Assembly (NCBI GenBank): GCA_035577985.1
Contig: DATJZY010000025.1
Location: forward strand, 66,229-130,228
Direction of reading: 5' to 3'
DNA from: Candidatus Eiseniibacteriota bacterium
GTDB taxonomy: Bacteria; Desulfobacterota; Binatia; DP-6
DNA length: 64,000 nucleotides
Below the pieces are notes generated by a model that saw nothing but the letters and a program-made list of their open reading frames with translations, had not been told where the DNA came from and did no database searches. Of the stretch, positions 1 to 64,000 are shown one piece after another. How positions within the stretch are numbered: position 1 is the first letter of the stretch; each line of letters starts with the position of its first letter. The position numbers were made by a program, and so were the translations under genes.

Positions 1-1
1 A

Positions 2-176
2 CCGTTCGTCCGGCGCATCGTCGGCGCCGGGGCGGCGCCGACGAACGATACGATCCATCCGTCGGTGGTCGAGCGGATGCTGCACGATCGGGAGTATCAG
101 CCCCAGAACGTACCATCGCTTGCGCCGGGTGACTCGCCGGAGATGCCCGGCCTGGAGCCTCTGCCGGTTCAGTAGA
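2..176 (+). CDS. 3' end of an upstream CDS running off the window (product unknown)
   Basis: Open frame from position 2 to TAG at 174-176 (...IHPSVVERMLHDREYQPQNVPSLAPGDSPEMPGLEPLPVQ*); third codon positions mostly G/C, consistent with host coding bias. Confidence 0.35.
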
Positions 177-240
177 CCACGGGGGGGCCCACTTCCGATT
201 TTTCCAAGACGGCGGCCCGGCACGGTGCTACAGGGACGGC

Positions 241-1245
241 ATGTCGCAGGGCGACGTGCCGAGCCCGCAGCTCATCAACCAGTACCTCTCCGGCCATTGG
301 GCGTCGATCGCGCTCGCCGCCGCCGTCGAGTACTCCGTGTTCACGCGCATCGAGCGCGGCGAGGATACGTGCGCCGCGCTCGCGCGCGCGGCCGGCATCT
401 CGACGCGCGGCGCGCAGGGACTGCTGGACGGCCTCGTCGGTCTCGGCCTCCTCACGACGGCCGGCGGCCGGTATGCCACGACGCGCGAGTCGAGCTTCTA
501 TCTCGTCGAGGGGAAGCCCGCGTATCTCGGCGCGTGGGCGACGCGCCTGCTCGGCCCCGATGGCGAGCTCGCCCTGTGGACGGCGCTGCCCGACATCGTG
601 AAGCGGGGCCGGCGCGCCGAGCCGCTCGTGCTCGCCGAAGCGCCCTTCTGGGACAAGCTCGTCGTGGCGCTGATCCCCGCGGCGTGGCCCGTGGCGCAGC
701 ACGTGGGCGCGCGTCTCGGCTTCGCGTCGCTCGGACCCGTACGGATGCTCGACGTGGGCGGTGGCGCGGGCGTCTACTCGGCGGCGCTGCTGACGGCGAA
801 CCCGCAGGCGCGATCGACGCAGGTCGACTGGGCGAACGTGAACCGCATCGCGCGCGACTACGTCGGCAAGATGGGCGTGGGTGAGCGGTTCGAGACCCGC
901 GACGGCGACCTCCACGAGGTGGACTTCGGCGCCGGCATCTACGACCTCGCGATCTACTCGCACATCGCCCACGGCTTGAGCCCCGAGCAGAACGCCGCCG
1001 CGTTCCGCCGCCTGCGGCGCGCGCTCGCACCCGGCGGTACGCTCATCGTCGTCGATTTCGTCGTGAACGAGGATCGCAGCGGGCCGCCCTTCGCGCTCCT
1101 CTTCCATCTCCAGATGCTGATCGGCACGCCCGAGGGCGCCACCTGGCGCGAGTCGGACTACCGGCGCTGGCTCGGCGACGCGGGCTTCACGCGCATCGAC
1201 GTCGAGCCCACGCCGACCGGCCCCACGGCGATCTTCGCCCGCTGA
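241..1245 (+). CDS. Class I SAM-dependent O-methyltransferase (dimerisation domain + MTase; CrtF/DnrK-like family 2)
   Basis: 334 aa; SAM motif I LDVGGGAGVYS; acidic motif II VVDFVV; overall architecture of plant/bacterial small-molecule OMTs. Confidence 0.8.
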   Translation: MSQGDVPSPQLINQYLSGHWASIALAAAVEYSVFTRIERGEDTCAALARAAGISTRGAQGLLDGLVGLGLLTTAGGRYATTRESSFYLVEGKPAYLGAWATRLLGPDGELALWTALPDIVKRGRRAEPLVLAEAPFWDKLVVALIPAAWPVAQHVGARLGFASLGPVRMLDVGGGAGVYSAALLTANPQARSTQVDWANVNRIARDYVGKMGVGERFETRDGDLHEVDFGAGIYDLAIYSHIAHGLSPEQNAAAFRRLRRALAPGGTLIVVDFVVNEDRSGPPFALLFHLQMLIGTPEGATWRESDYRRWLGDAGFTRIDVEPTPTGPTAIFAR

Positions 1246-1256
1246 ACGGAGGATCC

Positions 1257-2291
1257 ATGTCGCAGCAGAGCGCTCCCGCGATTCCCCTGCCCTTCCAGAT
1301 CTCCCGCATGGTGACGAGCTACTGGGTGCCCCAGGCCCTGCACGTGGCCGCCGAGCTCGGCGTCGCCGACGTGCTCGCCGACGGCCCCAAGCAGAGCGCC
1401 GACGTGGCGCGCGCCGTGGGGGCGAACCCCGGCGCGCTGCACCGGCTCCTGCGCGCCCTCACCGTGCTCGAGGTGTGTACGCAGACCGACGACGGCGCCT
1501 TCGCGCTGACGCCGCTCGGCGCGTGCCTGCGCTCCGACACGCCCGACTCGGTCCGCGCCTGGGTGATGATGGTCGCCGGCGAGCGCGTGTGGGCGTCGTG
1601 GGGACGCCTCGTCGACTGCGTGCGGACCGGCGACTCGGTGCCGAAGCAGAACGGCGTCGGCGCGTTCGACGGCATCGTCGCCGACGGCGAAGCGGGAGCC
1701 GTCTTCAACCAGTCCATGGCGCAGCTGACGCGCCATCTCGCACCGGCCGTCGCCGCCGCATACGACTTCTCCGGGTTCCGCACGATCGTCGACGTCGGCG
1801 GCGGCTACGGTGCGCTGCTGCCGCCGATCCTGAAGGCGAACCCCGAGCTGCGCGGCGCCGTCTTCGACCTGCCGCACTGCCGCGACGGTGCCCTCGCCCT
1901 CTTCCGGAAGACGGGCATCGCCGACCGCTGCGAGTTCGTCGCCGGAAGCTTCTTCGAGGACACGCCCCCACCTGCCGACGCCTACCTCGTGAAGAGCGTG
2001 ATCCACGACTGGGACGACGAGCGCAGCATCGCCCTTCTGCGAACGGTCCGGAAGTCGGCACACGAGCGATCGCGCCTGCTCGTCGTCGAGCCGATCGTCC
2101 CCGAACGGATGGGCTCGACGCCGTTCCACGCCATGCTCGCGTCGAGCGACCTCAACATGATGGTGGTGACCGGCGGGCGCGAGCGCACCGAGACCGAGTT
2201 CCGTCAGGTGATCGAGGGCGCCGGGTTCCACGTCACCCGGGTCGTGCCGACGCAGGCCACGATGAGCGTGATCGAAGCCACCCCCGCATGA
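1257..2291 (+). CDS. Class I SAM-dependent O-methyltransferase, tandem paralog of the preceding gene
   Basis: 344 aa; motif I VDVGGGYGALL; KSVIHDWDD motif; same domain order as 241..1245 and 11 nt downstream of it. Confidence 0.8.
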   Translation: MSQQSAPAIPLPFQISRMVTSYWVPQALHVAAELGVADVLADGPKQSADVARAVGANPGALHRLLRALTVLEVCTQTDDGAFALTPLGACLRSDTPDSVRAWVMMVAGERVWASWGRLVDCVRTGDSVPKQNGVGAFDGIVADGEAGAVFNQSMAQLTRHLAPAVAAAYDFSGFRTIVDVGGGYGALLPPILKANPELRGAVFDLPHCRDGALALFRKTGIADRCEFVAGSFFEDTPPPADAYLVKSVIHDWDDERSIALLRTVRKSAHERSRLLVVEPIVPERMGSTPFHAMLASSDLNMMVVTGGRERTETEFRQVIEGAGFHVTRVVPTQATMSVIEATPA

Positions 2292-2310
2292 CGTGAGAAG
2301 AAAGGACGCC

Positions 2311-2757
2311 ATGACGACCACCCCCCGCGTGACCACGTACCTCTGCTGCAAGGGCGCCGCGCGCGCCATCGACTTCTACAAGCAGGCCTTCGGCGCCACC
2401 GAGACGATGCGCCTCGCCGAGCCCGGAAGCGGCCGGATCGGGCACGCCGAGATCAAGATCGGCGACACGGTGCTGATGCTCGCCGACGAGTTCCCCGACT
2501 TCGGCGCCCTCAGCCCGCAGACGCTGGGTGGCTCGCCGGTGAAGCTGCACCTCCACGTCGGCGACTCGGACGCGGTCGTGAAGCAGGCCGTCGCCGCCGG
2601 CGCGAAGGTGATCCGTCCGGTCGCGGACCAGTTCTACGGTGAGCGGTCGGGCACGATCGAGGATCCGTTCGGGCACCAGTGGATGGTGTCGACCCCCAAG
2701 GAGAACGTGTCGGCCGCCGAGATGCAGCGGCGGTACGACGCGATGGTCAAGGGCTAG
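2311..2757 (+). CDS. VOC (glyoxalase/bleomycin-resistance/PhnB-like) family protein
   Basis: ATG at 2311 preceded by AAGGA; sequence TTYLCCKGAARAIDFYKQAFGA...DPFGHQWMV typical of PhnB-like VOC proteins; ORF track frame 2293..2757. Confidence 0.7.
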   Translation: MTTTPRVTTYLCCKGAARAIDFYKQAFGATETMRLAEPGSGRIGHAEIKIGDTVLMLADEFPDFGALSPQTLGGSPVKLHLHVGDSDAVVKQAVAAGAKVIRPVADQFYGERSGTIEDPFGHQWMVSTPKENVSAAEMQRRYDAMVKG

Positions 2758-2769
2758 GAGGAGCCACCA

Positions 2770-3158
2770 TGGGTGCGAGCGCGTTCGACATCGTCGACAC
2801 CTACGTCCATCTCGCCGACGGGCCGGAGGCCGTGCCCGTCCCCGTGGGCCCCGACTTCTGGGCGACGATCGATCGACGAAGCGACCTGCACCGGGGCCGA
2901 CTCGTCACGGCGTATCGCTTCGAGCCGGGTAAATGGAACCATTGGGAGATGCACCCGGCGGGCGACGAGATCGTGTGTCAGTTCTCGGGCGCGATGGACC
3001 TCGTTCTGGAGATGGGACGGGACGAGCGGACGGTCGAGCTCCGGGGACGATCCGCGTTCATCATCCCGCGCGGCGTCTGGCACTCGGCGATCGTGCACGC
3101 GCCGAGCGAGGCGCTCTTCATCACGCGCGGCGAGGGAACCGAGCACCGCCCCGCGTAG
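2770..3158 (+). CDS. Cupin domain protein
   Basis: GGAG RBS then ATG 2770; motifs HPAGDEIVCQFSG and RGVWHS (cupin metal-binding His motifs); in-frame downstream part of ORF 2679..3158. Confidence 0.65.
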
Positions 3159-3165
3159 GCGTCGA

Positions 3166-5157
3166 TCAACGGGCGCGGCTCGCGGCGTCCTTGAGCAGCT
3201 GGTCGATCGCCGTGGCGCAGTCGGGGCCGATGGAACCCTTGCGACCCGCCTTGCGCGCCGACTTCGCGGCCTTCTTCAGCTTGCCGCGCGACTTCGCGAG
3301 CAGGCGCTTCCGCGCCTTCGCGGCGGCCGCAGCCTGCGCCTTCTCGAGCACGGTCCGCGCGGCGTCGACGCGAGCCCCGATCGCCGCCGGAATGCTGTCG
3401 CTCTTGCACGCCGCCGGCGGGTAGCCGCGCAGCACGCACAGCGCGCCGTCCGCGCCGATCGCCGGGCAGGCGACGGTGAGCGAGGCGGTCGCGGTTGCCG
3501 AGCTCGCACTCCCGTCCGTGGCCGCGAACGTGAACGAGTCGTCGCCGTCGAATCCGGCAGCCGGCGTGTACGCGACGGCTCCCGACGCCTCGTCGATCGA
3601 TTCGAGGGTGCCGTGCATGGGGGCGGCCACGATCGAGCGCGTGATGGGATCCCCGTTGGGGTCGTTGCACGACAACGCGATCATCGTGCGCGTCCCGTTC
3701 GGGACGAGCGAGGATACGTTCGCGCAGATCGGCGCGACCTCCCGGGAGAACGCCGACACCGCACTGCTGCCATCCGCCCGGGTGTAGGCGGTTGCGTTGT
3801 CGGCACTCACGACGAGGGATGACACGGCGATCAGAGCGACCCCGTCGGCGCACTGCCCGCCCGTTCCAGTCTCGCTGACACAGCCGGCGGTACCCGGGAG
3901 TTGCGAGATCTTGCCGTCGGCGGGATCGCGGGAGAATACGGCCACGGCGCTGACTGGATCGATCGAGACGACGTAGACGCTCAGCCCGTCGGGGGAGACC
4001 ACGGCCCAGTTCGCGCGAGCGAGCGCCTTCCCCGTCGCGCATCCCGGCGGCGCCGGCGCTTCGGCGATGCAGCCGGCGGGACCGGCGAGCTGCGTCAGCG
4101 TACCGGCTGCCGGGTCGCGGGCGAAGATCGTGACCGTACCGGAGCCTCCCCCGGAGGCCACGTATGCGTTGGCGCCATCGGGGCTGATCCCGACGTGGGC
4201 TACGAAGGTGAGACCGTTGCCTTCGGAACATGCTCCGCCGCTGCCGCTCGCGCTGACGCAGCCGGCGGTGCCGGGGAGCTGCGTGAGCGCGCCGAGCGGA
4301 GCGTCGCGCGAGAAGATCGCGATCGCGCCGTTGTTGTTCGAGGCGACGTACGCGAACTTGTCGTCGGGGCTGAGCGTGATCTGCCGGGGACCGGCGAGCG
4401 CGACGCCGTCGGCACAGCTCCCCGCCGTGCCGCCGGTGTGGTCGAAGCCATCTTCGCTGACGCAGCCGTCGGTGCCGGAAAGCTGGGTCAGCGCGCCGGT
4501 CGATGCGTCGCGCGAGAACGCGGCGATCGAGTTGCCGAAGGACGAGGCGACGTAGACGTTCGCGCCGTCGGCGCTGACCTGCACCGAACGAACACCGCTG
4601 AGCCCCCTGCCGTCGACGCAGCTTCCCGCTGTGCCTCCGGGGTGATCGAAGCCATCCTCGCTGATGCAGCCGCTGGTCCCGGGAAGCTGTGTCAGCGCGC
4701 CGGTCGACGTGTCGCGCGAGAACGCCGCGACCGAATCGCTGTTCTGGCCAGTGAGGTAGACGTTCCGACCGTCGGCGCTGACCGCCACGCTGGTCGCGCC
4801 CTCCAGGCCTCTGCCGGCCGTGCAGCCAGGCGTCGCCATCGGGTCCTCTGCGACGCAACCGGCGCTACCCGGTAGCTGTGTGAGGACGCCGCTCGCCGGG
4901 TCGCGCGACAGGACGGCCACGCCATGCTGGGATGCGCTGTACACGTTCTTGCCGTCGGGGCTGAGGGCAATCACGCCGTAGCCGTCGGCGGCGAGGGCGT
5001 TGCCGTCGGTGCAGGCGCCGCCCGTGCCATCGTCGGAGATGCAGGCGTCGAGGCCGGAGAGCTGGGTGAGAGCGCCGAGCGGGGGCGGAATCGCCGAGGC
5101 GCGTCCCGCGAGCGCGGTGAGGGCGGCCCAAAGGAGGACGGTGCTTGCGTTCTTCAT
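3166..5157 (-). CDS. Secreted beta-propeller repeat protein (YVTN/lactonase-like repeats) with Lys-rich C-terminal helical tail
   Basis: Start chosen at MKNASTVLLWAALTALAG (signal peptide); at least 7 repeats of VSxDGxNVYVxS...AFSRDxxTGALTQLxGTxGC; C-terminal KARKRLLAKSRGKLKKAAK tail. Confidence 0.7.
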   Translation of the reverse strand: MKNASTVLLWAALTALAGRASAIPPPLGALTQLSGLDACISDDGTGGACTDGNALAADGYGVIALSPDGKNVYSASQHGVAVLSRDPASGVLTQLPGSAGCVAEDPMATPGCTAGRGLEGATSVAVSADGRNVYLTGQNSDSVAAFSRDTSTGALTQLPGTSGCISEDGFDHPGGTAGSCVDGRGLSGVRSVQVSADGANVYVASSFGNSIAAFSRDASTGALTQLSGTDGCVSEDGFDHTGGTAGSCADGVALAGPRQITLSPDDKFAYVASNNNGAIAIFSRDAPLGALTQLPGTAGCVSASGSGGACSEGNGLTFVAHVGISPDGANAYVASGGGSGTVTIFARDPAAGTLTQLAGPAGCIAEAPAPPGCATGKALARANWAVVSPDGLSVYVVSIDPVSAVAVFSRDPADGKISQLPGTAGCVSETGTGGQCADGVALIAVSSLVVSADNATAYTRADGSSAVSAFSREVAPICANVSSLVPNGTRTMIALSCNDPNGDPITRSIVAAPMHGTLESIDEASGAVAYTPAAGFDGDDSFTFAATDGSASSATATASLTVACPAIGADGALCVLRGYPPAACKSDSIPAAIGARVDAARTVLEKAQAAAAAKARKRLLAKSRGKLKKAAKSARKAGRKGSIGPDCATAIDQLLKDAASRAR

Positions 5158-5301
5158 TCGGTCCATCACCCGCGGGCGCGCGATGCTGCCACGGTGCGAT
5201 ATCCGCCACAAGACTCCGTCCACGATCTTTCGCATTCGCACGCGCACGCACCAAATGCCCGGCTGGGATGAGCTTCAACCGCGTGGCAGATTCGCCCGCC
5301 G

Positions 5302-5787
5302 ATGGACGATGCCCAGGTCTGGTACTTCGCCTACGGCAGCAACATGAGCCCGGGCACGTTCCTCGAGCGGCGCGAGATGCGCCCGCTCGAAACGGCGCGT
5401 GCGTTCATCGACGGCTATCGGCTCACCTTCGACATCCCGGTCGGCCCGGGCGAGCGTGCGGTCGCGAACCTCGCCGCGCACGGCGCCGCGCGCACGCACG
5501 GCGTGGCGTATCTGCTCACCGTCCGGGACGCGGAGCGCCTCGATGCGACCGAAGGTGTCCCGCGCCTCTACTACCGGGAGTCCGTGGAGGTGCGGCTCGA
5601 CGCGCGCGTCGTTCCGGGCTTCACGTATCGCTCGACGATCGCCGTCGCCGGCCGCAAGCCGTCGGCGCGCTATCTGGACCTCCTCCTCGACGGCGCGCGG
5701 CGGTACGACCTGCCGGTCGACTACATCCGCCATCTCGAGTCGCTCGAGCTCGCGTTCGACGAGCGGATCGGCGCGGTGCGGACCTAG
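5302..5787 (+). CDS. Gamma-glutamylcyclotransferase (AIG2-like/GGCT) family protein
   Basis: N-terminal YFAYGSNM signature of the GGCT-like fold; 161 aa. Confidence 0.7.
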   Translation: MDDAQVWYFAYGSNMSPGTFLERREMRPLETARAFIDGYRLTFDIPVGPGERAVANLAAHGAARTHGVAYLLTVRDAERLDATEGVPRLYYRESVEVRLDARVVPGFTYRSTIAVAGRKPSARYLDLLLDGARRYDLPVDYIRHLESLELAFDERIGAVRT

Positions 5788-5831
5788 GCGAGGTTCGCGG
5801 ACTCGCGAGCCGCCTGCTATGGGCGGCGCCC

Positions 5832-6962
5832 ATGCGGCCCGGTACGCGACCGCCCTGGGCGGAGCTCGCGCTCGCCGTGTGCTCGCTGGCGGTCGGGCTC
5901 GCCATCGCCGAGGTCGCGATCCGCATGCGGCTCTCGCCGCACGCCCGCGCGGCGCTGCCGCACGTCGGCCTGGGCGACCAGGATCAGAACCGCCTGCGCT
6001 GGTTCGAGCGCCGGGCGAGCCGGCATGGAAGGGATCGCGGCGACGAGCTCGGCTTCGATCGCCCCGACGCGGACCTCGGTTGGTCGCCGATTCCGGACCT
6101 CGCGCGGCGCCGCGTGCGGGCGGGCGCCTTCGACGTCACGATCCACACGAACGCCGACGGGCTCCGTGGCGAGGCGACCGTGCCGCGCGAGCGCCCGCCG
6201 GGCCGCGCGCGCATCGCCGTCTTCGGGTGCTCGCAGACGTTCGGCGCCGAGGTCGAGGACGGTCAGACCTACAGCGCGCGCCTGCAGGACCTCCTCGCCG
6301 ATGCCGACGTCCTCAACTTCGGCGTCCACGGCTACGGTACCGATCAGATGCTCCTGCGCTACGAGCGCGACGGCGTCCCGTTCGACCCCGACGTCGTCGT
6401 CGTGGGCTTCGCGTACTACCACATCCAGCGAAACCTCGACGACTTCCGCTTCTTCGCGAAGCCCCGCTTCGTGATCGACGGCGGCGAGCTGCGCCTCACG
6501 GGCGTCCCGGTTCCGACCCCCGACGTCTACGCGGCGTCGGTGGCGCCTCCGCAGCCCTGGAGGCTGCTCGATCGGAGCGTCCTGCTGCGATGGACCTGGC
6601 AGATCCTGCTGCAGCTCGAGGCCCTTCGCCTCTATGCCCCGACCGGGCCTGCGTGGACGACGACGCGCGCGCTCCTGCGTCGCTTCGCCGCCGAGGCGCA
6701 GGCGAACGGCGCGCGGTTCGTGCTGCTCAACATCGAGGACGACTCGGCGCAACTCGAGCCCGTGCTGGCCGGCGTGGCGCGCGAGGACGGCGGCGTGTTC
6801 GTCAACGCGGGGCGGACGCTGGGGGATCTCCGGGGCCAGGGCAAGCGCTTCCGCGTCCCCGGCGACCCGCACTGGGGCCCCGAAGGCCACGCGATCATCG
6901 CGAGCGATCTCGCGCGGGCGATCTGCGCGAACGCGCTGGTGCCGCCGGCGTCGTGCCGCTGA
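5832..6962 (+). CDS. SGNH/GDSL-like hydrolase family membrane-anchored protein
   Basis: ATG 5832 (MRPGTRPPW) with N-terminal TM helix; block IAVFGCSQTFG and later HWGPEGH resemble SGNH blocks I and V; track ORF 5145..6962 extended upstream through the GGCT gene. Confidence 0.5.
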   Translation: MRPGTRPPWAELALAVCSLAVGLAIAEVAIRMRLSPHARAALPHVGLGDQDQNRLRWFERRASRHGRDRGDELGFDRPDADLGWSPIPDLARRRVRAGAFDVTIHTNADGLRGEATVPRERPPGRARIAVFGCSQTFGAEVEDGQTYSARLQDLLADADVLNFGVHGYGTDQMLLRYERDGVPFDPDVVVVGFAYYHIQRNLDDFRFFAKPRFVIDGGELRLTGVPVPTPDVYAASVAPPQPWRLLDRSVLLRWTWQILLQLEALRLYAPTGPAWTTTRALLRRFAAEAQANGARFVLLNIEDDSAQLEPVLAGVAREDGGVFVNAGRTLGDLRGQGKRFRVPGDPHWGPEGHAIIASDLARAICANALVPPASCR

Positions 6963-6964
6963 GC

Positions 6965-7309
6965 TCAGCCGCGTACGGGAAAGAGCTTCCCGAAGCGCAT
7001 CATGAACATCGCGTCGCCGCTCACCTGATACTCCCCGTTCATGAACGCGTCGCGGCCGCTCTTCTCACCCCGCGCGATGGCGAGCCAGAGATCGGAGTCC
7101 ATCGTGAGCGTGACGGTCGGCTCCACCGTGCGCCCCGGCGTCACGCGGCAGGTCTGGTCGTGGATCATCGCGGTCCACTGCCCGGGCTCCGATCCGGTGA
7201 GGTCGAAGAGCACGATCGCCTCCACGCCCTCCGCGGCGCTCGGATCGAACACCTGCGGCAGACCCTGGACGGCTGCAACGGCCGTCGTCGGCTGGAAGGT
7301 ACTCGCCAT
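6965..7309 (-). CDS. SCP2 sterol-binding domain protein
   Basis: 114 aa starting MASTFQPT; ...WLAIARGEKSGRDAFMNGEYQVSGDAMFMMRFGKLF is a typical SCP-2 C-terminal block. Confidence 0.65.
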   Translation of the reverse strand: MASTFQPTTAVAAVQGLPQVFDPSAAEGVEAIVLFDLTGSEPGQWTAMIHDQTCRVTPGRTVEPTVTLTMDSDLWLAIARGEKSGRDAFMNGEYQVSGDAMFMMRFGKLFPVRG

Positions 7310-7415
7310 CACCCCCTCCTCCGCGTAACCGATTCGTACCGTGCGCGTCGCCTGACCGCAAACGGGGTCGCTCGCCGCTGCGGTGCGCGCGTGCTTTAAT
7401 GCCCGCGTGGATCGG

Positions 7416-7699
7416 ATGCGGGCCGATCGCTCGCTCACCGAGCGGATCCTCTCCGTGCTTCGACCGTATGCGTCGAATTGGAGCGGCACGCTCGGGCGCG
7501 GCGACCTCGTGATTCCGCAGCGCGACATCCCGCGCGTCGTGCACGAGATCCTGGACGCGATGCACGAGGAGGGCGGTTGGGAGGAGGCCGGCGACCGCGA
7601 GCTGTTCGACGTGCTCATGCAGGCGCGGCGCACGGCTTCGGTCCAGGACCAGGCCGAGCTCCTGCGGCGGCACTTCTCGATCCTGAAGCGCCCGGCCTC

Positions 7700-7703
<4 letters not shown>
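7416..7703 (+). CDS. Hypothetical small protein
   Basis: GC3-biased frame (MRADRSLTERILSVLRPY...); alternative start 7383; no recognisable domain. Confidence 0.4.
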
Positions 7704-9265
<1,562 letters not shown>

Positions 9266-9276
9266 ACCGCGCCCGG

Positions 9277-9296
9277 GGTGCAACGGCGCTTGCACC
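9277..9296. promoter_or_regulatory. Perfect 7-bp inverted repeat GGTGCAA-N6-TTGCACC in the 59-bp divergent intergenic region
   Basis: Read directly: GGTGCAAcggcgcTTGCACC; lies 12 nt upstream of the EBP start and 29 nt upstream of the thiolase start. Confidence 0.4.
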
Positions 9297-9324
9297 GCCG
9301 TGGGGCCTTTCGTAGACCCACCGC

Positions 9325-10500
9325 ATGTCCGCCCATCCGCTGCGTGGCAGCGCCGCGATCGCCGGCCTCGGCATCACGCCACAGGGCAAGGTGTACGGAC
9401 AGGGCGCGGTCGGCTTCGCGGTCGACGCCGTGCGCACGGCGCTCGACGACGCCGGTCTCCAGCGCTCGGATCTGGACGGCCTCCTCCTCAACCCGGGGCT
9501 CACCTGGGGTGACATGGGCATGGGCTCCTTCCAGCTCCAGCAGGCGATGGGGCTCCACAACCTGCGCCTCTCCGCGACGATGAACCTCGGCGGCGCCACC
9601 GCCGCCGCCATGATCCAGCACGCGGCCCAGGCGATCGCGGCGGGCCTGTGCACGACGGTCGTGTGCGTCTTTTCGGATGCGCCGCTGAAGCCGCCGGCGC
9701 CGAAGGGGGAAAAACAGTCGACGGGCGCGGCGTATGCGTTCGCGCGCGGGTGGGAGGCCGCCTACGGCTTCTTCGGCGTGAACGCGATGTACGCGCTCGT
9801 CGCCAAACGGCACATGCACCTCTACGGCACGACCCAGGATCACCTCGGCATGGTCGCCGTCGCGCAGCGCAAGTGGGCGAATCGCAATCCCGCGGCACAG
9901 CTCCACGATCAACCGCTGTCGCTCGAGGACTACCGGCGGTCGCGATGGGTCGTCGAGCCGTTCCACCTCTTCGACTGCTGCCTGGTGTCGAACGGCGGCC
10001 TCGCGGTGATCGTGACGAGCGCCGAGCGGGCGCGCAACGCGAAGAAACCACCCGTCTACGTCTGGGGCATGGGCCAGGGGCACCTCGGCGGCGACGCGGC
10101 CGACACGCTCGCGTCGGGCGCCGTCATCGCGAAGGAACCGGCATTCTCCATGGCGGGCATCACGCTCGCCGACGTCGACGTCGTGGAGCTCTACGACTGC
10201 TACACGTTCACCGTGCTCGTCACGCTCGAGGACTACGGCTTCTGCAAGAAGGGCGAGGGGGGACCATTCGTCGCCGAGCACGTGACCGGCCCCGGCGGCA
10301 AGCTCGCGCTCAACACCGGCGGAGGGCAGCTCTCGAGCTTCTACATGTGGGGCATGACGCCGATCTCCGAGGCGGTGATCCAGCTCCGCGGTGAGGGCGG
10401 CGACCGCCAGGTGCCGAAGCACGACGTGGCGCTCGTGTCCGGCAACGGGGGCGTGCTCTCGACCCACTCGACGCTCGTCCTCTCGAGGCTGCCCGCGTGA
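9325..10500 (+). CDS. Thiolase-like protein (SCP-x/nonspecific lipid-transfer-protein type thiolase)
   Basis: 391 aa; thiolase fold blocks (AIAGLGITPQGK, NLGGATAAAMIQHA, CYTFTVLVTLEDYGFC, SGNGGVLSTHSTLVL); paired with a DUF35 gene as in Ltp2/ChsH-type systems. Confidence 0.75.
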   Translation: MSAHPLRGSAAIAGLGITPQGKVYGQGAVGFAVDAVRTALDDAGLQRSDLDGLLLNPGLTWGDMGMGSFQLQQAMGLHNLRLSATMNLGGATAAAMIQHAAQAIAAGLCTTVVCVFSDAPLKPPAPKGEKQSTGAAYAFARGWEAAYGFFGVNAMYALVAKRHMHLYGTTQDHLGMVAVAQRKWANRNPAAQLHDQPLSLEDYRRSRWVVEPFHLFDCCLVSNGGLAVIVTSAERARNAKKPPVYVWGMGQGHLGGDAADTLASGAVIAKEPAFSMAGITLADVDVVELYDCYTFTVLVTLEDYGFCKKGEGGPFVAEHVTGPGGKLALNTGGGQLSSFYMWGMTPISEAVIQLRGEGGDRQVPKHDVALVSGNGGVLSTHSTLVLSRLPA

Positions 10501-10928
10501 CCACCCCCTCCGCCAGCCCTCCTGCGAAGCCCCTGCCGCAGATCTCGCCCGAGATGGCGCCCTTCTTCGCCGCCGCGCGTCGCCACGAGCTGGTCGTCCA
10601 GCGCTGTGGCACGTGCCACACGATGCGATTTCCGGCACGGGCCGTGTGCAGCCGGTGCCTCGGGCGCGAGAGCGAATGGGTTCCCGTATCGGGGCGTGGC
10701 GAGGTCTTCAGCGTGGCCGTCATGCACCAGGCGAATCACCCGGGCTTCGCCGCGGAGGTCCCGTACGCCGTGGTCGTCGTCGCGCTCGAGGAGGGCGTCC
10801 GCATGCTGTCGAACGTGGTCGACTGCCCCGTCCGGGAGGTCCGGATCGGCCTCCCGGTCGAGGTCACGTTCGACGACGTGACCCCCGAGGTGACCCTGCC
10901 GAAGTTCCGCCCCCGGCGGGGTGCCTGA
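10497..10928 (+). CDS. DUF35 Zn-ribbon/OB-fold protein (thiolase partner)
   Basis: CGTCHTMRFPARAVCSRC zinc ribbon followed by OB-fold region; GTGA overlap with the thiolase stop. Confidence 0.75.
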   Translation: MTTPSASPPAKPLPQISPEMAPFFAAARRHELVVQRCGTCHTMRFPARAVCSRCLGRESEWVPVSGRGEVFSVAVMHQANHPGFAAEVPYAVVVVALEEGVRMLSNVVDCPVREVRIGLPVEVTFDDVTPEVTLPKFRPRRGA

Positions 10929-10992
10929 CCCCCCGGGGACACCCCGCCGAGGGCGCTTCTACGGGACGACGCAGGAGTGCTAGTACCTGCGC

Positions 10993-12510
10993 ATGTCCGA
11001 GGAGTCAGAGCTTCAAGTCAGACGGGAGCGTGACCTCTATCTTCGACTCTTGCGGCTGGGCGACGCACAGGAGCTCGAGCCCTTTCTTCGCGAGGCCCTC
11101 GCGCTCATCGTCGAGGTGACCGGCGCACGCCTCGGCTACCTGCAGGTCGACGACGTCGACCATGATCCCGCGGGCGAGGGGTGGTGGATGCAGCACGGTT
11201 TCTCGGAGGGGGAGCTCGCCCAGGTGCGAGCCAGCATCTCGCAGGGGATCGTGGCGCAGGCGCTCGAGACCGGCGAGACGATCATGACGGCGTCGGCCCT
11301 CCTCGACCCGCGCTTCCGCGAGCGCGGGAGCGTCCGCGCCAGCCGCATCGAGTCGGTGCTGTGCGCGCCGATCGGCCGTGATCCGCGCCTGGGTGTGCTC
11401 TACCTGCAGGGCCGCACCGAGCCCGGGACCTTCACGGAGGAGGATCGATCGAACGCCGAGGTGTTCGCGCGCCACCTGGCGCCGCTGGCGGACCGACTGC
11501 TCACGCAGGAGCGGCGGCGGATCGACACCGACGCCACGCGCGCGGCTCGCCTGCGCCTGCGCGCCGACGGCGTGATCGGGCGCAGCGCCGCGCTCGCCAG
11601 GGTCCTCCAGCAGGTGGCCCTCGTGGCGCCGCTCGAGCTGTCCATCCTGCTCACGGGCGAGACCGGAACCGGCAAGAGCCAGCTCGCGCGCGTGATCCAC
11701 GACAACAGCCTGCGGGCGTCGGGTCCGTTCATCGAGCTCAACTGCGCCGCGCTCCCGGACAACCTGATCGAGAGCGAGCTGTTCGGGGCCATGCCCGGCG
11801 CCCACTCGACGGCGACCAAGCGGATCGAGGGCAAGCTCGCCGCCGCCACGCAGGGGACGCTCCTGCTCGACGAGGTCGGCGACCTCTCGCTGCCGGCGCA
11901 GGCGAAGCTCCTGCAGCTCCTGCAATCGGGGGAATACTTTCCGCTGGGGGCCGCGCGGTCCATCCGCGCCGACGTCCGCATCATCGCCGCGACCAACACG
12001 GATCTCGCCGCCGCGATGGCCGAGCACCGCTTCCGCGAGGATCTCTTCTACCGGCTGCACGTGCTGCCGATCCACGTGCCGAGCCTCGCCGAGCGGCGGG
12101 ACGACATCGGCGCGCTCGCCCAGTACTTCTGCGCCCAGGCGAGCGAGCGGCATCGGCTGCCGCACGTCGGCATCTCGCCGTACGCCCAGCGGGCGCTCGA
12201 GGCCGCGGAGTGGCCCGGCAACGTGCGCCAGCTCGCGCACAGCGTCGAAGCCGCCACCATCCGCGCCGCGGCGACCGGCGCGCGCTGGGTCGAGCGCGGC
12301 CACTTCTTCCCCGAGACGGGATCGAACGGGACCGAGCACAACGGACAGCTGACGTTCCAGGAGGCGACGCGGCGCTTCCACGTGAAGCTGCTCCGCGACA
12401 CGCTGGACGAATCTGGATGGAGCGTGATCGAGGCCGCCCGCCGTCTCGACCTCGCGCGCTCGCACGTCTACAACCTGATCCGCGCCCTCGGCATCGAGCG
12501 CCCGAAGTAG
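10993..12510 (+). CDS. Sigma-54-dependent transcriptional activator with N-terminal GAF domain (second copy)
   Basis: Walker A GETGTGKSQ, ESELFG, C-terminal HTH; 505 aa. Confidence 0.9.
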   Translation: MSEESELQVRRERDLYLRLLRLGDAQELEPFLREALALIVEVTGARLGYLQVDDVDHDPAGEGWWMQHGFSEGELAQVRASISQGIVAQALETGETIMTASALLDPRFRERGSVRASRIESVLCAPIGRDPRLGVLYLQGRTEPGTFTEEDRSNAEVFARHLAPLADRLLTQERRRIDTDATRAARLRLRADGVIGRSAALARVLQQVALVAPLELSILLTGETGTGKSQLARVIHDNSLRASGPFIELNCAALPDNLIESELFGAMPGAHSTATKRIEGKLAAATQGTLLLDEVGDLSLPAQAKLLQLLQSGEYFPLGAARSIRADVRIIAATNTDLAAAMAEHRFREDLFYRLHVLPIHVPSLAERRDDIGALAQYFCAQASERHRLPHVGISPYAQRALEAAEWPGNVRQLAHSVEAATIRAAATGARWVERGHFFPETGSNGTEHNGQLTFQEATRRFHVKLLRDTLDESGWSVIEAARRLDLARSHVYNLIRALGIERPK

Positions 12511-12584
12511 CTTCCGCGTCCACGATCGTGGACACGGCGTCAACACCGCGCGACGCCGCGGCGGCGGTTCCGTGCGCAATCCCG

Positions 12585-12600
12585 TGGCACCCGTCTTGCT
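12585..12600 (+). promoter_or_regulatory. Sigma-54 (-24/-12) promoter, consensus-perfect
   Basis: TGGCAC-ccgtc-TTGCT at 12585-12600 matches TGGCAC-N5-TTGCW exactly; about 75 nt downstream of the EBP stop, same strand. Confidence 0.6.
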
Positions 12601-12613
12601 CCGGAAAGACGGC

Positions 12614-12856
12614 ATGACGGGTAGCTGGTTGCAGACGGTACGCGGGAACGTGCGCTTCCTGCACAGGCGCGTCCCGCGACGGCGTCGGGCCTATGGCACC
12701 TGTGCCGCCTGCGGCGTGGCGCTCGAAGGGGCCGCCGATGGGTGGGAAGCGGCCGAGACACAGCTCCGCCGGCACGAGCTGGCGTGCCCACGCGACCGGC
12801 ACCCGGCGCCCAGACGCTCGGCAGCACCGAGGCTGGGCGCGGTCTCATCGACCTGA
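12614..12856 (+). CDS. Candidate small (80 aa) Cys-containing protein immediately downstream of the sigma-54 promoter (speculative)
   Basis: ATG 12614 sits 2-4 nt after the predicted +1; CxxC (GTCAACG) and C...H; moderate GC3 bias; Arg-rich, so it could be a spurious ORF. Confidence 0.2.
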   Translation: MTGSWLQTVRGNVRFLHRRVPRRRRAYGTCAACGVALEGAADGWEAAETQLRRHELACPRDRHPAPRRSAAPRLGAVSST

Positions 12857-12895
12857 CCTTCCTGGCGCAGATCTCCCTCCGCGCCGGGTGACGGG

Positions 12896-12926
12896 CTCCG
12901 CGGGGCCGCCTGTCGGCCCCGCGGAG
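12896..12926 (+). terminator. Perfect 12-bp GC stem / 7-nt loop hairpin (candidate terminator or attenuator; no U-tract)
   Basis: CTCCGCGGGGCC gcctgtc GGCCCCGCGGAG read directly from the sequence. Confidence 0.35.
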
Positions 12927-12929
12927 CGC

Positions 12930-12983
12930 GACCGTTCGGGCCCCGGAGTAGCCGGCCTGCAACCCCCGGCCGACCGTTCGGGC
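12930..12983 (+). promoter_or_regulatory. Two identical 12-bp direct repeats GACCGTTCGGGC (AlgR/LytTR-like half sites) upstream of lytS
   Basis: Copies at 12930-12941 and 12972-12983 (42-bp spacing); core CCGTTCG matches the P. aeruginosa AlgR box CCGTTCGTC; lies 74-127 nt upstream of the LytS start. Confidence 0.4.
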
Positions 12984-13056
12984 GAAACTGCTCGCGCGCG
13001 GGCGCCCGGCGCGCAACCGTAGTCGGTGAGGCCCGGCCTGCGGTAGCATCGGCGCC

Positions 13057-14190
13057 ATGGTCTCGGCCGACATCGTCATGAAGCGACCGTTCCTTCGAGA
13101 TCGCATGTTCCAGGTCGTGCTCGCCATGGGCGCGGCCGTGGGCCTCCACCTGGGCCTCCTCCACCTCTTCCTGTGGAAGACGGCGGCCGCCCCGCTCACC
13201 TTCTTCGTGTGCGCGCTCGTCTTCGCGTCCGTCGCCTACGCGCTGCAGCGATGGATCTTCCCGGCGCTCTCACGGCCGTCCTTCGCTGCCCAGGTGACGC
13301 TCGAGGTCGTGGCCGCGACGATCGCCTTCGGCGCGCTGTCGGTGGTGGTCGCATCGACGGTGGCGTACCTCCTGGGCGCGCCGCCGCTCTTCGGCAGCCC
13401 CACCGGAGCGGAGGAGCACATCCTCATCACCCCGGCGATGCGGCAGGCTGGCGTCCGCATGTACGCCCTCATGCCGATCGTGCCCACCGTCATCTCGTCG
13501 GTCATCGGCTATCACCTCGTCTGGCGGCGTATGGAGACGCTGCAGACCCGGGCGCAGGAGCTGACCGAGCTCGCCGCGACCGCACAGCTCGCCGCCCTGC
13601 GGGCGCAGATCAATCCGCACTTCCTGTTCAACAGTCTCAACTCGATCGCGCAGCTGATCCACGTCGACCCCGCCAAGGCCGAGGCGTGCGTCGAGCGGCT
13701 GGCCGAGATCTTCCGCTACCTCCTGCACCGCGCCGAGCAGGAGTTCGTGCCGCTCGCGGACGAGCTCCAGATGACGACGGCCTACCTCGAGATCGAGCGC
13801 GCGCGGTTCGACGAACGGCTGCGGGTCGAGACGCGCGTCGATCCGCGGAGCCTGCGGCGCCTGATTCCGAACCTGATCCTGCAGCCCCTGGTCGAGAACG
13901 CGGTGAAGCACGGCCTCTCGCGCAAGGTCGGGCCCGGCACGCTGCGCATCGACGCGCTGGTCGAAGACGAGATGCTGACGCTCGTCATCGGCGACGACGG
14001 GCTCGGCATGTCGTCCTCGGTGCTCGATTCGGTGTACGACCGCGGCGTCGGCCTGCGCAACCTGCGCGCCCGCCTCGAGCGCCTCTATGGGCCGTCGCAC
14101 CTGCCCGAGATCACGAGCACGCCCGGCGGCGGCACTCGCGTGTGCTTGCGCCTGCCCACGCGCGACGCCCTGCCACGCCAGGCGGCATGA
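13057..14190 (+). CDS. LytS/YehU-family sensor histidine kinase (5TM + His_kinase + HATPase_c)
   Basis: N-terminal TM helices; INPHFLFNSLNSIAQL (LytS-type H box region); LQPLVENAVKHG and GxGLxN ATPase motifs. Confidence 0.85.
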   Translation: MVSADIVMKRPFLRDRMFQVVLAMGAAVGLHLGLLHLFLWKTAAAPLTFFVCALVFASVAYALQRWIFPALSRPSFAAQVTLEVVAATIAFGALSVVVASTVAYLLGAPPLFGSPTGAEEHILITPAMRQAGVRMYALMPIVPTVISSVIGYHLVWRRMETLQTRAQELTELAATAQLAALRAQINPHFLFNSLNSIAQLIHVDPAKAEACVERLAEIFRYLLHRAEQEFVPLADELQMTTAYLEIERARFDERLRVETRVDPRSLRRLIPNLILQPLVENAVKHGLSRKVGPGTLRIDALVEDEMLTLVIGDDGLGMSSSVLDSVYDRGVGLRNLRARLERLYGPSHLPEITSTPGGGTRVCLRLPTRDALPRQAA

Positions 14191-14948
14191 CATCGATCCG
14201 CACGCTCGTCGTCGACGACGAGAAGCTCGCGCGCGATCGCCTCATCGGGTTTCTCGCCAAGGTCGACGGGGTGGAGGTGATCGGGCAGGCGATCAACGGC
14301 GTCGAGGCCGTCGAACGCATCGAGCAGGACCAGCCGGACCTGGTGTTCCTCGACGTCCAGATGCCCGGCATGGACGGCTTCGACGTGCTGAAGTCGCTCT
14401 CGCGCCCCGCGCCGCAGGTGGTGTTCGCGACGGCCTACGACGAGTACGCGATCCGCGCCTTCGAGGTCCAGGCGGTCGACTACCTCCTGAAGCCGTTCGC
14501 CCGCGCGCGCGTCGAAGAAGCGGTGGGCCGCGTCCGGACGCGCCTCGATCACGGCACGCCCGGGCTCGACGTCGAAGCGGTGCTGAAGCGCCTCGAGGAC
14601 AGCCGCAAGGACCACGTGCGGCAGGTGCCGGTGCACGCGGGTAAGCGCATCCTGCTGCTCCCGGTGGAAGACGTCCTGTGGTTCGGCGTCGAGTATCGCC
14701 TGGTCTACGCGCACACGGCCGAGCGCGCCTACATGACCAACCTCACGCTGCGCGAGCTCGAGGAGCGCCTCGACCCCGACGCGTTCTTCCGGGCCCACAA
14801 GGCGAGCCTCGTGAACATGCGCCAGGTGCGCGAGATCGTCCCCTGGTTCGGTGGTCGCTACAAGCTCGTCATGAAGGACGGCGCGGCAAGCGAGGTCGCC
14901 GTCAGCCGTGCCCAGGCGCGGGAGCTGCGCACGAAGCTGCGCTGGTGA
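14187..14948 (+). CDS. LytTR/AlgR-family response regulator (REC + LytTR DNA-binding domain)
   Basis: LVVDDE...FLDVQMPGMDGF receiver; C-terminal LytTR domain (VPVHAGKRILLLPVEDVLWF...); ATGA overlap with the kinase stop. Confidence 0.85.
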   Translation: MTSIRTLVVDDEKLARDRLIGFLAKVDGVEVIGQAINGVEAVERIEQDQPDLVFLDVQMPGMDGFDVLKSLSRPAPQVVFATAYDEYAIRAFEVQAVDYLLKPFARARVEEAVGRVRTRLDHGTPGLDVEAVLKRLEDSRKDHVRQVPVHAGKRILLLPVEDVLWFGVEYRLVYAHTAERAYMTNLTLRELEERLDPDAFFRAHKASLVNMRQVREIVPWFGGRYKLVMKDGAASEVAVSRAQARELRTKLRW

Positions 14949-14968
14949 TCGATGGCACCGCGGCGAGG

Positions 14969-14997
14969 TTGACAGGTTTCGGCACCGTCCGTAGACC
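14969..14997 (+). promoter_or_regulatory. Candidate sigma-70-type promoter TTGACA-N17-TAGACC upstream of the VWA-exbBD operon (weak -10)
   Basis: TTGACA at 14969-14974, TAGACC at 14992-14997; flanked by GGCACCG direct repeats (14954, 14981). Confidence 0.25.
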
Positions 14998-15014
14998 CCA
15001 TCGGTCCCGCCTCG

Positions 15015-16265
15015 ATGTCGCCCCCCCCTCCTCCGGTCTCGTCCTTCCATCCCCGGGCCGCCCGCAGCGCCGTCGCGCTCCTGGTCTCGATCCTCCTCCA
15101 CGTCGTCTTCGTCGCGCTCGTGATCTTCGACGTGACGGGGCTCGGCGGCGGGTTCGGCATCGGCGTCGGTCCGGGCTTCGGCATCGGCAGCGGCGGCGGT
15201 CCCGGCCTCGGCGAACAGCAGCGGCGCGAGATCTTCTCGCTCGAGGACATCCCGGACCTCGTGCGGCCGCAGGAGCCGAACTCCGAGCAGGAGCTGACCG
15301 CATTGCTGGCGCCGCGCGAAGCCGAGCGCATCCTCGTCCCGCAGCCGGCGAAGCCCAAGACGGCGACGTCGACCAACGCGCCCGTCATCCAGTTCGCCCG
15401 ACCCGTGAAGCCGATCGGCGCCGGCACCGATCTCGGCGCGCGCCTCGCGGCGGCGGGCGCGGGCTCGGGCGGCATCGGCCTCGGCGGCGGAGGCGGTGGT
15501 CTCGGCTGGTCGCTCGGCAGCTCGTTCGGAAAATACGTCGGGGGGCTCCGCAAGGTCGGCCTCGACGTCGCCATCGTCGTCGACTCGACCGGCAGCATGC
15601 AGAACATCATCGACGACCTGAAGCGCCGCCTGCAGGACCTGGTGCGCACCATGCAGCGCCTCGTCCCGACGGCGCGCATCGGCGCCGTCGCCTATCGCGA
15701 CCGCACCGACGACAAGGTCGCGACCGCACCGCGGCAGAGCGAGGATTTCCTCGTGAAGTGGAGCGACCTCACCTACAACGCCTCGAAGGTGCAGTCCTTC
15801 CTCGGCGGCATCGTCGCCGAGGGCGGCGGCGACTGGAAGGAAGCCGTGAAGGAAGGGCTCGAGACGGCGATGAAGCAGCTCAAGTGGCGCCCCGATGCCA
15901 AGAAGGTGATCATCATCGTCGGCAGCTCACCGCCGCACGACGAAGATCTCCCCGCCATCCGGAACCTCATCGCCGACTGGCGCGCGCGCAACGGCTACGT
16001 GAGCACGATCGACGTCAGCTATCCGCTCCACGCCGAGCACGAGCGCAAGCTCAATCGCTGGCTCTACGGCGAGGAGCCGAAGGAGATCTCGCCGCTGCCC
16101 GAGTTCTACAAGGAGCTGCAGCAGAGCTTCCACGAGATCTCGAAGCAGGGCGGCGGCACGGACGTCGCGCTGGGCGAGGACGCGGCGCTGGTGCGCAACG
16201 TGCTCGTGCTGGCATTCGGGTCGCAGTGGGAGAAAGAGGTGGGCCGCGTCGCACGCGGCCGGTAA
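15015..16265 (+). CDS. Membrane-anchored von Willebrand factor A (VWA) domain protein with TonB-like N-terminal architecture
   Basis: Single N-terminal TM helix ([20 protein letters not shown]), Gly-rich then Pro/Lys-rich linker, C-terminal VWA with MIDAS DxSxS (VVDSTGSM). Confidence 0.75.
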
Positions 16266-16290
16266 CGACTATGCTACGAGGAGCACCGTA

Positions 16291-16950
16291 ATGGAGAACG
16301 CCGTCAACCCCGTGGACCTCAGCTTCTGGACCTTGATCCAGCAGGGCGCGATCTCGACCTATCCCCTGCTCATCTGCTCGGTCATCGTGGTGGCCGTCGC
16401 GCTCGAACGCGCCTGGGCGCTGCGCGGCGCGCTCGCCGCGGCGCCCGCGCTCGCGGCGCGCATTGCGCCGACGCTCGCCAACGGCGACGCGAAGAACGCG
16501 ATCGCGACGCTGGCGCAGGCCCCCGCCACCGCTGCGCGACGCGTCTTCGCCGACATCCTGGCCGAGCCGGGGCTCGAACGGACCGAGCTCGAGCGGATCG
16601 CCGACGAACGCCAGTTCGAGGAGGCCCAGGAGGCCGGATCCTATCTCTGGATCCTCGGCACGATCGGATCGTCGGCGCCGTTCATCGGCCTGTTCGGTAC
16701 GGTGATGGGCATCATCCGCTCGTTCCACAGCATGGCGATCGCCGGCACCGGCGGCTTCGGCGTCGTCGCGGGCGGCATCTCCGAGGCGCTGATCGCAACC
16801 GCGCTCGGGCTCGCGGTCGGCATCCTCGCGGTCGTCCTCTACAACTACTTCCAGGCGCGCGTGGAACGCATCGACGCGGCCCTGCAGATCGGCAGCGCTC
16901 GGGTCGTGGAAGCGCTCATGGCCGGACGGAGAGCGCATGGCGTTCGGTAA
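16291..16950 (+). CDS. MotA/TolQ/ExbB-family proton-channel protein
   Basis: 219 aa, three TM helices, conserved TolQ/ExbB C-terminal TM2-TM3 block ([24 protein letters not shown]...[17 protein letters not shown]); GAGGAG RBS. Confidence 0.85.
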
Positions 16951-17341
16951 GGCCCATCGCCGCGGCCAGATCGTCGCCGAGATCAACGTCACGCCGCTGA
17001 CGGACGTATTCCTGGTCCTCCTCATCATCTTCATGATCACCACCTCGGCCATGGTGAAGCCCGCGGCCGACGTGAACCTGCCCGAGACCGCCGAGGACAA
17101 CCAGGAGACCCAGGGCGTCATGGTGACCATGACGCCGAGCAAGCAGATCTACGTCGGCGATCGCTCGGTCGAGGGCGACGACGCGGCGGTCGTGAGCGCG
17201 CTCAAGGACGCGCTCGCGCGCGCCAAGCAGAAGGTCGTGATCCTCGCCGGCGACCGGCAGGTCGTGCTCGGCGAGGTCGTTCGCGTGCTCGGGCTTGCCA
17301 AGGAGGCGGGCGCGTCCGGCTTCGCCCTGGCCTCGGAGTGA
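16937..17341 (+). CDS. ExbD/TolR-family biopolymer transport protein
   Basis: 134 aa; [19 protein letters not shown] signature TM; overlaps the ExbB stop. Confidence 0.85.
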
Positions 17342-19479
17342 TCGCCCGCGCCTTCTGCCTGGCGACCCTGATCGTCCTCGGGGTCGCGGCCGCCCTGCGC
17401 GCCGAGAGCCTCGGCGAGCTCGAGCGCCGGGCGAAGGCGTTCTACGACCTGCTCGAGCGCGGGCAGAAGGAGCAGGCCGCCGCGATCTTCCCCGACCTGG
17501 AGAAGGCCCTCGCCTCGACGCTGGACGACCTGCAGGAGCGGCTCGATCGCATGCGCGACGAGGTGATGGAGCGCGACGGCGACATCGAAGCGCTCTACAA
17601 GGAATCGCGCTGGCGCGACCCGGAGATCGCATCGCTGGTCATCACCTATCATCTGGCGTGGGTCCGCTATCAGGGCGCGCAGCTCACGACCGACCAGCGC
17701 CGCAAGAATCAGCTCCTCGACAAGGCGGTCGAGGGCTTCTCGCAGTTCCTGGTCGTGAACGAGGTTCCCGAGGTGTACGCCGAGAGCCAGTACGGGCGCG
17801 GCCTCGCGTTCCTGGACCTCGGCAACTACGCGCAGGCGCGCGACGACCTCGAGGCCGCCGCGAAGGATCCGCGCACTGCCGCCAAGGCGCGATCGGCGCT
17901 CGCCGAGCTGGCGCGACGGCAGGGCGGCAAGGCGAGCAAGGAGCCGGCTCCCGACGATCCCGAGACGCTCCTCGCGCAGCTCGGCGACGCGCTGCCGAAG
18001 GTGGCGAGCAACGCGGCGCTGGAGAAGGACACGACGGCCCTCGCCCGCGGTCTCGCGGCCCGCGGCGGCGACTGGCCGAAGCGCGTCGACGGCACGATCG
18101 CGACCAAGCTCGGCAACGGCACCCCGAGCGGCGTCACGTCGAGCTACGGCCTTCTCCTCCTGGCCCAGCTCGCGATCGATCGTAATCGCTGCGCAGACGT
18201 CGCGCCGCTCGCCGACGCGGGCGGCGCGGTGAAGGACGCGACGCGCGCGCGCTATCGGCCGGAGCTGCTCTACCTCGACGCCGGCTGCCTCATGAACGCG
18301 GGGAAGACGCGCGAGGCCGCCCAGGCGTTCGAGGAGCTGCTGCGCGACTTCCCGGATGCGGCGCGCGCGCGCGACGCCGCCTACTACCGCTTCCGCGCGC
18401 TCGACGTCGCACGTGCGAGCGACGCGTCGCTCGCAGCCGCGTACGAGGACGCACTCACGACCTTTGCGACGCGCTTCCCGAAGGACGACGCGGTCGGCGA
18501 GGCGCGCTACCAGCTGGGCGAGCTCTTGCGCAGTCGCGGCGACTGTCCGAAGGCCGAGGCGGAGTACGCACACGTCACGGCCGGTCCGTTCGCGACGCGC
18601 GCGCGCCTGGGCGCGCTCGAATGCGCGGTGGGCGCGCTCGTAAAGGCCGGCAAGGACGCCCCGCCGGAGCAGCGCCGCGCGCTCCTCGAACGCCTGCGCG
18701 CCTTCGTGCGCGACGTGCCCGCCAAGGGCGCCGACGAACAGGCCGTCGCGCGCGCGGCCCTCATGGGCGGTCTCGTCGCGGCAGACGCGCGCCCACCCGA
18801 CTCCGCGGCGGTGGTCGAGTTCCTCGACAAGTACGAGACCCGGTTCCCGGCCGCGAAGGAATGGCACGCGACGGCGGTCCAACGGCGCCTCGTCGCGCGC
18901 GTGGCGCTCGGGCAGCTCGACGCCGCGGAGCGTGACCTCGACGCGTACCTCGCCGCCGGTCCCGAGGCCGACCGCCGGCGCGTGCTCGACGACCTCGGGC
19001 GCGCGCTCCAGAAGCAGCTCGACGACCCCGACGAGGCGAAGCGACGCGCGGCGCTCGCGCTCGCACGCAAGGTCTACGGCGCTCTGGTGGCGAGCGGCGG
19101 TGAGACCGCCGACCGCGTGGCGCTCGCCGACCTCGAGCTGCGCGGCGGCAACGCCGCCGACGCGCGGCGGAGCTACGACGAGGTGCTGGCGAAGGATCCG
19201 ACCTCGGCCGAGGCGATGCGCGGCGCCGCGCGGGCGGCGGCGGCGCTCGGCGATCGTGCGGGCGCGCTCGCGCGCTGGAAGCAGGTGGTCGAGACGAGCC
19301 CGACCGGCGGCACCGGCTGGTACGAAGCGCGCATCGCCCAGGTGAAGCTCTTCCTCGACGCCGGCCAGAAGGGCGAAGCGTGCGAGGTCGCGCGCCTGTC
19401 CATCGGCAAGTCGACCACCACGGGCGGCGATCAGCTCGACAAGCAGCTCCGGCAGATCGCGACCGCGTCGTGTCGCTGA
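17338..19479 (+). CDS. Periplasmic tetratricopeptide-repeat (TPR) protein, 713 aa
   Basis: Signal peptide ([22 protein letters not shown]); repeated A/L/Y/R-rich helical TPR-like units; GTG start overlapping the ExbD stop (GTGA). Confidence 0.7.
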   Translation: MIARAFCLATLIVLGVAAALRAESLGELERRAKAFYDLLERGQKEQAAAIFPDLEKALASTLDDLQERLDRMRDEVMERDGDIEALYKESRWRDPEIASLVITYHLAWVRYQGAQLTTDQRRKNQLLDKAVEGFSQFLVVNEVPEVYAESQYGRGLAFLDLGNYAQARDDLEAAAKDPRTAAKARSALAELARRQGGKASKEPAPDDPETLLAQLGDALPKVASNAALEKDTTALARGLAARGGDWPKRVDGTIATKLGNGTPSGVTSSYGLLLLAQLAIDRNRCADVAPLADAGGAVKDATRARYRPELLYLDAGCLMNAGKTREAAQAFEELLRDFPDAARARDAAYYRFRALDVARASDASLAAAYEDALTTFATRFPKDDAVGEARYQLGELLRSRGDCPKAEAEYAHVTAGPFATRARLGALECAVGALVKAGKDAPPEQRRALLERLRAFVRDVPAKGADEQAVARAALMGGLVAADARPPDSAAVVEFLDKYETRFPAAKEWHATAVQRRLVARVALGQLDAAERDLDAYLAAGPEADRRRVLDDLGRALQKQLDDPDEAKRRAALALARKVYGALVASGGETADRVALADLELRGGNAADARRSYDEVLAKDPTSAEAMRGAARAAAALGDRAGALARWKQVVETSPTGGTGWYEARIAQVKLFLDAGQKGEACEVARLSIGKSTTTGGDQLDKQLRQIATASCR

Positions 19480-19491
19480 CGCTTCGGCCGT

Positions 19492-20037
19492 TCAGGTCGC
19501 CGCCGCGCGGCGCGGATCGGGGACCGAGAGCTGCACGACGACGCCGGGCTTCACCTTGAGCGTCCCGAGCAGCGCGCTGTAGGGCTGGATGCCGAAGTCG
19601 GGCTGGTGGAGCTGGACCTCGGCCGTCCAGCGCTCTCCCGACCGCCGCAGCGGTACGGCGACCTCGCGCTCCGCGCCGTGCAGGGTCAGGCGGCCGACGA
19701 CGTCGAAGCCGTCCGCGACCTCGACGACGCGCGTCGAGCGGAAGCGGATCTCCGGGTAGCGGTTGGCGTCCAGCACGTCGCGCCGGGCGTTGTCCTCGAT
19801 CGTGCGGCGGTCGGCGTCGGAGAGGGTGGTCGGCGGCAGCTCGGCCCCGTCGCGCAGCACCTGCCGGACGCGGAGCGAGGCCGCATCGAAGCTCGCGTCG
19901 ACCTCGCGCCGCGCCTCGTCGATCCGCAGGTCGAAGCGGGTCACCTCGAGCGCGAGGTCGTGACCGAAGCCGGAGAGCAGTCCCTCGCGGAACGTGAGGA
20001 CCCGGCAGACGGCGGCCGGCGGACCGAGACGGATCAT
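19492..20037 (-). CDS. YceI-like family protein
   Basis: Domain-sized (about 180 aa) beta-barrel sequence with typical central HGxxR/E motif (LTLHGAEREV); start at MIRLGPP. Confidence 0.55.
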   Translation of the reverse strand: MIRLGPPAAVCRVLTFREGLLSGFGHDLALEVTRFDLRIDEARREVDASFDAASLRVRQVLRDGAELPPTTLSDADRRTIEDNARRDVLDANRYPEIRFRSTRVVEVADGFDVVGRLTLHGAEREVAVPLRRSGERWTAEVQLHQPDFGIQPYSALLGTLKVKPGVVVQLSVPDPRRAAAT

Positions 20038-20053
20038 GCGCGCGTCGTTCGCC

Positions 20054-21025
20054 TCACCATGCGTAGGCTTCGGGCGCCTCGCCACCGGGACCCGGCCAGA
20101 TCTCGTCCAGACGCCGCAGCACGCCCTCGTCGAGAACGATCTCGAGCGCCCGCAGGCTTCCGCTGAGCTGCTCCATGGTGCGGGGCCCGATGATGGGCGC
20201 GGTCACGACGGGGTTGTGGAGCGTCCACGCGAGCGCGACGTCGGCGGGCTCGTGGCCGAGCTGCCGGCAGAGCGTCTCGTAGGCTTCGATCTGCGGACGG
20301 TGCTTCTCGAGCTTCTGCGCGACCAGGTCGCGTGACCGCCGGCCCTTGCCGCGATCGCCGAGGACGCCGCCGAGGGCGCCGCTCGCGAGCGGGCTCCACG
20401 GGATGATCCCGATGCCGTACGCCCGGCAGGCCGGAACCACCTCTAGCTCGATCGTGCGCATGGTGAGGTTGTAGAGGCTCTGCTCGGAGACGAGGCCGAG
20501 AAAATTCCGGCGCGCCGCCGCCTCCGTCGCCTGCGCGATCTGCCAGCCCGCGAAGTTGCTCGATCCCACGTAGAGGACCTTGCCCTGCTGGACGAGCAGC
20601 TCCATCGCCTGCCAGACCTCGTCCCACGGCGTCTCCCGATCGATGTGGTGCATCTGGTAGAGATCGATGTGATCGGTCTTGAGGCGCCGCAGGCTGCCCT
20701 CGCACGCCTCGCGGACGTGGCGCGCGGACAGACGCTGGTCGTTCGGACCGCCGCCCATCTTCCCGTAGACCTTGGTCGCGAGGACGACCTTCTCGCGCCG
20801 CCCTCCGCCCTGCGCGAGCCAGCGGCCGATGATCTGCTCGGTGACGCCTTCGCCGGTCTTCCAGCCATAGACGTTCGCGGTGTCGAAGAAGTTGAGGCCC
20901 AGCTCGAGCGCCTTGTCCATGATCGCATGGCTGTCGGGCTCGGTGGTGTACGGCCCGAAGTTCATGGTGCCGAGGCAGAGACGGCTCACGCGCAGGCCGG
21001 TGCGACCCAGACGAGCGTAGTCCAT
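20054..21025 (-). CDS. Aldo/keto reductase
   Basis: MDYARLGRTGLRVSRLCLGTMNFG N-terminus, catalytic tetrad context (D..Y..K..H), IIPWSPLASG; 323 aa. Confidence 0.9.
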   Translation of the reverse strand: MDYARLGRTGLRVSRLCLGTMNFGPYTTEPDSHAIMDKALELGLNFFDTANVYGWKTGEGVTEQIIGRWLAQGGGRREKVVLATKVYGKMGGGPNDQRLSARHVREACEGSLRRLKTDHIDLYQMHHIDRETPWDEVWQAMELLVQQGKVLYVGSSNFAGWQIAQATEAAARRNFLGLVSEQSLYNLTMRTIELEVVPACRAYGIGIIPWSPLASGALGGVLGDRGKGRRSRDLVAQKLEKHRPQIEAYETLCRQLGHEPADVALAWTLHNPVVTAPIIGPRTMEQLSGSLRALEIVLDEGVLRRLDEIWPGPGGEAPEAYAW

Positions 21026-21068
21026 GGCCTGCGCTTAGCGCACGCGCGCGGCCGACGATACCCCGCCG

Positions 21069-21563
21069 TCAGGCGGCGTCGGCGAGCGCCATGCGCGCGA
21101 TGACGGGGGTCACGACCATCCCCAGCACGGCGGCGAAGAGCGCCTTGAAGGCGATGAAGCCGCCGAACGTCATCGGGCCGACGTCGGCCGCGCCCATCAT
21201 CCAGGTCGCTGGGATCCCGACCACGGCGATGCACGCGATCCCGAGCAGCGTGCCGCGTCCCGCGAGGCTCGCCGGCAGCCGGCGCAGCAGCGACGGACCC
21301 GCCCAGGGGAGCGGCGGCACGCGGCCGCTGCGCACCTGGCTGCGCACGATGCGGCTCGCGATGAGGGTCGTGAAGAACGGCAGGAAGAACGTCGTTCCGA
21401 TCGTGTCGCCGCCGATGCTCTGTTGGCCCCACAGCGGCACCGTCGTCGCACCGCGGAACGTCGCCCAGGCGATCGCGGCATTGAGCAGGAGGTTCACGAC
21501 GCCGGCGCCGATGCCCTGGTCGAGGATCAGGTAGCGCCGGTGGGTGGGAGACATGCGGGGCAT
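21069..21563 (-). CDS. Hypothetical integral membrane protein (about 4 TM)
   Basis: Hydrophobic segments; no recognisable motif. Confidence 0.45.
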   Translation of the reverse strand: MPRMSPTHRRYLILDQGIGAGVVNLLLNAAIAWATFRGATTVPLWGQQSIGGDTIGTTFFLPFFTTLIASRIVRSQVRSGRVPPLPWAGPSLLRRLPASLAGRGTLLGIACIAVVGIPATWMMGAADVGPMTFGGFIAFKALFAAVLGMVVTPVIARMALADAA

Positions 21564-21628
21564 ATGGCGTACCCCCGCCGCCCCTGTCCAGCGCGATCCC
21601 CTCGTGCCTTGACGGACCTCGGCGTCAC

Positions 21629-23119
21629 GTGGACCCTGCGGCGGTGGCGGAGAATGGAGGGGTCACGGCCGTCGTGCTCGGCGGCAGCGTCGCCGGGCTC
21701 GCGACGGCCCGCCTGCTCGCGCGGCATTTCGACCGCGTGATCGTGCTCGAGCGCGACGTCCGTCCCGAGGTCGACGGACCCGAGACGGCCTTCGCATCGT
21801 GGCAGCGTCCTGGCGTTCCGCAGTTCCGCCATTCCCACGCATTCCTCGCCCGGCTGCGGCTCGTGCTCCTGGCGCACATGCCGGACGTGCTCGAGCGCCT
21901 GCGCACCGCGGGCGTGCGCGAGATCCAGCTCGCCGAGACCGTGCCGCCCGGCATGACGTGGGCGCCCGCGCCCGGCGACGACGACGTGGTGCTGCTCGCC
22001 TGTCGCCGTGCGACGTTCGAGTGGGCACTGCGCGAGAGCGTGCGCGCCCTGCCGACCGTCGAGTTGCGCGAGGGCGTCGGCGCGGCGGGTCTCACGGCGA
22101 TCGGCCGCGACGGGAGCCGTCCGCAGGTGAGCGGCGTGCGTCTCGACGACGACGGCGTGCTCCCCGCAGCGCTCGTCGTCGATGCGAGCGGGCGGCGCTC
22201 GCGCGCCGTGCAGTGGCTGGAGGCACTCGGCACGGCGCGGCCACGCGAGAAGTCGAGCGACACCGGCATCCTCTACTACACGCGTTTCTACCGCCTCCTG
22301 CACGGCAAGCCGCCGACCGGCGGCACGGGGCTCGTCGCGGGCGACGTCGGCTGGGTGAAGCTGGCGATCTTCCCCGGCGACCACGGCACGTTCTCGATCA
22401 CCGTCGGTCCGCCGGTCGACGACGCGGCGTTGAAGCGCCTCGGCGATCCGGAGCAGTTCGAGCGCTTCGTGGGCGCCTTCCCCACGATCGCGCCGTGGCG
22501 CGCTCCCGGCACCTCGGAGCCCATCTTCGGCCGCTCGACGCCCGTCCTCGTCATGGGCCAGCTCCGAAATCGCCTCCGCCACTTCGTCGACGACGAGGGG
22601 CCGCTCGCGCCCGGCTTCGTCGCGGTCGGCGACGCGGCCTACCACTCGAATCCGATCTACGGCCGCGGCTGTCCGTCGGCGCTCATGATGGTCGAGCTGC
22701 TCGACGAGGCGATCGGCCGCCATCCCGACGATCCGATCGCGATGGGCCGCCACTACCATGCGGCGTGCGAGACGCACGTGCGGCCGTTCTGGGACGCGGC
22801 GGTCGGATCCGATCGCCGGATGCTCGGCGAGCGCCGCCGCCTCGCGACCAACGGCCGAGCGGCGCTCGTGCAGATGGCCGAAGAGGCGTTCGCCTGGCTC
22901 TTCGACCGCGGCATCGGTCCCGCGACGCGCGTCGATCCGGTCGTCTTCCGCGGGCTCCTGCGCGTCTTCCACATGCTCGACGTGCCCGAGCAGCTCCTGC
23001 TCAACCCCGAGATCGTCCTGCGCTCGCTGCCCGTGCTGGCGCGCGTGCTGCGGGGCGACGTTCCGCCGCAGCAGTTCCCGCCGATCGGGCGCGAGCAGGT
23101 GCTCGCACGGCTCGGGTAG
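21629..23119 (+). CDS. FAD-dependent oxidoreductase/monooxygenase
   Basis: N-terminal dinucleotide-binding motif VVLGGSVAGLATARLL; GD motif region (VAVGDAAYHSNPIYGRG). Confidence 0.7.
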   Translation: MDPAAVAENGGVTAVVLGGSVAGLATARLLARHFDRVIVLERDVRPEVDGPETAFASWQRPGVPQFRHSHAFLARLRLVLLAHMPDVLERLRTAGVREIQLAETVPPGMTWAPAPGDDDVVLLACRRATFEWALRESVRALPTVELREGVGAAGLTAIGRDGSRPQVSGVRLDDDGVLPAALVVDASGRRSRAVQWLEALGTARPREKSSDTGILYYTRFYRLLHGKPPTGGTGLVAGDVGWVKLAIFPGDHGTFSITVGPPVDDAALKRLGDPEQFERFVGAFPTIAPWRAPGTSEPIFGRSTPVLVMGQLRNRLRHFVDDEGPLAPGFVAVGDAAYHSNPIYGRGCPSALMMVELLDEAIGRHPDDPIAMGRHYHAACETHVRPFWDAAVGSDRRMLGERRRLATNGRAALVQMAEEAFAWLFDRGIGPATRVDPVVFRGLLRVFHMLDVPEQLLLNPEIVLRSLPVLARVLRGDVPPQQFPPIGREQVLARLG

Positions 23120-23188
23120 GCACCTGCTCGGGCTCGTTGACGGCCGTTCCCGGCCCGCGCTAGACGCCGCGGCGGGGGCGAGACTGGC

Positions 23189-23743
23189 ATGTCGACGTAT
23201 GGGCCCGTGGCCGCGCTGGCCCTCTCGACCTCCGCGGCCGTCATCCTTGCCACCGGTTGCGACCTTCGAAGCGATCGCATGCGACCGTCCGTCGGCCCCC
23301 CCGCCACGGGCCTCGGCGCGCACGTCGTTCGCACCGTCGAGGTCTCGTCGGCCCTCTCGATGCCGTCGCTGCGCGTGGTCACGCCGGAGATGCTGCGCGA
23401 CGTGCTGCAACGCGCCCTCACCGACGCCGGCGCGTACGGCGCCGGCGGCCGCTACGTGCTGCACACGAAGATCGTGAGGCTCGAGGGCGGCGGATCGGGC
23501 ATCGGCTTCAACCGCTACGCGCTCGTCGCGATCGACAATCGGCTCGTGGACGATCGCGATCCCGCTTGGAACTGGCACGACGAGGCGTCGGCGAGTCCGG
23601 GCATGCTCCCCATTCCCGGGCAGACGTTCGCCGGGATGGATGCGCAGCGCGAGGCGTTCGAGGCGGCGGTGAGCAACGTAGCCGGCCAGACCGCACGCGC
23701 CGTGCGTGACACGCTCGAGCGTCGATCCAAGGAGAGCCCATGA
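23189..23743 (+). CDS. Hypothetical lipoprotein
   Basis: Signal peptide with lipobox ILATGC; ATGA overlap with the following giant gene. Confidence 0.55.
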   Translation: MSTYGPVAALALSTSAAVILATGCDLRSDRMRPSVGPPATGLGAHVVRTVEVSSALSMPSLRVVTPEMLRDVLQRALTDAGAYGAGGRYVLHTKIVRLEGGGSGIGFNRYALVAIDNRLVDDRDPAWNWHDEASASPGMLPIPGQTFAGMDAQREAFEAAVSNVAGQTARAVRDTLERRSKESP

Positions 23744-26700
23744 CGAAACCCCTGTCGATCGCCGCGCTCTGGGTTGCCCTTCTCCTGCCGAGGCCGATCG
23801 TCGCCGCCACCATCACGGTCGCCACGACCGACGACACGAACGCGGTCGCCTGCACGCTGCGCGACGCGATCACGGCCGCCAACACCGACGCCGTGAGCGG
23901 CGCGTGCCCGGCCGGGGCCGGTGACGACACGATCGACCTCAGCGGTCTCGGCGGAACGATCCTGCTCGGAGCCGCGCTCCCCGGGATCACGACGAACATG
24001 ACCCTGCGTGGTCCGGGAGCGCACGTCCTCACCATCAGCGGACAGGACAGCGTGCAGGTCTTCGTCGTGACGGGCCCGACCGTCACGATCTCCGACGTGA
24101 CGATCGCGCACGGCCTCGCTGCCGGCTCTGGTCGGGGCGGCGGTGTCGAGACCCTCGCGGGCTCGGTCGCCCTCACGCTGTCGCGCGTCGTGATCACACT
24201 CTCTCAGGGCTTCAACGGCGGTGGGATCGCGAACGACGGGGGCGGAACCATGACGATCGTCGACAGCGCGATCGTCGGCAACACCACGACCGGCAACGCC
24301 GGCGCGGGCATCTTGAGCGCCCATTCTTCGACGCTCGTCCTCACCAACACGACCGTGGCCGGGAACACCAACACGGGATTGGACCGCGCGGGCGCGGGAC
24401 TCCTGCTCTCTCGTGGCACGGCGACGATCACCAACTGCACCTTCGCCAACAACGTTGGCACGAGCACGGGCGGGTGGGAGATCATGAACCTGGTCCCGAT
24501 GGAGGACCCCGTCGGTACCCTGCATTTGAAGAACACGATCGTCGCCAACCAGTCCGGCCACGGCTGCCTCGGGCCGATCACGTCGGGCGGCCACAACCTC
24601 TCCGACGACACGACCTGCGCGCTCGCGGGCCCCGGCGATCTCCAGGGCGTCGCCGCGGGCCTCAGCGCACTCGGCGACCACGGCGGTCCGACGCCGACTC
24701 TGGCGCTCGTCGCCGGGAGCCCGGCGATCGACGCCGGAGATGCGGCCGCGTGTCCCCCCGCCGACCAGCGCGGGGTCGGCCGGCCGGTCGACGGCGACGC
24801 CAACGGAAGGGCCGGCTGCGACATCGGCGCCTACGAGGTCGGCTGCGGCGACGGGATCCCTCCGAACAGCCGGTGCGCGCCCGACGCGAATCCATGTACC
24901 GACGACGTGTGCGACGCCCTCGGCGCGTGCCAGCATCCGACTGCCGCGACCGGAGCGCCCTGCGACGATGGGGACCACTGCACGCTCGGCGACACCTGCG
25001 CGAGCGGCGTCTGCTCGGCCGGCACGACCCCGGGGTGCCCGGCAGTGGGAAGCCTCACCTACCGCACCTGCATCACCGGCGAGCTCGAGACGGGCCCGGC
25101 GGGAACGAACGCGTGCACGCAGATCGCCGGCGCCACCTCGGTCGCCCAGCACTCGGGTCTCGACAACCTGCGATCGGTGACCGAGAGCGCGGACGGGATC
25201 TCGCTGTACGTCACGTCCGGCAACGACGACGCCGTCGCACGCTTCGACCGGGATCCCACGACCGGAGCGCTCGCGTACCAGGGGTGCATCTCGGGCGCGA
25301 TCGAGACCGGCCCCACGGGCACGAGCGCCTGCGCGCAGATCCCGAGCGCCACCACGGCCGGACAGAGCTCCGGGCTCGATTTGCCGCAGGCGATCGCGCT
25401 CAGCCCGGACGGGAAGTCGCTCTACACCGCGTCCCTCACGGACGACGCGGTCGCCCGTTTCGACCGGGACACCGCGACGGGTGCCCTCACCTACCGCGAC
25501 TGCCTCACCGGGAAGTCCGAGGCGAACGACACCGCCTGTACCAAGATCCCGAGCGCGAGCTCGTCGGGCATCGATTCGGGTCTCGACTCCCTGTCGGCTC
25601 TGGTGGTGAGCACGGACGGAAAGTCGCTCTACACGGTCTCGCGCGACGACGACGCCGTCGCGCGCTTCGATCGCGACACGGCGACCGGCGCCCTCACCTA
25701 CCAGGGCTGCATCACCGGCGAGACCGAGAGCGGGCCCGCCGGCACGGGCGCGTGTGTGCAGATCGGGAGCGCCGCCTCGGGGGGCGCGAACTCCGGGCTC
25801 GATGACCTCTTCTCGCTGGCAGTCAGCGCGGACGGGAAGTCCCTGTACGCCGTCTCCCTATTGGACGATGGGGTCGCTCGCTTCGCCCGCGATCCGGGGG
25901 CGGGCGCCCTCGTCTACCAGGGCTGCATCAGCGGCGAGATCGAGAGCGGCCCCACCGGCACCGGCGCCTGCGCCCAGATCGGCGCCGCGGCGTCGTCGGG
26001 CGTCAACTCCGGGCTCGATGCGCTCTACGCGATCGTCGTCAGCCCCGACGACAAGTCGGTCTACACGGTCTCGCAGGAGGACGACGCCGTCGACCGCTTC
26101 GACCGCGATCCGGGAAACGGCGCGCTCACCTACCAGGGCTGCATCACCGGCGAGACCGAGAGCGGTCCGGCAATCCCGATCCCAGGCACCGGTGCGTGCG
26201 TCGAGATCGCGAGCGCCACCTCGCGCGGAACGAACTCGGGACTCGACAAGCTGCGCTCGATGGCGGCGAGCCCGGACGGGACGTCGCTCTACGTCGCCTC
26301 GCCGCAGGACGACACGATCGCGCACTTCGTGCGTGACCCCATGAGCGGTGCGCTCACCTACGAGAGCTGCATCACGGCGGAGGCAGAGACCGGCCCTACG
26401 GGGACGAACGCCTGTGCCCAGATCCCGAGCGCAACCTCGTTCGGCACGAACTCCGGCGTCGACAATCCGCAGGCATTCCTCGTGAGCCCCGTCGGGCTCC
26501 AGCTCTACACGAGCTCCGGGAACGACGCGGCCGTGGCGCGCTTCGACCGCGAGCCCGAGCCGCCGCCCACGACGACGACCACGACGCTGCCCGGGCAGGC
26601 GATCCGCGGCAAGCTCCTCCTCATCGTCGACGGCACCGACGCCAAGAAGCGCAAGATCGTCTTCAAGGCGAAGGATGCGAGCATCGACACCAGCGCGGGC

Positions 26701-27108
26701 AGCGGCATCGATCCGGTCACGGACGGGGCCGTGTTCCAGGTCTTCAACGATGCGGGCACGGGGGACTCGGCCTGCTTCGATCTTCCCGCGGCCGGATGGA
26801 CGAGGAAGGGCAAGCCGGCCAAGCCGACGTTCCGCTATCGGGACAAGAAGTTCGCGATGGGTCCCTGCAGCCTCACGACCGTCCAGGACGCCAAGTCGCT
26901 CGTGGTCGTGTGTCAGGCGAAGGTGCGGCCGATCGACTACTCGCTCGACCAGCCCGCACAGCAGCGGGTGGGCGTGCGCTTTCGCAGCGGCGGTACCGAG
27001 TACTGCACGGTCTTCGGGGGCAAGGTCCTGAAGGACAAGCAGAAGACAAAGTTCCGGGCGAAGAACGCGCCGGCGGCGTGTCCGGCGGCGCCCGTCGCCT
27101 GTCCCTGA
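23740..27108 (+). CDS. Giant secreted multidomain protein: right-handed beta-helix (ending CDIGAYE) + Myxococcus-type Cys-rich repeat + about 10 beta-propeller repeats + Thr-rich linker + C-terminal domain
   Basis: Signal peptide MTKPLSIAALWVALLLPRPIVA; GGGIANDGGGTMTIVDSAIVGNTTTGNAGAGI beta-helix repeats; PDANPCTDDVCDALGAC; repeats SPDGKSLYxxSxxDDAVARFDRDxxTGALTYQGCITGExESGPxGTGAC. Confidence 0.75.
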   Translation: MTKPLSIAALWVALLLPRPIVAATITVATTDDTNAVACTLRDAITAANTDAVSGACPAGAGDDTIDLSGLGGTILLGAALPGITTNMTLRGPGAHVLTISGQDSVQVFVVTGPTVTISDVTIAHGLAAGSGRGGGVETLAGSVALTLSRVVITLSQGFNGGGIANDGGGTMTIVDSAIVGNTTTGNAGAGILSAHSSTLVLTNTTVAGNTNTGLDRAGAGLLLSRGTATITNCTFANNVGTSTGGWEIMNLVPMEDPVGTLHLKNTIVANQSGHGCLGPITSGGHNLSDDTTCALAGPGDLQGVAAGLSALGDHGGPTPTLALVAGSPAIDAGDAAACPPADQRGVGRPVDGDANGRAGCDIGAYEVGCGDGIPPNSRCAPDANPCTDDVCDALGACQHPTAATGAPCDDGDHCTLGDTCASGVCSAGTTPGCPAVGSLTYRTCITGELETGPAGTNACTQIAGATSVAQHSGLDNLRSVTESADGISLYVTSGNDDAVARFDRDPTTGALAYQGCISGAIETGPTGTSACAQIPSATTAGQSSGLDLPQAIALSPDGKSLYTASLTDDAVARFDRDTATGALTYRDCLTGKSEANDTACTKIPSASSSGIDSGLDSLSALVVSTDGKSLYTVSRDDDAVARFDRDTATGALTYQGCITGETESGPAGTGACVQIGSAASGGANSGLDDLFSLAVSADGKSLYAVSLLDDGVARFARDPGAGALVYQGCISGEIESGPTGTGACAQIGAAASSGVNSGLDALYAIVVSPDDKSVYTVSQEDDAVDRFDRDPGNGALTYQGCITGETESGPAIPIPGTGACVEIASATSRGTNSGLDKLRSMAASPDGTSLYVASPQDDTIAHFVRDPMSGALTYESCITAEAETGPTGTNACAQIPSATSFGTNSGVDNPQAFLVSPVGLQLYTSSGNDAAVARFDREPEPPPTTTTTTLPGQAIRGKLLLIVDGTDAKKRKIVFKAKDASIDTSAGSGIDPVTDGAVFQVFNDAGTGDSACFDLPAAGWTRKGKPAKPTFRYRDKKFAMGPCSLTTVQDAKSLVVVCQAKVRPIDYSLDQPAQQRVGVRFRSGGTEYCTVFGGKVLKDKQKTKFRAKNAPAACPAAPVACP

Positions 27109-27186
27109 GCTGCGCGCAGGGCCTCGCGATCCTCACCGCGCGCCTGCCCTTTCTGCTTGCCCGCGAGGGGGATCCGGATAGGCTGT

Positions 27187-28059
27187 ATGGAGGTGAGACG
27201 TCGCCCCGGAATCGCGCTGTCCCTCATCGCTCTCGCCGCCGTGGCTCTCGGGCCGCGGCGGGCGGCCGCCGCGCCGATCCAGCCGGCGCTGCCGGCCTAC
27301 GCGATTCTCGGGGTCGCGAACGTGATGCTGCGCCCGCAGGTGCGCGTGCAGTCGGGCTCCGTCGCGTCCGCGGGCGGTGAGCTGCGCCTCGCGGCGCACG
27401 TCACCGTTTCCGGCAGCGCCGTCGCCGACGTCGTGCGCATGGGCAACGGCGCGAAGGTCGATCCGATCTTCTGTCGCCTGGTGACGGGCGCCGTGTTCGG
27501 GCGCGGCGTGGTCGGCGGCCCGTCGGTTCAGGGCGCGACCGTACCCGCGTGCCAGCCGCTCGTAGCGCCGGTCGTCGACCCGGCGCTCCTCGCGCCCGTG
27601 GCCGTGACGCCGGGAACGACGGACGTGCGCGTGCCGGCGCGCACCGGCACGGCGCCGTATCCGCCGGGCAGCTACGGGGCGATCGTCGTCGGTCCCGGCT
27701 CGCTCCTGCAGCTCGCGGGTGGCGACTTCCAGGTGAGATCCATCACGATCGCCCCCCGGGGGCGAGTCGTGTGCGCCGACCTGTGCCGCATCGGCGTGCT
27801 CGAGAGCGTCGTCCTGCGGCGGGGCGCGCAGATCGGCGCGGCGGCCCCGATGCGGGCGCACAACGCGCGCATCGACATCGCGGGCGGCTCCGACGTGCCG
27901 GTCTTCGTCGCGGGCGCGCAGAGCACCGTCGCCGCGACCATCTTCGCCCCTGCGGGCGACATCGTGCTCGGACGCGCCGGGTCGTTTCGCGGCGCGTTCG
28001 TCGGTCGTACCGTGAAGGTGAAGCCACGCGCCACCGTGCGCGGCGACAGCGCGCTCTGA
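27187..28059 (+). CDS. Hypothetical secreted protein
   Basis: MEVRRRPGIALSLIALAAVALGPRRAAAAP signal peptide; Ala/Gly/Val-rich beta-type sequence; no assignable family. Confidence 0.5.
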   Translation: MEVRRRPGIALSLIALAAVALGPRRAAAAPIQPALPAYAILGVANVMLRPQVRVQSGSVASAGGELRLAAHVTVSGSAVADVVRMGNGAKVDPIFCRLVTGAVFGRGVVGGPSVQGATVPACQPLVAPVVDPALLAPVAVTPGTTDVRVPARTGTAPYPPGSYGAIVVGPGSLLQLAGGDFQVRSITIAPRGRVVCADLCRIGVLESVVLRRGAQIGAAAPMRAHNARIDIAGGSDVPVFVAGAQSTVAATIFAPAGDIVLGRAGSFRGAFVGRTVKVKPRATVRGDSAL

Positions 28060-28099
28060 TCGCTTGAACCGTCGTTCCGACATGGACTAGGAGCGACCG

Positions 28100-30184
28100 G
28101 TGCGCGTCGGGCTCCGAGCCGTTGCCGCGGCTGCCGCCGGCTACGCGATCGTCGCGTACTGGACGTTCCGGCCGACGCCGTCCGGCCTCGCGCACACGAT
28201 CCCCGCGTTCTCGGGGCTCGCCGGCGATGCGCTGTTCCATACCTGGGGGACGAACCACGTCTCCCGCACGATCCTCGTCGATCCGCTCCACCTCTTCGAA
28301 GCCGGCATCTTCCATCCGGCCAGGCACACGCTCGCCTACGGCGACCACATGATCGGCGAAGGGCTCCTCGGCCTGCCGATCTGGCTCGCGACCGGCAATC
28401 CGCTGCTCGAGTTCAACCTGCTGACGCTCGCCTCCTTCGTGCTCTGCGCGACGACGGCGTTCCGGTATCGTCGCGAGACGGGCGGCGGCCTCGCAGGCGC
28501 CGTCGCGACGGGGCTCGTGTTCTCGTTCACGCCGTTTCGGCTGAACTCGCCGATGTGGCCCCAGGTGCTGCTCACGTTCGCGATGCCGCTCGCGGTCGCC
28601 GCGTGGCTGCGCTGGGTGCAGGGCGGACGCGGGCGCGACCTCGCTGCGTGGGTCGGCTGGTGGGTCGTGCACTCGCTCATGGGCATGTACCTCGCCTTCT
28701 ACTTCGCGGTCGTGATGGGGGTCCTGGCGCTCGCGGCGATCGCGATCGCGCCCGCCGGCGGCCGCGCGCGCATCGCGCGCGGAACGGTGATCGCAGGTCT
28801 CGGAACCGCCGCGCTGCTCGCGCCGACCCTGTGGCCGTACGTCGTCCTGCGGGCAACGCAGAGCCACGTCCGTACGGCAGGTCTCGGGACGCAGTGGACC
28901 TTCCTTCTGCCGGGGCCGGGGACCTTGAGCGGCACGCTCGCCGGCTTCGACGGCCGGATCGGCGACGCGATCGTGTCCTTCGGACCCGGCCTGCTCACGA
29001 GTGCGCTCGTCGCGGCCGGCCTCGTGGTCGCGCGCCGGCGTGCGGCGACGTCCTGGGAGCGGTTCGTCTGGGTCGCGAACGTGCTCGGGCTCGCGATCGC
29101 CCTCGCGATCATGTTCGTGCCGATCGAGCTGCAGCTCCGCCTGCCCGGCTTCGACATGATGCGGATGACGAACCGCGCCTTCCACGTCGGCCTCCTGTTC
29201 GCCGCCTGGTTCGCCGGGGCTGCCGTCGACGCCGTCGTCGCGCTCGGGCCGGCGCGCGTGCCGCGCGTCGCCATCGCGACGATTCTCGTGGCGTTGCTCG
29301 CCCTCGACGCCGGCGCCGCGCCGACCGAGCGCCGGCGCATGCCGGTCGCGTCGGACCTGCCGCCAATCTACGAGGCCGTCCGCGGGCTGCCCGATCGCGT
29401 GCTGTACGAGCGCACCGACGAGATCGAGGGCGCAGCGCGCGCCCTCTACTTCTCCATCTTCCACGGCAAGGCGCTGGTGAACGGGTACAGCGGCTTCACC
29501 AGCCCCGGCCCCACGTTCGCGGTCCAGCGCCTGTTCGAGTTCCCCGCCGAACCCGCGCGCGCGCTCCTCGCGACACTCGGCGTGCACGCCGTCCTCGTCC
29601 GCGACATCTCGCCCGCCGCGCTCGATCGGCGTCTGGCGGCGCTGCCCAGCACGGGTACGCAGATCGTCGCCCGCGACGGTGCCGCCGCGCTCGTGCGTGT
29701 CGACGAGCCGGCGCCGAGCCCGCCGCCGGCGGCCGTCCCGCTCGCGCGCGCGGGACGGGCGCTCAGCGCAAGCGGCAACCGGGAGGCCCTCGCCGCCCTC
29801 GAGGACGACGACCCGCGAACCGTCTGGCAGCTCGCGGTCGAGCGCGGCGCCGTCCCGTCGCTCACGATCGACCTCGGCGTCGCCCGCATGGTGGCCGGCG
29901 TGCGCTGCGTCGGCGGCTCGCTCGACTCCGTCGGCGTCTACCTCGCCGACGTCGAGACGTCGGTCGACGGCACCGAGTGGACGCCGACCGGCGCGCGCTT
30001 CGACCCCGACTCGCTCCCGGCGCTGTTCGCGCATCCGGCGGACGTCCGCTGGTGGGACGCGCGCTTCACGCCCCGTCCCGCCCGCTGGGTGCGGCTGACG
30101 AACGCCCGCCTCGGCAACCGCACCGGCACGTGGGAGCTGGCCGAGGTGGACGTGTTGACGCTCGCGGAGGGATCGTCCCGGTGA
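28100..30184 (+). CDS. Polytopic membrane protein, GT-C-like (YfhO/PMT-like topology) with C-terminal discoidin (F5/8 type C)-like domain
   Basis: More than 10 predicted TM helices in the N-terminal 400 aa with a first-loop acidic motif (AYGDHMIGEG); C-terminal DDDPRTVWQ...WVRL discoidin-like region. Confidence 0.5.
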   Translation: MRVGLRAVAAAAAGYAIVAYWTFRPTPSGLAHTIPAFSGLAGDALFHTWGTNHVSRTILVDPLHLFEAGIFHPARHTLAYGDHMIGEGLLGLPIWLATGNPLLEFNLLTLASFVLCATTAFRYRRETGGGLAGAVATGLVFSFTPFRLNSPMWPQVLLTFAMPLAVAAWLRWVQGGRGRDLAAWVGWWVVHSLMGMYLAFYFAVVMGVLALAAIAIAPAGGRARIARGTVIAGLGTAALLAPTLWPYVVLRATQSHVRTAGLGTQWTFLLPGPGTLSGTLAGFDGRIGDAIVSFGPGLLTSALVAAGLVVARRRAATSWERFVWVANVLGLAIALAIMFVPIELQLRLPGFDMMRMTNRAFHVGLLFAAWFAGAAVDAVVALGPARVPRVAIATILVALLALDAGAAPTERRRMPVASDLPPIYEAVRGLPDRVLYERTDEIEGAARALYFSIFHGKALVNGYSGFTSPGPTFAVQRLFEFPAEPARALLATLGVHAVLVRDISPAALDRRLAALPSTGTQIVARDGAAALVRVDEPAPSPPPAAVPLARAGRALSASGNREALAALEDDDPRTVWQLAVERGAVPSLTIDLGVARMVAGVRCVGGSLDSVGVYLADVETSVDGTEWTPTGARFDPDSLPALFAHPADVRWWDARFTPRPARWVRLTNARLGNRTGTWELAEVDVLTLAEGSSR

Positions 30185-32463
30185 CGAGGGGCGCGACCGC
30201 ACGCGCCGTCGTCGTCGACTGCGCGGCGTACGTCGCGATCTTCGGGGTCCTCGCGGCGCCGTGGCTCGCCCGCGCCGCGACGGCGCTGCCGAGCGACATC
30301 GCGTCGCGCGACGCGTGGTTGATCCTCTGGGTGCTCGACTGGGGCACCCACGCGCTCGCGACGTCGCCCGCCAAGCTCTTCGACCCACCCGTCAACTATC
30401 CGGCCCTGGCGCAGCTCGCCGGCTCCGAGCACTTCCTCGCGTGGCAGATCCTCTTCGCGCCGCTGCGCGTGCTCACGGGTAGCGCCTTCGTCGCGGCGAA
30501 TCTCACCGCGTGGGTGTCGTATCCCCTCGCCGCGCTCGCCATGGAGCGCTGCCTCGTCGGCTTCGGCGTCGCGCGTGCGCCCGCGTTCGCGCTGGGCTTC
30601 GTCTACGGCGTCGGATGGGGCTCCATGGGGACGCTCCACGTACTGCAGTACTCGCACGTGTGCCTGCCGCTCGTCGTCCTGGCGCTCCACGCCCTGCGCC
30701 GGCGCCCCGATCCCCCTCGCACGCTGGCCGTGTTCGGCGCGGTCGGGTTCGCCCTGTTCTCCTCGTACCACATGGCCGTCTACGTGGGGCTCGTCGCGCC
30801 CGTGTGGACCGCCGCCGAGCTCCTCCGACCGGGCCCCGGGCGCTGGCGGTTCGCCGCGCTCGCGGCCGGCGCGGGTCTCGCGGCGCTCGCGCTCCTGTTG
30901 TGGGTGTCGGGCCCCTATCTCACGCGACCCGAGACGGCGGGCGACACGGAGCTGGTGGAGAGCGAGGCGGGCACGGCGCATCTCGCGGGGGCGCCGCCGC
31001 TGCTCGTGCGGGAGTCGTCCTCGGTGCCCGAGCTCGTCGCGAGCATCGCGGGTTGCGTCGCCGGTGCGGGCCATCTCCACCCGTGCATGCGGGCGGTCGG
31101 CGAGGCGCCGTTCGCCTGGCACCTCGCGCTGCCAAACCTCGTCCTGGGCTCGCTCGCGCTGGTCGGGATCGTGAGCGCGTTCGTGGCCCGCCGCCGTCGT
31201 CTCGAGGTCGTGGCGGCGCTCGCCGTCGCGTGCCTCGGTGCGCTCGCCGTCGAACCGCTCGCGGTCCACGTGCTCGGCTTCGACGTTCCGCTGCTCGCCA
31301 CCTGGCTCACGTGGACACCGGCGCGCTTCATCCGCGCGTCGTACCGCGCGCTCGTCATGACGTTCTTCGGCACGTCACTGGTCGCGGGAATCGGGCTCGA
31401 CGCGGCATGGTCGCGGCTCGGCGCGCGGCGCGCCGCCGTACCGGCGCTGATCGTGTGCCTGCTCGTCGCCGTGCGGCTCGCGCCGCTGCCACCCGGCGCC
31501 GCGGCCGAACGCCGGCTCGACGGCGTGACCCGCTGGTCGCGCCTGGCACCGGCGAAGTACCTGACCACGCCCGCGCTCGACCGCGACGCGGACGCGTATC
31601 GCGCGGTCGCGGCGTTCGTCGCGCGCGAAGGGTCCGGGCCTCTTCTCGAATGGCCGAGCGGCATCGGAGATCCGGCAGCCACGGTCGCACAGATGATCCA
31701 TCGCCAACCGAGCATCCGGTTCTTCACGGGCTACGTGCCGCTGCACCTCCTGCTCGTCGAGAGCTTGATCGGGCGCCTCCCGGATACGGACGCGCTCGAC
31801 GACCTGGTCGACATGACCGGGCTGCGGTGGATCCTCGTCCGCCCGCCGTATCAGTGGCGCCAGCCCGCGCGGTACGCCGCCGATCTCGATCGGCTGGTGC
31901 ACAGCCCGCGCGTGCGCCGCTCCCTCCTCATGGACCCGTTCATCCTGGTCGAGCTCGATCCCAGCTCGCGACACCCGGCCTGGTTCCGGGCCGTCGCGAG
32001 CGGCGTGGAGCGCGACCATACGGTCCTCGGTACCCCGGTCGTCATGGTACGAAGCGGTCGCGCGGGGGTCGTCGCCGGGGCGCGCGGCACGGTGTCCGTC
32101 GGGCGGCGGCTCCCGGTCACCGTCGAGGTCACGAACCGCGGCAGTGCCGGGTGGCCGGCGGCGCTGCCGGGGCGACCCGTCGACGGCGTGCTCACCGTGC
32201 GCCTGTTCGCGCGCTGGGTCGGGGCCGACGGTCACAGCGAGGACCTGCCGGCCGAGCGCCTGCGGCGAGACGTGCCCGCGGGCGAGACCCTGCGCCAGAC
32301 AGTGATGCTGCCGGCGCCGCGCGAGCCCGGCAGCTATCGGCTCGAGGTCGGCGTCGAGCAGGTGGGCGGCGCCGACCTGTCGTCGCCGCAGAATCCGATC
32401 AGCATCCCCGTCGAGGTCGAGGCCCGCCGCGACGGCGCTGGTGCGAGCGACGAGCCGGGCTAG
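30181..32463 (+). CDS. Polytopic membrane protein, tandem paralog of 28100..30184 (GT-C-like)
   Basis: GTG 30181 overlapping the upstream TGA (GTGA); similar hydrophobic architecture; part of track ORF 28555..32463, whose 5' portion is an out-of-gene extension. Confidence 0.45.
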   Translation: MTRGATARAVVVDCAAYVAIFGVLAAPWLARAATALPSDIASRDAWLILWVLDWGTHALATSPAKLFDPPVNYPALAQLAGSEHFLAWQILFAPLRVLTGSAFVAANLTAWVSYPLAALAMERCLVGFGVARAPAFALGFVYGVGWGSMGTLHVLQYSHVCLPLVVLALHALRRRPDPPRTLAVFGAVGFALFSSYHMAVYVGLVAPVWTAAELLRPGPGRWRFAALAAGAGLAALALLLWVSGPYLTRPETAGDTELVESEAGTAHLAGAPPLLVRESSSVPELVASIAGCVAGAGHLHPCMRAVGEAPFAWHLALPNLVLGSLALVGIVSAFVARRRRLEVVAALAVACLGALAVEPLAVHVLGFDVPLLATWLTWTPARFIRASYRALVMTFFGTSLVAGIGLDAAWSRLGARRAAVPALIVCLLVAVRLAPLPPGAAAERRLDGVTRWSRLAPAKYLTTPALDRDADAYRAVAAFVAREGSGPLLEWPSGIGDPAATVAQMIHRQPSIRFFTGYVPLHLLLVESLIGRLPDTDALDDLVDMTGLRWILVRPPYQWRQPARYAADLDRLVHSPRVRRSLLMDPFILVELDPSSRHPAWFRAVASGVERDHTVLGTPVVMVRSGRAGVVAGARGTVSVGRRLPVTVEVTNRGSAGWPAALPGRPVDGVLTVRLFARWVGADGHSEDLPAERLRRDVPAGETLRQTVMLPAPREPGSYRLEVGVEQVGGADLSSPQNPISIPVEVEARRDGAGASDEPG

Positions 32464-32701
32464 AGGAGACCGACCCAAGACTCCGTCTTGGGTCGGGGAG
32501 GACGCGAGTGTGGCGTCCGGGCACGCGCGACCGGCATGCCGCGGCCAGCCAAGCTGGCGCGGCAGACGAAATACGCGCGTTGCGGCGCGACGACGGCTTA
32601 CGGTCGATGGGAACGATGCTCTCGCGCGCTGCGAGGGTGCCGCCGCCTTCGCCGGCCGCGGCATGCCGGTCGCCCGTACCACGAGCGCATCATTCTCGCC
32701 C

Positions 32702-33655
32702 CTAGGCCCGCTGGCCGCGGATCTCCCGCCACCCCTCCGCGCGGAACACGCGGGCGCGATATTCCGTCGGTGTCAGCGCCGCCAGCTCGCGGAAGTCGCG
32801 ATGGAGATGCGACTGGTCGTAATAGCCGCACTCCTGCGCGACCTCGGAGAGCTCGACGGTTGCCGGATCGGCGAGGCGTCCGAGCGCGCGCTCGAAGCGC
32901 AGGATCCGCATCATGCCCTTCGGCGAGAGGCCGATCTCGCGGTGGAAGAGGTCACCCAGATAGCGCGACGACACGCCGAGGTCGCGGGCGAGCGACTCGA
33001 CGCGCACCGTGCCGGAGCTGGCGCGCATGCGGTCGACGGCGGCGCGCGTCAGCGGATGGGCCGCGGGTCCGCGCAGGAGGCGCGTCGTGAGCCAACCCTC
33101 GAGGAGATCGAGCGCGACGCCGAGGTCCGGCGCCGCGAGCATGCGCTGGCGCAGCGGCTCGACCCCGGCGGGGGCGCCGAGGACCGACTCCAGGTCCGTC
33201 GTGTCGTTCGCGAGGTCCTGCTGCGGGAGCCCGCCGAAGAGCGCCCAGGCGCCGAGCGGCCGGAGCTGCGCCGCGATCGCGCGCGGGTGGCGGAGCACCG
33301 ATTCCCATCCGACGGGGCGCTCCTGCAGGCCGGAGATCCACGCGGTGCGATACAAGCGGCCGCGCGCTTCGCGATCGTCGAGCAGATGCTGCGGCGTGCC
33401 GAGGTTGAACATGAGCGTCAGCTCGCCGTTCGGCAGCGCGCGATGCAGGGCGTAGGTCTCGTCGGCGTCGCCGCCCCATAGCTTCGCGACGTAACCCGAG
33501 ACCGCCGGCGGCGGGTCGCGGAGCCACAGCTCCCACGCGACTTCGCCCGGCCGCTGGCGCCGCACCCGCGTGCGCGGGTGCGGCGCGAGCAGCTCCGGCA
33601 GCGGATTCCCGGATCGGTCGAGACCGACGTAGTCGCGAAGGGGGCTCGCCCCCAT
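32702..33655 (-). CDS. AraC-family transcriptional regulator
   Basis: C-terminal HTH_18 (LARDLGVSSRYLGDLFHREIGLSPKGMMRILRFERAL...ECGYYDQSHLHRDFRELAALTPTEYR). Confidence 0.85.
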   Translation of the reverse strand: MGASPLRDYVGLDRSGNPLPELLAPHPRTRVRRQRPGEVAWELWLRDPPPAVSGYVAKLWGGDADETYALHRALPNGELTLMFNLGTPQHLLDDREARGRLYRTAWISGLQERPVGWESVLRHPRAIAAQLRPLGAWALFGGLPQQDLANDTTDLESVLGAPAGVEPLRQRMLAAPDLGVALDLLEGWLTTRLLRGPAAHPLTRAAVDRMRASSGTVRVESLARDLGVSSRYLGDLFHREIGLSPKGMMRILRFERALGRLADPATVELSEVAQECGYYDQSHLHRDFRELAALTPTEYRARVFRAEGWREIRGQRA

Positions 33656-33701
33656 GCAGAGCCCATACCACGGACGCGGGCGCGACGTTCAAGAGCGCAG
33701 G

Positions 33702-34421
33702 TCAGCGCTCGGCGGCGTAGGACTTGCTGCGTTCGACCAGGGCGCGAAAGACGCCTACCGACGCGTCGTCGGTCTCCCAGTCGAGCTCGGGGTGCCACTG
33801 CACACCGACCACGAACGCATGCCGTTCGGACTCGACCGCCTCGACGAGCCCGTCCTCGGCCCACGCGACGGCCCGCAGCCCGTCGCCGAGCCGTCCCACC
33901 GCCTGATGGTGCACCGACTGCACCGTCACCATCGGCCGGCCGTACATCGTGGCGAGGCGGCTCTCCGGCGCGATCCGTACGTCGTGCGGGACCGGCTGCA
34001 CGTCGGGCGAGCGGTGCACGACCTTGGAGCCGTAGACGTCGGGGACGTGGGCGATGAGGTCGCCGCCGAGCGCGACGTTCAGGATCTGCATGCCGCGGCA
34101 GACGCAGACGATCGGCAGATCGCGCCGCTCGAGCGCCGAGCGGGCCAGGACGAGCTCGAAGTGGTCGCGCTCGTGGCAGATGCCGTAGTTGGCCTCGTGC
34201 TCGTCGCCGCCGTACTGCTCGGGGTTGATGTCGCCGCCGCCGGGCAGGATCAAGCCGGAGACGACGTCGAGCGCCTCGGAGACCGGGCCCAGGATGGGCG
34301 GCAGCACGACCGGAACGCCGCCCGCCTTGCGAACCGCGTCGACGTACTCGCAGGGGACCGAGAACGAGAGCCGCTGTCCGCCCCGCGCGTAGCTCGAGAT
34401 GCCGATGAGTGGTCGCACCAC
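33702..34421 (-). CDS. Class I glutamine amidotransferase-like, PuuD/peptidase C26 family (gamma-glutamyl-GABA hydrolase-like)
   Basis: IGISSY...; nucleophile elbow VCRGMQ; catalytic His region VQWHPE. Confidence 0.8.
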   Translation of the reverse strand: MVRPLIGISSYARGGQRLSFSVPCEYVDAVRKAGGVPVVLPPILGPVSEALDVVSGLILPGGGDINPEQYGGDEHEANYGICHERDHFELVLARSALERRDLPIVCVCRGMQILNVALGGDLIAHVPDVYGSKVVHRSPDVQPVPHDVRIAPESRLATMYGRPMVTVQSVHHQAVGRLGDGLRAVAWAEDGLVEAVESERHAFVVGVQWHPELDWETDDASVGVFRALVERSKSYAAER

Positions 34422-34446
34422 CCCTAGAGTAACGGCCGACCCTGCG

Positions 34447-35328
34447 ATGTTCCAGCATTGGGGGCCCTATGGTAGTCCCGCGCACATGTTTCCGCGTCAG
34501 GTCCCCTTCATCCCGGTGCGCTCGGCCACCCACGAGCTCACGACCGACGTCGTCTACGCCGAGGTCGCCGGTGTTCCGCTGCGTTACGACCACTACCGGC
34601 CGCTCGGGGTTGCGGGGCCGCGGCCGGTCGTCGTGGTCGTGCACGGCGGGGGATGGACGGGGGGCGACCCGAGTCAGGCCGGCGGCAACGCCCTTCATTT
34701 CGCGCGGCGCGGGATCGCGACCGTGTCGATCTCCTACCGATTGGCCCCGGCGCATCGCTTCCCGGCCCCGCTCGACGACGTCCGGCGCGGGCTGCGCCAC
34801 GTGAGGGCGCACGCGGCGGAGTTCGGCATCGACCCCGACCGGATGGTCCTGCTCGGTCTCTCGGCCGGCGCACACCTGGTGATGATGGCGCACGTCGCGC
34901 GCGAGCTGCGGCCGCTCGATCCGGATCTGCCCGCCGAGCTCGCCAGCGTGCCGGAAGACGTGCGCGGCGTCATCGCGCACTACGGCCCCTACGACCTCGC
35001 GCGCCGCAGGCCGATCGAGGGATGGGATCCGATCGCGGACCTGCTGGGCCCGCGTGTCGCCGATCCCGAATGGGTGCGCCTGGCGTCGCCCGTGCAACAC
35101 GCCGCAGCGGCCAGCGCGCCCGTGTTCCTGGTCCACGGCACCGCCGACACGGTCGTCTCGCATCGCGAATCCGTCCGCATGCACGAGGCGCTCGAGCAGG
35201 CCGGACGGACGAGCGAGCTCCTGATCCTCGAGGACGCACCGCACGCCTTCCAGGTCGACTGGCGCGGCGAAGCGAATCAGCGCGCGAACGCCGCCATGGA
35301 CGCGTTCCTCGACCGGGTGCTCGCCTGA
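34447..35328 (+). CDS. Alpha/beta hydrolase (esterase/lipase, HGGG-type)
   Basis: VVVVHGGGWTGG oxyanion motif; nucleophile GLSAGAHL; catalytic His near HAF; alternative start 34486. Confidence 0.75.
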   Translation: MFQHWGPYGSPAHMFPRQVPFIPVRSATHELTTDVVYAEVAGVPLRYDHYRPLGVAGPRPVVVVVHGGGWTGGDPSQAGGNALHFARRGIATVSISYRLAPAHRFPAPLDDVRRGLRHVRAHAAEFGIDPDRMVLLGLSAGAHLVMMAHVARELRPLDPDLPAELASVPEDVRGVIAHYGPYDLARRRPIEGWDPIADLLGPRVADPEWVRLASPVQHAAAASAPVFLVHGTADTVVSHRESVRMHEALEQAGRTSELLILEDAPHAFQVDWRGEANQRANAAMDAFLDRVLA

Positions 35329-36575
35329 TGGGAGCGGAGGCGGGTCGCTACCGCGAGACGCAGGCGCTGTTCGCGCGCGCCGAGCGCGTCGTGCCGGGCG
35401 GCATCTACGGCCATCAGTCGCCCCTCACGCTCGTTCCCGGCGCCTATCCGTACTTCTTCGCGCGCGGCGCGGGGGCCCGGCTGTGGGACGTCGACGGCAA
35501 CGAGTATCTGGACCTCATGTGCGGCTACGGACCGATCGTGCTCGGGCACAACCACCCCAAGGTGGACGAGGCGGCGAGCCACGAGGCCGCGAACGGCCGT
35601 TGCTACAACGGCCCCGGCCGTCCGTTCGTCGAGCTCGCGGAGCGGCTGGTCGGCCTCACCCCGTGGGCCGCGTGGACGGTGTTCGCGAAGAACGGCTCCG
35701 ACGTGTGCACGTGGGCCACAGAGGTGGCGCGCGAGGCGACCGGCAAGCGCAAGATCCTGGCCGCCAAGGGCGCGTACCACGGCGCGCACGCCTGGTGCAC
35801 GCCGCTGCCCGGCGGCACGACGTCCGAGGACCGCGCGCACGTGGAGTCGTATCGCTACAACGACCTCGCGAGCGTCGACCACGCGCTCGGCGTGGCCGCG
35901 GGCGACGTCGCCGGCATCATCGTGAGCCCGTTTCGTCACGATGCCTTCCACGACCAGGAGATGCCGGCGCCGGGTTTTCTCGCCGGGCTCCGCGACCGGT
36001 GCGACACGCTCGGCGCAGTGCTGATCCTCGACGACGTCCGGGCCGGCTTCCGGCTCTCGCTCGCCGGATCGGGCGCCGCCTTCGGCGTCGAGCCCGACCT
36101 CACGTGCTACTGCAAGGCGCTGGGCAACGGGTATCCCATTTCGGCAGCGCTCGGGCGGGAGCACCTGCGGCAGGCCGCGACGCGCGTCTTCTTCACGGGC
36201 TCGTATTGGACGGGTCCGGTCGAGATGGCGGCCGCCCTCGCCTGCATCGACGAGCTGGAGGCGAGCGACGCCATCGCGCGGATGAAGCGTGCGGGCACGC
36301 GCCTGCGCGACGGCGTGGTGGCACAGGGCAAGGCGTACGGGCTCGAGGTCAACTGGACCGGTCCACCCGCGCTGCCGTTCATGACGTTTCTCGCCGACGA
36401 GGGCGGCTTCGCGCGCAGTCGCCTCTTCGCCGCCGCCTGCGTCGTGCGCGGCGTCTATCTGCACCCGTACCACAACTGGTTCGTCTGCGCCGCGCTCGGC
36501 GACCCGGACGTGGAGCGCATCCTCGACGTGACCGACGCCGCGTTCGCGGAGGTCGCGCGGTCGCCGGAACCCTAG
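35328..36575 (+). CDS. Class-III (PLP fold type I) aminotransferase, glutamate-1-semialdehyde aminomutase-like
   Basis: ATG overlapping the upstream TGA (TGATG); ...GYGPIVLGHNHP..., DDVRAGFR, PLP-lysine context CYCKALGNGYPISAA. Confidence 0.75.
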   Translation: MGAEAGRYRETQALFARAERVVPGGIYGHQSPLTLVPGAYPYFFARGAGARLWDVDGNEYLDLMCGYGPIVLGHNHPKVDEAASHEAANGRCYNGPGRPFVELAERLVGLTPWAAWTVFAKNGSDVCTWATEVAREATGKRKILAAKGAYHGAHAWCTPLPGGTTSEDRAHVESYRYNDLASVDHALGVAAGDVAGIIVSPFRHDAFHDQEMPAPGFLAGLRDRCDTLGAVLILDDVRAGFRLSLAGSGAAFGVEPDLTCYCKALGNGYPISAALGREHLRQAATRVFFTGSYWTGPVEMAAALACIDELEASDAIARMKRAGTRLRDGVVAQGKAYGLEVNWTGPPALPFMTFLADEGGFARSRLFAAACVVRGVYLHPYHNWFVCAALGDPDVERILDVTDAAFAEVARSPEP

Positions 36576-36582
36576 AGACGAC

Positions 36583-38265
36583 ATGTACGAGACGTTCTTC
36601 GGTCTCGGCGACGCGCCGTTCCGGCTGACGCCCGACCCGCGCTACCTCTTCCTGTCGAAGAAGCACGAGGACGCCCTCGCGCACCTTCGCCTCGGCCTCA
36701 CCGAGAGCGGCTTCGTCTGCATCACCGGCGACGTCGGCACCGGGAAGACGACGCTCCTGCGTCACTTCCTCGCGAACCTCGGGCCCGACGTCTCGACCGC
36801 GTACGTCTTCAATCCGTCCCTGTCGGCGCTCGAGCTGCTGCAGACGATCAACGCCGAGTTCGGCCTGCCCGCGTCGAACACGAGCAAGAAGGCCCTCACC
36901 GACCTGCTGAACGCGCATCTGCTCAAGCTGCGCCAGGAAGCCCGGCGCGCCGTCGTCATCATCGACGAGGCCCAGGCCCTCGACATCGACGTGCTGGAGC
37001 AGCTCCGGCTGCTCTCGAATCTCGAGACGCCGACCGAGAAGCTCCTGCGCATCATCCTGGTCGGGCAGCCACAGCTCCGCGGCCTGCTGCAGCATCCCGA
37101 GCTGGTGCAGTTGAACCAGCGCATCACGCTGCGCTGGCACATCGGCCCCCTCTCGGCGGCGGAGACCAGCGCCTACGTGCGCCATCGCCTCTCGGTGGCG
37201 AGCCACGCCAAGGCGCGCGATCTCTTCACCCGCCGCGCGCTGGCACTCGTCCATCGCTACTCGGGCGGCGTGCCGCGTCTCACCAACATGCTCGCGCATC
37301 GCGCACTGCTCGCCGCGTTCGCCGCCGAGCGCCAGCGCGTCACGGCGCGCGACGTGCGCAAGGCGTACCGCGAGGTGTCGACGGTGCCGCTGCCGGGGGC
37401 GCGGCGTCGCTCGTGGCTCGTCCCGGCGATCGTGACCGCGACCGCCGCCGGAGCGCTCATCGCCATCGGCGCCCGCCGGCTCGCGCCGCCGCCCGAGTCG
37501 CCGGCCCCGACCGTGACCGCGCCGAGCACGGGTCCGCTGCTCGCGAACATCACCGCAGACACGCCCCAGCCTGGCGAGAACCTGGCGGCGATGACGACGA
37601 CGTCGACCACGGTGCCGGCGCCCTCGCCCGAGCAGCGGCTCACGGCCATGGACGGCGCCGCGACCCTCCACGGCGCGCTCGGCGCCATCGCGCGCGCCTG
37701 GCAGAAGCCCGGACCGGCCGACGACGACCGGCAGGAAGCCGACCTCGCGCGCTTCGCCGAACGGCGCGGCCTCGAGGACCTGGCGATCACCGGCAACCTC
37801 GCCATGCTGCGCCTCATCGACGTGCCCGCCGTGCTCGAGCTTCGCTTCCCCGGCGCTCCGGACCCGCGCTGGGCGGCGCTGGTCGCGCTCGAGCCCGACC
37901 GTGCCACGCTCGCCGTGGACGGCGAGCCGGTGGTCGTCGAGCCTGCCTTCCTCGAGCGCTACTGGTACGGCCGCGCCCACGTGTTCTCGCCCGACTTCGA
38001 AGGGCTGGGGCCGGGTGCGATCGCGGTCGACGCGCGCGGCGCCCGCGTCATCCGGCTCCAGGCCCTGCTCGGGCGTACCGGCCTCTACGACGGCGGCGAG
38101 ACGGGTTTGTTCGGCCCGACGACGCGCACGGCGGTCACGGCCTTCCAGCGCTCGCGGTACATCGAGCCCGACGGACAGGTCGGGAAGCTGACGCGCATGG
38201 TGCTCTACGCCGCCGTCGGCGGCTACCACCGCCCGACGCTCGTCGGCGGCGGGAGCACTTCGTGA
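36583..38265 (+). CDS. gspA: ExeA/GspA-like AAA ATPase with C-terminal peptidoglycan-binding domain
   Basis: N-terminus FFGLGDAPFRLTPDPRYLFLSKKHEDALAHL, Walker A GDVGTGKTTL, Walker B VVIIDEAQ; C-terminal PG_binding_1-like repeat (LQALLGRTGLYDGGETGLFGPTTRTAVTAFQ). Confidence 0.75.
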   Translation: MYETFFGLGDAPFRLTPDPRYLFLSKKHEDALAHLRLGLTESGFVCITGDVGTGKTTLLRHFLANLGPDVSTAYVFNPSLSALELLQTINAEFGLPASNTSKKALTDLLNAHLLKLRQEARRAVVIIDEAQALDIDVLEQLRLLSNLETPTEKLLRIILVGQPQLRGLLQHPELVQLNQRITLRWHIGPLSAAETSAYVRHRLSVASHAKARDLFTRRALALVHRYSGGVPRLTNMLAHRALLAAFAAERQRVTARDVRKAYREVSTVPLPGARRRSWLVPAIVTATAAGALIAIGARRLAPPPESPAPTVTAPSTGPLLANITADTPQPGENLAAMTTTSTTVPAPSPEQRLTAMDGAATLHGALGAIARAWQKPGPADDDRQEADLARFAERRGLEDLAITGNLAMLRLIDVPAVLELRFPGAPDPRWAALVALEPDRATLAVDGEPVVVEPAFLERYWYGRAHVFSPDFEGLGPGAIAVDARGARVIRLQALLGRTGLYDGGETGLFGPTTRTAVTAFQRSRYIEPDGQVGKLTRMVLYAAVGGYHRPTLVGGGSTS

Positions 38266-39209
38266 GCTCGATCCTCGACGCGCTCGAGAAGCTCGAGGCG
38301 ACGGGCGGGCCGCAGCCGCCCGGTGGCGGCGGAGGCGGCGACCCCGGGCGCCGGCCGCCGTGGCTGATCGCCGTCCTCGTCGTCGCGGCGATCGCTGCAG
38401 GCGCCGGCACGACGATGCTCATCCGCAGCCGGGCGGCGGCACCTCCCCAGCCGGAAGCGGTCGTCGCAGCCGTGGCCTCGACGACGATGCCCGTACCGAC
38501 GACGATGGCGGCGCCGACGACCGTCGCGCCTCCGACGACGATCGCGCCCCCCACGACGGTCGCGGTGCCGACGACGCTCGCGGAGACGACCACGCTCGCG
38601 GTGACGACGACGCTCGCCGTCACGACCACGGTCGCCGCGGCGACGACGACGCTCGTGGCCACCACGACGACCGTCGTCTCGACCACGGAGCCGGCGGCGA
38701 CGACGACCAGCAGCACGTCGCCGGCAGCGCAGGCGCCGCCGCCCACGACGGCCCCGGTCGCCGCGGCGCCTCCCGCGCCCGCGCCAGCTCCTCCCGTGCC
38801 CGCGCCGACCGGCGACGCGCACGACCGTCCGTTTGCCGCAACGCAGGAGGCGGCGCCCGGAGCGACGCCGACGACGACCGTGCCCGCCACCGTCGCGCGT
38901 CCGGCGCCCACCACGCCCACGACGCTCGCGGCGGCGCCCCCGCCTCCCGCACCCGCTCCGCCGCCCGCCGAGCCGCCCCCTCCGGTGCGCACGCGGCCGC
39001 CCACCGGTGCGCCGCGCCTGCGCGTCAGCTTCCTCGTCTACTCGACGACGCCCGCGCGCCGCACCGTCGCGCTCACGATCGGCGACGCGGGGCTGACGAC
39101 GCTGCGCGAGGGCGAGGAGGCCCAGGGCATCCAGGTGATCCGCATCCACCCCGACCGCGTCGAGCTGAAATGGCAGGGGGAGCCGTTCACGCTCGAGATT
39201 CGCGGCTGA
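38262..39209 (+). CDS. gspB: GspB/ExeB-like protein with Thr/Pro/Ala-rich low-complexity periplasmic region
   Basis: GTG overlapping gspA stop (GTGA); N-terminal SSILDALEKLE resembles the GspB N-terminus; single TM; about 200 aa of PTTxAx repeats. Confidence 0.5.
   Translation: MSSILDALEKLEATGGPQPPGGGGGGDPGRRPPWLIAVLVVAAIAAGAGTTMLIRSRAAAPPQPEAVVAAVASTTMPVPTTMAAPTTVAPPTTIAPPTTVAVPTTLAETTTLAVTTTLAVTTTVAAATTTLVATTTTVVSTTEPAATTTSSTSPAAQAPPPTTAPVAAAPPAPAPAPPVPAPTGDAHDRPFAATQEAAPGATPTTTVPATVARPAPTTPTTLAAAPPPPAPAPPPAEPPPPVRTRPPTGAPRLRVSFLVYSTTPARRTVALTIGDAGLTTLREGEEAQGIQVIRIHPDRVELKWQGEPFTLEIRG
38497..38660 (+). repeat. Intragenic tandem 18-bp (6-codon) repeat, about 9 copies, encoding PTT[VIL]A[PV]
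   Basis: CCGACGACGATGGCGGCG / CCGACGACCGTCGCGCCT / CCGACGACGATCGCGCCC ... read directly. Confidence 0.7.
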
Positions 39210-39212
39210 GCG

Positions 39213-39659
39213 CTACTGCTCCGCGTTCCAGTCGAACATCCGCTGCCGTCGCGCCTCGCGGAAGTTCGTGATCTCGAGGCGCACACCGTCGGGGTCGGTG
39301 AAGAAGGTGGCGTAGTAGTCGGCGGCGTACTCAGGATAGTAGCGCGGCGGCGTCGCGCCGACGCCTTCGTTCCCGAGCTCCCGCGCCGCCCGATCGACGG
39401 CGACCTGATCGTGGACGCGGAAGCAGAAGTGGTGCAGCCCCGGCGCGTAGGGATCGTGGTCGGGCGTGCCGGGGCGCGCGGGACGCAGCGAGAAGCCGAA
39501 CTGCCGGTTGTAGTAGTGGACGTGGGGGTCGCCGCCGATGGGCGCGCGCACCTTCCGATAGCCGAGCACGCGCATGACGCGATCGTAGAAGGCCTCGGAG
39601 CGCGCGAGGTCGCGCACCGTGACGTAGACGTGATCGATGCCGATGACCTCGACCGGCAT
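39213..39659 (-). CDS. VOC family protein (glyoxalase/dioxygenase fold)
   Basis: 148 aa; IDHVYVTVRDLARSEAFY...GLHHFCFRV; C-terminal section of the fused track ORF 39213..40451. Confidence 0.6.
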   Translation of the reverse strand: MPVEVIGIDHVYVTVRDLARSEAFYDRVMRVLGYRKVRAPIGGDPHVHYYNRQFGFSLRPARPGTPDHDPYAPGLHHFCFRVHDQVAVDRAARELGNEGVGATPPRYYPEYAADYYATFFTDPDGVRLEITNFREARRQRMFDWNAEQ

Positions 39660-39664
39660 GCGCG

Positions 39665-40435
<771 letters not shown>

Positions 40436-40467
40436 CGGCAGGTGATCGCACCGCGGCGGCTCGTGGG

Positions 40468-41343
40468 TCAAGCCGAGGTTTCGAGGGTACCGGAGCGCCC
40501 CGATGACGCGAACTCCTCGATCGCGCGGGCCACCTCTTCCGGGTACTCCTCGTAGAAGAAGAGCTTCGCGGCCGGCACCGAGCGGAACCCGGCCACGTTC
40601 GGAAACTGCGGGACCATCGCGCGCGCGGGCCCTTCGGGGAACGTCGGGTCGTCCGCGCCCCAGACGAAGAGCACCGGCATCGTGAGGCGGCGATGGAGCT
40701 GCGCGAACTCGTCGAGCCGCGTGAACTTCATCTGCCGCAGGAACGTCATCGTGCCGGCGATCCGCGCGTCGGACGCGACCAGCGGCGCGATGTGCCGCGC
40801 GTGGAAGTCGCCCGCGATGCGCCCGAGGTCGTGGAAGCAGCCGCCGAAGCCGAGCGGCGAGCGCAGGAAGAGCGAGGACTTCATCAGCTGGCGGACGACG
40901 GCGCCGAACCCGGGCACGTGCGCCGTCACCTGGTACATCGGGATCCACGGCGGCCGATGACCGGGGATCTCGGTGTTGGTGAGAACGAGGCGCGACACCC
41001 GCGAGTCGATGAGAGCCAGCTCGCGCGCGATCCAGCCCCCCGTGTCGTTGCCGACGAGCGCGTACGACGGGACGCCCAGCTCCGACAGGACGCGCTGGAA
41101 CGCCCGCGCCTGCCCCGGCGAGCCGTAGTCGTCCTCGGAGGTGCTGCGCGACTCGCCGAGCCCGATGAGGTCGAGCGTGTAGCACGTGAAGCGTGGGCGA
41201 AGGTGCGCGATCACGCCGTCCCAGGTGTGTCCCGAAAGGGGAAACCCGTGCAGGAGGACGATCGCGGGGCCCTGGCCGTCGCGGCGCCACTTCACGGACG
41301 CCTCGCCGGCTCGCACGATGCCTTCGCTCGGTGCGTTCTCCAT
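40468..41343 (-). CDS. Alpha/beta hydrolase (epoxide hydrolase/haloalkane dehalogenase-like fold)
   Basis: LLHGFPLSGHTW (HGxP), nucleophile elbow GNDTGG; start at MENAPSEG (an upstream in-frame ATG also possible). Confidence 0.7.
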   Translation of the reverse strand: MENAPSEGIVRAGEASVKWRRDGQGPAIVLLHGFPLSGHTWDGVIAHLRPRFTCYTLDLIGLGESRSTSEDDYGSPGQARAFQRVLSELGVPSYALVGNDTGGWIARELALIDSRVSRLVLTNTEIPGHRPPWIPMYQVTAHVPGFGAVVRQLMKSSLFLRSPLGFGGCFHDLGRIAGDFHARHIAPLVASDARIAGTMTFLRQMKFTRLDEFAQLHRRLTMPVLFVWGADDPTFPEGPARAMVPQFPNVAGFRSVPAAKLFFYEEYPEEVARAIEEFASSGRSGTLETSA

Positions 41344-41402
41344 CGCCGTGGAGCACATGCCCCCGGCACGACGGTGTCGCAACTGCGGGCGCCGCCGTGC
41401 CG

Positions 41403-41647
41403 TCAGAACGTCACGCGTGCCAGGACTCCGCTGGCGGAGGTGGACGACGGGTCGAACTGCGTACCGACGAGGAACATGTCCGGGCCGATCGCTGACCTGA
41501 CACGTCGCGAGATCCGCGAACGACGTCCCGCCGGACCCGCTGGCCGTCCAGACGGGCGATCCGCGGTGCAGCGATCGATGGCGCGGGCGTCGCCGCGAGG
41601 GAGAGCGCGAGCGCGACGAGGGCTCGGGACGGGGTCCGATGTGGCAT
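41403..41647 (-). pseudogene. Candidate small secreted protein gene with apparent frameshift
   Basis: Strong SD GGGAGGAG then ATG 41647; signal-peptide-like N-terminus (ALVALALSLAATPAPSIAAP) in one frame; GC3-biased C-terminus (...GPDMFLVGTQFDPSSTSASGVLARVTF*) in a second frame ending 41403. Confidence 0.25.
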
Positions 41648-41729
41648 GGGAGGTATCTCCTCCCACGGGGCTACGCGCGAGGCGCGGGGATGGATGACGG
41701 TGCGAGCGGCCTCGTGCTAGACGGCTCCG

Positions 41730-42665
41730 ATGAGCCCTGGCGTCTCCGAGGCATGGCCGGCGCTTCCGCTCGAGGCGTGGAGCGACACCTACGCCACGCT
41801 CCACATGTGGTCGCAGATCGCCGGCAAGGTCCGCCTCGTGCAGAGCCCGTGGCTGAACCACTCCTGGCACGTGACGCTCTACGTGACCGCGCGGGGGCTG
41901 ACCACGTCGCCCATCCCGCACGGCGTACGCGCGTTCCAGATCGACTTCGACTTCATCGACCACCACGTCGCCGTCCGCGTGAGCGACGGCGGGACGGCGC
42001 GGGTGCCGCTCGAGCCGCAGTCGGTGGCGTCGTTCTACCGCCGCCTGATGGACGCGTTGGATGGGCTCGGCCTGCACGTCGACATCCGCACGCGGCCGAA
42101 CGAGGTGCCCGACCCGGTCCCGTTCGATCGCAACGAGGCCCAGCGCGCCTACGATCGGGAGTACGCGAACCGGTTCTGGCACGCGCTCGTCCAGGCCGAT
42201 CGCGTCTTCAAGATCTTCCGCGCGCGCTTCATCGGGAAGTGCAGCCCCGTGCACTTCTTCTGGGGCGCGCCGGATCTGGCGGTCACGCGATTCTCGGGAC
42301 GGCGCGCGCCGGAGCACCCCGGCGGCGTGCCCAATCTACCGGACTGGGTGACGCGCGAAGCGTACTCGCACGAGGTGAGCAGCTGCGGCTTCTGGGCCGG
42401 CGGCGGTGCGGTGCCGCACGCCGCGTTCTACTCCTATGCATACCCGGAGCCGCCGGGATTCGCGCAGGCCAAGGTCCGGCCGGGCGCGGCGTTCTACAGC
42501 ACCGATCTGCGTGAGTTCCTCCTGCCCTACGACGCCGTTCGCGAGGCCGAGGCGCCGGACCAGACGCTGCTCGACTTCCTGCAGTCCACGTACGAGGCCG
42601 CGGCGATCGCAGCCAAGTGGGATCGCGCCGCTCTCGAGCGCGCGGCCGAGCCGCACCGGCCGTGA
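41730..42665 (+). CDS. DUF5996-family conserved hypothetical protein
   Basis: N-terminus WPALPLEAWSDTYATLHMWSQIAGKVRL matches my recollection of DUF5996; 311 aa, GC3-biased. Confidence 0.5.
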   Translation: MSPGVSEAWPALPLEAWSDTYATLHMWSQIAGKVRLVQSPWLNHSWHVTLYVTARGLTTSPIPHGVRAFQIDFDFIDHHVAVRVSDGGTARVPLEPQSVASFYRRLMDALDGLGLHVDIRTRPNEVPDPVPFDRNEAQRAYDREYANRFWHALVQADRVFKIFRARFIGKCSPVHFFWGAPDLAVTRFSGRRAPEHPGGVPNLPDWVTREAYSHEVSSCGFWAGGGAVPHAAFYSYAYPEPPGFAQAKVRPGAAFYSTDLREFLLPYDAVREAEAPDQTLLDFLQSTYEAAAIAAKWDRAALERAAEPHRP

Positions 42666-43291
42666 GCAGATCGTACAACCAGGTTGCCGGCACGAGCCTC
42701 GAGCGCATCGCGGCCCTGAGCGACGGGCTCTTCGCCATCGCCATGACGCTGATCGTGCTCGAGATCCACGTCCCGGTGCGCGAGAGCCTCCACACCGAGG
42801 GTGAGCTCTGGTGGGCGCTGGTCGCGCTCGGCCCGCGCATGGTGACCTATCTCATGAGCTTCCTCACCCTCGGCATCTTCTGGGTCGGGCAGCAGACGCA
42901 ACTGAACCACTTCCGGCACGCGAACCGCCACCTCACCTGGATCCACCTGGCGTTCCTGGCCCTGGTCGCCTTGATGCCCTTTTCGACCGAGCTGCTGGCG
43001 GAGTTCATCACCTTCCGCACGGCGCTCCTGGTCTACTGGCTGAACGTCGTGTTCCTCGGCGTCGTGCTCTACGCGTCGTGGCGGTACGCGCGCGGGGCCG
43101 CGCTCTTGAGGCCGGAGACGACGGACGAGATCTCCGACGCCGTCGTGCGCCGCATCGCCGTCGCCCAGAGCCTCTATGCCGTCGGCGCGGCACTCTGCGT
43201 CCTCGGCACCGGGTGGAGCATCGCGTTCATCGTCCTCGTGCAGCTCAACTACGCGATCGCACCGCGCTTTCTGTCCGACGCCCTCGGTTAG
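42662..43291 (+). CDS. TMEM175/DUF1211-family membrane protein (putative K+ channel homologue)
   Basis: LERIAALSDGLFAIAMTLIVLEI (RxxxFSD-like signature helix) repeated in the second half (TELLAEFITF...); GTG start overlapping the upstream TGA. Confidence 0.6.
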   Translation: MSRSYNQVAGTSLERIAALSDGLFAIAMTLIVLEIHVPVRESLHTEGELWWALVALGPRMVTYLMSFLTLGIFWVGQQTQLNHFRHANRHLTWIHLAFLALVALMPFSTELLAEFITFRTALLVYWLNVVFLGVVLYASWRYARGAALLRPETTDEISDAVVRRIAVAQSLYAVGAALCVLGTGWSIAFIVLVQLNYAIAPRFLSDALG

Positions 43292-43323
43292 TCGACCGAC
43301 CCGAGACGTAGTCCTGGGTCGGC

Positions 43324-44094
43324 CTACTCGACCGGCACGACGAACCCTTCGCTCTCCTCGGTCTCGACGTCCTCGATGGAAACGCGCGCCTCCCGGTACG
43401 TGCCAGGGGGGTAGACGAGGAACCCCACGGCCGACTGCTGGGCGGCGATCGGCTTCGGTCCGAAGAGCTCGGCGCGGAGCTTGCTCCCGGCGGCGTTGCC
43501 CGCGATCGCAGCGTCGAGGGCGCCGCCCGCCAGGGGCTGGCGCGACGTTCCGTCGGCGTCGACCAGCGAGAGGCGTGGCGCATCCAGACGCACCTTGCGG
43601 TCGGTGTTGTTGCGGACGGTCACCCGGACGGGAACGGCTCCGCCGACGGTCGCGACGTCACCCAGGTCGAGCTTCGCCTTGAAGGTGCCGATCTGCTCGA
43701 CGAGCACCTGCAGACCGACGCTCTTCCACGGCGTCTCGACGTCGGGTCGCTGGACGAGCGTCTTGAAGCTGTAGCCGAAGGCCCGGCTGAACTCGAAGTC
43801 GCCGGGAAGGAGGCCTTCCTCGACCGGCTGCAGGTCGGCGCCCTGCGCCGTGCACCGGATCACGACGCGGCCGGACCGTGCCTTGCCGTCGGGACCGACC
43901 TTCGTCCCGGAGACCATACCGGAGCTGTTCGGCGTCGCTTGCACGAGACCGGTCACGGTGTAGCCCATGGCCTCGAAGGTCTTGTTGGCCACGCGGGTCG
44001 CTCGATCGCAGTCGAGACCCGGCCGGTCGATGGCGTACTGCGTCGGCGCCGGGCAGGCGGAGAGCAGAAGCGCGAGCGCCAGGAGACACCGCAT
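43324..44094 (-). CDS. Hypothetical lipoprotein
   Basis: MRCLLALALLLSAC lipobox; beta-rich sequence. Confidence 0.5.
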   Translation of the reverse strand: MRCLLALALLLSACPAPTQYAIDRPGLDCDRATRVANKTFEAMGYTVTGLVQATPNSSGMVSGTKVGPDGKARSGRVVIRCTAQGADLQPVEEGLLPGDFEFSRAFGYSFKTLVQRPDVETPWKSVGLQVLVEQIGTFKAKLDLGDVATVGGAVPVRVTVRNNTDRKVRLDAPRLSLVDADGTSRQPLAGGALDAAIAGNAAGSKLRAELFGPKPIAAQQSAVGFLVYPPGTYREARVSIEDVETEESEGFVVPVE

Positions 44095-44659
44095 GGTCGC
44101 CCTCTGCTACATTGACGGCGTCGTGACCGTCTACACCCTCGGGCACTCGACGCTTTCCATCGAGGCGTTCGTGGCGCTGCTGCACGAGCACCGCATCCGC
44201 GGGCTGGTCGACATCCGCCGCTTTCCCGCCTCGCGCCGGCACCCGCACTTCAGCCGCGAAGCCCTCGAAGCCGCGCTCGGGCGCGAGCGCGTGCGCTACG
44301 ATTGGATCGAAGCGTTGGGTGGGCGGCGGCCGTCGCGCCCCGACTCGCCCCACGTGGCGTGGGAGGTGGAGGCCTTCCGGGGCTACGCCGACCACATGGA
44401 GACGCCGGAGTTCGCGAGCGGCATCGCGACCTTACTGCGGATCGCCGGCGAGCGGCCGACGACCGTGATGTGCGCCGAGGCGGTGCCGTGGCGCTGCCAT
44501 CGCCGGCTCCTGGGCGACGCGCTCGTCGTCCGTGGGGTCGAAGTCGTGAACGTCGGGCCGGGCATGCGCGAGCCGCATCGGCTGACGCCGTTCGCGCGTG
44601 TCGATGGCAAACGGCTCGTCTACGATCGCGGCCGGCAGGGACGCCTTCCGGGAACCTGA
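44093..44659 (+). CDS. DUF488-family protein
   Basis: VTVYTLGHSTLSIEAFVALL...DIRRFPASR...W.EALGGRRP...VMCAE..WRCHR are DUF488 hallmarks; true start may be a downstream GTG. Confidence 0.6.
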   Translation: MVALCYIDGVVTVYTLGHSTLSIEAFVALLHEHRIRGLVDIRRFPASRRHPHFSREALEAALGRERVRYDWIEALGGRRPSRPDSPHVAWEVEAFRGYADHMETPEFASGIATLLRIAGERPTTVMCAEAVPWRCHRRLLGDALVVRGVEVVNVGPGMREPHRLTPFARVDGKRLVYDRGRQGRLPGT

Positions 44660-44700
44660 TCCGCCTGGCTCCGCTCATCCCCTTCGGCCATAATCCGTCG

Positions 44701-45648
44701 ATGCGTCCGCAGGTTCTGGTGGTGAGCCACGGCCCTCATTGCCTCGACGGCGTCACCGCCGCGGCCGCGGTCGCGCGCTACTTCGACGACGCGGCCGAGG
44801 TCACCGCCACCTTCGCGTCGAACAGCGAGATCGATCGCGTGCTCCAGGGGTTGCGTCCGGCGGCGAGCCGCGACACCGAGCTCTGGATCACCGACATCTC
44901 GTGGCGCGAGGCGGCGACGGACGCCCACTTGCGGAGTCTCGTCGCCGACGGCGTCCGCATCTACTGGATCGATCATCACCGCACCGCGCTCGAGCGCGTC
45001 CGCGCGGGCAAGGTCGACGTTCCCTTCGCGGGTACGGTGCTGTCCGAGGACTTCGCGGCGTCGCGCCTCGTCTTCGACTACCTGCAGGCGCGTGCCGCAC
45101 GGGAGGGACGACCGCATGTGCGCCTCGCGTCCTTCCGCCCCACCGTCGCGATGGCCGACGACAACGACCGCTGGTTGCACGAGATTCCCGGATCGCGCGA
45201 GCTCGGATGGGTCGTGCGCGCGCTCGGCCCCGACGCCTATCCGGATTTTCTCACGCTCGATGAGCGAGTTACGTACACGCCGCGCATGGCGGCGGCGCGC
45301 GACCGCGTCGGTGCGGAGATCGCCCGCAGCTTCGAGGTCGCCGAGCGCAGCCGTGTCGAGCGCCGCGTCGGCGACACGACGCTCGTCACTGCAATATGCA
45401 ACGGCCACCCGAGCGAGATCGCCGACGCGTGGGGGAAGAAGCTTTCGCGAGCCGTGTTCGCGCTCTACGACGCGCAGAGCCTCGCGGTGAGTCTTCGCCG
45501 CTCGCCCGACTGCACGGTCGACCTCTCCAAGGTGGCCCAGGCGCTCGGCGGCGGCGGGCACGCGGCCGCCGCAGGCTGCGAGCTCCCCGATCTGCGAACC
45601 GGTTTCGCCGCGCTCGTCGCAGAGGTCGTCTCGAAGGCGCTCAAGTAG
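44701..45648 (+). CDS. DHH/DHHA1-family phosphoesterase (NrnA-like)
   Basis: VVSHGPHCLDGVTAAA (DHH N-terminal motif), IDHH, C-terminal GGGH (DHHA1). Confidence 0.7.
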   Translation: MRPQVLVVSHGPHCLDGVTAAAAVARYFDDAAEVTATFASNSEIDRVLQGLRPAASRDTELWITDISWREAATDAHLRSLVADGVRIYWIDHHRTALERVRAGKVDVPFAGTVLSEDFAASRLVFDYLQARAAREGRPHVRLASFRPTVAMADDNDRWLHEIPGSRELGWVVRALGPDAYPDFLTLDERVTYTPRMAAARDRVGAEIARSFEVAERSRVERRVGDTTLVTAICNGHPSEIADAWGKKLSRAVFALYDAQSLAVSLRRSPDCTVDLSKVAQALGGGGHAAAAGCELPDLRTGFAALVAEVVSKALK

Positions 45649-46123
45649 CGATTCGAACGGCGAAATTCCGCCCTGGGGATCGGGGCAGGAGTCGAGGTGG
45701 AAGCCCGAGAGCGATGCCCCGCAGACCGACTCCCCGCGCGAGGAGCCCCACCCCAAAACTCACCATCTCTCGGGCCTCCACCGCCACGCCTCGCGTTTCC
45801 ACATCCTGTGGAGACGCACCCCAACCCAGCCTCCGCACTCGTCTGCACCGGCCCGGCGTGACCATGAGCTCGCACGCGTACCGCGAACGCTACGACGTTG
45901 GTCGCAGGAACTCGTGCGCGAACGACGACTCGACGGGAACGACGGAGAGGAGCAAACCGTGTGCGGTGAAGCGAGCCGGCTCTTAACGCAAACTCGTCAG
46001 TGCTGTCAAGTAGAAAAGATATCCCACGCGCCAAAAACGCGCGTTTCCGTTGCGGAAAAATTTTTTCGTGACGCGACGAGCACGTGGACTTGTAATCGAC
46101 GTGACTCGATGTAACAAGCGAAC

Positions 46124-47278
46124 ATGTCGGAGCGCGTGCGGGTCGGCGTCCTCTACGGCGGACGCTCCGGCGAGCACGAGGTCTCGCTTCGCTCCGCTGC
46201 GACGGTGATTGCCGCGCTCGACACGTCGCGCTTCGAGATCGTGCCCATCGCGATCGGCAAGGACGGTCGCTGGCGCACGGGCATCGACAGCCTGCGACTT
46301 CTGGACGAAGCGCAGCGCGACTTGCATCCGCTTCCCGAACACGGCGTCGAGGTGACGATCGCACCCGAGCCGACGCGGCGGGCACTCGTGCCGCTCGGTG
46401 GCGGCGGGCCGATCGTGCTCGACGTGATCTTCCCCGTGCTACACGGCACGTACGGCGAGGACGGAACCATCCAGGGCCTCCTCGATCTCGCGGATCTGCC
46501 GTACGTCGGCTCCGGCGTCCTGGCGTCGGCCGTCGGCATGGACAAGCCCCTCATGAAGGCGGTGCTGCGCGACGCCGGGCTGCCGGTGTGCCGTTGGATC
46601 GTGGCGCGACCGCGCGAGGAATCGCCCGACGACATTGCGGCGCGCGTGCACGCCGAGATCGGCTTCCCGTGCTTCGTGAAGCCGGCCAACCTGGGATCGT
46701 CGGTCGGCATCGTGAAGGTGAAGGCGGCGGGCGCACTCGCCGCCGCCGTCGCGGAGGCGGGCTCGTACGACGTCAAGATCATCGTCGAAGCCGGCGTCGA
46801 CGCGCGCGAGCTCGAGTGCGCGGTCATGGGAAACGAGTCACCCGAGGCGTCGGGGATCGGCGAGATCGTACCGTCGCACGAGTTCTACGACTACGCCGAC
46901 AAGTACGTCGACGGCGGCGCGCAGGTGCTGATACCGGCGCCGATCCCCGCCGAGGTCGCGGAGGAGGCGCGCGCGCTCGCGATCCGCACGTTCCGGGCCG
47001 TCGACGCCGCCGGTCTCGGGCGCGTCGACTTCTTCCTCGAACGCCGCACGAACCGCCTCTACGTCAACGAGATCAACACCATGCCGGGGTTCACGCGGAG
47101 CAGCCTCTATCCCCGGCTGTGGGAGGCCGCCGGGCGGCCGATCGGCGCCGTGGTGGAGCGGCTCGTCGACCTCGCCATCGCTCGCCACGCTGCCCGGGCG
47201 TCGCGCCGGCTCTCGTTCGCGCCCCCGACCGGTGCGCCGGCTAACGCCGCGCGACGATCGTCGGGCGGTAGCCTTTGA
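46124..47278 (+). CDS. ddl: D-alanine--D-alanine ligase
   Basis: VGVLYGGRSGEHEVSLRSA, HGTYGEDGTIQGLLDLADLPYVGSGVLASAVGMDK, ATP-grasp NEINTMPGFT. Confidence 0.9.
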   Translation: MSERVRVGVLYGGRSGEHEVSLRSAATVIAALDTSRFEIVPIAIGKDGRWRTGIDSLRLLDEAQRDLHPLPEHGVEVTIAPEPTRRALVPLGGGGPIVLDVIFPVLHGTYGEDGTIQGLLDLADLPYVGSGVLASAVGMDKPLMKAVLRDAGLPVCRWIVARPREESPDDIAARVHAEIGFPCFVKPANLGSSVGIVKVKAAGALAAAVAEAGSYDVKIIVEAGVDARELECAVMGNESPEASGIGEIVPSHEFYDYADKYVDGGAQVLIPAPIPAEVAEEARALAIRTFRAVDAAGLGRVDFFLERRTNRLYVNEINTMPGFTRSSLYPRLWEAAGRPIGAVVERLVDLAIARHAARASRRLSFAPPTGAPANAARRSSGGSL

Positions 47279-48431
47279 CCCGTAGCCCCTTGGCGAGACG
47301 GTCGGCGCTCTCGCGGCGCGGGAAGTCGCCCATCACGAGCGCCTGACCCACGACGCGTCCGCGGAAGCCGCTTCGCGCGAGCCGATTGCGCGTCGTCTCG
47401 GCCTCCCGCCGCGTCTTGTATGGCCCCAGCCGCACGACGTAGCGGGTCGAGCCGAGCTCGGACGACACGTCGGCCGTCGCTTCGGGCGCGCGGGTGCGCG
47501 ATTTCGGGATGCTCGCCACGCGGACGCCGCTCTTGCCGTCGCGAGTGGCGAGATCCTCGTCGCCCTCGGTGGTGACGCCACGGCCTCGCGAGCGGGATGC
47601 CGACGCCATGATCGTCGGCGAGCCCTCCATCGGCTCGCCGAACCCGAACGCGAACAGGCGTCGAGCATCGCCCCAGAGATCGCTCGAGCCGAGGAGGGCG
47701 ATCACGATCTCGCGCCCTCCGGAGGTGGCCGCCCCGACGAAGCAGCGGCCCGCCGCCCGCGTGTAGCCCGTCTTGCCGATGACCGGGTACGTGTAGCCGG
47801 TGAGGAGACGGTTGTGGGAATGGAGCGTCACCGTCTGCACCCGCTTCGACTGGAGCGGCACCTTGATCCGAGGCGTCTCCAGAATCTCACGGAACTCGCG
47901 GACATGGAGCCCGTAGCGGAAGATCTTGGCGAGGTCGCGCGCGGTCGAGACGTGCCCATCGGCGGTCAGGCCGTGAGGATTCACGAAGTGGGAGCCCTGG
48001 GCGCCGATCGCGTGCGCCTTCGCGTTCATGCGGGTCGCGAAGGCCGACTCCGATCCCGCGAGCCCTTCGGCGACGACGGTGGCGGCGTCGTTCGCCGAGT
48101 TCAGCAGGACGGCGTACAGCAGGTCGCCCAGGGCCATGCGATCGCCCGGTCGCAGGCCAATCTTCGAGGGCGCCGTCTCCGACGCATCGACGCTCACCGC
48201 GAAGTAATCGTCGAGCCGTCCACTCTCGAGGGCGATGATCGCGGTCAGGACCTTCGTCGTGCTCGCGGGCGGCAGCGGCCAGTCGGCACCACGCTCCCAC
48301 AGCGTCTCGCCCGACGCGGCGTCGACCACGATCGACGCGCGCGCCGTGACGTTCGGGTCCGCAGCGTGGGCGCGCGGCGCGAACGCCGCGGCCGCGGCGC
48401 CGAGCACCAGCACAGCCACCCTACCCCACAT
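47241..48431 (-). CDS. D-alanyl-D-alanine carboxypeptidase (peptidase S11) with C-terminal SPOR domain
   Basis: Signal peptide; active-site ASTTK (SxxK), SAND (SxN), KTGYT (KTG); C-terminal YVVRLGPYKTRREAE...GYRPTIV SPOR-like domain; 3' end overlaps ddl by 38 nt (convergent). Confidence 0.8.
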   Translation of the reverse strand: MWGRVAVLVLGAAAAAFAPRAHAADPNVTARASIVVDAASGETLWERGADWPLPPASTTKVLTAIIALESGRLDDYFAVSVDASETAPSKIGLRPGDRMALGDLLYAVLLNSANDAATVVAEGLAGSESAFATRMNAKAHAIGAQGSHFVNPHGLTADGHVSTARDLAKIFRYGLHVREFREILETPRIKVPLQSKRVQTVTLHSHNRLLTGYTYPVIGKTGYTRAAGRCFVGAATSGGREIVIALLGSSDLWGDARRLFAFGFGEPMEGSPTIMASASRSRGRGVTTEGDEDLATRDGKSGVRVASIPKSRTRAPEATADVSSELGSTRYVVRLGPYKTRREAETTRNRLARSGFRGRVVGQALVMGDFPRRESADRLAKGLRVKGYRPTIVARR

Positions 48432-48506
48432 CCACCACCTCCGGACCCGGACTCGACCCGTACCCCCAGACACTTAGCGCATTATTGCCTGCGGTGCGAC
48501 GAAGGC

Positions 48507-49094
48507 TCAACCCGTGACGTCGTCCTCCGCGGCCTCGGAGGTGCCGTGATACGAGCCCTCCCGGTGCTCGACCACGACCACGCCGGCGTTGCGGACGACC
48601 CGCCCGGCAGGTGGCCAGGCACCCGTCACGTGCCAGTAGGCGGCCATCATGGCGGCCCCGTGGCTCACGACGACGATCTCGCCCGCCGGGTCTTCCCGGC
48701 TGAGGCGATCGAGCACGGCGCCGACCCGGGCGGCCACCTCGACCAGAGTCTCGCCGCCTTCGGGACGCCACAGCCAGTACCGTGCGGCATCGAAGTCCGG
48801 GCGGGGGGTCGTGTAGGGCAAGCCGGCGAGGCGCCCGTAGTCCCGCTCGCGCAGGTCCTCTTCGACGACCGCGGCGAGCCCGAGTCGAGCGGCGAGGATG
48901 GCCGCGGTCTCGCGGGCGCGGGCGTACGGGCTGGTCACGATCCGCCGTGGCTCGTAGCGGCTGCCGATCCAGCCGGCGGTCGTGCCCGCCTGCTCGCGAC
49001 CCCGCTCGGTGAGGCCGACCGCCGGCGTCGCCGTGAACACGCGATCCCGGTTGCCCTCGCTTTCGGCGTGGCGCACGAGGAGCAGGCGACCCAC
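48507..49094 (-). CDS. Histidine phosphatase (phosphoglycerate mutase-like) family protein
   Basis: LLLVRHAESEGN (RHG-type motif); 195 aa. Confidence 0.8.
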   Translation of the reverse strand: MGRLLLVRHAESEGNRDRVFTATPAVGLTERGREQAGTTAGWIGSRYEPRRIVTSPYARARETAAILAARLGLAAVVEEDLRERDYGRLAGLPYTTPRPDFDAARYWLWRPEGGETLVEVAARVGAVLDRLSREDPAGEIVVVSHGAAMMAAYWHVTGAWPPAGRVVRNAGVVVVEHREGSYHGTSEAAEDDVTG

Positions 49095-49098
49095 GGCC

Positions 49099-50166
49099 CT
49101 AGGCCTCGCGATTCACGCGGTCGATCAGTTGGCGCAGCCGCCCGGGTTGCCCCCACACGAGCGGGAAGACGAGCCGGGGCAGATCGTTCAGCTCGGGCTC
49201 CTGCTCGCGCTCGTCGGCCAGCGCGTGCGTCTGCACGATGTCGCCTCCGTGCGCGAAGAGGTCCTTGAAATCCCGTCCGAGGTCGGCGACCAGCGCCGGC
49301 GCGATCGGGCGCGTGAGGCGCATCACGAACTTCGGCCCGACGTTCCGCGACGAGTGGTAGACGCGGTAGAAACCGGCGATCTCCTCGACCGCCTCCTCGA
49401 CCGACGTCGTCACCTTGAAGAGCGACAAGTCGGACTCGGAGATGAGCTTCTTGCGCAGGAGGTGGTCCTCCACGTAGCGCAGCCATGTCTTCCAGAACGT
49501 GCCGCGCGGGCTGTCGATGAAGACGATCGGCAGCGGCCGGCCCTTGCCGGTCTGGATGAGCGTCAGCACCTCGAATCCCTCGTCCATGGTGCCGAAGCCG
49601 CCGGGAAAGAGCGCGACCGCGTCGGCCTCCTTCACGAACATGAGCTTGCGCGTGAAGAAGTAGCGGAAGGTCACGAGCTTCGGGTCGTTCGAGATGAACT
49701 CGTTGGCGCTCTGCTCGAACGGCAGGCGGATGTTCGCGCCGAAGCTGCGCTCGCGACCGGCACCCTCCTGGCACGCGCGCATGATGCCGTCGCCGCCGCC
49801 CGTGATGACCATGTAGCCGCGGTCGGCGACCTGGTGGGCGAACTCGCGCGCAGTCTTGTAGGCGGGCGCCGTCGCCTCGGTTCGTGCCGAGCCGAAGCAG
49901 CTCACCTTGCGCACGTGGCGATAGGGCCCGAACACCTTGAAGGCGTAGCGCAGCTCGCGCAGCGCGGCGTTCAGGAGCTTCAGATCGCCGGTGCCCGTGC
50001 CGTCGCGCAGGAGCTTCAGCGCCGTTTCGACCATCTCCCGCACGAACGCCTCTTCGCGCGCGAGCGCCTGATCGCCCTGGATGCGCGGCAGCAGCTCACC
50101 CAGCACGTCGCGACGCCGCCGTCCGCGAGGTTTCTGTCGTTCGGTCTTCTCGGAGGGCACCGCCAT
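49099..50166 (-). CDS. LOG-family (TIGR00730; cytokinin riboside 5'-monophosphate phosphoribohydrolase-like / nucleotide nucleosidase) protein, long form
   Basis: ITGGGDGIMRA and PGGFGTMDE Rossmann-like LOG motifs; start ambiguous (50166 or 50190). Confidence 0.75.
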   Translation of the reverse strand: MAVPSEKTERQKPRGRRRRDVLGELLPRIQGDQALAREEAFVREMVETALKLLRDGTGTGDLKLLNAALRELRYAFKVFGPYRHVRKVSCFGSARTEATAPAYKTAREFAHQVADRGYMVITGGGDGIMRACQEGAGRERSFGANIRLPFEQSANEFISNDPKLVTFRYFFTRKLMFVKEADAVALFPGGFGTMDEGFEVLTLIQTGKGRPLPIVFIDSPRGTFWKTWLRYVEDHLLRKKLISESDLSLFKVTTSVEEAVEEIAGFYRVYHSSRNVGPKFVMRLTRPIAPALVADLGRDFKDLFAHGGDIVQTHALADEREQEPELNDLPRLVFPLVWGQPGRLRQLIDRVNREA

Positions 50167-50246
50167 CTTCAGCAATCCACCATCCGGCATTGTGCCGGGA
50201 ATCCCCGCGGGTTGCGAGGCAGCCACGCCGCTTCTATGGTCGACGC

Positions 50247-51365
50247 GTGACGCCGCGCGAGCTGCTTCGATCCATCCGCGACGAGCTGCGGAGCCAATTC
50301 CTCGAGCGCACCGAGCTGATCGACGGCGCGCTGCTCGGGCTCCTGGCCGGACAGCACGTGCTCGTGATCGGACCGCCGGGCACGGCGAAGTCGATGCTCG
50401 CCGACGAGGTGTGCCGGCGCATCACGGGCGCGCGATATTTCCAGTGGCTGCTGACGCGCTTCACGACGCCCGAGGAGCTCTTCGGCGCCGTCAGCCTGAA
50501 GGCGCTCGAGGCCGACGACTACCGGCGCCTCACGACCCACAAGCTGCCCGAGGCGCACGTCGCCTTCCTGGACGAGGTGTTCAAGGCGAGCTCGTCGATC
50601 CTGAACACCATCCTGACGCTCATGAACGAGCGCCGCTTCCACAACGGGCGCGAGGTGACGAGCGTCCCGCTGCTGACGCTGTTCGGCGCCTCCAACGAGC
50701 TGCCCGAGGACGACGAGCTGCTGGCGCTCCAGGACCGCTTCCTGCTTCGCTACGAGGTCCGCTACATCGAAGAGGACTTCCGGTTCCTGAAGCTGCTCCA
50801 GGCGAAGGGCCCCGACACCCGGACGACGATGACGCTCGCCGAGCTCGAGACGGCGCGCGCCGAGGCGGCGGCCCTGCCCGTGCCGGGTCAGGTGCTTCGC
50901 GCCGTGACCGACGTCCGGCGCGAGCTCGGCCGCAAGCAGGTGGTCGCGTCCGATCGGCGTTACGCGCAGGCGATCGGCCTCCTGCGCGCGCACGCCTACC
51001 TCGGTGGCCGCGAGGCCGTCGCCGAGGGCGACGTCGCGGTGCTCGAGCACGTCCTGTGGCGCGATCCCGCCGAGCGCCAGGCGGTGCGCGACACCATCCG
51101 CGAGCAGCTCCACGGCTACGAGGACGAGGCGCAGGTCCTGCTCTTCCAATCGCGCGAGCTGCGCGACTACGCGCTGCGGAGCTGGGAAACGACCGAGCTG
51201 CAGAGCCGTGCCGCCGTCGAGGCGCACACGAAGCTCCGCAGCATCGTCGGCAAGGTCGAGACGATCCTCTCCGACGCACAGTCGACCGGGCGCGCGACCA
51301 GCAAGGTCGAGTCCGTGCGCGACGAGATCCTGCAGATCCAGCGCGACATGCTGACGCGGCTCTGA
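50247..51365 (+). CDS. ravA: MoxR-class AAA+ ATPase, RavA-like
   Basis: GPPGTAKS Walker A; YFQWLLTRFTTPEELFG and LPEAHVAFLDEVFKASSSILNTILTLMNERRF align closely with my recollection of E. coli RavA; start could be TTG 50190 or GTG 50247. Confidence 0.75.
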   Translation: MTPRELLRSIRDELRSQFLERTELIDGALLGLLAGQHVLVIGPPGTAKSMLADEVCRRITGARYFQWLLTRFTTPEELFGAVSLKALEADDYRRLTTHKLPEAHVAFLDEVFKASSSILNTILTLMNERRFHNGREVTSVPLLTLFGASNELPEDDELLALQDRFLLRYEVRYIEEDFRFLKLLQAKGPDTRTTMTLAELETARAEAAALPVPGQVLRAVTDVRRELGRKQVVASDRRYAQAIGLLRAHAYLGGREAVAEGDVAVLEHVLWRDPAERQAVRDTIREQLHGYEDEAQVLLFQSRELRDYALRSWETTELQSRAAVEAHTKLRSIVGKVETILSDAQSTGRATSKVESVRDEILQIQRDMLTRL

Positions 51366-52906
51366 TGGCTCGCGCGCAGGCCCGCCGTGTCCGCAGCGTG
51401 CTCGTGCCCCCCAACGAGCACTGCTGGATCGAGAGCGACGGGTACGACCGGAGCGCGTTCGCCGAGCTGGTCGCCGAGAGCCCGTCGCTGGCGGCGCTGG
51501 TCGAGAGCGGTCGCGTCCTCGTGCCGCACTTCCGCGAGCTGCTGGAGGACGTCTTCTGCCTCCTCTTCAAGCTGAACCCGGTCTGGCGCACGGCCGACGA
51601 AGTGGCGCCGTCGGCCGCGCTCGGCGGCGCCCTGCTCGCGGGGCTCCGGGATCACCCGCTCGTCGAGCACGTGCGCAGCGAGACGCAGCTCGACGAGGCG
51701 CAGGCCGGGCTCGGCACCGTGCTGATCGGCGAGGAGCTGCTGCGGCTCTTGAAGCGCGAGGACATCCTCGCGCGCGGCGACCTGCTGGACCTCTGGGACC
51801 TCGACCGCCAGGAGAACGAGCTGCGACGCCGCGCGGAGGAGCTGGCGGCGATCGAAGAGGCCGGCGACGCGTCCGAGCGCGAGCAAGACGAGACGGCGCG
51901 CGCGGCGGAGGTCGCGGCCGCGATGCTGCGGCAGAAGGCGCATCGCGTCGGCGCTCGCCTCGCCGAGATGCCGGCGCGCGCGAAGAGCGCTCTGCCCGCC
52001 GCGACGGCCGGGCTCCAGCGCCAGCTCGCCGAGAGCCGCGACCACGCGCAGCGCTGGGGCGCGGGCGTCGGCGCCGGCGGCCGCGTCTCCGCCGGACGTC
52101 GCATCGAGCTCGGAAAGCGCCTCGCCACGAACCCGAAGCTGAAGCGCCTGGGCGCGCTCGTCGGGCGGATGCGGCAGCTCGCTCTCGCGCTCCGCTCGCG
52201 CACGACCGAGCGCCCGAGCGACGAGGTGTTCGCCGTCGAGCTCGCCGGGACGATCGAGCGGCTCCTGCCGCCCGAGCTGCTGGCGGTGCGCCATCCCGTC
52301 CTGCGGCGCGACTTCGCGCGCCGGCTCGTCGAGGGGCGGCTCCTCTCCTATCACCTGCGCGGCGTCGACGAGCGCGGTCGCGGCCCCATGATCGTGTGCC
52401 TCGACGGCTCGTCGTCCATGGCCGGCGACAAGGAGGTATGGGGCAAGGCCGTTGCCTTGACGCTGCTCGAGATCGCGCGCCGGCAGCGCCGGCTTTTCCG
52501 CTTCGTCTGCTTCTCGTCGAAGGAGGCGCCGCTCTACACGCTCGACTTGAATCCGCGCGAGCACCACGCCGTGCAGGTCGATCGGACGCTCGACCTGGCC
52601 GAGTACTTCCCCGGCGGCGGCACCGACTTCGAGGCGCCGATCGACGCCGCGCTCGCGACCCTGGCCGAGGCGCGCTATCGCCGCGGCGACGTCGTCCTCA
52701 TCACCGACGGCGAGTGCCGTGTGTCGCCCGAGTGGCTGGCGCGCTTCCGGCGCGAGAAGACGCGCCTCGAGTTCTCGCTGTTCTCGATCCTCATCGACGT
52801 CGGCGGTACGAGCGACGCCGAGACGCTGCGCGAGCTGTCGGATCGCCTGACGAGCGTCTCGCAGCTCACCGACGACGCCGCGCGGGAGCTGTTCCTCCGC
52901 CTGTGA
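51365..52906 (+). CDS. viaA: ViaA-like VWA-domain protein (RavA partner)
   Basis: TGATG overlap with ravA; C-terminal VWA with MIDAS MIVCLDGSSSMAG; long N-terminal helical region as in ViaA. Confidence 0.7.
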   Translation: MARAQARRVRSVLVPPNEHCWIESDGYDRSAFAELVAESPSLAALVESGRVLVPHFRELLEDVFCLLFKLNPVWRTADEVAPSAALGGALLAGLRDHPLVEHVRSETQLDEAQAGLGTVLIGEELLRLLKREDILARGDLLDLWDLDRQENELRRRAEELAAIEEAGDASEREQDETARAAEVAAAMLRQKAHRVGARLAEMPARAKSALPAATAGLQRQLAESRDHAQRWGAGVGAGGRVSAGRRIELGKRLATNPKLKRLGALVGRMRQLALALRSRTTERPSDEVFAVELAGTIERLLPPELLAVRHPVLRRDFARRLVEGRLLSYHLRGVDERGRGPMIVCLDGSSSMAGDKEVWGKAVALTLLEIARRQRRLFRFVCFSSKEAPLYTLDLNPREHHAVQVDRTLDLAEYFPGGGTDFEAPIDAALATLAEARYRRGDVVLITDGECRVSPEWLARFRREKTRLEFSLFSILIDVGGTSDAETLRELSDRLTSVSQLTDDAARELFLRL

Positions 52907-54018
52907 CGGGGCCCCTCGCCGGCATCCGCGTGCTCGACCTCGCCGACCAGACGGGCGCGTTCGCCGGCAAGCTGCTCGCGGGCCTCGGCGCCGACGTCGT
53001 CCTCGCCGAGCCGCCGGGCGGGAGCCCGCTCCGCACGATCCCGCCCTTCTGGCAGGGCGCGCCCGACCCGGAGCGGAGCCTCTTCTTCTGGTTCTACGCC
53101 GCCGGCAAGCGAAGCGTGGTCGCCGATCCCGCGCAGACGGCCGCGCTCGCGGCCGCCGCCGACGTCGTCGTCGAAACGGGCTTCCCGAGCCGTGCCGACG
53201 CGTGGCGTGCCGCGCACCCGCGCCTCGTCGTCGCCTCGATCACGCCGTTCGGGCACGCGGGGCCGTACCGCGAGTGGCGCTCCTCGGACACCGTCGCGCA
53301 GGCGATCGGCGGGCTCGCGCACGTGAACGGCCATCCCGACGGGCCGCCGCTCCGCGCGCTCGGCCTCCAGGCCTATCACCAGGCCGGCGTCTTCGCGGCG
53401 ATCGGCGTCCTGGCGGCGCTCCTCGCGCGCGAGACGTCGGGACGCGGCCAGCTCGTCGACGTGAGCCTCGAGGCCGCGGTCGCGGGATCGCTCGAGCACG
53501 TGCCCGGCTTCTTCCACCAGAGCGGGCTCGTGGCGCGCCGGCAGGGGACGCTGCACTGGACGCGGTTCTTCCGCGTCGGGCGCTGCAAGGACGGCTGGGT
53601 CATGCACTGCACGCTCGGCGACTGGACGTCGCTCTTCGAGTGGATGCGCGCCGACGGCTTCGGCGCCGCGTTCGAGGATCCCGCCTTCGAAGGGACGATG
53701 CACCGCCAGAAGAACGCCGAGGCCCTGTTCGACGAGCTGGATCGCTGGGCCGCCGGCTACACGGTCGCCGAGCTCTACGAGGGTGCGCAGCTCCGGCGGC
53801 TGCCGTACGCCGCCGTGCGGCCGCCCGAGGCGCTGCTCGCCGATCCGCACCTCGCCGAGCGCGGCTTCTTCGTGCCGATCGAGCACCCCGACCTCGGCCT
53901 GACGCTCCCGTATCCCGGCGCGCCCTTCGTCATGAGCGAGACGCCGTGGCGCGTCGCGCGGCCACCGCGCGTGGACGAGCACGGCCCCCAGGTGCACCGC
54001 GACTGGCGCGTCACCTGA
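52903..54018 (+). CDS. Family III CoA-transferase (CaiB/BaiF)
   Basis: GTGA overlap with viaA stop; N-terminus GPLAGIRVLDLADQTGAFAGKLLAGLGADVV typical of CaiB/BaiF. Confidence 0.8.
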   Translation: MTGPLAGIRVLDLADQTGAFAGKLLAGLGADVVLAEPPGGSPLRTIPPFWQGAPDPERSLFFWFYAAGKRSVVADPAQTAALAAAADVVVETGFPSRADAWRAAHPRLVVASITPFGHAGPYREWRSSDTVAQAIGGLAHVNGHPDGPPLRALGLQAYHQAGVFAAIGVLAALLARETSGRGQLVDVSLEAAVAGSLEHVPGFFHQSGLVARRQGTLHWTRFFRVGRCKDGWVMHCTLGDWTSLFEWMRADGFGAAFEDPAFEGTMHRQKNAEALFDELDRWAAGYTVAELYEGAQLRRLPYAAVRPPEALLADPHLAERGFFVPIEHPDLGLTLPYPGAPFVMSETPWRVARPPRVDEHGPQVHRDWRVT

Positions 54019-54916
54019 CCGCGGTCCAGCGAAACGGCGCCAGGAGCTGCCCCGTCCAGGTGGTCGGGAAGCGCGGCATGCCGGCGATGCCGACGGGGCC
54101 CGCGAAACCACGATCACGCGGCCGGAAGAAGGTGCCGAACACGAGATCCCACGTGATCAGGATCGCGCCGTAGTTCGCGTTGCCTTCGCGCGGGTCGGTC
54201 GAGTGATGCCAGCGATGGAGCTCCGGTGTGCTGAAGAGCCAGCTCGCGACGCCCGAGCGGAGGTCGACGTTGCAGTGCTGGAGCTGTCCGTAGCAGGACG
54301 AGAAGATCGAGTAGAGCAGGAAGACGCGCGGCGGGATGCCGAGCAGGAAGAGCGGCAGCGTCTGGCAGGCGACCAGCGCCGCGAGGTCGAGCGGATGGAA
54401 GCGCGTCGCGTTCAGCCAGTACAGACGCGGTGCGCTGTGGTGGACGGCGTGGAGCCGCCATGCCCACGCGCGCTCGTGCGTCACGCGGTGGAACCAGTAG
54501 TGCCCGAACTCCGCGATGAGAACGGCCAGGAAGAGCTGCGCGGCGATCGGCAGCGCGGACGGCCAGAGCCCGGTGCCGAGCCGGTTCGCCAGCCATGGGG
54601 AGCACACGACCGCCAGGCCACCGGCGACGGCCAGGCCGAGCTGGCTCGCCGCCGTCCCCGTGACGACGAGGTGCGTGACGTCGGTGCGCACGTCGCCGTG
54701 GGCGCGGCCCCACTCGGCGCGATGCGGGAATGCGCGCTCGAGCCCGGCGATGAGCGCGTACGTGACGATGAGGAACGCCACGTACACCGCACCGTCGATG
54801 GCCGGTGTGCGGGGCGCGTCAGGCGCGGTCGCCCAGATCGCGATCGCGGCCGTGCCGATCGTGAAAGCGGGGAAGAGCCCCCACGCGACGGCGGCTCGGA
54901 GCGCGCGATCCACCAC
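54011..54916 (-). CDS. Fatty-acid hydroxylase/sterol desaturase superfamily membrane protein
   Basis: Three His boxes HYWFHRVTHE, HAVHHS, HRWHHS within a polytopic region; start inferred as GTG about 54916 (no in-frame ATG); track fuses it with unrelated upstream frame 54011..56815. Confidence 0.65.
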   Translation of the reverse strand: MVDRALRAAVAWGLFPAFTIGTAAIAIWATAPDAPRTPAIDGAVYVAFLIVTYALIAGLERAFPHRAEWGRAHGDVRTDVTHLVVTGTAASQLGLAVAGGLAVVCSPWLANRLGTGLWPSALPIAAQLFLAVLIAEFGHYWFHRVTHERAWAWRLHAVHHSAPRLYWLNATRFHPLDLAALVACQTLPLFLLGIPPRVFLLYSIFSSCYGQLQHCNVDLRSGVASWLFSTPELHRWHHSTDPREGNANYGAILITWDLVFGTFFRPRDRGFAGPVGIAGMPRFPTTWTGQLLAPFRWTAVR

Positions 54917-54921
54917 CGGCG

Positions 54922-56799
54922 TCAGCCGAGGGCGGCGAGCAACTGCTTCAGATCGTCGTAGATGGATCGTGTTTCGCCCAGCAGCGGCATCCGCGTTGCG
55001 TCGGGAATGATCTTCCGGGCGGATCGCGATTTCAAGCGGTGCTGGAGGGTGCTCAGGCGCCTGACCGCCTTCTTCACGACGTTTTTCTGCTTCTTCGCCC
55101 CACCGAGGCCTTCGGCTGCCTGCAGCTTCTCGCGCACCTTCGCCGCGATCATGACGAGACCGTTCTGCAGTCGCCCCAGGTCGCTCGCGGCCTGCAGCCG
55201 CGTCACGAGGGCGTCGAGCCGGCATTCGATCGACTCGAAGGTCGCAACGGCTCGGCAGCCCGGGAGCGTCGTGGTGCTCGTCGTGGTCGACGTCGACGTC
55301 TCGCAGGTCTCCAGTGGATCGGGGGCCCGCTCGTAGGATCCGATGTCGCACCGCTTCCCCACGGGTCGCGTGACTCCACGCTGGTCGACGATCTCGCACG
55401 CGTCGCCACCGCTGCCGACCGGTCCGGGGCTTCCCGCTTCGATCGCCGGGCTGCACGACAGAAGGACGTGCAGCGCCGTCGGACCTCCTTCCACGACGGC
55501 GAGCTCGTCGAGCATCGGATCGACACCCGTGACGTCGCCCGGGCCTGCGAGCCGACTGCAGTCGGCCGAGTTCTCGATGAGCGAGTAGCCGTCCGATACC
55601 AGCGTCTGCGGGTTCCCGACCGATTCCGTGAAGCAGTCGGGTCCGGCGGTGGGGAGCGGCGGGTCTGCGGTCGTGGTGTTGTCCGCAATGATCGTGTTCC
55701 GAACGTGGAAGGTCCCTGAATCGAGGGCGACTCCTCCGCCACGTGCTGCGGGTACGGTCCCGACGAGCGGCAGCGGCGGCGATCTGTCGACGGCATTGCG
55801 TGCGATGGTGACGTTGCTGAGGCTCCACGACCCTCCGCCCTGCGCCGAGATCCCGCCGCCCTCGGCGCGTCCCAACCAGTCGACGAATACGGCGTTCGAG
55901 CTGATCGTGCTGTTGACGATCGTGAAGGTGGCGCCGCCCGCCTCGCCAATGCCGCCTCCGAGGCCGTCGCCGTTCGGGACGGAGATCGTGTTGCCGACGA
56001 TGGTCGAACGCTCGATCGTCCAGGTGGCCATTCCCCGATCCGAGATGCCGGCACCCTCGGCGTTTGCGTCGATCGAACCGGCTGTGTTCCCACCGATCGT
56101 CGACTCGACGATGGTGACGTTCGCGGGAGCGCTCGCCGAAATGCCCCCTCCATAGACCGACCCCGTCGACACCGTCACGGAGTTGACCACGAGCCGACTG
56201 CGCGTGATCGTGACCGTCGCGGCGGCGGACAGCTGGATCGCGCCACCCTCGGCCGCTTGGTTGTTGCTGAAGCTGGAGTCCGTGATCGCTACGCTCGGGC
56301 TCGCTCCCGCTACGAAGAGTCCGCCGCCGAGACACCCGTCGCCGCAGCGGTTGGCGTTGACCTGGCTGCTCACGAGCGCGAGCTTTCCGCCATCGACCCG
56401 GATGCCGCCGCCATGATCGCCAGGCTCCGTCAGGCGACCGCCCATCAGCACGACGTGCTCGAACGTCAGATCGCCCGACGGTGCGACCTCGACGATGCGA
56501 AACGAAGCCACTGCGCCCGGCGCCCGCGCGATGCTGGAATCCGGCCCGCCGCTCACCGATGCCGATCCGACGATCGTGATCTTGCTGGTGACGACCGGCA
56601 GCCCATTTACCCCGTTGTCCGCTGCGGGAAGCGAGTAGACCTCTCCGGGTGCGAGGTTGATCGTGTCGTCCTCCGCGCTCGCGTTGGCCGCAGCGATGGC
56701 GGCGACCAGCGCCGGGACGTCGCCCGCCGGAACGTCGACGACCGCAGCTACGGCGGCGCGCGAGACGATCACGGCGATGAGGGCGACGATCGAGCGCAC
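54922..56799 (-). CDS. Secreted right-handed beta-helix protein ending in CDIGSYE motif, Thr-rich linker and Lys-rich C-terminal helical tail
   Basis: Signal peptide MRSIVALIAVIVSRAAVA; repeated GG..NT/NS..I/V beta-helix rungs; CDIGSYE; TSTSTTTSTTTLPG; KKQKNVVKKAVRRL tail. Confidence 0.75.
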   Translation of the reverse strand: MRSIVALIAVIVSRAAVAAVVDVPAGDVPALVAAIAAANASAEDDTINLAPGEVYSLPAADNGVNGLPVVTSKITIVGSASVSGGPDSSIARAPGAVASFRIVEVAPSGDLTFEHVVLMGGRLTEPGDHGGGIRVDGGKLALVSSQVNANRCGDGCLGGGLFVAGASPSVAITDSSFSNNQAAEGGAIQLSAAATVTITRSRLVVNSVTVSTGSVYGGGISASAPANVTIVESTIGGNTAGSIDANAEGAGISDRGMATWTIERSTIVGNTISVPNGDGLGGGIGEAGGATFTIVNSTISSNAVFVDWLGRAEGGGISAQGGGSWSLSNVTIARNAVDRSPPLPLVGTVPAARGGGVALDSGTFHVRNTIIADNTTTADPPLPTAGPDCFTESVGNPQTLVSDGYSLIENSADCSRLAGPGDVTGVDPMLDELAVVEGGPTALHVLLSCSPAIEAGSPGPVGSGGDACEIVDQRGVTRPVGKRCDIGSYERAPDPLETCETSTSTTTSTTTLPGCRAVATFESIECRLDALVTRLQAASDLGRLQNGLVMIAAKVREKLQAAEGLGGAKKQKNVVKKAVRRLSTLQHRLKSRSARKIIPDATRMPLLGETRSIYDDLKQLLAALG

Positions 56800-56954
56800 G
56801 CTCCTCCCTACTCACGGCTCCCGCCGAGGTGTCAACGCTTTTCTGCTCGACGTGTCACGATCGGCACAGGCCCAGGGCAAAAAGGGATGCACGGCTTGTA
56901 ACGCCTCCCGAGCCACGGGATGGTGCCGAACGCTTCGATGGAGCGTGGGATCGC

Positions 56955-58799
56955 ATGATCAGCCTGGTTCGACCACCGTGCGACGAGGGCGTCGTCCGCG
57001 GCGCACCCGAGACGCCCGGATGTGCCTCGCACGCCAAACGCTGGGTCCTGCTGGCGACCATACTGGGCTCGAGCGTCGCGTTCCTCGAGGCGTCGGTGAT
57101 CAACGTCGCCCTGCCCGCCATCCAGACGGCGCTCGGCGCCTCGATGGCGGGGATGCAGTGGGTCGCCAGCGCGTACACGCTCCTGCTCGCCGCGCTGACC
57201 CTGGCCGGCGGCGCGGCGGGTGACCGCTTCGGCACGCGACGCCTGTTCGCGGCGGGGACGGCCATCCTCGGCCTCGCCTCCGTCGGGTGCGGGCTAGCGA
57301 CGACGTCGTCGCAACTGATTGCGGGCCGTGCGATCCAGGGCTGCGGCGCCGCGCTGCTCGTGCCGAACAGCCTCGCGCTTCTCAGCGCATCGTTTCCGAC
57401 TGCCGAGCGCGGCCGCGTGATCGGCACCTGGTCCGCCTTCACCGCCCTCACGGGCGCCGTGGGCCCGATTCTCGGAGGGTGGCTCGTCGACCTGGTGTCG
57501 TGGCGGGCCGGATTCCTGTCGATCGTGCCGCTCGCGATCGCGACCCTGGTGGTGACACACCTGCGCGTGCCGGACCCGCCGCGGCGACGGGTCGTGCGCG
57601 CGGTCGACTGGTGGGGAGCCGCGCTCGCGACGGCGGGGCTCACGGGCTTCGTCTTCGCGATCATCGCGTCCGGGTCGAGCGGGACGCCGCCGGGGCTGCC
57701 GATCGCCGCCCTCGTCGTCGGGATCGCCGGTGTCGCCGGCTTCGCGGTCCTCGAATCGCGGTCGCAAGCGCCCATGGTCCCGCCGGCGTTGTTTCGTTCG
57801 GGGACGTTTCGCGGCGTGAACCTGCTCACCTTGCTGCTGTACTTCGGGGTGAGCGCGGCCTTCTTCGTGCTCCCCTTCAACCTGATCCAGGTCCAGGGCT
57901 ACTCCGCGACGCTGACGGGCGCGGCCTATCTCCCGTTCGCCCTCCTCGTCGGCGGGCTGTCGCGCTCGGTCGGCACGCTCGGCGATCGACTCGGCGTGAA
58001 GCCGCTCCTCGTCGTGGGGCCCCTCGTCGCCGCCGCCGGCCTCGCCCTGTTCGCGTTGCCGCGCATCGGCGGGTCGTATTGGACGACCTTCTTCCCGCCC
58101 ATGCTGCTGACGGGCATCGGGATGGCGCTCACCGTCGCACCGCTGACCTCGACGGTCATGGGAACGGTCACCCCGAGCGAGGCCGGCGTCGCCTCCGGCG
58201 TCAACAACACGGTCGCGCGTGTGGCGGCGCTGCTCGCCGTCGCGATCGTCGGCACGCTCACCCTGCCGCTGTTCTCCCGGGCCCTCACCCGCCGGCTCGA
58301 GCCGGTCGCCGTGACACCGGCGGTCCGCCAATTGCTCCTCGCCGAGCGTCGCAGCCTGGCCGACATCGCGATCCCCGCGTCGATCGCCGGCAGCGAGCGG
58401 CCGGTGCTCCAGCGCCTCGTCGGCGACGCGTTCGTCGAGAGCTTCCAGTGGGTCGCCATCATCAGCGCGTGCTGCGCGCTCGCAGGTGCGATCGGCGCCG
58501 CTGCGTTGATCCAGGTCGTCGCACCCGCCGGCGCGGACGACGCGACGGCGGCGTGTGGCCACCTGGATCAGATCCGCGAGCTGCCGGTCGGTGAGCTGAG
58601 CTGCCCGGAGTGCCTGGCCCGTGGAGACGCGTGGGTCCACCTCCGGCTCTGCCTCACCTGCGGGCACGTCGGGTGCTGCGACTCGTCGAAGAACCGTCAC
58701 GCGTCGGCGCACTTCTGGGCCACCAGGCACCCGATCGTCCGGTCGCTGGAGCCCGGCGAGGATTGGCGCTGGTGCTACGTCGACGAGATCGTCGTGTAG
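56955..58799 (+). CDS. MFS transporter (14-TM, DHA2/EmrB-like) fused to C-terminal UBP-type zinc-finger (zf-UBP) domain
   Basis: MFS motif A region (GDRFGTRR), 14 hydrophobic segments; C-terminus CPECLARGDAWVHLRLCLTCGHVGCCDSSKNRHASAHF...WRWCYVD matches zf-UBP Cys/His pattern. Confidence 0.75.
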   Translation: MISLVRPPCDEGVVRGAPETPGCASHAKRWVLLATILGSSVAFLEASVINVALPAIQTALGASMAGMQWVASAYTLLLAALTLAGGAAGDRFGTRRLFAAGTAILGLASVGCGLATTSSQLIAGRAIQGCGAALLVPNSLALLSASFPTAERGRVIGTWSAFTALTGAVGPILGGWLVDLVSWRAGFLSIVPLAIATLVVTHLRVPDPPRRRVVRAVDWWGAALATAGLTGFVFAIIASGSSGTPPGLPIAALVVGIAGVAGFAVLESRSQAPMVPPALFRSGTFRGVNLLTLLLYFGVSAAFFVLPFNLIQVQGYSATLTGAAYLPFALLVGGLSRSVGTLGDRLGVKPLLVVGPLVAAAGLALFALPRIGGSYWTTFFPPMLLTGIGMALTVAPLTSTVMGTVTPSEAGVASGVNNTVARVAALLAVAIVGTLTLPLFSRALTRRLEPVAVTPAVRQLLLAERRSLADIAIPASIAGSERPVLQRLVGDAFVESFQWVAIISACCALAGAIGAAALIQVVAPAGADDATAACGHLDQIRELPVGELSCPECLARGDAWVHLRLCLTCGHVGCCDSSKNRHASAHFWATRHPIVRSLEPGEDWRWCYVDEIVV

Positions 58800-58842
58800 C
58801 GGAGCCGGCGGTTGCCGGTGCGGCGGCACCTTCGCGCCCGCC

Positions 58843-60795
58843 CTATTCTGGAAGATCTGCTGCGACGATCGCGTTCCGTACGGGCCCGCCCATGAGCGCG
58901 GCCGAGAAGACCACGGCGCCGCCTGCCGCAGAGACTCGCGGATCGGTCTCGACGTTGCGCGTATCGAAGCGGACCGTCCCGAGGGATGTGGCATCACCCT
59001 CCTGCAGGAGCGGCACCGCCGAGTCGGGATGCGCCTCGAAGAGCGCCATCATGCGGGTGGCGGGGTCTTCGGCGAGAAAGAGCGCCCGGCCATCGGTGAG
59101 TTCGACCGAAGACGGCTCGACGGGAACCAGGCGTCCGTCCGGACCGACAACCGTCGTCGACAAGAGCGTGCTCTGGGCGCGCCGTCTCACGACGAGGTCC
59201 GACGTTGGTCTATTCGCCGCTAGCGCGGCGTAGAGGATCGCCGCGCCGTCTGCCGCGACGTCGCCGAGTTCCTCGAACTTTCCGCGTCGGCCGCACGTCT
59301 CGGTTCCGGCCGTGGCGATCGGCAACAATGCCCTGCCACGAGAGACGAAGATCCCGTCGCAGTCCGCCGACTGATATGTTGCGCGGACGACTACGCGGTG
59401 ACCCGCGATATCGAGACGGACCAGGCCGGGATCTGCAAACCGCTTTCGCGCCGGCAGCTTCAACAGCTGTAGGCCCCCTCGGCGCAGCGCAACGTCTTGG
59501 CCTCGGACGTACGCGACCCCGGCCCGTCCCGCCGCCAGTTGTCCGTCGAAGGGCGCCAATGCCGTCTCGCCGTCGGCCTCGGCCGTCTCGAGGACCTTGA
59601 TCTTCCCGTTGCGCCACTGTCCGATGACGCGCGCATCGGAGTCGGTGAGCGCGACGAAGGCGACGACGCCGTCGCCGGCAGCGTGCCGCTCCACGGTCAC
59701 GACCCGTCCTGCGCTCCCGAGTACATCGCCCGGCGCGAGGAGGGACGTCGTCTCTTCGCCCGTGCGCGCGAGCAGCGCCTGCGTCGCCGTGACCACGTAC
59801 GGCGCCGTGCTCGCGGGGGCGGGCGCTGTCGGGGGGGCTGGTGCCGTCACGATCACGCCGTCCTTGGCCCAAACTTCGGCTCGGGTCCGAAGAGGACGGT
59901 GGCCGCGGAGCTCGACGAAGAGATCGAGCGATCCATCCGGCGCGAAGCCTTTCAACTCGAGGAACCTGTAGATTTGCCGCTCGCCGACCGCCGCGCCGAT
60001 GCTGGCGGCGGTCGAGATCATCCCGGTGACCGGAGACCACACGCCGGCATATGCCGAGGTGCGCCCGGCCAGAAAGCCGACGCCGAAGCTCGCGTCCAAG
60101 GCGAGGCCGAGTCGGCGAAGCCTGGACGACCGTCGTAGATCGTCGCTGAATACCGTCACCGAACCGCGCTCGGGCGACCAGTAGAAGATCCCGCCTTCTC
60201 TGCCTTCGAGCAGCCACGCAATCTCGCCGTCGTCGAGGATGGTCGGTCGCACACGCCGGATGCGCCCCCGGCGTGGGAACGTGCCGATTTGTGTCGACGC
60301 GCCGGTCGCACGCAGCCAGCTGAAGATACCGTGCGCATTCCAGTACACCAGGTCCGCACGTCCGTTGATGCCGAGCGAGACGAGTCCCAACCCGCTCGTC
60401 GCCGGCGACACGACCGCCGGGGTCACGACGTCGCCCTCGACCAGGAAGACGACGTCGGCCCCGTCGACGCTGTTGACGTTGGTGGAGACGGCGAGCACGC
60501 CGAGGGTACCGAGCACTGCCTCCCCGATCGCGTTGAGCGAGCCGTCGAGCGGCGGTGCGAGCGCATCCCCCGTCGCGAGAACCTTGCGTGTGGTGCCGTC
60601 CACCTCACGTGTGAGCGCATACCGCACGGCCCGAAACACGGTGCGCTGCTTCGAGACGGCAACCGGGTCGACGAACTCGGCCGTCGCAAACCCCGCCGGC
60701 GACGTGCCGGATTGCGCCACGATACGCAGCTCTCCCCGAGCACTCGGCGCGGTGATGGCTGCCACCAGGCTCACCGCAACGAGCGCAAGACGCAT
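58843..60795 (-). CDS. Hypothetical secreted protein (650 aa, beta-rich)
   Basis: Signal peptide MRLALVAVSLVAAITAPSARG; no family recognised. Confidence 0.5.
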   Translation of the reverse strand: MRLALVAVSLVAAITAPSARGELRIVAQSGTSPAGFATAEFVDPVAVSKQRTVFRAVRYALTREVDGTTRKVLATGDALAPPLDGSLNAIGEAVLGTLGVLAVSTNVNSVDGADVVFLVEGDVVTPAVVSPATSGLGLVSLGINGRADLVYWNAHGIFSWLRATGASTQIGTFPRRGRIRRVRPTILDDGEIAWLLEGREGGIFYWSPERGSVTVFSDDLRRSSRLRRLGLALDASFGVGFLAGRTSAYAGVWSPVTGMISTAASIGAAVGERQIYRFLELKGFAPDGSLDLFVELRGHRPLRTRAEVWAKDGVIVTAPAPPTAPAPASTAPYVVTATQALLARTGEETTSLLAPGDVLGSAGRVVTVERHAAGDGVVAFVALTDSDARVIGQWRNGKIKVLETAEADGETALAPFDGQLAAGRAGVAYVRGQDVALRRGGLQLLKLPARKRFADPGLVRLDIAGHRVVVRATYQSADCDGIFVSRGRALLPIATAGTETCGRRGKFEELGDVAADGAAILYAALAANRPTSDLVVRRRAQSTLLSTTVVGPDGRLVPVEPSSVELTDGRALFLAEDPATRMMALFEAHPDSAVPLLQEGDATSLGTVRFDTRNVETDPRVSAAGGAVVFSAALMGGPVRNAIVAADLPE

Positions 60796-60896
60796 GGTCG
60801 TAGCTGCCTCATGCATCTCGTTCGAGTCAACCTCGCCAGGTGCCTTCCGACACCCGGGCCTGGAAATCGCGCAGCAGTCGCGGTAGCTGCCGGTCC

Positions 60897-61664
60897 ATGC
60901 GTCGTTTCGACGGCAAGGTCGCGCTCGTGACCGGCGGCGGCGCCGGGATCGGCGAATCCACGGCCCGGCGCCTCGCGTCCGAGGGCGCGCGCGTCCTCGT
61001 CGTCGACGTCGACGGCGCCGAAGCCGAGCGCGTCGCGGGCGAAATCCGCGGCGGCGGTGGCGTAGCGGAGGCCATGGCGGCCGACGTCGCCGATCCGTTG
61101 GTGCCGCGAGCCATGGTTGCGAGCGCCGTGGAGCGCTTCGGTCGCCTCGACGTCCTGCACAACAACGCCGGCCACGGCACGTGGGGCAGGATCGTCGATC
61201 TGCCGGTCGAGCAATGGAACGCGACGCTGGCGCTCGACCTCACCGCGCCGTTCCTCGCGGCGAAGGCGGCGCTCCCGATCATGATCGCGCAGCGCGCCGG
61301 CGTCGTCGTCAACACGGCGTCGATCGCGGGCATGGTCGGCGAGTACGCGCTCGCCGCCTATTGCGCCGCCAAGGCGGGCCTCATCTCGCTCACGCGCTCG
61401 ATCGCGATCGAGCACGGTCGCGACGGCATCCGGGCGGTGTGCGTGTGCCCGGGTCCGATCCTGACCAAGGGCATGTCGCGCATGCCGGCCGCCCGCCTCG
61501 CCATGCTCGAGCGCGCGCAGCCGCAGGGCCGTCTCGGGACACCGGAGGAGGTCGCGAGCCTCGTCGCCTTCCTCGCCTCGGACGAGGCGTCGTTCGTCAC
61601 CGGCTCGGCCTACGTCGTCGACGGCGGCGTCACCTCGGATCGCGGGCTGCGTCTCCTCGACTGA
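60897..61664 (+). CDS. SDR-family oxidoreductase
   Basis: TGGGAGIG, NNAG, YCAAK catalytic motif; start MRRFDGKVALV. Confidence 0.85.
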   Translation: MRRFDGKVALVTGGGAGIGESTARRLASEGARVLVVDVDGAEAERVAGEIRGGGGVAEAMAADVADPLVPRAMVASAVERFGRLDVLHNNAGHGTWGRIVDLPVEQWNATLALDLTAPFLAAKAALPIMIAQRAGVVVNTASIAGMVGEYALAAYCAAKAGLISLTRSIAIEHGRDGIRAVCVCPGPILTKGMSRMPAARLAMLERAQPQGRLGTPEEVASLVAFLASDEASFVTGSAYVVDGGVTSDRGLRLLD

Positions 61665-62335
61665 ATCCGGGTGGCGGCGAGTGCGCAGAGGCGGGCCTCC
61701 TCGGGATCGGTTGCGGCCTCGAGCTCCGCCAGGCGGGCTTCGACGTACGCCCGCAGGTCGTCGTCCTCGTGGTCCGCGGGGTCGATCGGCTCCCCGAAGA
61801 TGAGTCGCATGCGGCAGAACGGCTTCGGAATCTGGAAGCGATCCCACGCGCGGGTGAGGGTCCAGTGCCGCGAGGCCAGCACCATCGTCGGCAGGATCAT
61901 GGCGCCCGTCTGCCGCGCGAGCTCGACCACGCCACGGTGGACGCGGCCACGCGGTCCCTGCGGGCCGTCGACGGCGATCAGCACCGGCACGCACTGCCGC
62001 GCCAGGTCGGACAGCTCCTCGAGCGCGACGCGCCCGCCCTTGTCCTTCCCCGATCGGGAACGGCTCGAGCCGCGCACCGCGATCACGCGTCGCACCGTGA
62101 GCAGCGGGACGAGCGCGTCGCCGTCGCCCGAGCGCGACACCATGGCCGCCATCCGCTCCTCGTCGTTCACGAACAGGGCCGAGATCTGATGGGCGTGCAG
62201 CAGCGCGTAGGCATACGGCTTGCCGGCACGACGCAGGGCGGGACGGGGATCGTTCTCGACGCCGTAGCGGCACGTCCTGCGCCAGACGAGCAGGAGGAGC
62301 GCGCAGATCCACCCCACGAGGCTACGCAGCGACAT
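61610..62335 (-). CDS. Lysophospholipid acyltransferase-like (DUF374/LPLAT superfamily) protein
   Basis: N-terminal TM helix then LLHAHQISALFVNDEE... and VLIAVDGPQGPRG (acyltransferase-like blocks); 3' end overlaps the convergent SDR gene by 55 nt. Confidence 0.5.
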   Translation of the reverse strand: MSLRSLVGWICALLLLVWRRTCRYGVENDPRPALRRAGKPYAYALLHAHQISALFVNDEERMAAMVSRSGDGDALVPLLTVRRVIAVRGSSRSRSGKDKGGRVALEELSDLARQCVPVLIAVDGPQGPRGRVHRGVVELARQTGAMILPTMVLASRHWTLTRAWDRFQIPKPFCRMRLIFGEPIDPADHEDDDLRAYVEARLAELEAATDPEEARLCALAATRIQSRRRSPRSEVTPPSTT

Positions 62336-62440
62336 TGCCGGGCCGCGAGCATAGCTCGCACGCCGCGGCGGGCAATCTGGCACTCGTCCGGGCCGGTCGA
62401 CCCCTCGACCCGGGGCCCGGATTCGTGCAGCTTCCCGGCC

Positions 62441-63325
62441 ATGCGGGCGCGAGCCAACGGGATCGACGTCGAGTACGAGGTGCTCGGGCCGCCCGCGGGG
62501 CGGCCCCTCCTCCTCATCATGGGGCTCGGCACCCAGTTGATCCATTGGGACGACGAGCTGTGCGGCCTGTTCGTCGCGCGCGGCTTCCGCGTGATCCGTT
62601 TCGACAACCGCGACGTGGGACGCTCGACCATCTTCGACGATCGCGGCAGGCCGAACGTGCTCGGCGCGATGGCCGCCGCGGTGCAGGGCCAACCGGTCGA
62701 CGCGCCCTATACGCTCTCGGACATGGCCGCCGACGCGGCGGGGCTGCTCGACGTGCTCGACGTCCGCGCCGCGCACGTCGTCGGCGCGTCGATGGGCGGC
62801 ATGATCGCGCAGACGCTCGCGATCGAGCACCCGACCCGCGTGCTCACGCTCACCTCGATCATGTCGACGACCGGCGCGCGCGATCTTCCACCCGCCGAGG
62901 CGAAGGCGATGGCGGTCATGCTCACGCCGCCGGGGCACGATCGCGAGAGCGCCGTCGCGCGTGCCGTCGAGGTCTTCCGGACGATCGGCAGCCCCGGCTT
63001 CCCGTTCGACGAGGCACGCGTCCGCGATCGGGCGGGGCGCGCCTACGATCGCGGCTTCCATCCGCAGGGCGTCGCGCGGCAACTCGTCGCGATCGTCGCC
63101 TCGGGGAGCCGGCGCGAGCGCCTGCGCGCGCTCCGCGCGCCGGCGCTCGTGATCCACGGCACGAACGATCCCCTGGTTCCACTCGCCGGCGGCGTCGACA
63201 CCGCCGACGCCATCCCGGGGGCGATGCGCCTGTTCATCGAAGGGATGGGCCACGACCTGCCGCGCGCGGTGTGGCCGCAGATCGTCGCCGCCATCACGGC
63301 GCTCGCGGACGAGCACCCCGGCTGA
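62441..63325 (+). CDS. Alpha/beta hydrolase fold protein
   Basis: PLLLIMGLGTQLIHW; nucleophile elbow GASMGG; HGTNDPLVP...GHD catalytic His region. Confidence 0.8.
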   Translation: MRARANGIDVEYEVLGPPAGRPLLLIMGLGTQLIHWDDELCGLFVARGFRVIRFDNRDVGRSTIFDDRGRPNVLGAMAAAVQGQPVDAPYTLSDMAADAAGLLDVLDVRAAHVVGASMGGMIAQTLAIEHPTRVLTLTSIMSTTGARDLPPAEAKAMAVMLTPPGHDRESAVARAVEVFRTIGSPGFPFDEARVRDRAGRAYDRGFHPQGVARQLVAIVASGSRRERLRALRAPALVIHGTNDPLVPLAGGVDTADAIPGAMRLFIEGMGHDLPRAVWPQIVAAITALADEHPG

Positions 63326-63333
63326 GCGCACGC

Positions 63334-64000
63334 GTGGCCTCTCCGCTCGACGGCCTGCGCGTCCTCGACTTCACGTGGGTCGTCGCCGGCCCCGTCACGA
63401 CCCGCATCCTCGCCGACCTCGGCGCCGACGTCGTCAAGATCGAGCGGCGCGACGCGCTCGACTTCGGCGACCGCCGCGGCGGCCTCTCGGGCGCGCTCAT
63501 GCGCGGCAAGCGGAGCGTCGTCCTGAATCTCGCCGACCCGCGCGGCATCGCGATCGCGCGCGCCCTCGCGCTCCAGGCCGACGTCGTCATCGACAACTTC
63601 AGCGCCCGCGTCATGACGAACCTCGGCCTCGACCACCAGACGCTCTCGGCCGAGAAGCCAGGCATCATCTGCGTGCGCATGACGGGCTACGGGCTCAGCG
63701 GGCCCGATCGCGACCACGTGAGCTACGGCCCGACGCTCCAGGCGCTCACCGGCTACACGCTGCTCATGGGCGAGCCGGGAAGGCCGCCCGCCGGCTTCGG
63801 GTACTCGTACTCCGATCTCGCGAGCGGGCACCTCGGGGCGCTCGCCGTGCTGGCGGCGGTCTTCCATCGTCGCCGCACCGGGCGCGGCCAGCTCGTCGAC
63901 CTGGCGCAGCAGGAGAGCGTCGCGAGCCTCGTGGGTCCGCTGCTCCTCGATCGCGCCGCCCACGGCGGTGAGAGCCGCGCGACCGCCAACGCGTCGCAGG
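63334..64000 (+). CDS. Family III CoA-transferase (CaiB/BaiF), 5' portion, runs off window
   Basis: GTG 63334; LDGLRVLDFTWVVAGPVTTRILADLGADVVKIE...MRGKRSVVLNL; open to the window edge; second CaiB-type gene in the window. Confidence 0.75.
   Translation, partial: MASPLDGLRVLDFTWVVAGPVTTRILADLGADVVKIERRDALDFGDRRGGLSGALMRGKRSVVLNLADPRGIAIARALALQADVVIDNFSARVMTNLGLDHQTLSAEKPGIICVRMTGYGLSGPDRDHVSYGPTLQALTGYTLLMGEPGRPPAGFGYSYSDLASGHLGALAVLAAVFHRRRTGRGQLVDLAQQESVASLVGPLLLDRAAHGGESRATANASQ

Follow-up and report, generated by a model that had tools for sequence, protein, structure and literature searches.

A putative force transducer with an integrin-like VWA head encoded beside ExbB/ExbD-type motor genes in a Binatia-like genome

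[quoted passage not shown] The locus analyzed here raises the question of whether a membrane-anchored VWA protein, encoded directly upstream of ExbB/ExbD-like genes, could play the part of TonB or TolA. We examined this question in a stretch of 64,000 nucleotides (hereafter the window), using protein family profiles, structure models and the comparison of related loci. Our results suggest that the product of the locus is probably a trans-envelope machine of the Ton/Tol type, with the VWA domain in the place held by the C-terminal domain of TonB/TolA.

The gene block and its products

The block consists of six genes in the order LytS/LytTR pair, VWA, ExbB/TolQ-like, ExbD/TolR-like and TPR; all features described below lie on the + strand. 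It is headed by a LytS/AlgZ-type sensor histidine kinase gene (13057..14190; 377 aa; Pfam His_kinase PF06580, E = 3.6e-27; HATPase_c, E = 1.9e-10), which also neighbors the VWA gene in the orthologous loci of the window clade. The LytTR-family response regulator gene that follows (14187..14948; 253 aa; Response_reg, E = 9e-25; LytTR, E = 3.1e-26) is kept across clade-A loci; its start overlaps the stop codon region of the kinase gene and its translation was verified. The VWA protein, the putative force transducer, is encoded at 15015..16265 (416 aa, ATG start) and was defined from its reading frame, Pfam matches, orthologs and AlphaFold2 model. Its N-terminus is common to every aligned ortholog.

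The two genes downstream encode the motor subunits. The ExbB/TolQ-like proton-channel subunit (16291..16950; 219 aa; PF01618, E = 3.5e-30) carries Thr137, Glu165 and Thr170, which align to T148, E176 and T181 of E. coli ExbB. The ExbD/TolR-like subunit (16937..17341; 134 aa; PF02472, E = 7.8e-23) presents the transmembrane Asp23 (codon 17003-17005) and a C-terminal strand, GFALAS, that is invariant within clade A. All NCBIfam scores remained below the equivalog cutoffs (TolQ 98 against 221 bits, ExbB 82 against 206, TolR 89 against 127 and ExbD 58 against 153). The scores of the pair under the TolQ and ExbB cutoffs suggest that these subunits belong to a dedicated clade rather than to a housekeeping motor. 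The genes overlap by 14 nt (ExbB/ExbD) and by 4 nt (ExbD/TPR), which is indicative of translational coupling and was counted in favor of a single machine.

The last gene (17338..19479), whose GTG start overlaps the ExbD stop, encodes an all-alpha protein of 713 aa with TPR Pfam matches that is CpoB/YbgF-like by repeat similarity. It matched TIGR02795 (tol_pal_ybgF) with an E-value of 8.9e-19, below the cutoff, and showed a weak match to the GltE TPR (E = 0.0027, far below the cutoff). Its AlphaFold2 model (pLDDT 90) is entirely helical with a signal-like helix at the N-terminus, and a fold search with this model returned generic TPR solenoids only. As judged from its sequence, the signal peptide and six invariant cysteines point to a periplasmic partner with disulfide bonds. 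In some JGI records, homologs of the TPR protein are called "TolA-binding protein".

We further searched the surroundings of the block for regulatory signals and additional components. An exact sigma-54 promoter consensus (TGGCAC-N5-TTGCT; 12585..12600), the sole match without mismatch within the window, precedes the kinase gene by 457 nt. Its membership in the system is uncertain: the site was absent from 88 of 88 related loci and was left out of the system for this lack of conservation. Scans of 12400-20200 for sigma-70 promoters and intrinsic terminators found none. The operon contains no outer-membrane partner gene, and no TonB-dependent transporter gene was found among the window ORFs scanned. 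A bpMoxR gene is located at 49941-51365, 30 kb from the block. We also considered an anti-phage defense function, since some defense systems such as Zorya contain MotAB-like parts; this reading was rejected because PADLOC models gave no match at E ≤ 0.001 for any of four proteins.

The VWA head and the linker

The VWA domain spans aa 167-416 (15513..16262) and was delimited with Pfam, AlphaFold2, Foldseek and a profile alignment. Pfam assigned aa 184-334 to VWA_2 (E = 1.2e-8) and VWA (E = 4.5e-8); at E ≤ 0.01 it returned VWA-type families only, and NCBIfam gave no match for the protein. TonB_C and TolA domain III were not present according to Pfam, NCBIfam and the fold model. AlphaFold2 models aa 168-416 with a pLDDT of about 85, and Foldseek ranks integrin beta subunits as the best PDB matches of the domain (E about 3e-9).

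A profile alignment with integrin beta-8 extends this likeness to the metal site: the DxSxS of the integrin beta-I domain corresponds to D190-x-T192-x-S194 (codons 15582-15596), its D-x-P-E-GG to the integrin-beta-type GGGD273xxE276 (codons 15831-15842) and its GWR to W291-R292. Judged by alignment, E276 supplies the fourth MIDAS position. Several differences are nonetheless evident. Sequence identity to the beta-I domain is about 15%, no ADMIDAS Asp pair could be aligned, and the VWA protein lacks the hybrid, PSI and EGF domains as well as the alpha-subunit partner of integrin beta subunits. In addition, the position of the fifth MIDAS Asp is taken by Ser304/305 (GSSPPH) in the window clade, whereas distant relatives present GDAPPH. 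The domain had initially been described as a complete MIDAS VWA domain; the VWA fold is confirmed, but with D-x-T-x-S, the integrin-beta-type element and the Ser at the fifth position the MIDAS is non-canonical. The Ser substitution may weaken or alter metal binding at the putative site.

The linker of 126 aa that joins the head to the membrane anchor is predicted to be disordered (aa 43-168; AlphaFold2), although several of its elements show higher conservation than the intervening spacer. Gly-rich segment 1 (aa 42-66; 15138..15212), noted at the outset as a Gly-rich segment, is 60% Gly, alternates Gly with hydrophobic residues (a 13-residue stretch typifies it) and proved to be the best-conserved part of the linker, with 13 invariant positions in alignment A1. 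Across 110 orthologs, the mean frequency of the major residue is 0.88 in this segment, compared to 0.81 in the VWA domain and 0.49 in the spacer, a level of conservation far above chance expectation. Linker motif 1 (aa 67-85; 15213..15269), with a characteristic stretch of 12 residues, follows with invariant Arg71, Asp78 and Pro80; its SLEDIP/SLKDLP-type motif is common to clade-B relatives. The variable spacer (aa 86-120; 15270..15374), predicted to be disordered, has the lowest conservation. Linker motif 2 (aa 121-146; 15375..15452; mean conservation 0.79) contains a Pro-flanked strand-like element within a 21-residue stretch and has invariant Val124, Phe127, Pro130, Pro133, Asp139, Leu140 and Arg143. 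Gly-rich segment 2 (aa 147-166; 15453..15512), with poly-Gly at 157-161, is 60% Gly with a conservation of 0.83.

The preliminary description had placed a Pro/Lys-rich spacer in this region. A short stretch of this kind does exist and its start falls in the variable spacer, but the latter is only 14% Pro, is the least conserved part of the linker and shows no clear rigidity or strong enrichment in Pro. The C-terminal half of the stretch (11 residues) is not a spacer but a conserved linear motif. Since the linker is predicted to be disordered and is rich in Gly, rather than forming a stiff rod of polyproline or helix, it is not obvious that force would be transmitted efficiently along it.

This property of the linker raises an alternative in which the protein is coupled to the motor but serves as a regulated tether or sensor: the ligand of the MIDAS would be the TPR protein or the linker of the VWA protein itself, the motor would only toggle the protein between attachment and release, and the outcome would feed into LytS/LytTR. 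Besides the floppy, Gly-rich linker, the conserved acidic, LDV-like motif SLEDIP, the lack of an outer-membrane component in the operon and the conservation of the two-component system beside these genes in the window clade are consistent with such a role. However, the VWA-motor-TPR core extends well beyond the window clade, to which the two-component pair is restricted, and the AlphaFold2 monomer presents no confident contact between the linker and the VWA domain, with a pLDDT below 50 over residues 43-87. We consider this tether doubtful, with a small chance of being correct.

Anchor helix, related loci and topology

The N-terminal TM helix spans aa 18-41 (15066..15137; codons checked) and contains a 17-residue stretch proposed earlier as a single TM span. 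This proposal was borne out by the Kyte-Doolittle profile, whose best 19-residue window (3.07) falls inside aa 18-41, and by the AlphaFold2 helix at residues 15-41. Ser25 (codon 15087-15089) and His29 (codon 15099-15101) form an S-x3-H motif within this helix. Compared to the SHLS motif of TonB/TolA, the Ser and the His are kept while the Leu and the second Ser are not. The positions at H+7 and H+11 (36 and 40) are both Val; in orthologs, position 36 is variable and position 40 is mostly Val.

The conservation of the TM His, singled out from the start as the residue to check, was confirmed: of 120 orthologs, 116 contain S-x3-H and the other four are N-terminally truncated, such that all 116 N-terminally complete orthologs possess the motif. 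In an alignment of 46 relatives at 26-63% identity (alignment A2), His29 is invariant, which equals the conservation of the MIDAS Asp, and the conservation of Ser25 is 90% or higher.

We then analyzed the genomic context of the S-x3-H VWA genes. In GTDB species-representative genomes, 51 of the 59 such genes (assigned by a best-TM-segment classifier; the locus search used the narrower alignment A4 and its 80 loci are biased towards Binatia-like genomes) have ExbB/ExbD homologs no more than 3.5 kb away, and for 43 of the 59 the TPR gene is also close by. Eight S-x3-H genes form VWA-VWA pairs that lack a motor in this range. The VWA and motor loci present at least three different gene orders, and the retention of ExbB/ExbD across these orders suggests a functional linkage rather than inherited adjacency. 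One such order, ExbB-ExbD-ExbD-VWA(S-x3-H), was observed in a Gammaproteobacteria MAG and includes the relative P0165 (E = 6e-39). In Binataceae loci, the VWA gene adjoining ExbB-ExbD-ExbD has a His-less anchor. A profile search aimed at Kiritimatiellota/PVC members returned mostly the window clade.

These data bear on a second alternative, that of a static VWA protein, either Bat-like (BatA/BatB) or a scaffold, standing beside an ordinary ExbBD/TolQR pair without energy coupling. Indeed, simple binding proteins held in the membrane are common among bacterial VWA proteins, BatB is a weak match of the family profile (3ibs; E = 0.0057), and some relatives are found as VWA-VWA pairs with DUF4159 or lack a nearby motor. 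However, a TM His with the S-x3-H spacing of TonB, invariant down to 26% identity, is unexpected in a passive anchor, and the adjacency of ExbB/ExbD in several gene orders, together with equivalog scores that set these subunits apart, also speaks against this possibility. MoxR and DUF58 genes accompany Bat operons, and none was found in the six-gene block (ORF list and Pfam), on which ground the Bat-operon reading was rejected. Overall, we regard a static anchor as unlikely.

The same helix informs the orientation of the protein. Flanking charges are +2/0 on the N-terminal side and 0/-1 on the C-terminal side, and the single Asp of the helix, D39, is found at its periplasmic end. A cytoplasmic-facing protein had been named as an outcome that would contradict a TonB-like layout; the charges, the hydrophobicity and the secreted, Cys-bearing TPR partner instead indicate an N-in, VWA-out arrangement. 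Charge and hydrophobicity thus favor a periplasmic orientation of the VWA domain in the predicted topology. We also evaluated Gly-rich segment 1 as a second TM span and rejected it, based on its best 19-residue Kyte-Doolittle value (0.83, against 3.07 for the helix) and its absence from relatives with a like architecture. A hairpin or N-out topology, with a cytoplasmic VWA domain that binds a cytoplasmic partner and regulates the motor from inside, would accommodate the highly conserved Gly/hydrophobic alternation, the position of Arg70 and Arg71 after the Gly-rich stretch and the lack of cysteines in the VWA protein, but is very improbable given this low hydrophobicity, the clade-B and clade-D relatives that keep the architecture without the stretch, the positive N-terminal and acidic periplasmic flanks, an AlphaFold2 model with no helix in the stretch and an obligate partner gene encoding a secreted, Cys-rich TPR protein.

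Taken as a whole, the TonB/TolA-like anchor-plus-spacer design coupled to ExbBD that the preliminary description put forward is supported by the S-x3-H motif, the predicted N-in topology and the synteny, with the limits that the spacer is not clearly rigid and that the Ser and His alone are kept from SHLS.

Proposed mechanism and relation to known systems

From the observed domain architecture, the conservation of key residues and the synteny, we propose that this trans-envelope machine would operate as follows. ExbB and ExbD would form a proton-driven inner-membrane motor, expected by homology to be a 5:2 complex. The VWA protein would be anchored N-in, with the Ser25/His29 face of its helix docking outside the ExbB ring in the manner of the TonB and TolA helices, which dock through SHLS in cryo-EM structures (as summarized in PMC12204202); a like docking model was proposed for vWA transducers from AlphaFold 3 (PMC12204202). 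By analogy with the TonB D-box, a strand captured by the ExbD dimer (PMC10907165), one conserved strand-like element of the linker could be captured by the periplasmic ExbD dimer. With the D-box pattern as defined in PMC10907165, three conserved elements are candidates: aa 47-59 (the Gly repeat), EIFSLEDIP (72-80) and P-VIQFAR-P (123-130). In clade-B relatives, a D-box-like strand is found where the window protein has Gly-rich segment 1. The MIDAS metal site of the VWA head would hold an acidic residue of a periplasmic or outer-membrane partner, such that the work of the motor pulls on this partner. The CpoB-like TPR protein could be the periplasmic partner or a scaffold, and the LytS/LytTR pair probably controls expression in the window clade. 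A more elaborate scheme, in which the Gly-hydrophobic repeat replaces the D-box as the grip of ExbD, SLEDIP is an internal MIDAS ligand and pulling by the motor unmasks an autoinhibited MIDAS for an external ligand, seems quite unlikely to hold in full.

The closest known systems are the vWA force transducers, which were described from synteny and AlphaFold 3 only (Mol Biol Evol 2025; PMC12204202) and for which a role in gliding was suggested (PMC12204202). Like these proteins, the window protein possesses a TM helix with a conserved His, a disordered linker of ~100 residues and a C-terminal vWA domain, and its gene has tolQ-like, tolR-like and TPR neighbors. The prototype, from Tichowtungia aerotolerans, has the gene order TPR-tolQ-tolR-tolR-vWA, and vWA transducers of the PVC group are accompanied by a pair of tolR-like genes (PMC12204202). 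In contrast, the window locus has a single ExbD/TolR gene, not two heterologous ones, and follows the order VWA-ExbB-ExbD-TPR. It further differs in the Gly-hydrophobic repeat placed right after the TM helix, the Ser at the fifth MIDAS Asp, the LytS/LytTR genes upstream and a Binatia-like MAG lineage that is not in the list of PMC12204202. With the T. aerotolerans prototype compared by description, the window locus is probably another member of the vWA force transducers. Indirect evidence for a homology to the prototype comes from the relative P0165, which has S-x3-H and the ExbB-ExbD-ExbD-VWA order. A second family, the TPH-vWA proteins, is defined by a trans-pore helix of ExbD type that bears a proton-binding Asp, and by the absence of SHLS and of a tolR/exbD gene nearby (PMC12204202); the window protein was not assigned to it, as it presents S-x3-H, an exbD gene is found nearby and D39 is situated at the periplasmic end of the helix.

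The similarities to the Ton system comprise the single N-in TM helix, whose cytoplasmic half bears S-x3-H, neighboring exbB-exbD genes that keep the channel Thr/Glu/Thr and Asp, and the order tonB-like, exbB, exbD, as in many tonB operons. However, the window protein has no TonB_C domain and so would not engage in Ton-box strand exchange, and its linker is Gly-rich and disordered whereas TonB has a polyproline rod.

Relative to Tol-Pal, the ExbB-like subunit scores slightly higher for TolQ than for ExbB, the ExbD-like subunit scores higher for TolR, and the CpoB/YbgF-like TPR gene is the last of the operon, as is cpoB in tol-pal. CpoB binds domain II of TolA, which suggests that the TPR protein may bind the VWA linker. 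On the other hand, the window locus contains no TolB, Pal or TolA domain III, its TPR protein is much longer (713 aa against about 260), and all NCBIfam scores are far below the equivalog cutoffs. In the Agl-Glt gliding machinery of Myxococcus, a TolQR-type motor is functionally tied to CglB, a VWA/MIDAS protein that is described in PMC9946355 as an outer-membrane lipoprotein, and so differs from a protein anchored in the inner membrane by a TonB-like helix. Beyond the weak GltE TPR match, no Glt genes were found at the window locus.

These results confirm and refine the published idea of vWA transducers (PMC12204202) and do not open a new one. They add a compact and well-conserved four-gene version (VWA, ExbB, single ExbD and TPR) from an uncultured soil lineage, and the linked two-component regulator is a further addition to the class. 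The locus also supplies targets for mutation: Ser25, His29, the Gly-hydrophobic repeat, SLEDIP, PVVxFARP, D190, T192, S194 and E276. If the reading with an autoinhibited MIDAS were true, the bacterial periplasm would harbor a proton-powered, integrin-style activation switch. More generally, a third type of transducer, with an integrin-like, metal-dependent head, would extend the Ton/Tol principle to a different mode of target recognition.

Layout and conservation of the VWA protein

The VWA protein (15015-16265, + strand; 416 aa) has the layout given in the preliminary description: an anchor helix, a Gly-rich segment, a spacer and a VWA domain. The anchor helix spans aa 18-41 (best 19-mer Kyte-Doolittle score 3.07; AlphaFold2 helix 15-41), residues 43-168 are predicted to be disordered and residues 168-416 are modeled as a confident VWA fold (pLDDT ~85; AlphaFold2). 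An identical protein is recorded in a MAG labelled Candidatus Eisenbacteria, and the other close relatives (62-87% identity) come from MAGs labelled Candidatus Binatia or Deltaproteobacteria. The cluster-representative relatives P0212, P0219, P0223, P0225, P0228, P0230, P0245 and P0249 are longer (600-730 aa) with long N-terminal extensions, and their VWA-domain match is confined to the C-terminal half.

The membrane His noted in the preliminary description belongs to an S-x3-H motif (Ser25, His29) present in 116 of the 120 orthologs listed; the other four are N-terminally truncated records. An exhaustive search of cluster representatives yielded 6003 relatives at E ≤ 1e-3, of which 95 reached E ≤ 1e-30; most of the full-length ones (350-460 aa) carry an N-terminal helix with [ST]-x3-H. 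We aligned a diverse set of 46 such proteins (26-63% identity to the window VWA protein) and found only eight invariant columns, among them His29 and the MIDAS Asp190, with Ser25 at least 90% conserved. Because His29 is polar, lies within a membrane helix and is conserved equally with the metal-site Asp, the alignment provides strong evidence that this residue is functional. Positions H+7 and H+11 of the SHLS motif are Val or variable, and the S-H half alone is retained. Flank charges (N-terminal, +2/0; periplasmic, 0/-1), hydrophobicity and the TPR partner, with its signal-like helix and six invariant Cys, all point to a periplasmic VWA domain with the N-terminus inside.

Across 110 orthologs, the Gly-rich segment (aa 42-66; 60% Gly, alternating with hydrophobic residues) is the best-conserved stretch of the linker (conservation of 0.88, relative to 0.81 for the VWA domain and 0.49 for the spacer at aa 86-120). 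It is too polar to represent a membrane span (Kyte-Doolittle 0.83). The Pro/Lys-rich spacer initially described stood only in part: aa 86-120 contain just 14% Pro and form the least conserved region, but the C-terminal half of the stretch holds a conserved Pro-flanked motif in which Val124, Phe127, Pro130 and Pro133 are invariant. This Pro-flanked element reads PVVxFARPVxP in clade A (the gene order of the window clade) and APIQRAAIP in clade B (another gene order of related loci), and both clades share the linker motif SLEDIP/SLKDLP, whose Asp78 is invariant in clade A. Immediately downstream of the anchor helix, clade B presents a strand-like sequence (EKILVKAL/ELIKVKTL) where clade A presents the Gly-hydrophobic repeat. 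The alternating hydrophobic and hydrophilic residues of the clade B strand fit the pattern of the TonB D-box, a segment captured by an ExbD dimer (PMC10907165). A motor box is predicted in the linker of the published vWA force transducers (PMC12204202); in clades A and B it could be the SLEDIP-type motif, the Pro-flanked element or the post-helix strand/Gly-hydrophobic repeat.

The top PDB structural matches of the VWA domain are integrin beta subunits (beta-I domain; E ~3e-9), and the family profile matches ITIH4 (3.7e-4) and integrin beta-8 (5.5e-4). The window family motif GLDVxxVxDxTGSM corresponds to VDLYYLVDVSASM of integrin beta-8, GGGD273xxE276 to its D-x-P-E-GG element and W291-R292 to its GWR. 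In integrin beta subunits, the MIDAS is coordinated by the Glu of D-x-P-E-GG and the neighboring metal site by the Asp just before it. Based on this alignment and the known role of the Glu, the predicted MIDAS of the window protein consists of D190, T192, S194 and E276. The MIDAS described initially as complete is not the canonical five-residue site, since the window clade carries a Ser (GSSPPH) at the fifth Asp, which distant relatives keep (GDAPPH). Metal binding by the VWA head is plausible.

Gene block, partners and synteny

The gene lies in a tight six-gene block on the + strand (13057-19479), within a window of ~71% G+C. The block encodes a LytS/AlgZ-type histidine kinase (13057-14190; Pfam His_kinase, 3.6e-27), a LytTR response regulator (14187-14948; LytTR, 3.1e-26), the VWA protein (VWA_2, 1.2e-8), an ExbB/TolQ-like protein (16291-16950; MotA_ExbB, 3.5e-30), an ExbD/TolR-like protein (16937-17341; ExbD, 7.8e-23) and a 713-aa TPR protein (17338-19479; several Pfam TPR families). 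The kinase/regulator, ExbB/ExbD and ExbD/TPR genes overlap by 4, 14 and 4 nt, respectively, and the other intergenic gaps are 66 and 25 nt. This spacing fits a single operon. The block is followed downstream by a YceI-like gene in the opposite orientation.

The ExbB-like protein gives a gap-free alignment with E. coli ExbB across residues 124-216, in which its Thr137, Glu165 and Thr170 match T148, E176 and T181. The ExbD-like protein retains the membrane Asp (Asp23), and its C-terminal strand GFALAS is invariant in the clade. As both proteins score well under the TolQ/ExbB and TolR/ExbD equivalog cutoffs of NCBIfam, they are, on these sequence scores, a distinct clade of the motor family rather than housekeeping Ton or Tol motors.

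The TPR protein is confidently modeled as an all-helical solenoid (pLDDT 90; AlphaFold2); a signal-like helix stands at its N-terminus, and the model shows no further domain. A fold search returned generic TPR proteins, the CpoB/YbgF model was matched at 8.9e-19, under its cutoff, and some source annotations name homologs 'TolA-binding protein'. Six Cys (285, 317, 403, 429, 682 and 712) are invariant across 32 homologs (52-95% identity), which suggests three disulfides within the solenoid, an unusual feature for TPR proteins. CpoB binds domain II of TolA, and by analogy the VWA linker may be where the TPR protein binds.

We scanned one genome per GTDB species, which yielded 80 loci (a set biased towards Binatia-like genomes) whose ORFs were called and searched with the six window proteins. 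Of the 59 S-x3-H VWA genes, 51 lie within 3.5 kb of an ExbB or ExbD homolog, and 43 also have a TPR-protein homolog nearby. The linkage has exceptions: eight S-x3-H VWA genes are in VWA-VWA pairs with no motor inside 3.5 kb. Gene order varies: kinase-regulator-VWA-ExbB-ExbD-TPR in the window clade (order A; at least 63% identity), ExbB-ExbD-VWA-TPR, in many cases with another ExbB-ExbD pair after it (order B), VWA-ExbB-(ExbD)-TPR in Myxococcales MAGs (order D), VWA-TPR-ExbB in a metagenome contig and ExbB-ExbD-ExbD-VWA in a Gammaproteobacteria MAG. Because linkage persists through rearrangement, this argues for a functional unit.

The additional ExbB-ExbD pair of clade B loci, a more distant one, is found downstream of the TPR gene, either directly after it (L032, L037, L040, L045 and L073) or 3-5 kb past it (L043, L046-L050, L052-L054 and L057). 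In Binataceae loci, the VWA gene adjoining ExbB-ExbD-ExbD encodes an N-terminal anchor that is plain and lacks the His (MIAVIIILLVLSTFVVAFIFYR). A second locus of Binataceae-type genomes encodes an S-x3-H VWA protein followed by a plain-anchor VWA protein, motor-free within 3.5 kb, which hints at two-transducer systems spread across two loci (loci of both types: L059-L066, L072, L075, L077 and L081-L083; also L062, L069-L071, L074, L076 and L084). In a long-read MAG (contig_77105; L001/L014), the orthologous operon has fragmented ExbB and ExbD genes, probably reflecting an assembly frameshift and not true decay.

Several other features were observed in the window. An exact sigma-54 promoter consensus (TGGCACCCGTCTTGCT; 12585-12600, +), the sole zero-mismatch match within the window, lies 457 nt upstream of the kinase gene, in the interval separating this gene from a GAF-sigma54 activator gene (10993-12510); the exact site was found in 0 of 88 related loci. 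A bpMoxR AAA+ ATPase (49941-51365, +; PF20030, 1.3e-58) belongs to a family that marks MoxR-vWA-beta-propeller ternary systems. Two large lactonase-type beta-propeller-repeat proteins are encoded at 3166-5274 (-) and 23740-27108 (+), one with Big_9/cadherin-like domains and the other with a beta-helix region. An ExeA/GspA-like AAA_22 ATPase (36532-38265, +) ends in a PG_binding_1 peptidoglycan-binding domain. Finally, an MFS transporter (56781-58799, +; PF07690, 2.5e-48) carries a zf-UBP zinc finger (PF02148, 1.5e-11) fused to its C-terminus, an odd pairing for a bacterial transporter.

Proposed mechanism and relation to known systems

The TonB/TolA-like, motor-coupled reading put forward initially is supported by the conservation of the membrane His, the predicted periplasmic topology and the synteny with ExbB/ExbD. 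The most likely mechanism is that of a motor-coupled VWA transducer. ExbB-ExbD would form a proton-driven motor (5:2 by homology) holding the VWA protein via the side of its anchor helix that bears Ser25 and His29, and ExbD would bind a linker strand as a second hold. The MIDAS head would then grip an acidic residue of a partner, on which the work of the motor would act. The TPR protein would serve as a partner or a scaffold in the periplasm. In the window clade, the operon is probably under the control of the LytS/LytTR pair. Architecture, conserved residues and synteny are observed, and the docking, strand capture, force transmission, ligand and role are inferred from them. This mechanism is weakened by the floppy Gly-rich linker, by the Ser in place of the fifth MIDAS Asp and by the lack of an outer-membrane component among the genes of the operon.

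We rejected a known defence system and a Bat operon for this locus, as well as TPH-vWA, the second family of PMC12204202, for the protein. Membership in the TonB/TolA family proper was also rejected, since the VWA protein has a different C-terminal domain. The same interpretation was published in June 2025 for 'vWA force transducers', composed of an SHLS membrane helix, a disordered linker that contains a motor box, a ~100-residue domain II and a C-terminal vWA domain (PMC12204202). AlphaFold 3 models place their His at the TonB/TolA site, and the authors state that the function is unknown, with no deletion phenotype reported (PMC12204202). We found no later experimental work on these transducers in the literature. 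The window locus shares every class feature checked but differs in its gene order, in having a single ExbD and a two-component pair, and in the Gly-hydrophobic insert and fifth-position MIDAS Ser of its VWA protein. Its lineage is also absent from those listed for the class (Proteobacteria, Planctomycetes, Verrucomicrobia, Bacteroidetes and Rhodothermaeota; PMC12204202). The VWA locus is a further member of this transducer class, itself a recent computational prediction, to which it adds clade-specific features.

Follow-up and report, generated by a model that had tools for sequence, protein, structure and literature searches.

The 64,000 nucleotide window analysed here contains a gene (23740..27108, + strand) whose tandem repeats raise the questions of what kind of protein they build and whether their number is free to change. 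The finding as first flagged proves to be ordinary, in that the gene encodes a large secreted modular protein and its repeats are the blades of a propeller; the most unusual part of the protein, its C-terminal domain (CTD), was absent from the original prediction.

The gene and its product

The 23740..27108 gene is real. It is a listed open reading frame of 1122 codons plus stop, it has a GC3 of 0.91 in this frame and a coding-type codon bias, and public assemblies contain both a near-identical product with four residue-level differences (P0001) and an 89% identical ortholog (P0002). The product, from an uncultured bacterium of soil or sediment, is a large, secreted protein of surface type that is made of several modules. 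Read by eye, amino acids 1–22 (23740..23805, + strand) resemble a signal peptide, MTKPLSIAALWVALLLPRPIVAA|T, with a basic n-region, the hydrophobic core LSIAALWVALLL and then PRPIVAA, and cleavage is likely after VAA; the orthologs have equivalent N-termini. This putative signal peptide is followed, in order, by a CSLREA-like start with a β-helix and choice-of-anchor Q region, a segment with ten cysteines, a propeller, a Pro/Thr-rich linker and the CTD. The mature protein has 37 cysteines and the paired cysteines of its blades are invariant, which favours an extracellular location. HMMs, the AF2 model and Foldseek matches to seven-bladed 6-phosphogluconolactonase-family propellers all bear out the claim that this is a secreted mosaic protein. 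Its neighbouring genes are conserved only among close relatives and are different in distant orthologs, and thus do not help to assign a function.

The N-terminal β-helix module and the cysteine-rich segment

The N-terminal module occupies amino acids 23–367 (23806..24840, + strand). The right-handed β-helix that had been predicted here is recognised by Beta_helix PF13229 at 30.6 bits (gathering threshold 25.9, E 3.1e-7, AAs 99–240), and choice_anchor_Q NF041518 matches at 74 bits (NCBIfam cutoff 25, E 8.5e-21) over AAs 307–367, a span that includes the CDIGAYE motif (AA 360) also named in that prediction. The CSLREA model TIGR04214 scores 17.6 bits, below its cutoff of 25, over AAs 30–48, where the motif C-T-L-R-D-A-I is found at AAs 38–44. 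The module has no relative among PDB sequences at E ≤ 1. The NF041518 match and the C-T-L-R-D-A-I motif, both within the N-terminal 370 amino acids, relate the protein to the CSLREA/choice-of-anchor Q surface proteins, and more than 100 of the homology matches listed, many of them named CSLREA or choice-of-anchor Q, cover this N-terminal region only (18–43% of the query). It differs from such proteins in its sub-cutoff TIGR04214 score and in its C-terminus, which is an unmodelled 170 amino acid domain rather than a recognised sorting signal.

The cysteine-rich segment (AAs 368–443, 24841..25068, + strand) has 10 cysteines. The motif on which the earlier reading drew is indeed present as C-APDANPC-TDDVC, starting at AA 379, but the Myxococcus repeat models TIGR02232 and PF13948 do not match AAs 361–447 at E ≤ 10 in searches of Pfam and NCBIfam, and no other NCBIfam model does so at that limit. 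The sole hit, from Dicty_CTDC PF00526, is a weak 18.6 bits against a gathering threshold of 27 (AAs 382–399); tblastn finds 42–63% matches in Myxococcales and delta-proteobacterial MAGs. The segment resembles the Myxococcus (TIGR02232 / PF13948 DUF4215) and Dictyostelium CTDC repeats in being a short disulfide-rich, Asp-rich spacer in a secreted protein, and DUF4215 is found in other CTD-bearing proteins; it differs from them in these absent or sub-threshold model scores. The label "Myxococcus-type" is therefore not retained, since it failed this HMM test and the flanking proteins are identical to those of one MAG, which NCBI names Candidatus Eisenbacteria, not of Myxococcota. The Candidatus Eisenbacteria group is usually placed with the FCB superphylum.

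The seven-bladed propeller

Dissection of the next part of the protein (25069..26574, + strand) gives seven tandem repeats of 69–76 amino acids with a 216 nt period, not the approximately ten repeats of about 85 amino acids originally counted, and a blade HMM likewise has seven matches. The repeats start at 25069, 25285, 25501, 25708, 25924, 26140 and 26368, and each has a conserved Cys-X(11–18)-Cys loop and an SG(L/V)D motif. Lactonase PF10282 matches at 70.6 bits (gathering threshold 21.7, E 1.8e-19). Among the families that had been proposed for an HMM check, lactonase and choice-of-anchor Q thus exceed their cutoffs, whereas the YVTN β-propeller repeat TIGR02276 does not (21.3 bits, cutoff 27.85) and the Myxococcus repeat is unmatched. 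The AF2 model (pLDDT 84.9, pTM 0.89) has seven groups of strands, and Foldseek places it with 4qrj, 3fgb, 1ri6, 3scy and 6nau (E 3e-18 to 5e-17) and 6igb (E 1.6e-15) at target TM values of 0.63–0.73, so the best PDB folds are seven-bladed structures of the 6-phosphogluconolactonase family. As modelled, the seven repeats close into one lactonase-family (PF10282) propeller. All 14 blade cysteines are invariant across nine homologues, and we infer blade disulfides, the face that bears the Cys loops and the closure of blade 7 by an N-terminal strand. From the sequence register, and from the position of the first strand of the AF2 model at fragment residues 9–18, the outer strand that blade 7 lacks would seem to be supplied by GSLTYRT, the last residues of the cysteine-rich segment.

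The propeller shares its seven blades and the blade core S-x-D-G-x-x-L-Y ... F-x-x-D-x-x-T-G-x-L with the lactonase family (E. coli YbhE/Pgl, 1ri6; Klebsiella Pgl, 6nau; Bacteroides 4qrj, 3fgb and 3scy; Pseudomonas PpgL, 6igb). It differs in that its blades are 69–76 rather than about 47 amino acids long, carry the extra Cys loop and SG(L/V)D in all blades and orthologs, are unusually alike (48–68% identical) and are embedded in a secreted mosaic of 1122 amino acids that no lactonase equivalog model matches. The near-symmetric repetitive propellers 2ymu and designed WRAP-T (7bie/7bid) are also found by Foldseek (E about 1e-16) and also have blades near one consensus; however, theirs are WD40-type with a much higher inter-blade identity, whereas the DNA of the blades here has drifted apart to about 70% identity, and the set has remained stable from a time before the orthologs separated.

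A paralog and the shuffling of cassettes

As predicted, the repeat family is common to a second gene in the window (3166..5247, − strand), in which the blade HMM finds seven copies (E 9e-40) and whose product is 34% identical to the 1122 amino acid protein by BLASTP (E 3e-39). Behind its seven-blade Cys-loop propeller (PF10282, E 1e-21), that paralog has a Big_9/Cadherin_5 region (Big_9, E 5.9e-13) and then a tail that is helical and rich in Lys; by the CTD HMM it has no CTD. In DNA the two genes are only marginally similar, over no more than 102 nt at about 70%, with 18 nt exact.

Other homologues show that the protein consists, after its signal peptide, of three independently shuffled cassettes, namely the β-helix module with its cysteine-rich spacer, the propeller, and the CTD behind its linker. 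P0131 has the same β-helix and cysteine-rich module joined straight to the same CTD, with exactly AAs 438–952 missing and thus no propeller, while P0008, P0009, P0010 and P0135 have the same propeller behind another N-terminal module. The Pro/Thr-rich linker that precedes the CTD (AAs 939–952, PEPPPTTTTTTLPG, 26554..26595, + strand) is far longer in P0008, P0009 and P0010.

The C-terminal domain

The CTD (AAs 953–1122, 26596..27105, + strand) represents an unmodelled family and is an all-β domain of 170 amino acids with six conserved cysteines and the end ...CPxxPxxCP-COOH. With a pI of 9.75 and a net charge of +14 it is basic (family median pI about 9.0), in contrast to the remainder of the protein (pI about 4.1–4.3). 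Its AF2 model has a pLDDT of 80.5 and a pTM of 0.82. Neither it nor 27 diverse family CTDs matched any Pfam or NCBIfam model at E ≤ 10; in the PDB there was no relative by profile, and by fold the best Foldseek E value was 0.02, with a query TM of at most 0.41. With 1275 cluster representatives at E ≤ 1e-3, the domain at minimum merits a family model.

The domain is at the protein C-terminus in 39 of 42 members and internal in the other three. Its partners include Peptidase_M64, M36, M10, S9, GH44, Esterase_PHB, DUF4215, PD40 and Lactonase, and 28 of 34 Met-starting members have signal-like N-termini. Proteases, esterases, glycosidases and repeat proteins that are unrelated to one another, exported by Sec and drawn from uncultured lineages thus nearly always carry it at their extreme end. 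The named sources of CTD proteins span two candidate lineages, Eisenbacteria and Binatia, and several CTD-bearing genes lie near one another in the orthologous loci L007 and L008. A functional analogy, and no more than that, can be drawn to the type IX secretion CTDs (Por_Secre_tail), which are likewise conserved all-β domains that end many Sec-exported proteins of unrelated kinds. The present domain, however, is strongly basic, contains six conserved cysteines and is twice as large, and it was matched by none of the Por_Secre_tail/T9SS CTD, PEP-CTERM and MYXO-CTERM models of Pfam and NCBIfam.

On one alternative view the protein is just one cargo among many: its CTD would direct it to an outer-membrane pathway devoted to export or attachment, and would be the functional counterpart of a type IX secretion CTD or of a "choice-of-anchor" sorting signal. 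The strict extreme C-terminal position, the constant ...CPxxPxxCP end, the hundreds of unrelated Sec-exported cargoes, the proximity of CTD-bearing genes, the spread of named sources over two candidate lineages and the membership of the N-terminal module in a "choice-of-anchor" family all speak for such a tag. Against it, besides the unmatched sorting-signal models and the three members with an internal domain, neither export machinery nor CTD cleavage came to light, and a domain of 170 amino acids with three probable disulfides exceeds known sorting tags in both size and complexity. We regard this alternative as rather unlikely, and hold with equal reserve the broader idea that the CTD represents a large undescribed sorting or surface-anchoring family that exports or retains hundreds of secreted proteins in Eisenbacteria-, Binatia- and similar uncultured bacteria. 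On that idea the CTD would be a new "choice of anchor", possibly with so far unrecognised machinery. Should it prove to be a tether or a tag for export, it would serve to pick out which proteins these organisms secrete or display on their surface, and would point to an undescribed pathway.

Possible function

The explanation that we favour, and consider reasonably probable, is that the 1122 amino acid protein is a Sec-exported modular extracellular binding protein with a fixed seven-blade propeller and a basic CTD that serves as tether or tag. The bacterium that makes it is uncultured and carries the NCBI label Candidatus Eisenbacteria. Through its acidic β-helix and propeller the protein could bind an extracellular polymer or a ligand on a surface, much as an adhesin or lectin does, and its basic CTD could retain it on the anionic envelope of the cell or on the matrix, or could mark it as cargo to be exported or attached. 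The binding role is suggested by fold class, charge and blade symmetry, and that of the CTD by position and cargo diversity. On balance, a binding function at the surface or in the matrix, where the CTD would tether the protein or act as its sorting tag, appears most likely.

Lactonase and β-helix folds also house enzymes, which is a point against a binding role. The protein might instead be a secreted enzyme: either the propeller would act as a hydrolase or isomerase on a lactone or on a derivative of a sugar, or the β-helix would be a polysaccharide lyase or hydrolase, and the CTD would then be a CBM-like substrate-binding module. The PF10282 score is above threshold, genuine 6-phosphogluconolactonases are among the nearest structures, as is PpgL, a periplasmic gluconolactonase, the orthologs bear the name 6-phosphogluconolactonase at JGI, and the CTD is joined to many hydrolases (GH44, PHB-depolymerase esterase, M36 and M64 proteases), as CBMs often are. 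However, the sequence resembles solved lactonases in the structural blade motif only, with 12–19% identity, and the NCBIfam 6-phosphogluconolactonase equivalogs score 11–19 bits against cutoffs of 370–500 (at best 18.8 against 370). Seven blades near one consensus are probably commoner in binding scaffolds than in an asymmetric active site, the N-terminal module has no solved or enzymatic sequence relative, and CBMs are not normally limited to the extreme C-terminus, where the CTD is found in 39 of 42 members. An enzymatic role is therefore rather unlikely.

Divergence and copy number of the DNA repeats

Comparison of 24900..26600 with itself reveals the anticipated self-similarity as six parallel diagonals (offsets of 216, 432, 639, 855, 1071 and 1299 nt), and the TRF period of the array is 216. 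The repeats had also been described as near-identical in DNA; pairwise they are only 60–75% identical in DNA and 48–68% in protein, with diagonal HSPs at 68–70.6%. Even the pair singled out as an example, 25650–25740 and 26080–26165, is identical at 74 of 84 positions, which include a 41 nt exact stretch (25693 / 26125). Codon usage by itself is unlikely to account for the codon identity of this longest exact repeat (P about 5e-4), and P0002 has a synonymous ACC>ACG change in both of its copies.

The blade number does not vary among the homologues compared. Each of four orthologous genes recovered as loci (L004/L005, L006, L007 and L008) has seven blade-HMM matches, the motif spacing of other full-length homologues is consistent with seven, and the count is seven in all orthologs (57–99.7% identity) as well as in the paralog in the window. 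Comparison with P0002 gives 1022 sites with an orthologous pattern and 9 with a concerted pattern, the latter being, by a rough estimate, about what parallel substitution would give. A 99.7% identical strain-level contig has seven base differences and one 3 bp indel in the gene, none of them in the repeats. The tandem units are thus not near-identical, and among the orthologs and two strain-level assemblies there were neither copy-number differences nor concerted evolution of the units. The repeats are old, diverged structural blades that are fixed at seven and evolve independently of one another, and therefore do not constitute a contingency locus; this does away with the idea of phase variation, and expansion or contraction of the array is not supported either.

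It is thus highly improbable that blade number varies by slipped-strand mispairing or unequal recombination, and this reading is largely refuted: the genuine 216 nt tandem array, the 41 nt exact repeat and the matching ACC>ACG changes might favour it, but they are set against the divergence of the copies, their constant number in every ortholog and the paralog, the ratio of 9 concerted to 1022 orthologous sites and the unchanged repeats of the two strain-level assemblies, and in addition propeller closure demands a fixed number of blades and, where the propeller is missing, the whole cassette has gone at once.

The target gene and its modules

The target gene lies, as originally predicted, at 23740..27108 on the + strand and encodes a protein of 1122 amino acids. 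Many spurious ORFs overlap it because the G+C content of the window is ~71%; the target frame itself has a coding signature (GC3 0.91, GC2 0.58), and public assemblies hold a product nearly identical to that of the target (P0001) as well as an ortholog at 89% identity (P0002). Both the gene and the repeats are real, and the protein adds one more example to kinds of secreted modular protein that are already known. Its N-terminus is of the Sec type, its body is acidic, rich in cysteine and made up of a beta-helix plus a closed propeller of seven blades, and its tail is a basic domain that is common to many exported proteins; all three modules are shuffled at the level of whole cassettes. Promoter, terminator and tRNA scans turned up nothing, and a literature search on choice-of-anchor/CSLREA proteins and on Eisenbacteria yielded nothing relevant to this protein.

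The C-terminal domain

The sole element of the target protein worth following up is the family represented by its C-terminal domain (CTD), for which there is no existing model and which the original prediction had missed. The CTD follows a PEPPPTTTTTT linker, occupies the last 170 amino acids (AAs 953–1122, nucleotides 26596–27105), and contains six conserved cysteines and the terminal sequence ...CPxxPxxCP-COOH. With a pI of 9.75 and a net charge of +14 it is basic; for the remainder of the protein the pI is ~4.1–4.3. Pfam and NCBIfam give no match at E≤10 with the CTD alone or across 27 diverse family members, and a profile search of PDB sequences finds no relative (best E 2.5). The structural model is confident and all-beta (pLDDT 80.5, pTM 0.82), and Foldseek comparison of it with the PDB finds no meaningful neighbour (best E 0.02, query TM ≤0.41).

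In an exhaustive HMMER search, 1275 cluster representatives carry this domain at E≤1e-3 (443 of them at E≤1e-10); a word-indexed profile search adds few members, and one member is from Candidatus Binatia. The domain reaches the last residue in 39 of 42 fetched members, and 28 of the 34 Met-starting members have signal-peptide-like N-termini. Its partners are very diverse and include DUF4215, Lactonase, Peptidase_M64, M36, M10, S9, GH44, Esterase_PHB, PD40, TSP_3 and others. The CTD HMM finds no carrier in the window other than the target, and it gives weaker matches beside target orthologs in two further loci, at 177–3395 (+) in L007 and at 12660–15434 (+) and 18248–19102 (+) in L008, so CTD-bearing genes are multi-copy and sometimes clustered.

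The N-terminal module and cysteine-rich segment

The right-handed beta-helix of the original prediction is recognized by PF13229 (30.6 bits, cutoff 25.9), and the CDIGAYE sequence is indeed present, at AA 360, inside a choice-of-anchor Q domain (NF041518, AAs 307–367, 74 bits, cutoff 25). The N-terminal 370 amino acids belong to the widespread CSLREA/choice-of-anchor Q class; among the matches listed, more than 100 cover this region alone (18–43% of the query), and a sequence search of the PDB finds no solved relative of the module at E≤1.

The cysteine-rich motif C-APDANPC-TDDVC is also present, starting at AA 379, in a segment with 10 cysteines in 76 amino acids. Pfam and NCBIfam models of Myxococcus repeats do not match this segment at E≤10, Dicty_CTDC gives a sub-threshold match only, and tblastn finds 42–63% matches in Myxococcales and delta-proteobacterial MAGs; among GTDB genomes no other part of the protein gave a match. 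Five flanking proteins in the window are identical to NCBI "MAG TPA ... Candidatus Eisenbacteria bacterium" proteins (HXJ33105–HXJ33137, on a 138.6-kb contig). With the repeat models unmatched and the flanking proteins listed under Eisenbacteria, the "Myxococcus-type" label fits neither the repeat nor the organism.

The propeller repeats

About ten near-identical repeats of ~85 amino acids had been proposed, and this description was overstated. Anchoring the units on the motif [RH]F[DAV]R[DE] and a leading cysteine gives instead seven repeats of 69–76 amino acids, which start at AAs 444, 516, 588, 657, 729, 801 and 877 (nucleotides 25069–26574), and an HMM made from these units has exactly seven matches in the target. 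Self-similarity of 24900..26600 is clear, with six parallel diagonals in self-BLASTN at offsets of 216 to 1299 nt (68–70.6% identical) and a TRF period of 216 (70% matches). Pairwise identity among the repeats is only 48–68% in protein and 60–75% in DNA, short of near-identity. The pair 25650–25740 and 26080–26165, which had been singled out, is locally very similar (74 of 84 nucleotides identical, with a 41-nt exact run), but it is the best stretch of the array and not typical of it.

The repeats match the lactonase-type propeller domain PF10282 (E 1.8e-19); a YVTN model was also tried and scored below threshold. An AF2 model of AAs 431–949 from a nine-sequence alignment is all-beta (pLDDT 84.9, pTM 0.89), and its closest PDB folds are the seven-bladed 6-phosphogluconolactonase-family structures 4qrj, 3fgb, 1ri6, 3scy, 6nau and 6igb (E 3e-18 to 2e-15, target TM 0.63–0.73). 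The target blades are ~25 amino acids longer than those of the enzymes in this family. Each contains a loop of the form Cys-X(11–18)-Cys together with the motif SG(L/V)D, and all 14 blade cysteines are invariant in nine homologues. Blade 7 lacks the G-A-L-T-Y-Q-G ending, and the similar sequence GSLTYRT stands directly ahead of blade 1, which suggests that the propeller is closed in the usual way by an N-terminal strand.

The target protein is probably extracellular, its beta-helix and propeller may serve as binding surfaces, and the CTD might tether it to an anionic envelope or matrix or act as an export or attachment tag. The main alternative is that the propeller or the beta-helix has an enzymatic role, and the predicted fold of the propeller is that of the 6-phosphogluconolactonase family; however, sequence similarity to the solved members of that family is confined to the blade core motif (12–19% identity).

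Stability of the repeat array

The repeats had been proposed as a substrate for expansion, contraction or phase variation. This idea of instability lacks support, and four tests (copy number, site patterns, strain comparison and block loss) speak against it. Each orthologous gene recovered as a locus (62% to 99.7% identity) has seven matches to the blade HMM; the spacing of motifs agrees with seven units in the remaining homologues, the most distant at 57% identity (P0006), and in homologues whose flanking modules differ, and a paralog in the window (3166–5247, – strand) also has seven blades. Four-sequence site patterns in the comparison with P0002 include 1022 sites at which a blade–blade difference is common to both genomes, which places the divergence of the blades ahead of the split between the genomes. 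Only 9 sites have the concerted pattern, in which two blades agree within each genome and differ between genomes, and by a rough estimate parallel substitution alone would give about this number. Gene conversion among the blades was hinted at by the 41-nt exact repeat (P ~5e-4 under codon usage) and by one synonymous change found in both P0002 copies of that stretch; this systematic test upholds neither hint.

A strain-level ENA contig (L006, 10001–13366) differs from the target by seven substitutions plus a single 3-bp indel, which removes a Ser from the beta-helix; none of these changes is in 25069–26574, and they cluster in the CTD (26950–26994). We note that the window is not identical to this contig, which carries P0001. 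Propeller loss occurs as a block: P0131, a 609-aa metagenome homologue, aligns to AAs 12–437 (56% identity) and 953–1122 (62% identity), and is a natural propeller-less target in which the beta-helix/Cys-rich module is fused directly to the CTD and exactly AAs 438–952 are absent.

Neighbouring genes

Downstream of the target on the + strand are genes for a DUF7305 protein (27157–28059), a multi-pass membrane protein of 694 aa that contains a discoidin (F5/8 type C) domain (28100–30184) and a 760-aa membrane protein without a family match (30181–32463). The first two adjoin the target in the locus of the 89% ortholog (L004/L005) and all three do so in L006; none is beside the distant orthologs. 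A conserved neighbourhood as a clue to function was therefore rejected, since the DUF7305 and discoidin neighbours are common to close relatives only, and gene context is unhelpful because neighbours differ in distant orthologs. Upstream, an ORF of 184 aa (23189–23743, +; 154 aa according to NCBI), whose N-terminus (…VILATGC) resembles that of a lipoprotein, overlaps the target ATG by 4 nt. It has no family match in Pfam or NCBIfam, and it is also present in L006 and has no counterpart in L004/L005, where the flanking genes are only 63 nt apart.

Elsewhere in the window, a 629-aa ORF (54922–56811, –) has the codon bias of coding sequence and matches nothing in Pfam at E≤1e-5. The paralogous Cys-loop propeller protein carries a Big_9/Cadherin_5 domain and ends in a tail that is rich in Lys and apparently helical; this tail resembles that of the homologue P0010 and so seems to be an alternative to the CTD as C-terminal module. 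Two GAF-domain sigma-54 activators (7700–9373, –; 10984–12510, +) lie on either side of a thiolase-like gene, and beyond them are a LytTR two-component pair and a VWA/ExbB/ExbD/TPR cluster (~13030–19479).

Follow-up and report, generated by a model that had tools for sequence, protein, structure and literature searches.

A short RavA-like/ViaA-like pair in a family III CoA-transferase operon of an uncultured Binatia bacterium

Analysis of a 64,000-nucleotide stretch of DNA (the window) from an uncultured soil bacterium of the class Binatia (Candidatus Binatia) points to an operon in which genes for a RavA-like MoxR AAA+ ATPase and a ViaA-like VWA protein precede the gene for one subunit of a family III CoA-transferase. 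The reading that we favor, with about even confidence, is that the pair represents a separable, general-purpose MoxR/VWA module that was drawn into an operon specific to this lineage. A dedicated chaperone-client link to the transferase is only a minority hypothesis, because close relatives have lost the pair cleanly.

Gene organization and the divergent promoter region

The locus consists of two divergent gene sets. On the plus strand are the RavA-like gene (from a GTG at 50247 to 51365; 372 aa), the ViaA-like gene (51365–52906; 513 aa) and the CoA-transferase gene coatA, encoding CoATa (from a GTG at 52903 to 54018; 371 aa). On the minus strand the LOG gene (49099–50166; 355 aa) starts from an ATG with a GGTGGA ribosome-binding site and heads an operon that continues, 4 nt downstream, with a His_Phos_1 histidine phosphatase gene (48507–49094; 195 aa; PF00300, E 1.6e-40) and ends with a D-Ala-D-Ala carboxypeptidase gene (47241–48473, minus strand; Peptidase_S11 plus SPOR domain, from Pfam scan and synteny), which is convergent with ddl (46124–47278). 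This layout, with LOG divergent from ravA-viaA-CoA-transferase, agrees with an initial annotation of the locus and is confirmed by a GC3 frame plot, the translations, and Pfam and NCBIfam scans; the gene identities proposed there are right at the superfamily level, and LOG was correctly named, although the coordinates assigned to it (49099–50226) are those of the maximal open reading frame. The in-frame GC3 is 0.9–0.97 for LOG, ravA-like, viaA-like and CoA-transferase genes alike and orthologues of all four in the same order number in the hundreds, so the four-gene arrangement is not a chance pattern of open reading frames.

It is well supported, at the level of sequence, that the plus-strand genes would constitute one translationally coupled three-gene operon with a single promoter. 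First, the viaA ATG overlaps the ravA TGA as ATGA. Second, the CoATa GTG overlaps the viaA TGA as GTGA, exactly as initially annotated. Third, scanning for promoters and terminators revealed neither signal inside ravA-viaA-coatA, including any that could serve the CoA-transferase gene by itself. Finally, the coatA stop overlaps by 8 nt the stop of a convergent OlsE-like fatty-acid hydroxylase gene (54011–54916, minus strand; PF04116; NF052566 at 224 bits, under the cut-off), which delimits the operon on its 3′ side in this genome.

The 80-nt divergent promoter region between LOG and ravA (50167–50246) contains a putative ravA promoter, with a −35 TTGCGA (50212–50217), a 17-nt spacer and a −10 TATGGT (50235–50240), as well as a minus-strand −10 for LOG, CACAAT (ATTGTG on the plus strand, 50189–50194). 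These motifs and their spacing are kept in 37 distinct orthologous intergenic regions, the −35/−10 pair being fixed 6–8 nt from the start codon, and the conserved sigma-70-like elements probably drive the ravA operon; a generic sigma-70 scan, which is too strict, reported neither element in the region. Because 6 nt separate the end of the −10 from the ravA GTG, the operon mRNA is probably leaderless.

Properties of the encoded proteins

The product of 50247–51365 is well supported as a short, LARA-less MoxR ATPase of the RavA subfamily and not as a RavA equivalog. It matches PF20030 (E 8.5e-59), PF07728 and PF17868, and aligns with E. coli RavA in the PDB (E 1e-53, residues 10–299 against 14–313), but its NCBIfam equivalog score is 207 bits against a cut-off of 681. 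The AF2 model (pLDDT 91.8) comprises an AAA+ core, a lid and a C-terminal three-helix bundle (274–371), and its top fold matches are 3nbx, 6q7l and 4upb. The initial annotation correctly described the protein as shorter than E. coli RavA (372 versus 498 aa) and left open whether it has a LARA domain; the model contains no beta-rich insert and the LARA domain is absent. LdcI binding by RavA is mediated through that domain, and the link to LdcI therefore cannot apply here. The short form without LARA is the common one, with 2928 representative clusters at E<=1e-30.

Similarly, the ViaA-like protein is well supported as a ViaA-type VWA/MIDAS partner but not as a ViaA equivalog, the NF008230 ViaA model scoring 80 bits over residues 253–449 against a cut-off of 500, so that treating either protein as the equivalog, as was done initially, is not sustained. 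Its AF2 model has a helical N-terminal domain followed by a C-terminal VWA domain (PF13519), and Salmonella ViaA is 30% identical across residues 214–448. The MIDAS is intact (D347-x-S349-x-S351, T420, D448), its residues are invariant among 27 aligned orthologues, and the best fold match of the model is NorD of the NorQD complex.

CoATa matches PF02515 over its full length (E 7e-70), and among PDB entries 9fn0_A resembles it most (E 4.6e-50). It had been called CaiB-type, which is incorrect: it carries Tyr158 where the catalytic Asp would be, and the Asp column is Tyr in every aligned CoATa orthologue, as it also is in 9fn0_A and in the N-terminal halves of the fused proteins. A second PF02515 gene, coatB (63334–64000, plus strand), is truncated by the end of the window; it is 9.3 kb further downstream than coatA, and an alpha/beta-hydrolase gene (62441–63325) precedes it by 9 nt. 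Its product, CoATb, keeps the Asp within the motif YSYSDLA and is 74% identical (tblastn) to the CoATb of locus L001, whose best PDB match is 9fn0_B (E 1.8e-66); the split between Tyr in the CoATa type and Asp in the CoATb type is strict in the alignment. In most relatives CoATb follows CoATa by 9–66 nt, and in L002–L004 the two are fused in a single 765-aa reading frame. CoATa is thus well supported, from these alignments, as the predicted Asp-less subunit of a two-subunit BbsEF-type family III CoA-transferase, and CoATb would be its catalytic partner, apparently displaced in this genome. No bss or bbs beta-oxidation genes were found near the window's CoA-transferase genes by Pfam scan.

LOG matches PF03641 and PF18306, scores 98.7 bits against the TIGR00730 cut-off of 96.35, and displays the GGGxGxM and PGGxGTxxE motifs. 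In the PDB it comes closest to the type-II LOGs 5zi9, 5wq3 and 1wek (E 1e-31 to 1e-35), and its core is extended by about 85 N-terminal and about 90 C-terminal residues. The histidine phosphatase and Peptidase_S11/SPOR genes downstream are syntenic in loci of the window's own Binatia clade (clade A), and LOG looks to belong to an unrelated unit of cell-wall flavor, tied to ravA merely by the common promoter region. That region is conserved between LOG and ravA throughout clade A, which is the one point in favor of a functional LOG-RavA axis. In such an axis RavA-ViaA would either partner or regulate LOG, a nucleotide N-glycosidase, much as in the LdcI-RavA cage. We regard this as highly improbable, and the distribution of LOG adjacency largely refutes it. 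LOG neighbors ravA only in clade A, and is beside ravA-viaA neither in about 65 species outside it nor in seven sampled non-Binatia neighborhoods of short RavA forms; moreover, where ravA-viaA has been lost, LOG diverges from coatA instead. In addition, the RavA-like protein lacks the LdcI-binding domain, and LOG proteins are not decarboxylases, as the PDB names of the LOG matches also indicate. The parallel with LdcI drawn initially is thus a coincidence of annotation history.

Distribution of the pair and its relationship to the transferase

The initial annotation took the arrangement as a hint that RavA-ViaA may have a chaperone-like remodelling role on the CoA-transferase. In its fuller form, the RavA/ViaA-like pair would be a dedicated ATP-dependent factor for assembly or re-activation of the interlocked CoATa/CoATb heterodimer, with an acidic transferase residue as the docking site of the ViaA MIDAS, by analogy with CbbQO and Rubisco or NorQD and nitric-oxide reductase. 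The coupled operon with its one promoter, the invariant MIDAS and the structural match to NorD are in keeping with this. The dimers of family III CoA-transferases are interlocked, and a heteromeric enzyme would have to pair its subunits correctly. Of the species genomes of clade A, 14 were informative and 13 of these show ravA-viaA-CoATa synteny; ViaA is directly upstream of CoATa, with a gap of <=65 nt, in 50 of the 70 metagenome loci that were informative (these are not de-replicated, and relatedness inflates counts in both directions). The arrangement is therefore not unique to this genome. The linkage is seen again in another deep clade and holds down to about 50% ViaA and 55–59% CoATa identity; ViaA adjoins CoATa in L151 and L155, whereas in L020, L036, L063 and L081 the two are separated by a single polysaccharide-deacetylase-like gene.

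Nonetheless, several observations weaken this proposal. First, a monophyletic sub-clade (L086, 87, 88, 91, 95 and 101), sister to the window lineage, has lost ravA-viaA in cis but retains coatA, and the same promoter there abuts the coatA start codon. Second, across 80 species-level Binatia genomes the ravA-viaA pair is constant and its neighbors belong to at least five unrelated contexts (including M24 peptidase/MR_MLE/opine-DH/ABC, SBP/FAD-oxidoreductase/SDR/UbiD, and CDO_I), with no CoA-transferase within 10 kb in about 55 of the 80 species. Third, the distant coatA-coatB loci L153, 156, 157, 160 and 162 have no ravA-viaA in the 6–8 kb upstream. Fourth, none of the seven non-Binatia neighborhoods contains CoA_transf_3. 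Fifth, cofactor insertion is a recurring theme of MoxR/VWA pairs (iron, for NorQD), but family III CoA-transferases are not known to have a metal cofactor or an inhibited-state problem. Finally, no paper in the literature searched brings MoxR, VWA and CoA-transferase together, and the arrangement accordingly still appears undescribed, as first noted. Dedicated chaperoning of the transferase is thus rather unlikely in our estimation.

A different possibility is that a phage-derived or defense-type MoxR-vWA pair was inserted before coatA as a mobile or conflict module. The best Pfam model, PF20030 (bpMoxR), derives from conflict systems of the MoxR-vWA-beta-propeller type, PHROG matches span the full length of both proteins, jumbo phages carry homologues of the pair, and further homologues lie on phage- or ICE-like contigs (L170, L171). 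However, PADLOC returned no matches, the pair has neither a beta-propeller nor an effector partner and is not flanked by an integrase or by repeats, its GC and GC3 are those of the host, and inheritance across Binatia appears vertical (213 relatives in species genomes, with a coherent tree). We consider this origin improbable.

In the separable-module interpretation, the ViaA-like MIDAS domain may serve as the substrate adaptor, as in other MoxR/VWA pairs, and a RavA-like hexamer as the ATP-driven motor that remodels the target protein. The main target would not be encoded at the locus; lineage-specific gene order would have placed the pair in the CoA-transferase operon, giving co-expression and no obligate chaperone-client relationship. 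The presence of the pair in jumbo phages and the abundance of the short RavA form are also in keeping with a separable module. Several considerations count against this interpretation: the tight ViaA-CoATa junction and the persistence of the linkage at low identity, since such conservation usually signals a shared pathway; seven further species in which ravA has as its divergent neighbor yet another family III transferase, a third one, with the Asp; and the compatibility of the loss in cis with a copy elsewhere in the sister-lineage genomes.

Comparison with known systems

One close parallel is E. coli RavA-ViaA, with which the window pair shares the AAA+ core/lid subfamily (fold search TM 0.70–0.72 on the query), a triple-helical C-terminal element, and a directly downstream VWA partner with helical N-domain and intact MIDAS, in a two-gene unit. 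In contrast, the window pair has no LARA, making the LdcI cage impossible, falls far under both equivalog cut-offs, and belongs to Binatia rather than an enterobacterium; E. coli RavA-ViaA is also a stand-alone bicistron, whereas the window pair would be co-transcribed with a CoA-transferase subunit. LOG resembles the type-II LOGs (cytokinin riboside 5′-monophosphate phosphoribohydrolase family) in core domain, motifs and TIGR00730 score, but differs in its terminal extensions and in sharing its operon with genes for a SPOR-domain PBP and a histidine phosphatase.

The transferase compares best with BbsEF, the benzylsuccinate CoA-transferase (9fn0): the subunits are paralogous and reciprocal best matches (CoATa with chain A, CoATb with chain B), Tyr and Asp occupy the catalytic position accordingly, and the subunit genes are adjacent or fused in relatives of the window genome. 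Identity is only moderate, however, bss/bbs genes are not nearby, and the window's subunit genes are separated. Principles shared by MoxR/VWA pairs are set out in two papers (PMC9976466, PMC4660213). Like NorQ/NorD with cNOR and CbbQ/CbbO with Rubisco, the window locus places a MoxR ATPase and a VWA-MIDAS protein in an operon with an enzyme gene, and NorD is the top structural match of the ViaA-like protein. It differs from them in that the CoA-transferase neighbor occurs in a minority of Binatia genomes only, that the pair can be lost in cis with the transferase kept, and that the enzyme has no known metal cofactor or inhibited state.

Gene organization and promoter region

The window is about 70% G+C, and its genes were placed by third-position GC content (GC3) and translation, and with a position-specific GC log-odds caller. 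An in-frame GC3 of 0.9–0.97 backs the genes mapped at the ravA-viaA-coatA/LOG locus, which were assigned to families with Pfam and NCBIfam. The plus strand carries genes for a RavA-like MoxR ATPase (GTG start, 50247–51365), a ViaA-like VWA protein (51365–52906), and a family III CoA-transferase, CoATa, the product of coatA (GTG start, 52903–54018); on the minus strand lie LOG (49099–50166), a His_Phos_1 gene (48507–49094) and a PBP/S11+SPOR gene (47241–48473). These calls and coordinates agree with the initial annotation with a single exception, the start of LOG, which is better set at 50166, where an ATG is preceded by the ribosome-binding site GGTGGA; orthologues align from residue 1 of this version. 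Elsewhere in the window, a gene for a DUF5996 protein (41730–43291, plus strand; E 1.5e-144) precedes one for a homologue of TMEM175-type potassium channels.

The plus-strand genes are tightly packed. The ravA and viaA genes share an ATGA stop/start overlap (51363–51367), viaA and coatA a GTGA overlap (52903–52906), and the coatA stop overlaps by 8 nt (54011–54018) with that of a convergent gene for an OlsE-like hydroxylase, so that there is no space for an intrinsic terminator. From ravA through to the coatA stop, a scan picked up no promoter-like or terminator-like element, in line with coatA being part of the operon.

A generic sigma-70 and terminator scan of positions 48400–55000 gave nothing relevant, and the promoter was seen instead through cross-species conservation. 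The spacer between LOG and ravA is 80 nt long (50167–50246), and its motifs are kept in 37 distinct orthologous regions, with the pattern TTGCGAG, 16–18 nt, TATCCT, TATCTT or TATGGT, 6–8 nt, and the start codon. The putative ravA promoter thus located on the plus strand has its −35 element at 50212–50217 and its −10 element at 50235–50240, ending 6 nt before the GTG at 50247; a CACAAT sequence upstream of LOG on the opposite strand is also conserved. We infer that the spacer holds back-to-back promoters, and, because the −10 element is so close to the GTG, that the ravA mRNA is leaderless and begins with this start codon. A palindrome with 6 bp arms, CCGGCAttgTGCCGG (50184–50198), overlaps the putative LOG −10 element.

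The RavA-like, ViaA-like and LOG proteins

The RavA-like ATPase belongs to the RavA subfamily of MoxR AAA+ proteins. Its MoxR AAA+ core and AAA_lid_8 are recognized by PF20030 (E 8.5e-59) and PF17868 (E 1e-19), phmmer aligns its residues 10–299 with residues 14–313 of the 498 in E. coli RavA (E 1e-53), and its top Foldseek matches (4upb, 3nbx and 6q7l) are structures of E. coli RavA. It does not reach the cut-off of the RavA equivalog NF010054 (207.4 bits against 681, over profile positions 15–332 of 498). In E. coli RavA the triple-helical domain carries LARA, the LdcI-binding insert, whose presence or absence here had been left for confirmation. It is absent, as follows from several observations. 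First, the protein is only 372 aa long, and its alignment stops at RavA residue 313. Second, in an AlphaFold2 model built with 38 homologues (pLDDT 91.8), the AAA+ alpha/beta domain and the lid are followed by three long C-terminal helices alone (274–371), and no beta-rich insert was found. Third, the fold matches have a TM score of 0.70–0.72 on the query versus 0.55–0.60 on the target.

The short, LARA-less form is the common one among RavA-like proteins, a point that is of use for annotation: a search of 1.84 billion library representatives gave 2928 clusters that match the short ATPase at E≤1e-30, and nearly all of the best 150 of these are 365–400 aa long. LARA is dispensable for RavA to bind ViaA in E. 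coli (PMC9489729). At two Dadabacteria-like loci (L166:6001–7152 and L167:2972–4123) a T2SS G-K pseudopilin operon has its end overlapped by a gene for a short RavA-like protein, near which no VWA partner was found.

The ViaA-like protein (513 aa) has a VWA domain by PF13519, with a complete MIDAS metal site (D347, S349, S351, T420 and D448) that is invariant among 27 orthologues. An AlphaFold2 model places helices over residues 29–275, then a VWA fold at approximately 340–513, a two-domain layout shared with E. coli ViaA, in which the VWA domain follows an N-terminal domain of about 320 aa that is mostly helical (PMC9489729). The protein is only distantly ViaA-like: it scores 80.1 bits against the ViaA equivalog NF008230, whose cut-off is 500, and its 30% identity to Salmonella ViaA is confined to residues 214–448. 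Its best match among solved structures is NorD within the NorQD complex. An 884-aa protein (P0107) considered as a natural ViaA–CoA-transferase fusion was rejected, as its C-terminal half is an out-of-frame, low-complexity read-through.

The LOG protein scores just over the TIGR00730 cut-off (98.7 against 96.35 bits), contains TGGGDGIM and PGGFGTMDE, corresponding to the GGGxGxM and PGGxGTxxE motifs, and has type-II LOG structures as its best matches. The initial annotation had set this gene beside the classical link between RavA and lysine decarboxylase; that connection falls away, and annotators should read a LOG gene next to RavA as having nothing to do with lysine decarboxylase.

The CoA-transferase and its partner subunit

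CoATa is matched over its full length by CoA_transf_3 (PF02515; E 7e-70, residues 5–360 against profile positions 1–365 of 366). Its description as CaiB-type is refuted by a score of 44.3 bits against the CaiB equivalog PRK03525, which has a cut-off of 413, and by a PDB search in which the best match is chain A of the benzylsuccinate CoA-transferase BbsEF (9fn0_A, E 4.6e-50), with CaiB structures ranking far beneath. At the catalytic-Asp column, the position of Asp169 in Frc, CoATa has Tyr158 (within LQAYHQAG). The same column is also Tyr in 9fn0_A and is Asp in all other solved family members in the alignments.

A second family III gene, encoding CoATb, starts at 63334 and continues past the window end. 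CoATb keeps the Asp, shares 74% identity with the second transferase at the related locus L001, and has 9fn0 chain B as its best PDB match (E 1.8e-66), followed by the formyl-CoA transferase 10uh_A. In most relatives the two genes are separated by only 9–66 nt, and at three loci (L002–L004; e.g. L002:9569–11866) they are fused as a single 765-aa ORF, a single-chain form of a normally two-subunit, interlocked enzyme. The division of residues is strict across all loci aligned, with Tyr in CoATa orthologues and the N-terminal half of the fused form, and Asp in CoATb orthologues. The reciprocal matches to the two chains of 9fn0, the Tyr/Asp split, and the adjacent or fused genes in relatives all indicate that the transferase is a two-subunit enzyme of the BbsEF type, of which CoATa is the non-catalytic subunit; BbsEF likewise pairs two paralogues, only one of which has the catalytic Asp. 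A gene that would otherwise be labeled CaiB/BaiF can thus be annotated as the non-catalytic subunit of a two-subunit, sometimes fused enzyme. Unlike the BbsEF context, no bss or bbs genes were found in the window flanks or at related loci.

The two genes lie about 9.3 kb apart in the window, separated by unrelated genes for the OlsE-like hydroxylase, a 625-aa protein, an MFS transporter, an SDR, a DUF374 protein and an alpha/beta-hydrolase. The 625-aa protein (54922–56799, minus strand) is predicted to be secreted and has glycine/serine-rich beta-helix-like repeats, a TSTSTTTSTTT linker, a basic helical C-terminus and no Pfam match; a 273-aa protein of similar flavor lies between the two transferase genes in L001. 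The MFS_1 transporter (56829–58799, plus strand) has a C-terminal zf-UBP zinc finger (PF02148, E 7e-12), a combination that is unusual among bacterial transporters. In relatives, CoATb is followed by PurU, a formyl-THF deformylase (80–93% identical across clade A, the window's own Binatia clade; cluster c23; L001:12848–13735), and a small APS-kinase-like gene. The PurU neighbor and the 10uh_A match are a possible hint at formate or formyl-CoA as a substrate.

Distribution of the combination and possible targets of the pair

The organism belongs to Candidatus Binatia, as judged from its protein homologues. A ViaA alignment compared with species-representative genomes identified 213 relatives, and the loci of the best 80, almost all Binatia metagenome-assembled genomes, were analyzed by tblastn and protein clustering. 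Within clade A (L005–L019, with a ViaA identity of 67% or more) the genes run Ddl>, PBP<, HisP<, LOG<, ravA>, viaA>, CoATa>, CoATb>, PurU>, and 13 of 14 informative genomes keep it, three of them with one or two genes inserted between viaA and CoATa; L009 has another gene downstream. The synteny is therefore not peculiar to the window's genome. In the other approximately 65 species (ViaA 46–54% identical) the ravA-viaA pair is constant and its neighbors represent several unrelated metabolic contexts. A Tyr-type CoATa lies about 1 kb downstream, past a polysaccharide-deacetylase-like gene, at L020, L036, L063 and L081, and seven species have a third, Asp-bearing family III transferase divergent from ravA; only about 23 of the 80 species carry a family III transferase of any kind no more than 10 kb from the pair. 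In a midpoint-rooted neighbor-joining tree of ViaA, the two deepest clades are made up of loci linked to a CoA-transferase, and there are none in the large remaining clade. Beyond Binatia, seven neighborhoods of short RavA-like genes, sampled with a profile built from distant, short RavA-like proteins, include a VWA partner in five cases, and CoA_transf_3 or LOG in none. The suggested co-occurrence with CoA-transferase and LOG thus holds in clade A and fails for LOG outside it and for both in the non-Binatia sample; the ravA-viaA/CoA-transferase combination is lineage-restricted and facultative. No LOG gene adjoins the pair in any of the approximately 65 species outside clade A, and a functional axis between LOG and RavA, to which their divergent arrangement in clade A might point, is very improbable; such a partnership was rejected on this distribution together with the absence of LARA.

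The linkage was also surveyed from the other side, with a CoATa alignment against metagenome contigs that gave 70 informative loci; the contigs were not de-replicated and the counts are therefore indicative. ViaA is directly upstream of CoATa (gap of at most 65 nt) at 50 of these loci and 1–5 kb away at four (54 of 70 in total), LOG is directly divergent from CoATa with no intervening ravA-viaA at six, and about 10, mostly 52–58% identical to the window and with 6–8 kb of upstream sequence present, have no ViaA. At six loci without the pair (L086, L087, L088, L091, L095 and L101) the −35/−10 elements are kept, 6–7 nt before the coatA start, and in the CoATa tree these form one sub-clade nested within the ravA-viaA-containing clade and sister to the window lineage. 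The retained promoter and the single nested sub-clade mark one clean secondary loss of ravA-viaA, and conservation of the promoter with and without the pair implies that coatA in the window is expressed from the putative ravA promoter. Both ravA and coatA begin with GTGACG in the window, and this microhomology could have mediated the deletion. The loss shows that coatA can persist without the pair in cis, and the resulting natural experiment in Binatia, with one operon containing ravA-viaA and a sister lineage lacking it, makes the question of whether the pair acts on the downstream enzyme directly testable.

What, then, might the pair act on? The initial annotation saw a hint of a chaperone-like role on the transferase, and a specific form of this proposal is that LARA-less RavA and ViaA are dedicated to the ATP-dependent assembly or re-activation of a family III CoA-transferase that is interlocked and heteromeric, with one active site. 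The linkage to coatA is tight and fairly deep, which argues for the transferase as the target, and we entertain this reading tentatively, as rather unlikely overall. Evidence against an obligate link comes from the varied neighborhoods of the pair in most Binatia, its having been cleanly lost from the sister lineage, the existence of coatA-coatB loci without it, the absence of the association in the seven non-Binatia neighborhoods, and the occurrence of full-length homologues of the pair in jumbo phages and PHROGs. We consider the chances about even that ravA-viaA is a separable general module, co-expressed with coatA but not dedicated to it; were the pair a passenger only, the arrangement would be ordinary operon drift. 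The full-length RavA-like and ViaA-like homologues are found in phage- or ICE-like contigs (L170 and L171) and in jumbo phages (OR602862, NC_009760 and MG065691), and match phrog_19600 and phrog_24053; ORF063 of Bacillus phage 0305phi8-36 carries the annotation 'putative metalloprotein chaperonin subunit'. An origin of the pair in phages or in conflict systems is nevertheless improbable, with PADLOC giving no matches, a result by which ravA-viaA was also rejected as a defense system.

Each of the parts falls into a known family, and the combination of ravA-like and viaA-like genes with a BbsEF-type subunit is undescribed in the searchable literature, where nothing was found that treats MoxR, VWA and CoA-transferase together. 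Known MoxR/VWA clients include Rubisco, nitric-oxide reductase, CO dehydrogenase and the E. coli respiratory complexes; to our knowledge clients are established in a handful of cases only, and the cellular role of RavA-ViaA is unsettled. If the pair were a dedicated factor for the transferase, it would represent a new client class for MoxR/VWA remodelers and the first known accessory factor of family III CoA-transferases. In the mechanism we infer for the pair, the MIDAS of the ViaA-like protein would serve as the adaptor, with a hexamer of the RavA-like protein as the motor, by analogy with NorQD and CbbQO (PMC9976466, PMC4660213). At three loci (L061, L065 and L070) an acyl-ACP-desaturase-like gene (PF03405, di-iron) lies between ravA and viaA, an arrangement reminiscent of the metal-center clients of other MoxR/VWA pairs.

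Follow-up and report, generated by a model that had tools for sequence, protein, structure and literature searches.

A Thr-stalked, C-terminal four-helix-bundle module in choice-of-anchor Q and other secreted proteins of Candidatus Binatia: a candidate surface anchor

Choice-of-anchor domains, as NCBIfam names them, precede short sorting signals, namely PEP-CTERM, LPXTG or the T9SS domain. Signals of the PEP-CTERM, PGF-CTERM and MYXO-CTERM kinds lie at the C-terminus of many unrelated secreted passengers, with a Thr/Ser-rich spacer ahead of them. Such signals combine a short motif with a single transmembrane helix and a basic tail, and exosortase-type enzymes process them. Our search of the literature for 'choice-of-anchor' found no definition of the concept. 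Within the 64,000-nucleotide stretch of DNA analyzed here, hereafter called the window, two genes designated A and B encode secreted proteins with the choice-of-anchor Q domain (NF041518, curated cutoff 25 bits). No sorting-signal model of NCBIfam matches either protein, such a signal being unnecessary for membership of choice-of-anchor Q. The two proteins also differ from the scheme outlined above in what follows the domain, which in B is a Thr stalk and a folded four-helix bundle of 111 residues, and in A a Cys-rich region with a propeller behind it.

Gene B (54922..56799, reverse strand, as are all features of B given below; GC3 0.84) is an open reading frame for a secreted protein of 625 residues, in which signal peptide, beta-helix, choice-of-anchor Q domain, Thr stalk and four-helix bundle follow each other in this order. 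The predicted signal peptide, read from the sequence, comprises residues 1-19 (MRSIVALIAVIVSRAAVAA; 56743..56799); in an alignment with P0038 it is matched by a hydrophobic N-terminus, immediately ahead of a conserved (V/I)DVPAGDV. P0038 is a full-length, collinear homologue of B (41% identity, E 9e-105) and confirms both the start and the architecture of the gene. The acidic passenger is a right-handed beta-helix of residues ~20-426 (55522..56742), identified by BLASTP to the beta-helix of A, and it leads into the choice-of-anchor Q domain at residues 427-491 (55327..55521; 60.1 bits, E 1.8e-16), at the C-terminal edge of which lies the motif CDIGSYE (residues 484-490; 55330..55350). Then come the Ser/Thr stalk TSTSTTTSTTT (residues 501-511; 55267..55299) and, directly before Cys515, the tripeptide LPG (residues 512-514; 55258..55266), a conserved element that caps the four-helix module at its N-terminus; the hexapeptide TTTLPG thus spans 55258..55275, in the context of TSTSTTTSTTTLP at 55261..55299. 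The remainder of the protein, residues 515-625 (54925..55257), is the basic C-terminal module, which opens with Cys-x10-Cys-Arg-Leu-Asp. A search for related loci with full-length B returned one weak, unrelated locus (L004), with 28% identity over the N-terminus, and B has no exact copy in the assemblies searched.

Gene A (23740..27108, forward strand, as are its features; GC3 0.91) encodes a secreted protein of 1122 residues with a longer succession of parts: signal peptide, beta-helix, choice-of-anchor Q domain, Cys-rich region, propeller, Thr linker and a beta-sandwich module. The choice-of-anchor Q domain (residues 307-367; 24658..24840; 74.0 bits, E 8.5e-21) contains CDIGAYE at residues 360-366 (24817..24837). 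The Cys-rich spacer and the lactonase-like propeller repeats together occupy residues ~368-940 (24841..26559; PF10282 Lactonase, E 1.8e-19), with six repeat marks of the type DDAVARFDRD between residues 496 and 857 and more divergent repeats outside this pattern, for instance NDAAVARFDRE at ~927-937. The linker TTTTTTLPG (residues 944-952; 26569..26595) is followed by a basic, Cys-rich C-terminal module (residues 953-1122; 26596..27105; pI 9.7) that ends in CPAAPVACP and is predicted by AF2 to be an all-beta structure (pLDDT 83.1), for which Foldseek found no fold match in the PDB beyond generic or non-significant ones.

The beta-helices of A and B align with 31% identity over 332 columns (BLASTP, E 2e-18), and their similarity therefore goes beyond low complexity. 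The helix of A reaches the gathering score of PF13229 (30.6 vs 25.9 bits), whereas B has no direct Pfam match for its beta-helix and is assigned through its alignment to A. The pattern CD[ILV]G.[YF]E has only two matches in all six frames of the window, the CDIGAYE and CDIGSYE mentioned above, and it is the C-terminal edge of choice-of-anchor Q; since this domain is already catalogued, the motif adds nothing new, and public records label members of the family 'choice-of-anchor Q domain-containing protein'. In the preliminary description both proteins ended their beta-helix in CDIGxYE and then passed through a Thr linker ending in TTTLPG into different C-terminal modules. The motifs are indeed present in both, and no relationship exists between the C-terminal module of A and that of B, but the proposed order is wrong for A, in which ~578 residues of Cys-rich stretch and propeller separate CDIGAYE from TTTTTTLPG. 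The direct succession of CDIGxYE, Thr linker and C-terminal module is found, of these two proteins, in B only, and what A and B have in common is the homologous beta-helix with its choice-of-anchor Q domain, nothing else.

The third protein of the preliminary description, here called protein C (3166..5247, reverse strand), combines a propeller and an Ig/cadherin-like domain with a helical tail rich in Lys, and matches Lactonase, Big_9 and Cadherin_5. Its propeller is homologous to the middle of A (tblastn, E 1.7e-36). By eye its Lys-rich tail resembles the four-helix module of B, but it is not counted as a member, the 150-member profile of that module giving E 0.33 and hhalign a probability of 33%.

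The C-terminal module of B belongs to no Pfam, NCBIfam or PDB family. AF2 predicts for its 111 residues, with a pLDDT of 95.7, helices at positions 7-23, 25-49, 54-76, 78-83 and 86-110; the module is amphipathic and charged (22 Lys plus Arg, 10 Asp plus Glu; pI 10.6). With a profile made without the linker (A1), we found a family of at least 699 clusters (50% identity) at E<=1e-3, 272 of them at E<=1e-10. Searched with the profile of 150 members, B yields a match of 114.7 bits (E 8.7e-35) at residues 515-625. We define the module by a first helix with Cys-x10-13-Cys-Arg-Leu-Asp, a DLGRL turn, basic helices 2-4, a position at the extreme C-terminus and a Thr run with LPG ahead of the first Cys, all of which are present in B. 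Of 119 members, 104 have no more than 10 residues between the end of the module and the C-terminus; the mean net charge is +9.7 and the pI exceeds 9 in 95% of the members. Among the basic residues of the module, R13, R29, K40, R42, K62, K63 and K82 are conserved. The two invariant Cys near its N-terminus, 11 positions apart and represented in B by Cys515 and Cys526, may form a disulfide. Ahead of the module lie choice-of-anchor Q beta-helices (22 of 84 N-terminal partners), FG-GAP, several propellers, TSP3, LamG, Ig or PKD domains, or no partner at all, as in ~20 stand-alone proteins that are made of a signal peptide, poly-Thr and the module. Family members with a named source come from Candidatus Binatia. 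Thr stalk, LPG(x)C and four-helix bundle form, in our analysis, a C-terminal module that is widespread in uncultured high-GC bacteria and has so far no name. Across eight genomic contexts, its neighborhood shows no conserved gene that could be a dedicated partner.

The module of A has a different distribution. Its 72 homologues, most of which carry it at the C-terminus, combine it with propellers, Cys-rich repeats or Ig domains, or have it alone, and a Thr-rich segment lies upstream in only 3 of 36; the linkers of close relatives are variable and mostly free of Thr. Besides that of A, a single clear Thr-run linker was seen in the A-type relatives, that of P0012, which also ends in TTL(A/P). 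Elsewhere in the window, too, envelope proteins have Thr-rich spacers, for instance the GspB-like protein at 38262..39209.

The statistics of the junction in the B family were obtained with 119 independent members, collected with a profile that excludes the junction itself. At least five Thr are present among the 15 residues before the first Cys in 100 of these 119 members (84%), with the run ending 3-6 residues before this Cys, and the consensus reads TTTT-L-P-G-G-C, with Leu at -4, Pro at -3 and Gly at -2 and -1. The dipeptide LP follows the Thr run in 39% of cases at the junction vs 3% internally, and a tandem paralogue keeps IPDSC behind 14 Gly in place of poly-Thr. TTTLPG in B is best read as a cassette boundary, at which TTT closes the stalk and LPG caps the bundle, while TTTTTTLPG in A is probably a spacer typical of the lineage, set ahead of a different, but also basic, beta-sandwich end-module. 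The exact identity of the hexapeptide in A is explained more loosely, and may reflect a general rule for the ends of Thr runs or an old swap of modules. (Of note, the LPGC of B, residues 512-515, resembles a lipobox of the form L-x-G/A-C, the Cys of which immediately follows the hydrophobic part of a signal peptide. It was rejected as such in B, where it is far from the signal peptide, and also in the stand-alone members, in which the Cys comes after the signal peptide only behind a Thr run of ~10-30 residues and its distance from LP is variable.)

The preliminary description took the linker for a likely recombination joint between exchangeable modules; on this reading C-terminal modules would be swapped at low-complexity DNA coding for Thr, and the hexapeptide would be the shared scar. 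Exchange is supported at the level of families, both C-terminal modules being paired with many different N-terminal partners, and the same hexapeptide in two proteins of the window is not expected by composition (from the residue frequencies of 41 likely proteins of the window, ~4e-5 pairs are expected in which each Thr run continues into LPG); the end of the P0012 linker points in the same direction. The claim of a shared joint finds no support, however, in the behavior of the sequence: Thr run and LPG travel with the four-helix module, even in the stand-alone proteins that have no upstream partner, but are rare ahead of A-type modules, and LP, specific as it is to the junction, behaves as a part of the module. 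Moreover, the joints of A and B use another wobble base in each of the codons for Leu, Pro and Gly (CTG/CTC, CCC/CCG and GGG/GGC, respectively), the flanking DNA shows no similarity, and P0038 keeps the same joint as B, from which it follows that this architecture is old and stable. We thus consider a recombination scar improbable. Much less credible still is that the segments common to A and B are a low-complexity coincidence, which the Thr-rich spacers of other envelope proteins of the window could suggest. The significance of the beta-helix alignment, the scores of both proteins against NF041518 and the recovery of the junction consensus with a profile blind to it all speak against coincidence, which is already refuted for B; the pairwise comparison proposed in the preliminary description came out in favor of homology of the two beta-helices.

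What the module does is suggested by the contrast in charge between the two parts of B: residues 1-492 have a pI of 4.4, within the range of 4.2-4.4 for the passengers of A and B, and are joined to a strongly basic bundle. From this asymmetry, from the restriction of the module to the C-terminus and from the idea behind the choice-of-anchor name, we infer that a flexible stalk most likely tethers the acidic passenger to a domain that is basic and binds to the surface. We read B as a modular surface or secreted protein exported by the Sec route, in which the acidic right-handed beta-helix ends in choice-of-anchor Q with CDIGSYE. The short Ser/Thr stalk would act as an extended flexible spacer, perhaps glycosylated, and the basic bundle would hold the passenger on an anionic component of the envelope, for example LPS or exopolysaccharide, and so supply choice-of-anchor Q proteins of this kind with their 'anchor'. 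Comparison of the predicted module with the PDB by Foldseek returned generic four-helix bundles only, all with E >0.1, and the fold is therefore silent on function; the stand-alone copies show that the module can occur with nothing to tether. More tentatively, the cassette could be a previously unrecognized, lineage-specific system of surface display in Binatia-like bacteria, the missing anchor of choice-of-anchor Q, binding an anionic envelope polymer non-covalently, with stand-alone copies competing for the same sites or capping them. The bundle might instead be a C-terminal domain for export or sorting, recognized and then removed by a dedicated machinery according to a logic like that of the T9SS C-terminal domain; its strict position on hundreds of unrelated secreted passengers, the linker ahead of it, as in many sorting signals, and the ExeA-like and GspB-like genes of the window would fit such a role. 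We judge it unlikely, given that all members examined have N-terminal signal peptides of the Sec type, as read from their sequences, that stand-alone copies would be signals devoid of cargo, that the eight contexts have no neighboring machinery in common, and that no known sorting family matches. A further proposal concerns the stalk itself and is compatible with stalk plus bundle: the Thr tract could be a putative site of O-glycosylation, decorated during or after export by a GT-C protein O-glycosyltransferase, which would stiffen the stalk and shield it from proteases. Ser/Thr-rich, disordered extracytoplasmic regions are O-glycosylated in other bacteria, as described in PMC11092751, and the position of the Thr run is strongly conserved. 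Moreover, a GT-C gene of the PMT_2 family (PF13231) lies convergent to the stand-alone member P0005, 13 nt downstream; this arrangement recurs in three metagenome contigs of the same gene order, two of which span PMT_2 in full and which together count as one syntenic context. As a partner for the whole family PMT_2 was rejected, the seven other contexts having no GT-C neighbor. The preliminary description had invoked GT-C genes nearby, a statement that we could not confirm: the polytopic membrane proteins near A (28100..30184 and 30181..32463) have a topology that fits GT-C enzymes but is undiagnostic, match no family of Pfam, NCBIfam or the PDB and lie 25 kb from gene B, and tblastn with the PMT_2 protein of L001 found no homologue in the window. 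The paralogue with poly-Gly implies that a plain spacer is enough. Glycosylation of the stalk is plausible, if less likely than not, and we retain the anchoring function as our preferred reading.

If anchoring is true, it would explain how large acidic beta-helix and propeller proteins are retained at the cell surface in Candidatus Binatia, an uncultured lineage at the level of phylum whose surface is almost undescribed; if it is false, the module is one more domain of unknown function. In either case, the boundary of the domain can be used to annotate hundreds of proteins now called 'hypothetical' or 'choice-of-anchor Q', and a module of ~110 residues is small enough for expression and for assays of envelope binding.

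Comparison with catalogued systems sets the module apart from each of them. The only catalogued family to match it repeatedly is FIMAH (PF22888), which aligns with the last two helices in 6 of the 10 members of the seed, at profile positions ~15-80 of 81. The best score is nevertheless 20.5 bits vs a gathering threshold of 24.8, all matches falling below it, the module of B itself gives none at E<=5, and the matched region takes in neither the first helix with Cys-x10-Cys-Arg-Leu-Asp nor the Thr run ahead of it, so that FIMAH and the module would be distant relatives at most. (A search of the literature for 'FIMAH' turned up only work on fimA/fimH.) Among known structures, the up-down topology of four helices is shared with Xcc0516 (2gsc), BT_0352 (2rld) and a plant pectin-methylesterase inhibitor (1x8z), with query-normalized TM-scores of 0.74-0.82 at E >0.1 and sequence identities of 8-18% by Foldseek, but the first two of these are cytosolic proteins, and a search of PDB sequences with the module profile gave nothing below E 0.25. 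In arrangement there is a parallel with PEP-CTERM, PGF-CTERM and MYXO-CTERM, since the module likewise occupies the extreme C-terminus of unrelated passengers behind a Thr/Ser-rich spacer. It differs from PEP-CTERM, LPXTG and MYXO-CTERM in that it matches no NCBIfam model, has no hydrophobic helix and is predicted to be a soluble, charged bundle. The outcome is the definition of an unnamed family of C-terminal domains with a sharp boundary of Thr stalk, LPG and Cys.

The two beta-helix proteins compared here, the 1122-residue protein A (gene at 23740..27108, forward strand) and the 625-residue protein B (54922..56799, reverse strand), are both encoded by good coding ORFs, with third-position GC of 0.91 and 0.84, respectively, in a window of 71.5% G+C. 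A six-frame scan for CD[ILV]G.[YF]E returned exactly two matches, CDIGAYE in A (24817..24837, residues 360-366) and CDIGSYE in B (55330..55350); T{3,}LP also had exactly two, TTTTTTLP in A (26569..26592, the Thr run being residues 944-949) and TTTLP in B (55261..55275), with Gly next in both. The positions of the two motifs are therefore those of the preliminary description. The order that it gave for both proteins, namely CDIGxYE, Thr tract and then C-terminal module, is found only in B, since in A CDIGAYE and the Thr run are separated by a Cys-rich stretch and by repeats of a lactonase-like propeller (PF10282, E 1.8e-19; repeat marks).

The region of each protein bearing CDIGxYE corresponds to a known, already catalogued domain, choice-of-anchor Q (NCBIfam NF041518), which matches residues 307-367 of A with 74.0 bits and residues 427-491 of B with 60.1 bits. 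Both scores greatly exceed the 25-bit curated cutoff, and both matches terminate at CDIGxYE. The beta-helices preceding the motif align with 31% identity over 332 columns (BLASTP, E 2e-18), a similarity that goes beyond low complexity, and are homologous as judged from this alignment; A also scores above the Pfam threshold for Beta_helix.

The C-terminal module of B (residues 515-625), hereafter numbered from its first Cys (Cys1, Cys515 in B), matched no Pfam or NCBIfam family. A word-indexed search with linker and module retrieved nine relatives, all having a Thr run and then (L/V)(P/F)G(x)C ahead of the module, and five of the nine, of 144-152 residues, consist solely of signal peptide, Thr run and module. 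To avoid circularity, the linker was left out of a profile beginning at Cys1 (A1), which was searched against 1.84 billion cluster representatives and matched 699 proteins of 96 to 2311 residues with E<=1e-3 (272 with E<=1e-10 and 19 with E<=1e-30). In 104 of the 119 analysable matches, the module ends at most 10 residues from the C-terminus. Its AlphaFold2 model, built on the alignment, is a four-helix bundle (mean pLDDT 95.7, pTM 0.86), for which Foldseek returned only generic four-helix bundles from the PDB, every E-value being >0.1 and the best query-normalised TM-scores (0.74-0.82) belonging to 2gsc, 2rld and the plant PME inhibitor 1x8z; comparison of the module profile with PDB sequences gave nothing below E 0.25. 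The sole recurring catalogued similarity is to Pfam FIMAH (PF22888), in the last two helices of six of the ten seed members, and is sub-threshold (best score 20.5 bits vs a gathering score of 24.8); B's own module has no FIMAH match.

The junction was evaluated in 119 A1 matches outside the seed with at least 25 residues upstream of the module. At least five Thr occur among the 15 residues preceding Cys1 in 100 of these proteins (84%) and TTT within the same interval in 88, while the final TT stops 3-6 residues short of Cys1 in 103. The most frequent residue is Thr at positions -8, -7, -6 and -5 (92, 89, 100 and 79 of 119, respectively), Leu at -4 (44), Pro at -3 (58) and Gly at both -2 (43) and -1 (61); the family consensus is therefore TTTT-L-P-G-G-C, with which TTTLPGC of B agrees. 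A Thr run leading into LP is a specific feature of the junction, as LP comes directly after 39% of 89 junction runs vs 3% of 238 internal runs, the corresponding values for [LVIM][PA] being 62% and 9%. Members without a Thr run have Pro at most six residues from Cys1 in 74% of cases. Two tandem genes of the related ENA contig L008 (8315..9988 and 10001..11860) each encode a C-terminal four-helix module, and in the upstream one, which is GC-rich with delta-60-like repeats, 14 consecutive Gly and then IPDSC replace the poly-Thr stalk. In our reading, the junction consists of a flexible spacer, poly-Thr in most cases, and, after it, a hydrophobic-Pro-Gly cap that is part of the bundle. TTTLPG in B is the signature boundary of a large, undescribed C-terminal domain family.

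Choice-of-anchor Q accompanies the module in 22 of the 84 A1 matches of at least 230 residues, other partners being Beta_helix, Chlam_PMP, TSP_3, FG-GAP_2, Vgb_lyase, PD40, Laminin_G_3, Ig-like, PKD, PPC and lactonase-type propeller domains. CDIGxYE-type motifs were found by regex in 25 of 157 profile-matched sequences, most of which then pass directly to Thr run and module, and about 20 stand-alone members have a clear hydrophobic N-terminal signal sequence with the Thr run immediately after. The 619-residue homologue P0038 aligns collinearly with the whole of B (41% identity, E 9e-105) and likewise proceeds from signal peptide through beta-helix, choice-of-anchor Q and TTTTSTTLPGNC to the bundle; the architecture of B is therefore old, not recently shuffled.

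The corresponding module of A (residues 953-1122) is predicted to be all-beta (pLDDT 83.1) and matches neither a PDB fold nor a Pfam family. Most of its 72 relatives from a profile search have it at the C-terminus, ending CPxxPxxCP, and it lies behind propellers, Cys-rich repeats or Ig-type domains, or alone following a signal peptide. Only three of the 36 relatives with sufficient upstream sequence are Thr-rich there, and the linkers of A's closest relatives are PEPPITAALPVTGK, EPSASAVPIGGK or a long Thr/Ser tract ending TTLAPDRVSGQK; in the A-type family, a Thr linker is thus inserted occasionally and does not belong to the fixed parts.

From amino-acid composition, the number of Thr-run pairs expected in the window with LPG after each run is about 4e-5, and the presence of TTTLPG in both A and B therefore calls for an explanation. 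In B, the family consensus provides it. In A, the motif may represent a general way in which Thr spacers finish ahead of a folded domain, the sole other clear Thr-run linker among A-type relatives ending TTLAP (P0012), or it may be the trace of an old swap. The proposal that the linker is a recombination joint between exchangeable modules is not supported by the DNA, which reads ...ACCACGACGCTGCCCGGGCAG in A and ...ACCACGACGCTCCCGGGCTGC in B, with third bases differing in all Leu, Pro and Gly codons and no similarity in the flanks, nor by the age of B's architecture documented by P0038. Nothing at sequence level indicates a recent exchange between the two joints. The preliminary description is partly confirmed, TTTLPG being real for B and incidental, or at most loosely related, in A.

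Gene A is preceded by the gene of a small protein with a lipobox-like LATGC (23189..23743, forward strand), whose stop overlaps its start by 4 nt, and just after it lies the gene of a 300-residue secreted DUF7305 protein (27157..28059, forward strand); these two and gene A may be a single operon. The gene that directly follows B on the reverse strand encodes a fatty-acid hydroxylase family membrane protein (54014..54925, start provisional; PF04116, E 4.6e-31), and divergent from B is that of an MFS transporter with a C-terminal zf-UBP zinc finger (56829..58799, forward strand; PF02148, E 7e-12), an unusual fusion. In a 693-residue secreted protein (3166..5247, reverse strand), a lactonase-like propeller with homology to the central part of A is combined with a Big_9/Cadherin_5 domain and a helical tail that is rich in Lys and contains a Cys pair; this tail resembles the four-helix module, but no relationship between them was detected (HMM E 0.33; hhalign probability 33%). 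The ExeA-like ATPase (AAA_22 + PG_binding_1; 36583..38265, forward strand) scores 274 bits with TIGR03015, the PEP-CTERM-associated ATPase model, below the cutoff of 324.5 bits. The GspB-like protein encoded after it (38262..39209, forward strand) has a long Thr/Pro-rich spacer with TTTLAV repeated, and spacers rich in Thr are therefore a general feature of the envelope proteins in this genome.

O-glycosylation of the Thr stalk, also raised in the preliminary description because of GT-C genes nearby, is possible. This modification is described for Thr-rich extracytoplasmic disordered regions of other bacteria (PMC11092751), and in one context of the family (6001..8004 of L001) a PMT_2 (GT-C) gene lies 13 nt past, and convergent to, that of P0005, a stand-alone protein of signal peptide, poly-Thr and four-helix bundle. 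This gene order is common to L001, L002 and L003, the last contig terminating inside the PMT_2 gene, and a fourth contig has the same upstream gene. However, no GT-C gene adjoins the family in seven further contexts (around B in the window and at L005, L006, L008, L009, L011 and L012), the window contains no PMT_2 homologue, and the poly-Gly variant of L008 shows that a bare spacer can suffice. The putative GT-C genes originally meant are probably two adjacent ones for polytopic membrane proteins (28100..30184 and 30181..32463, forward strand) with 7-8 hydrophobic segments and large C-terminal soluble parts, which lie directly downstream of gene A and the DUF7305 gene, 25 kb from B, and match no GT-C family or solved structure, nor any Pfam, NCBIfam or PDB family; a sub-threshold F5/8 type C match is seen in the first, and alignment of one with the other is weak but collinear (25% identity, E 0.13). 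Glycosylation is possible but unsupported by linkage.

In public records, the members of the two module families that bear an organism name derive from MAGs labelled Candidatus Binatia bacterium (P0118, P0136, P0216, P0226) and from one labelled Candidatus Eisenbacteria, and the G+C of 68-73% in four related loci checked resembles that of the window. The four-helix module has a mean net charge of +9.7 (n=150 members) and a pI >9 in 95%; the pI is 10.6 for that of B and 9.7 for the beta-sandwich module of A, and the passengers are acidic (4.4 in B and 4.2 in A). A and B thus have a common design of acidic passenger, spacer and basic end-domain. Combined with signal sequences at the N-terminus, an invariant pair of Cys and the strict C-terminal position, this design indicates an extracytoplasmic location, where the basic end-domain would serve as a tether by binding an anionic envelope component. 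Such a tether would match the idea behind the name 'choice-of-anchor' in NCBIfam usage. What results for this obscure lineage is a domain definition of practical use, not a system of a new kind.
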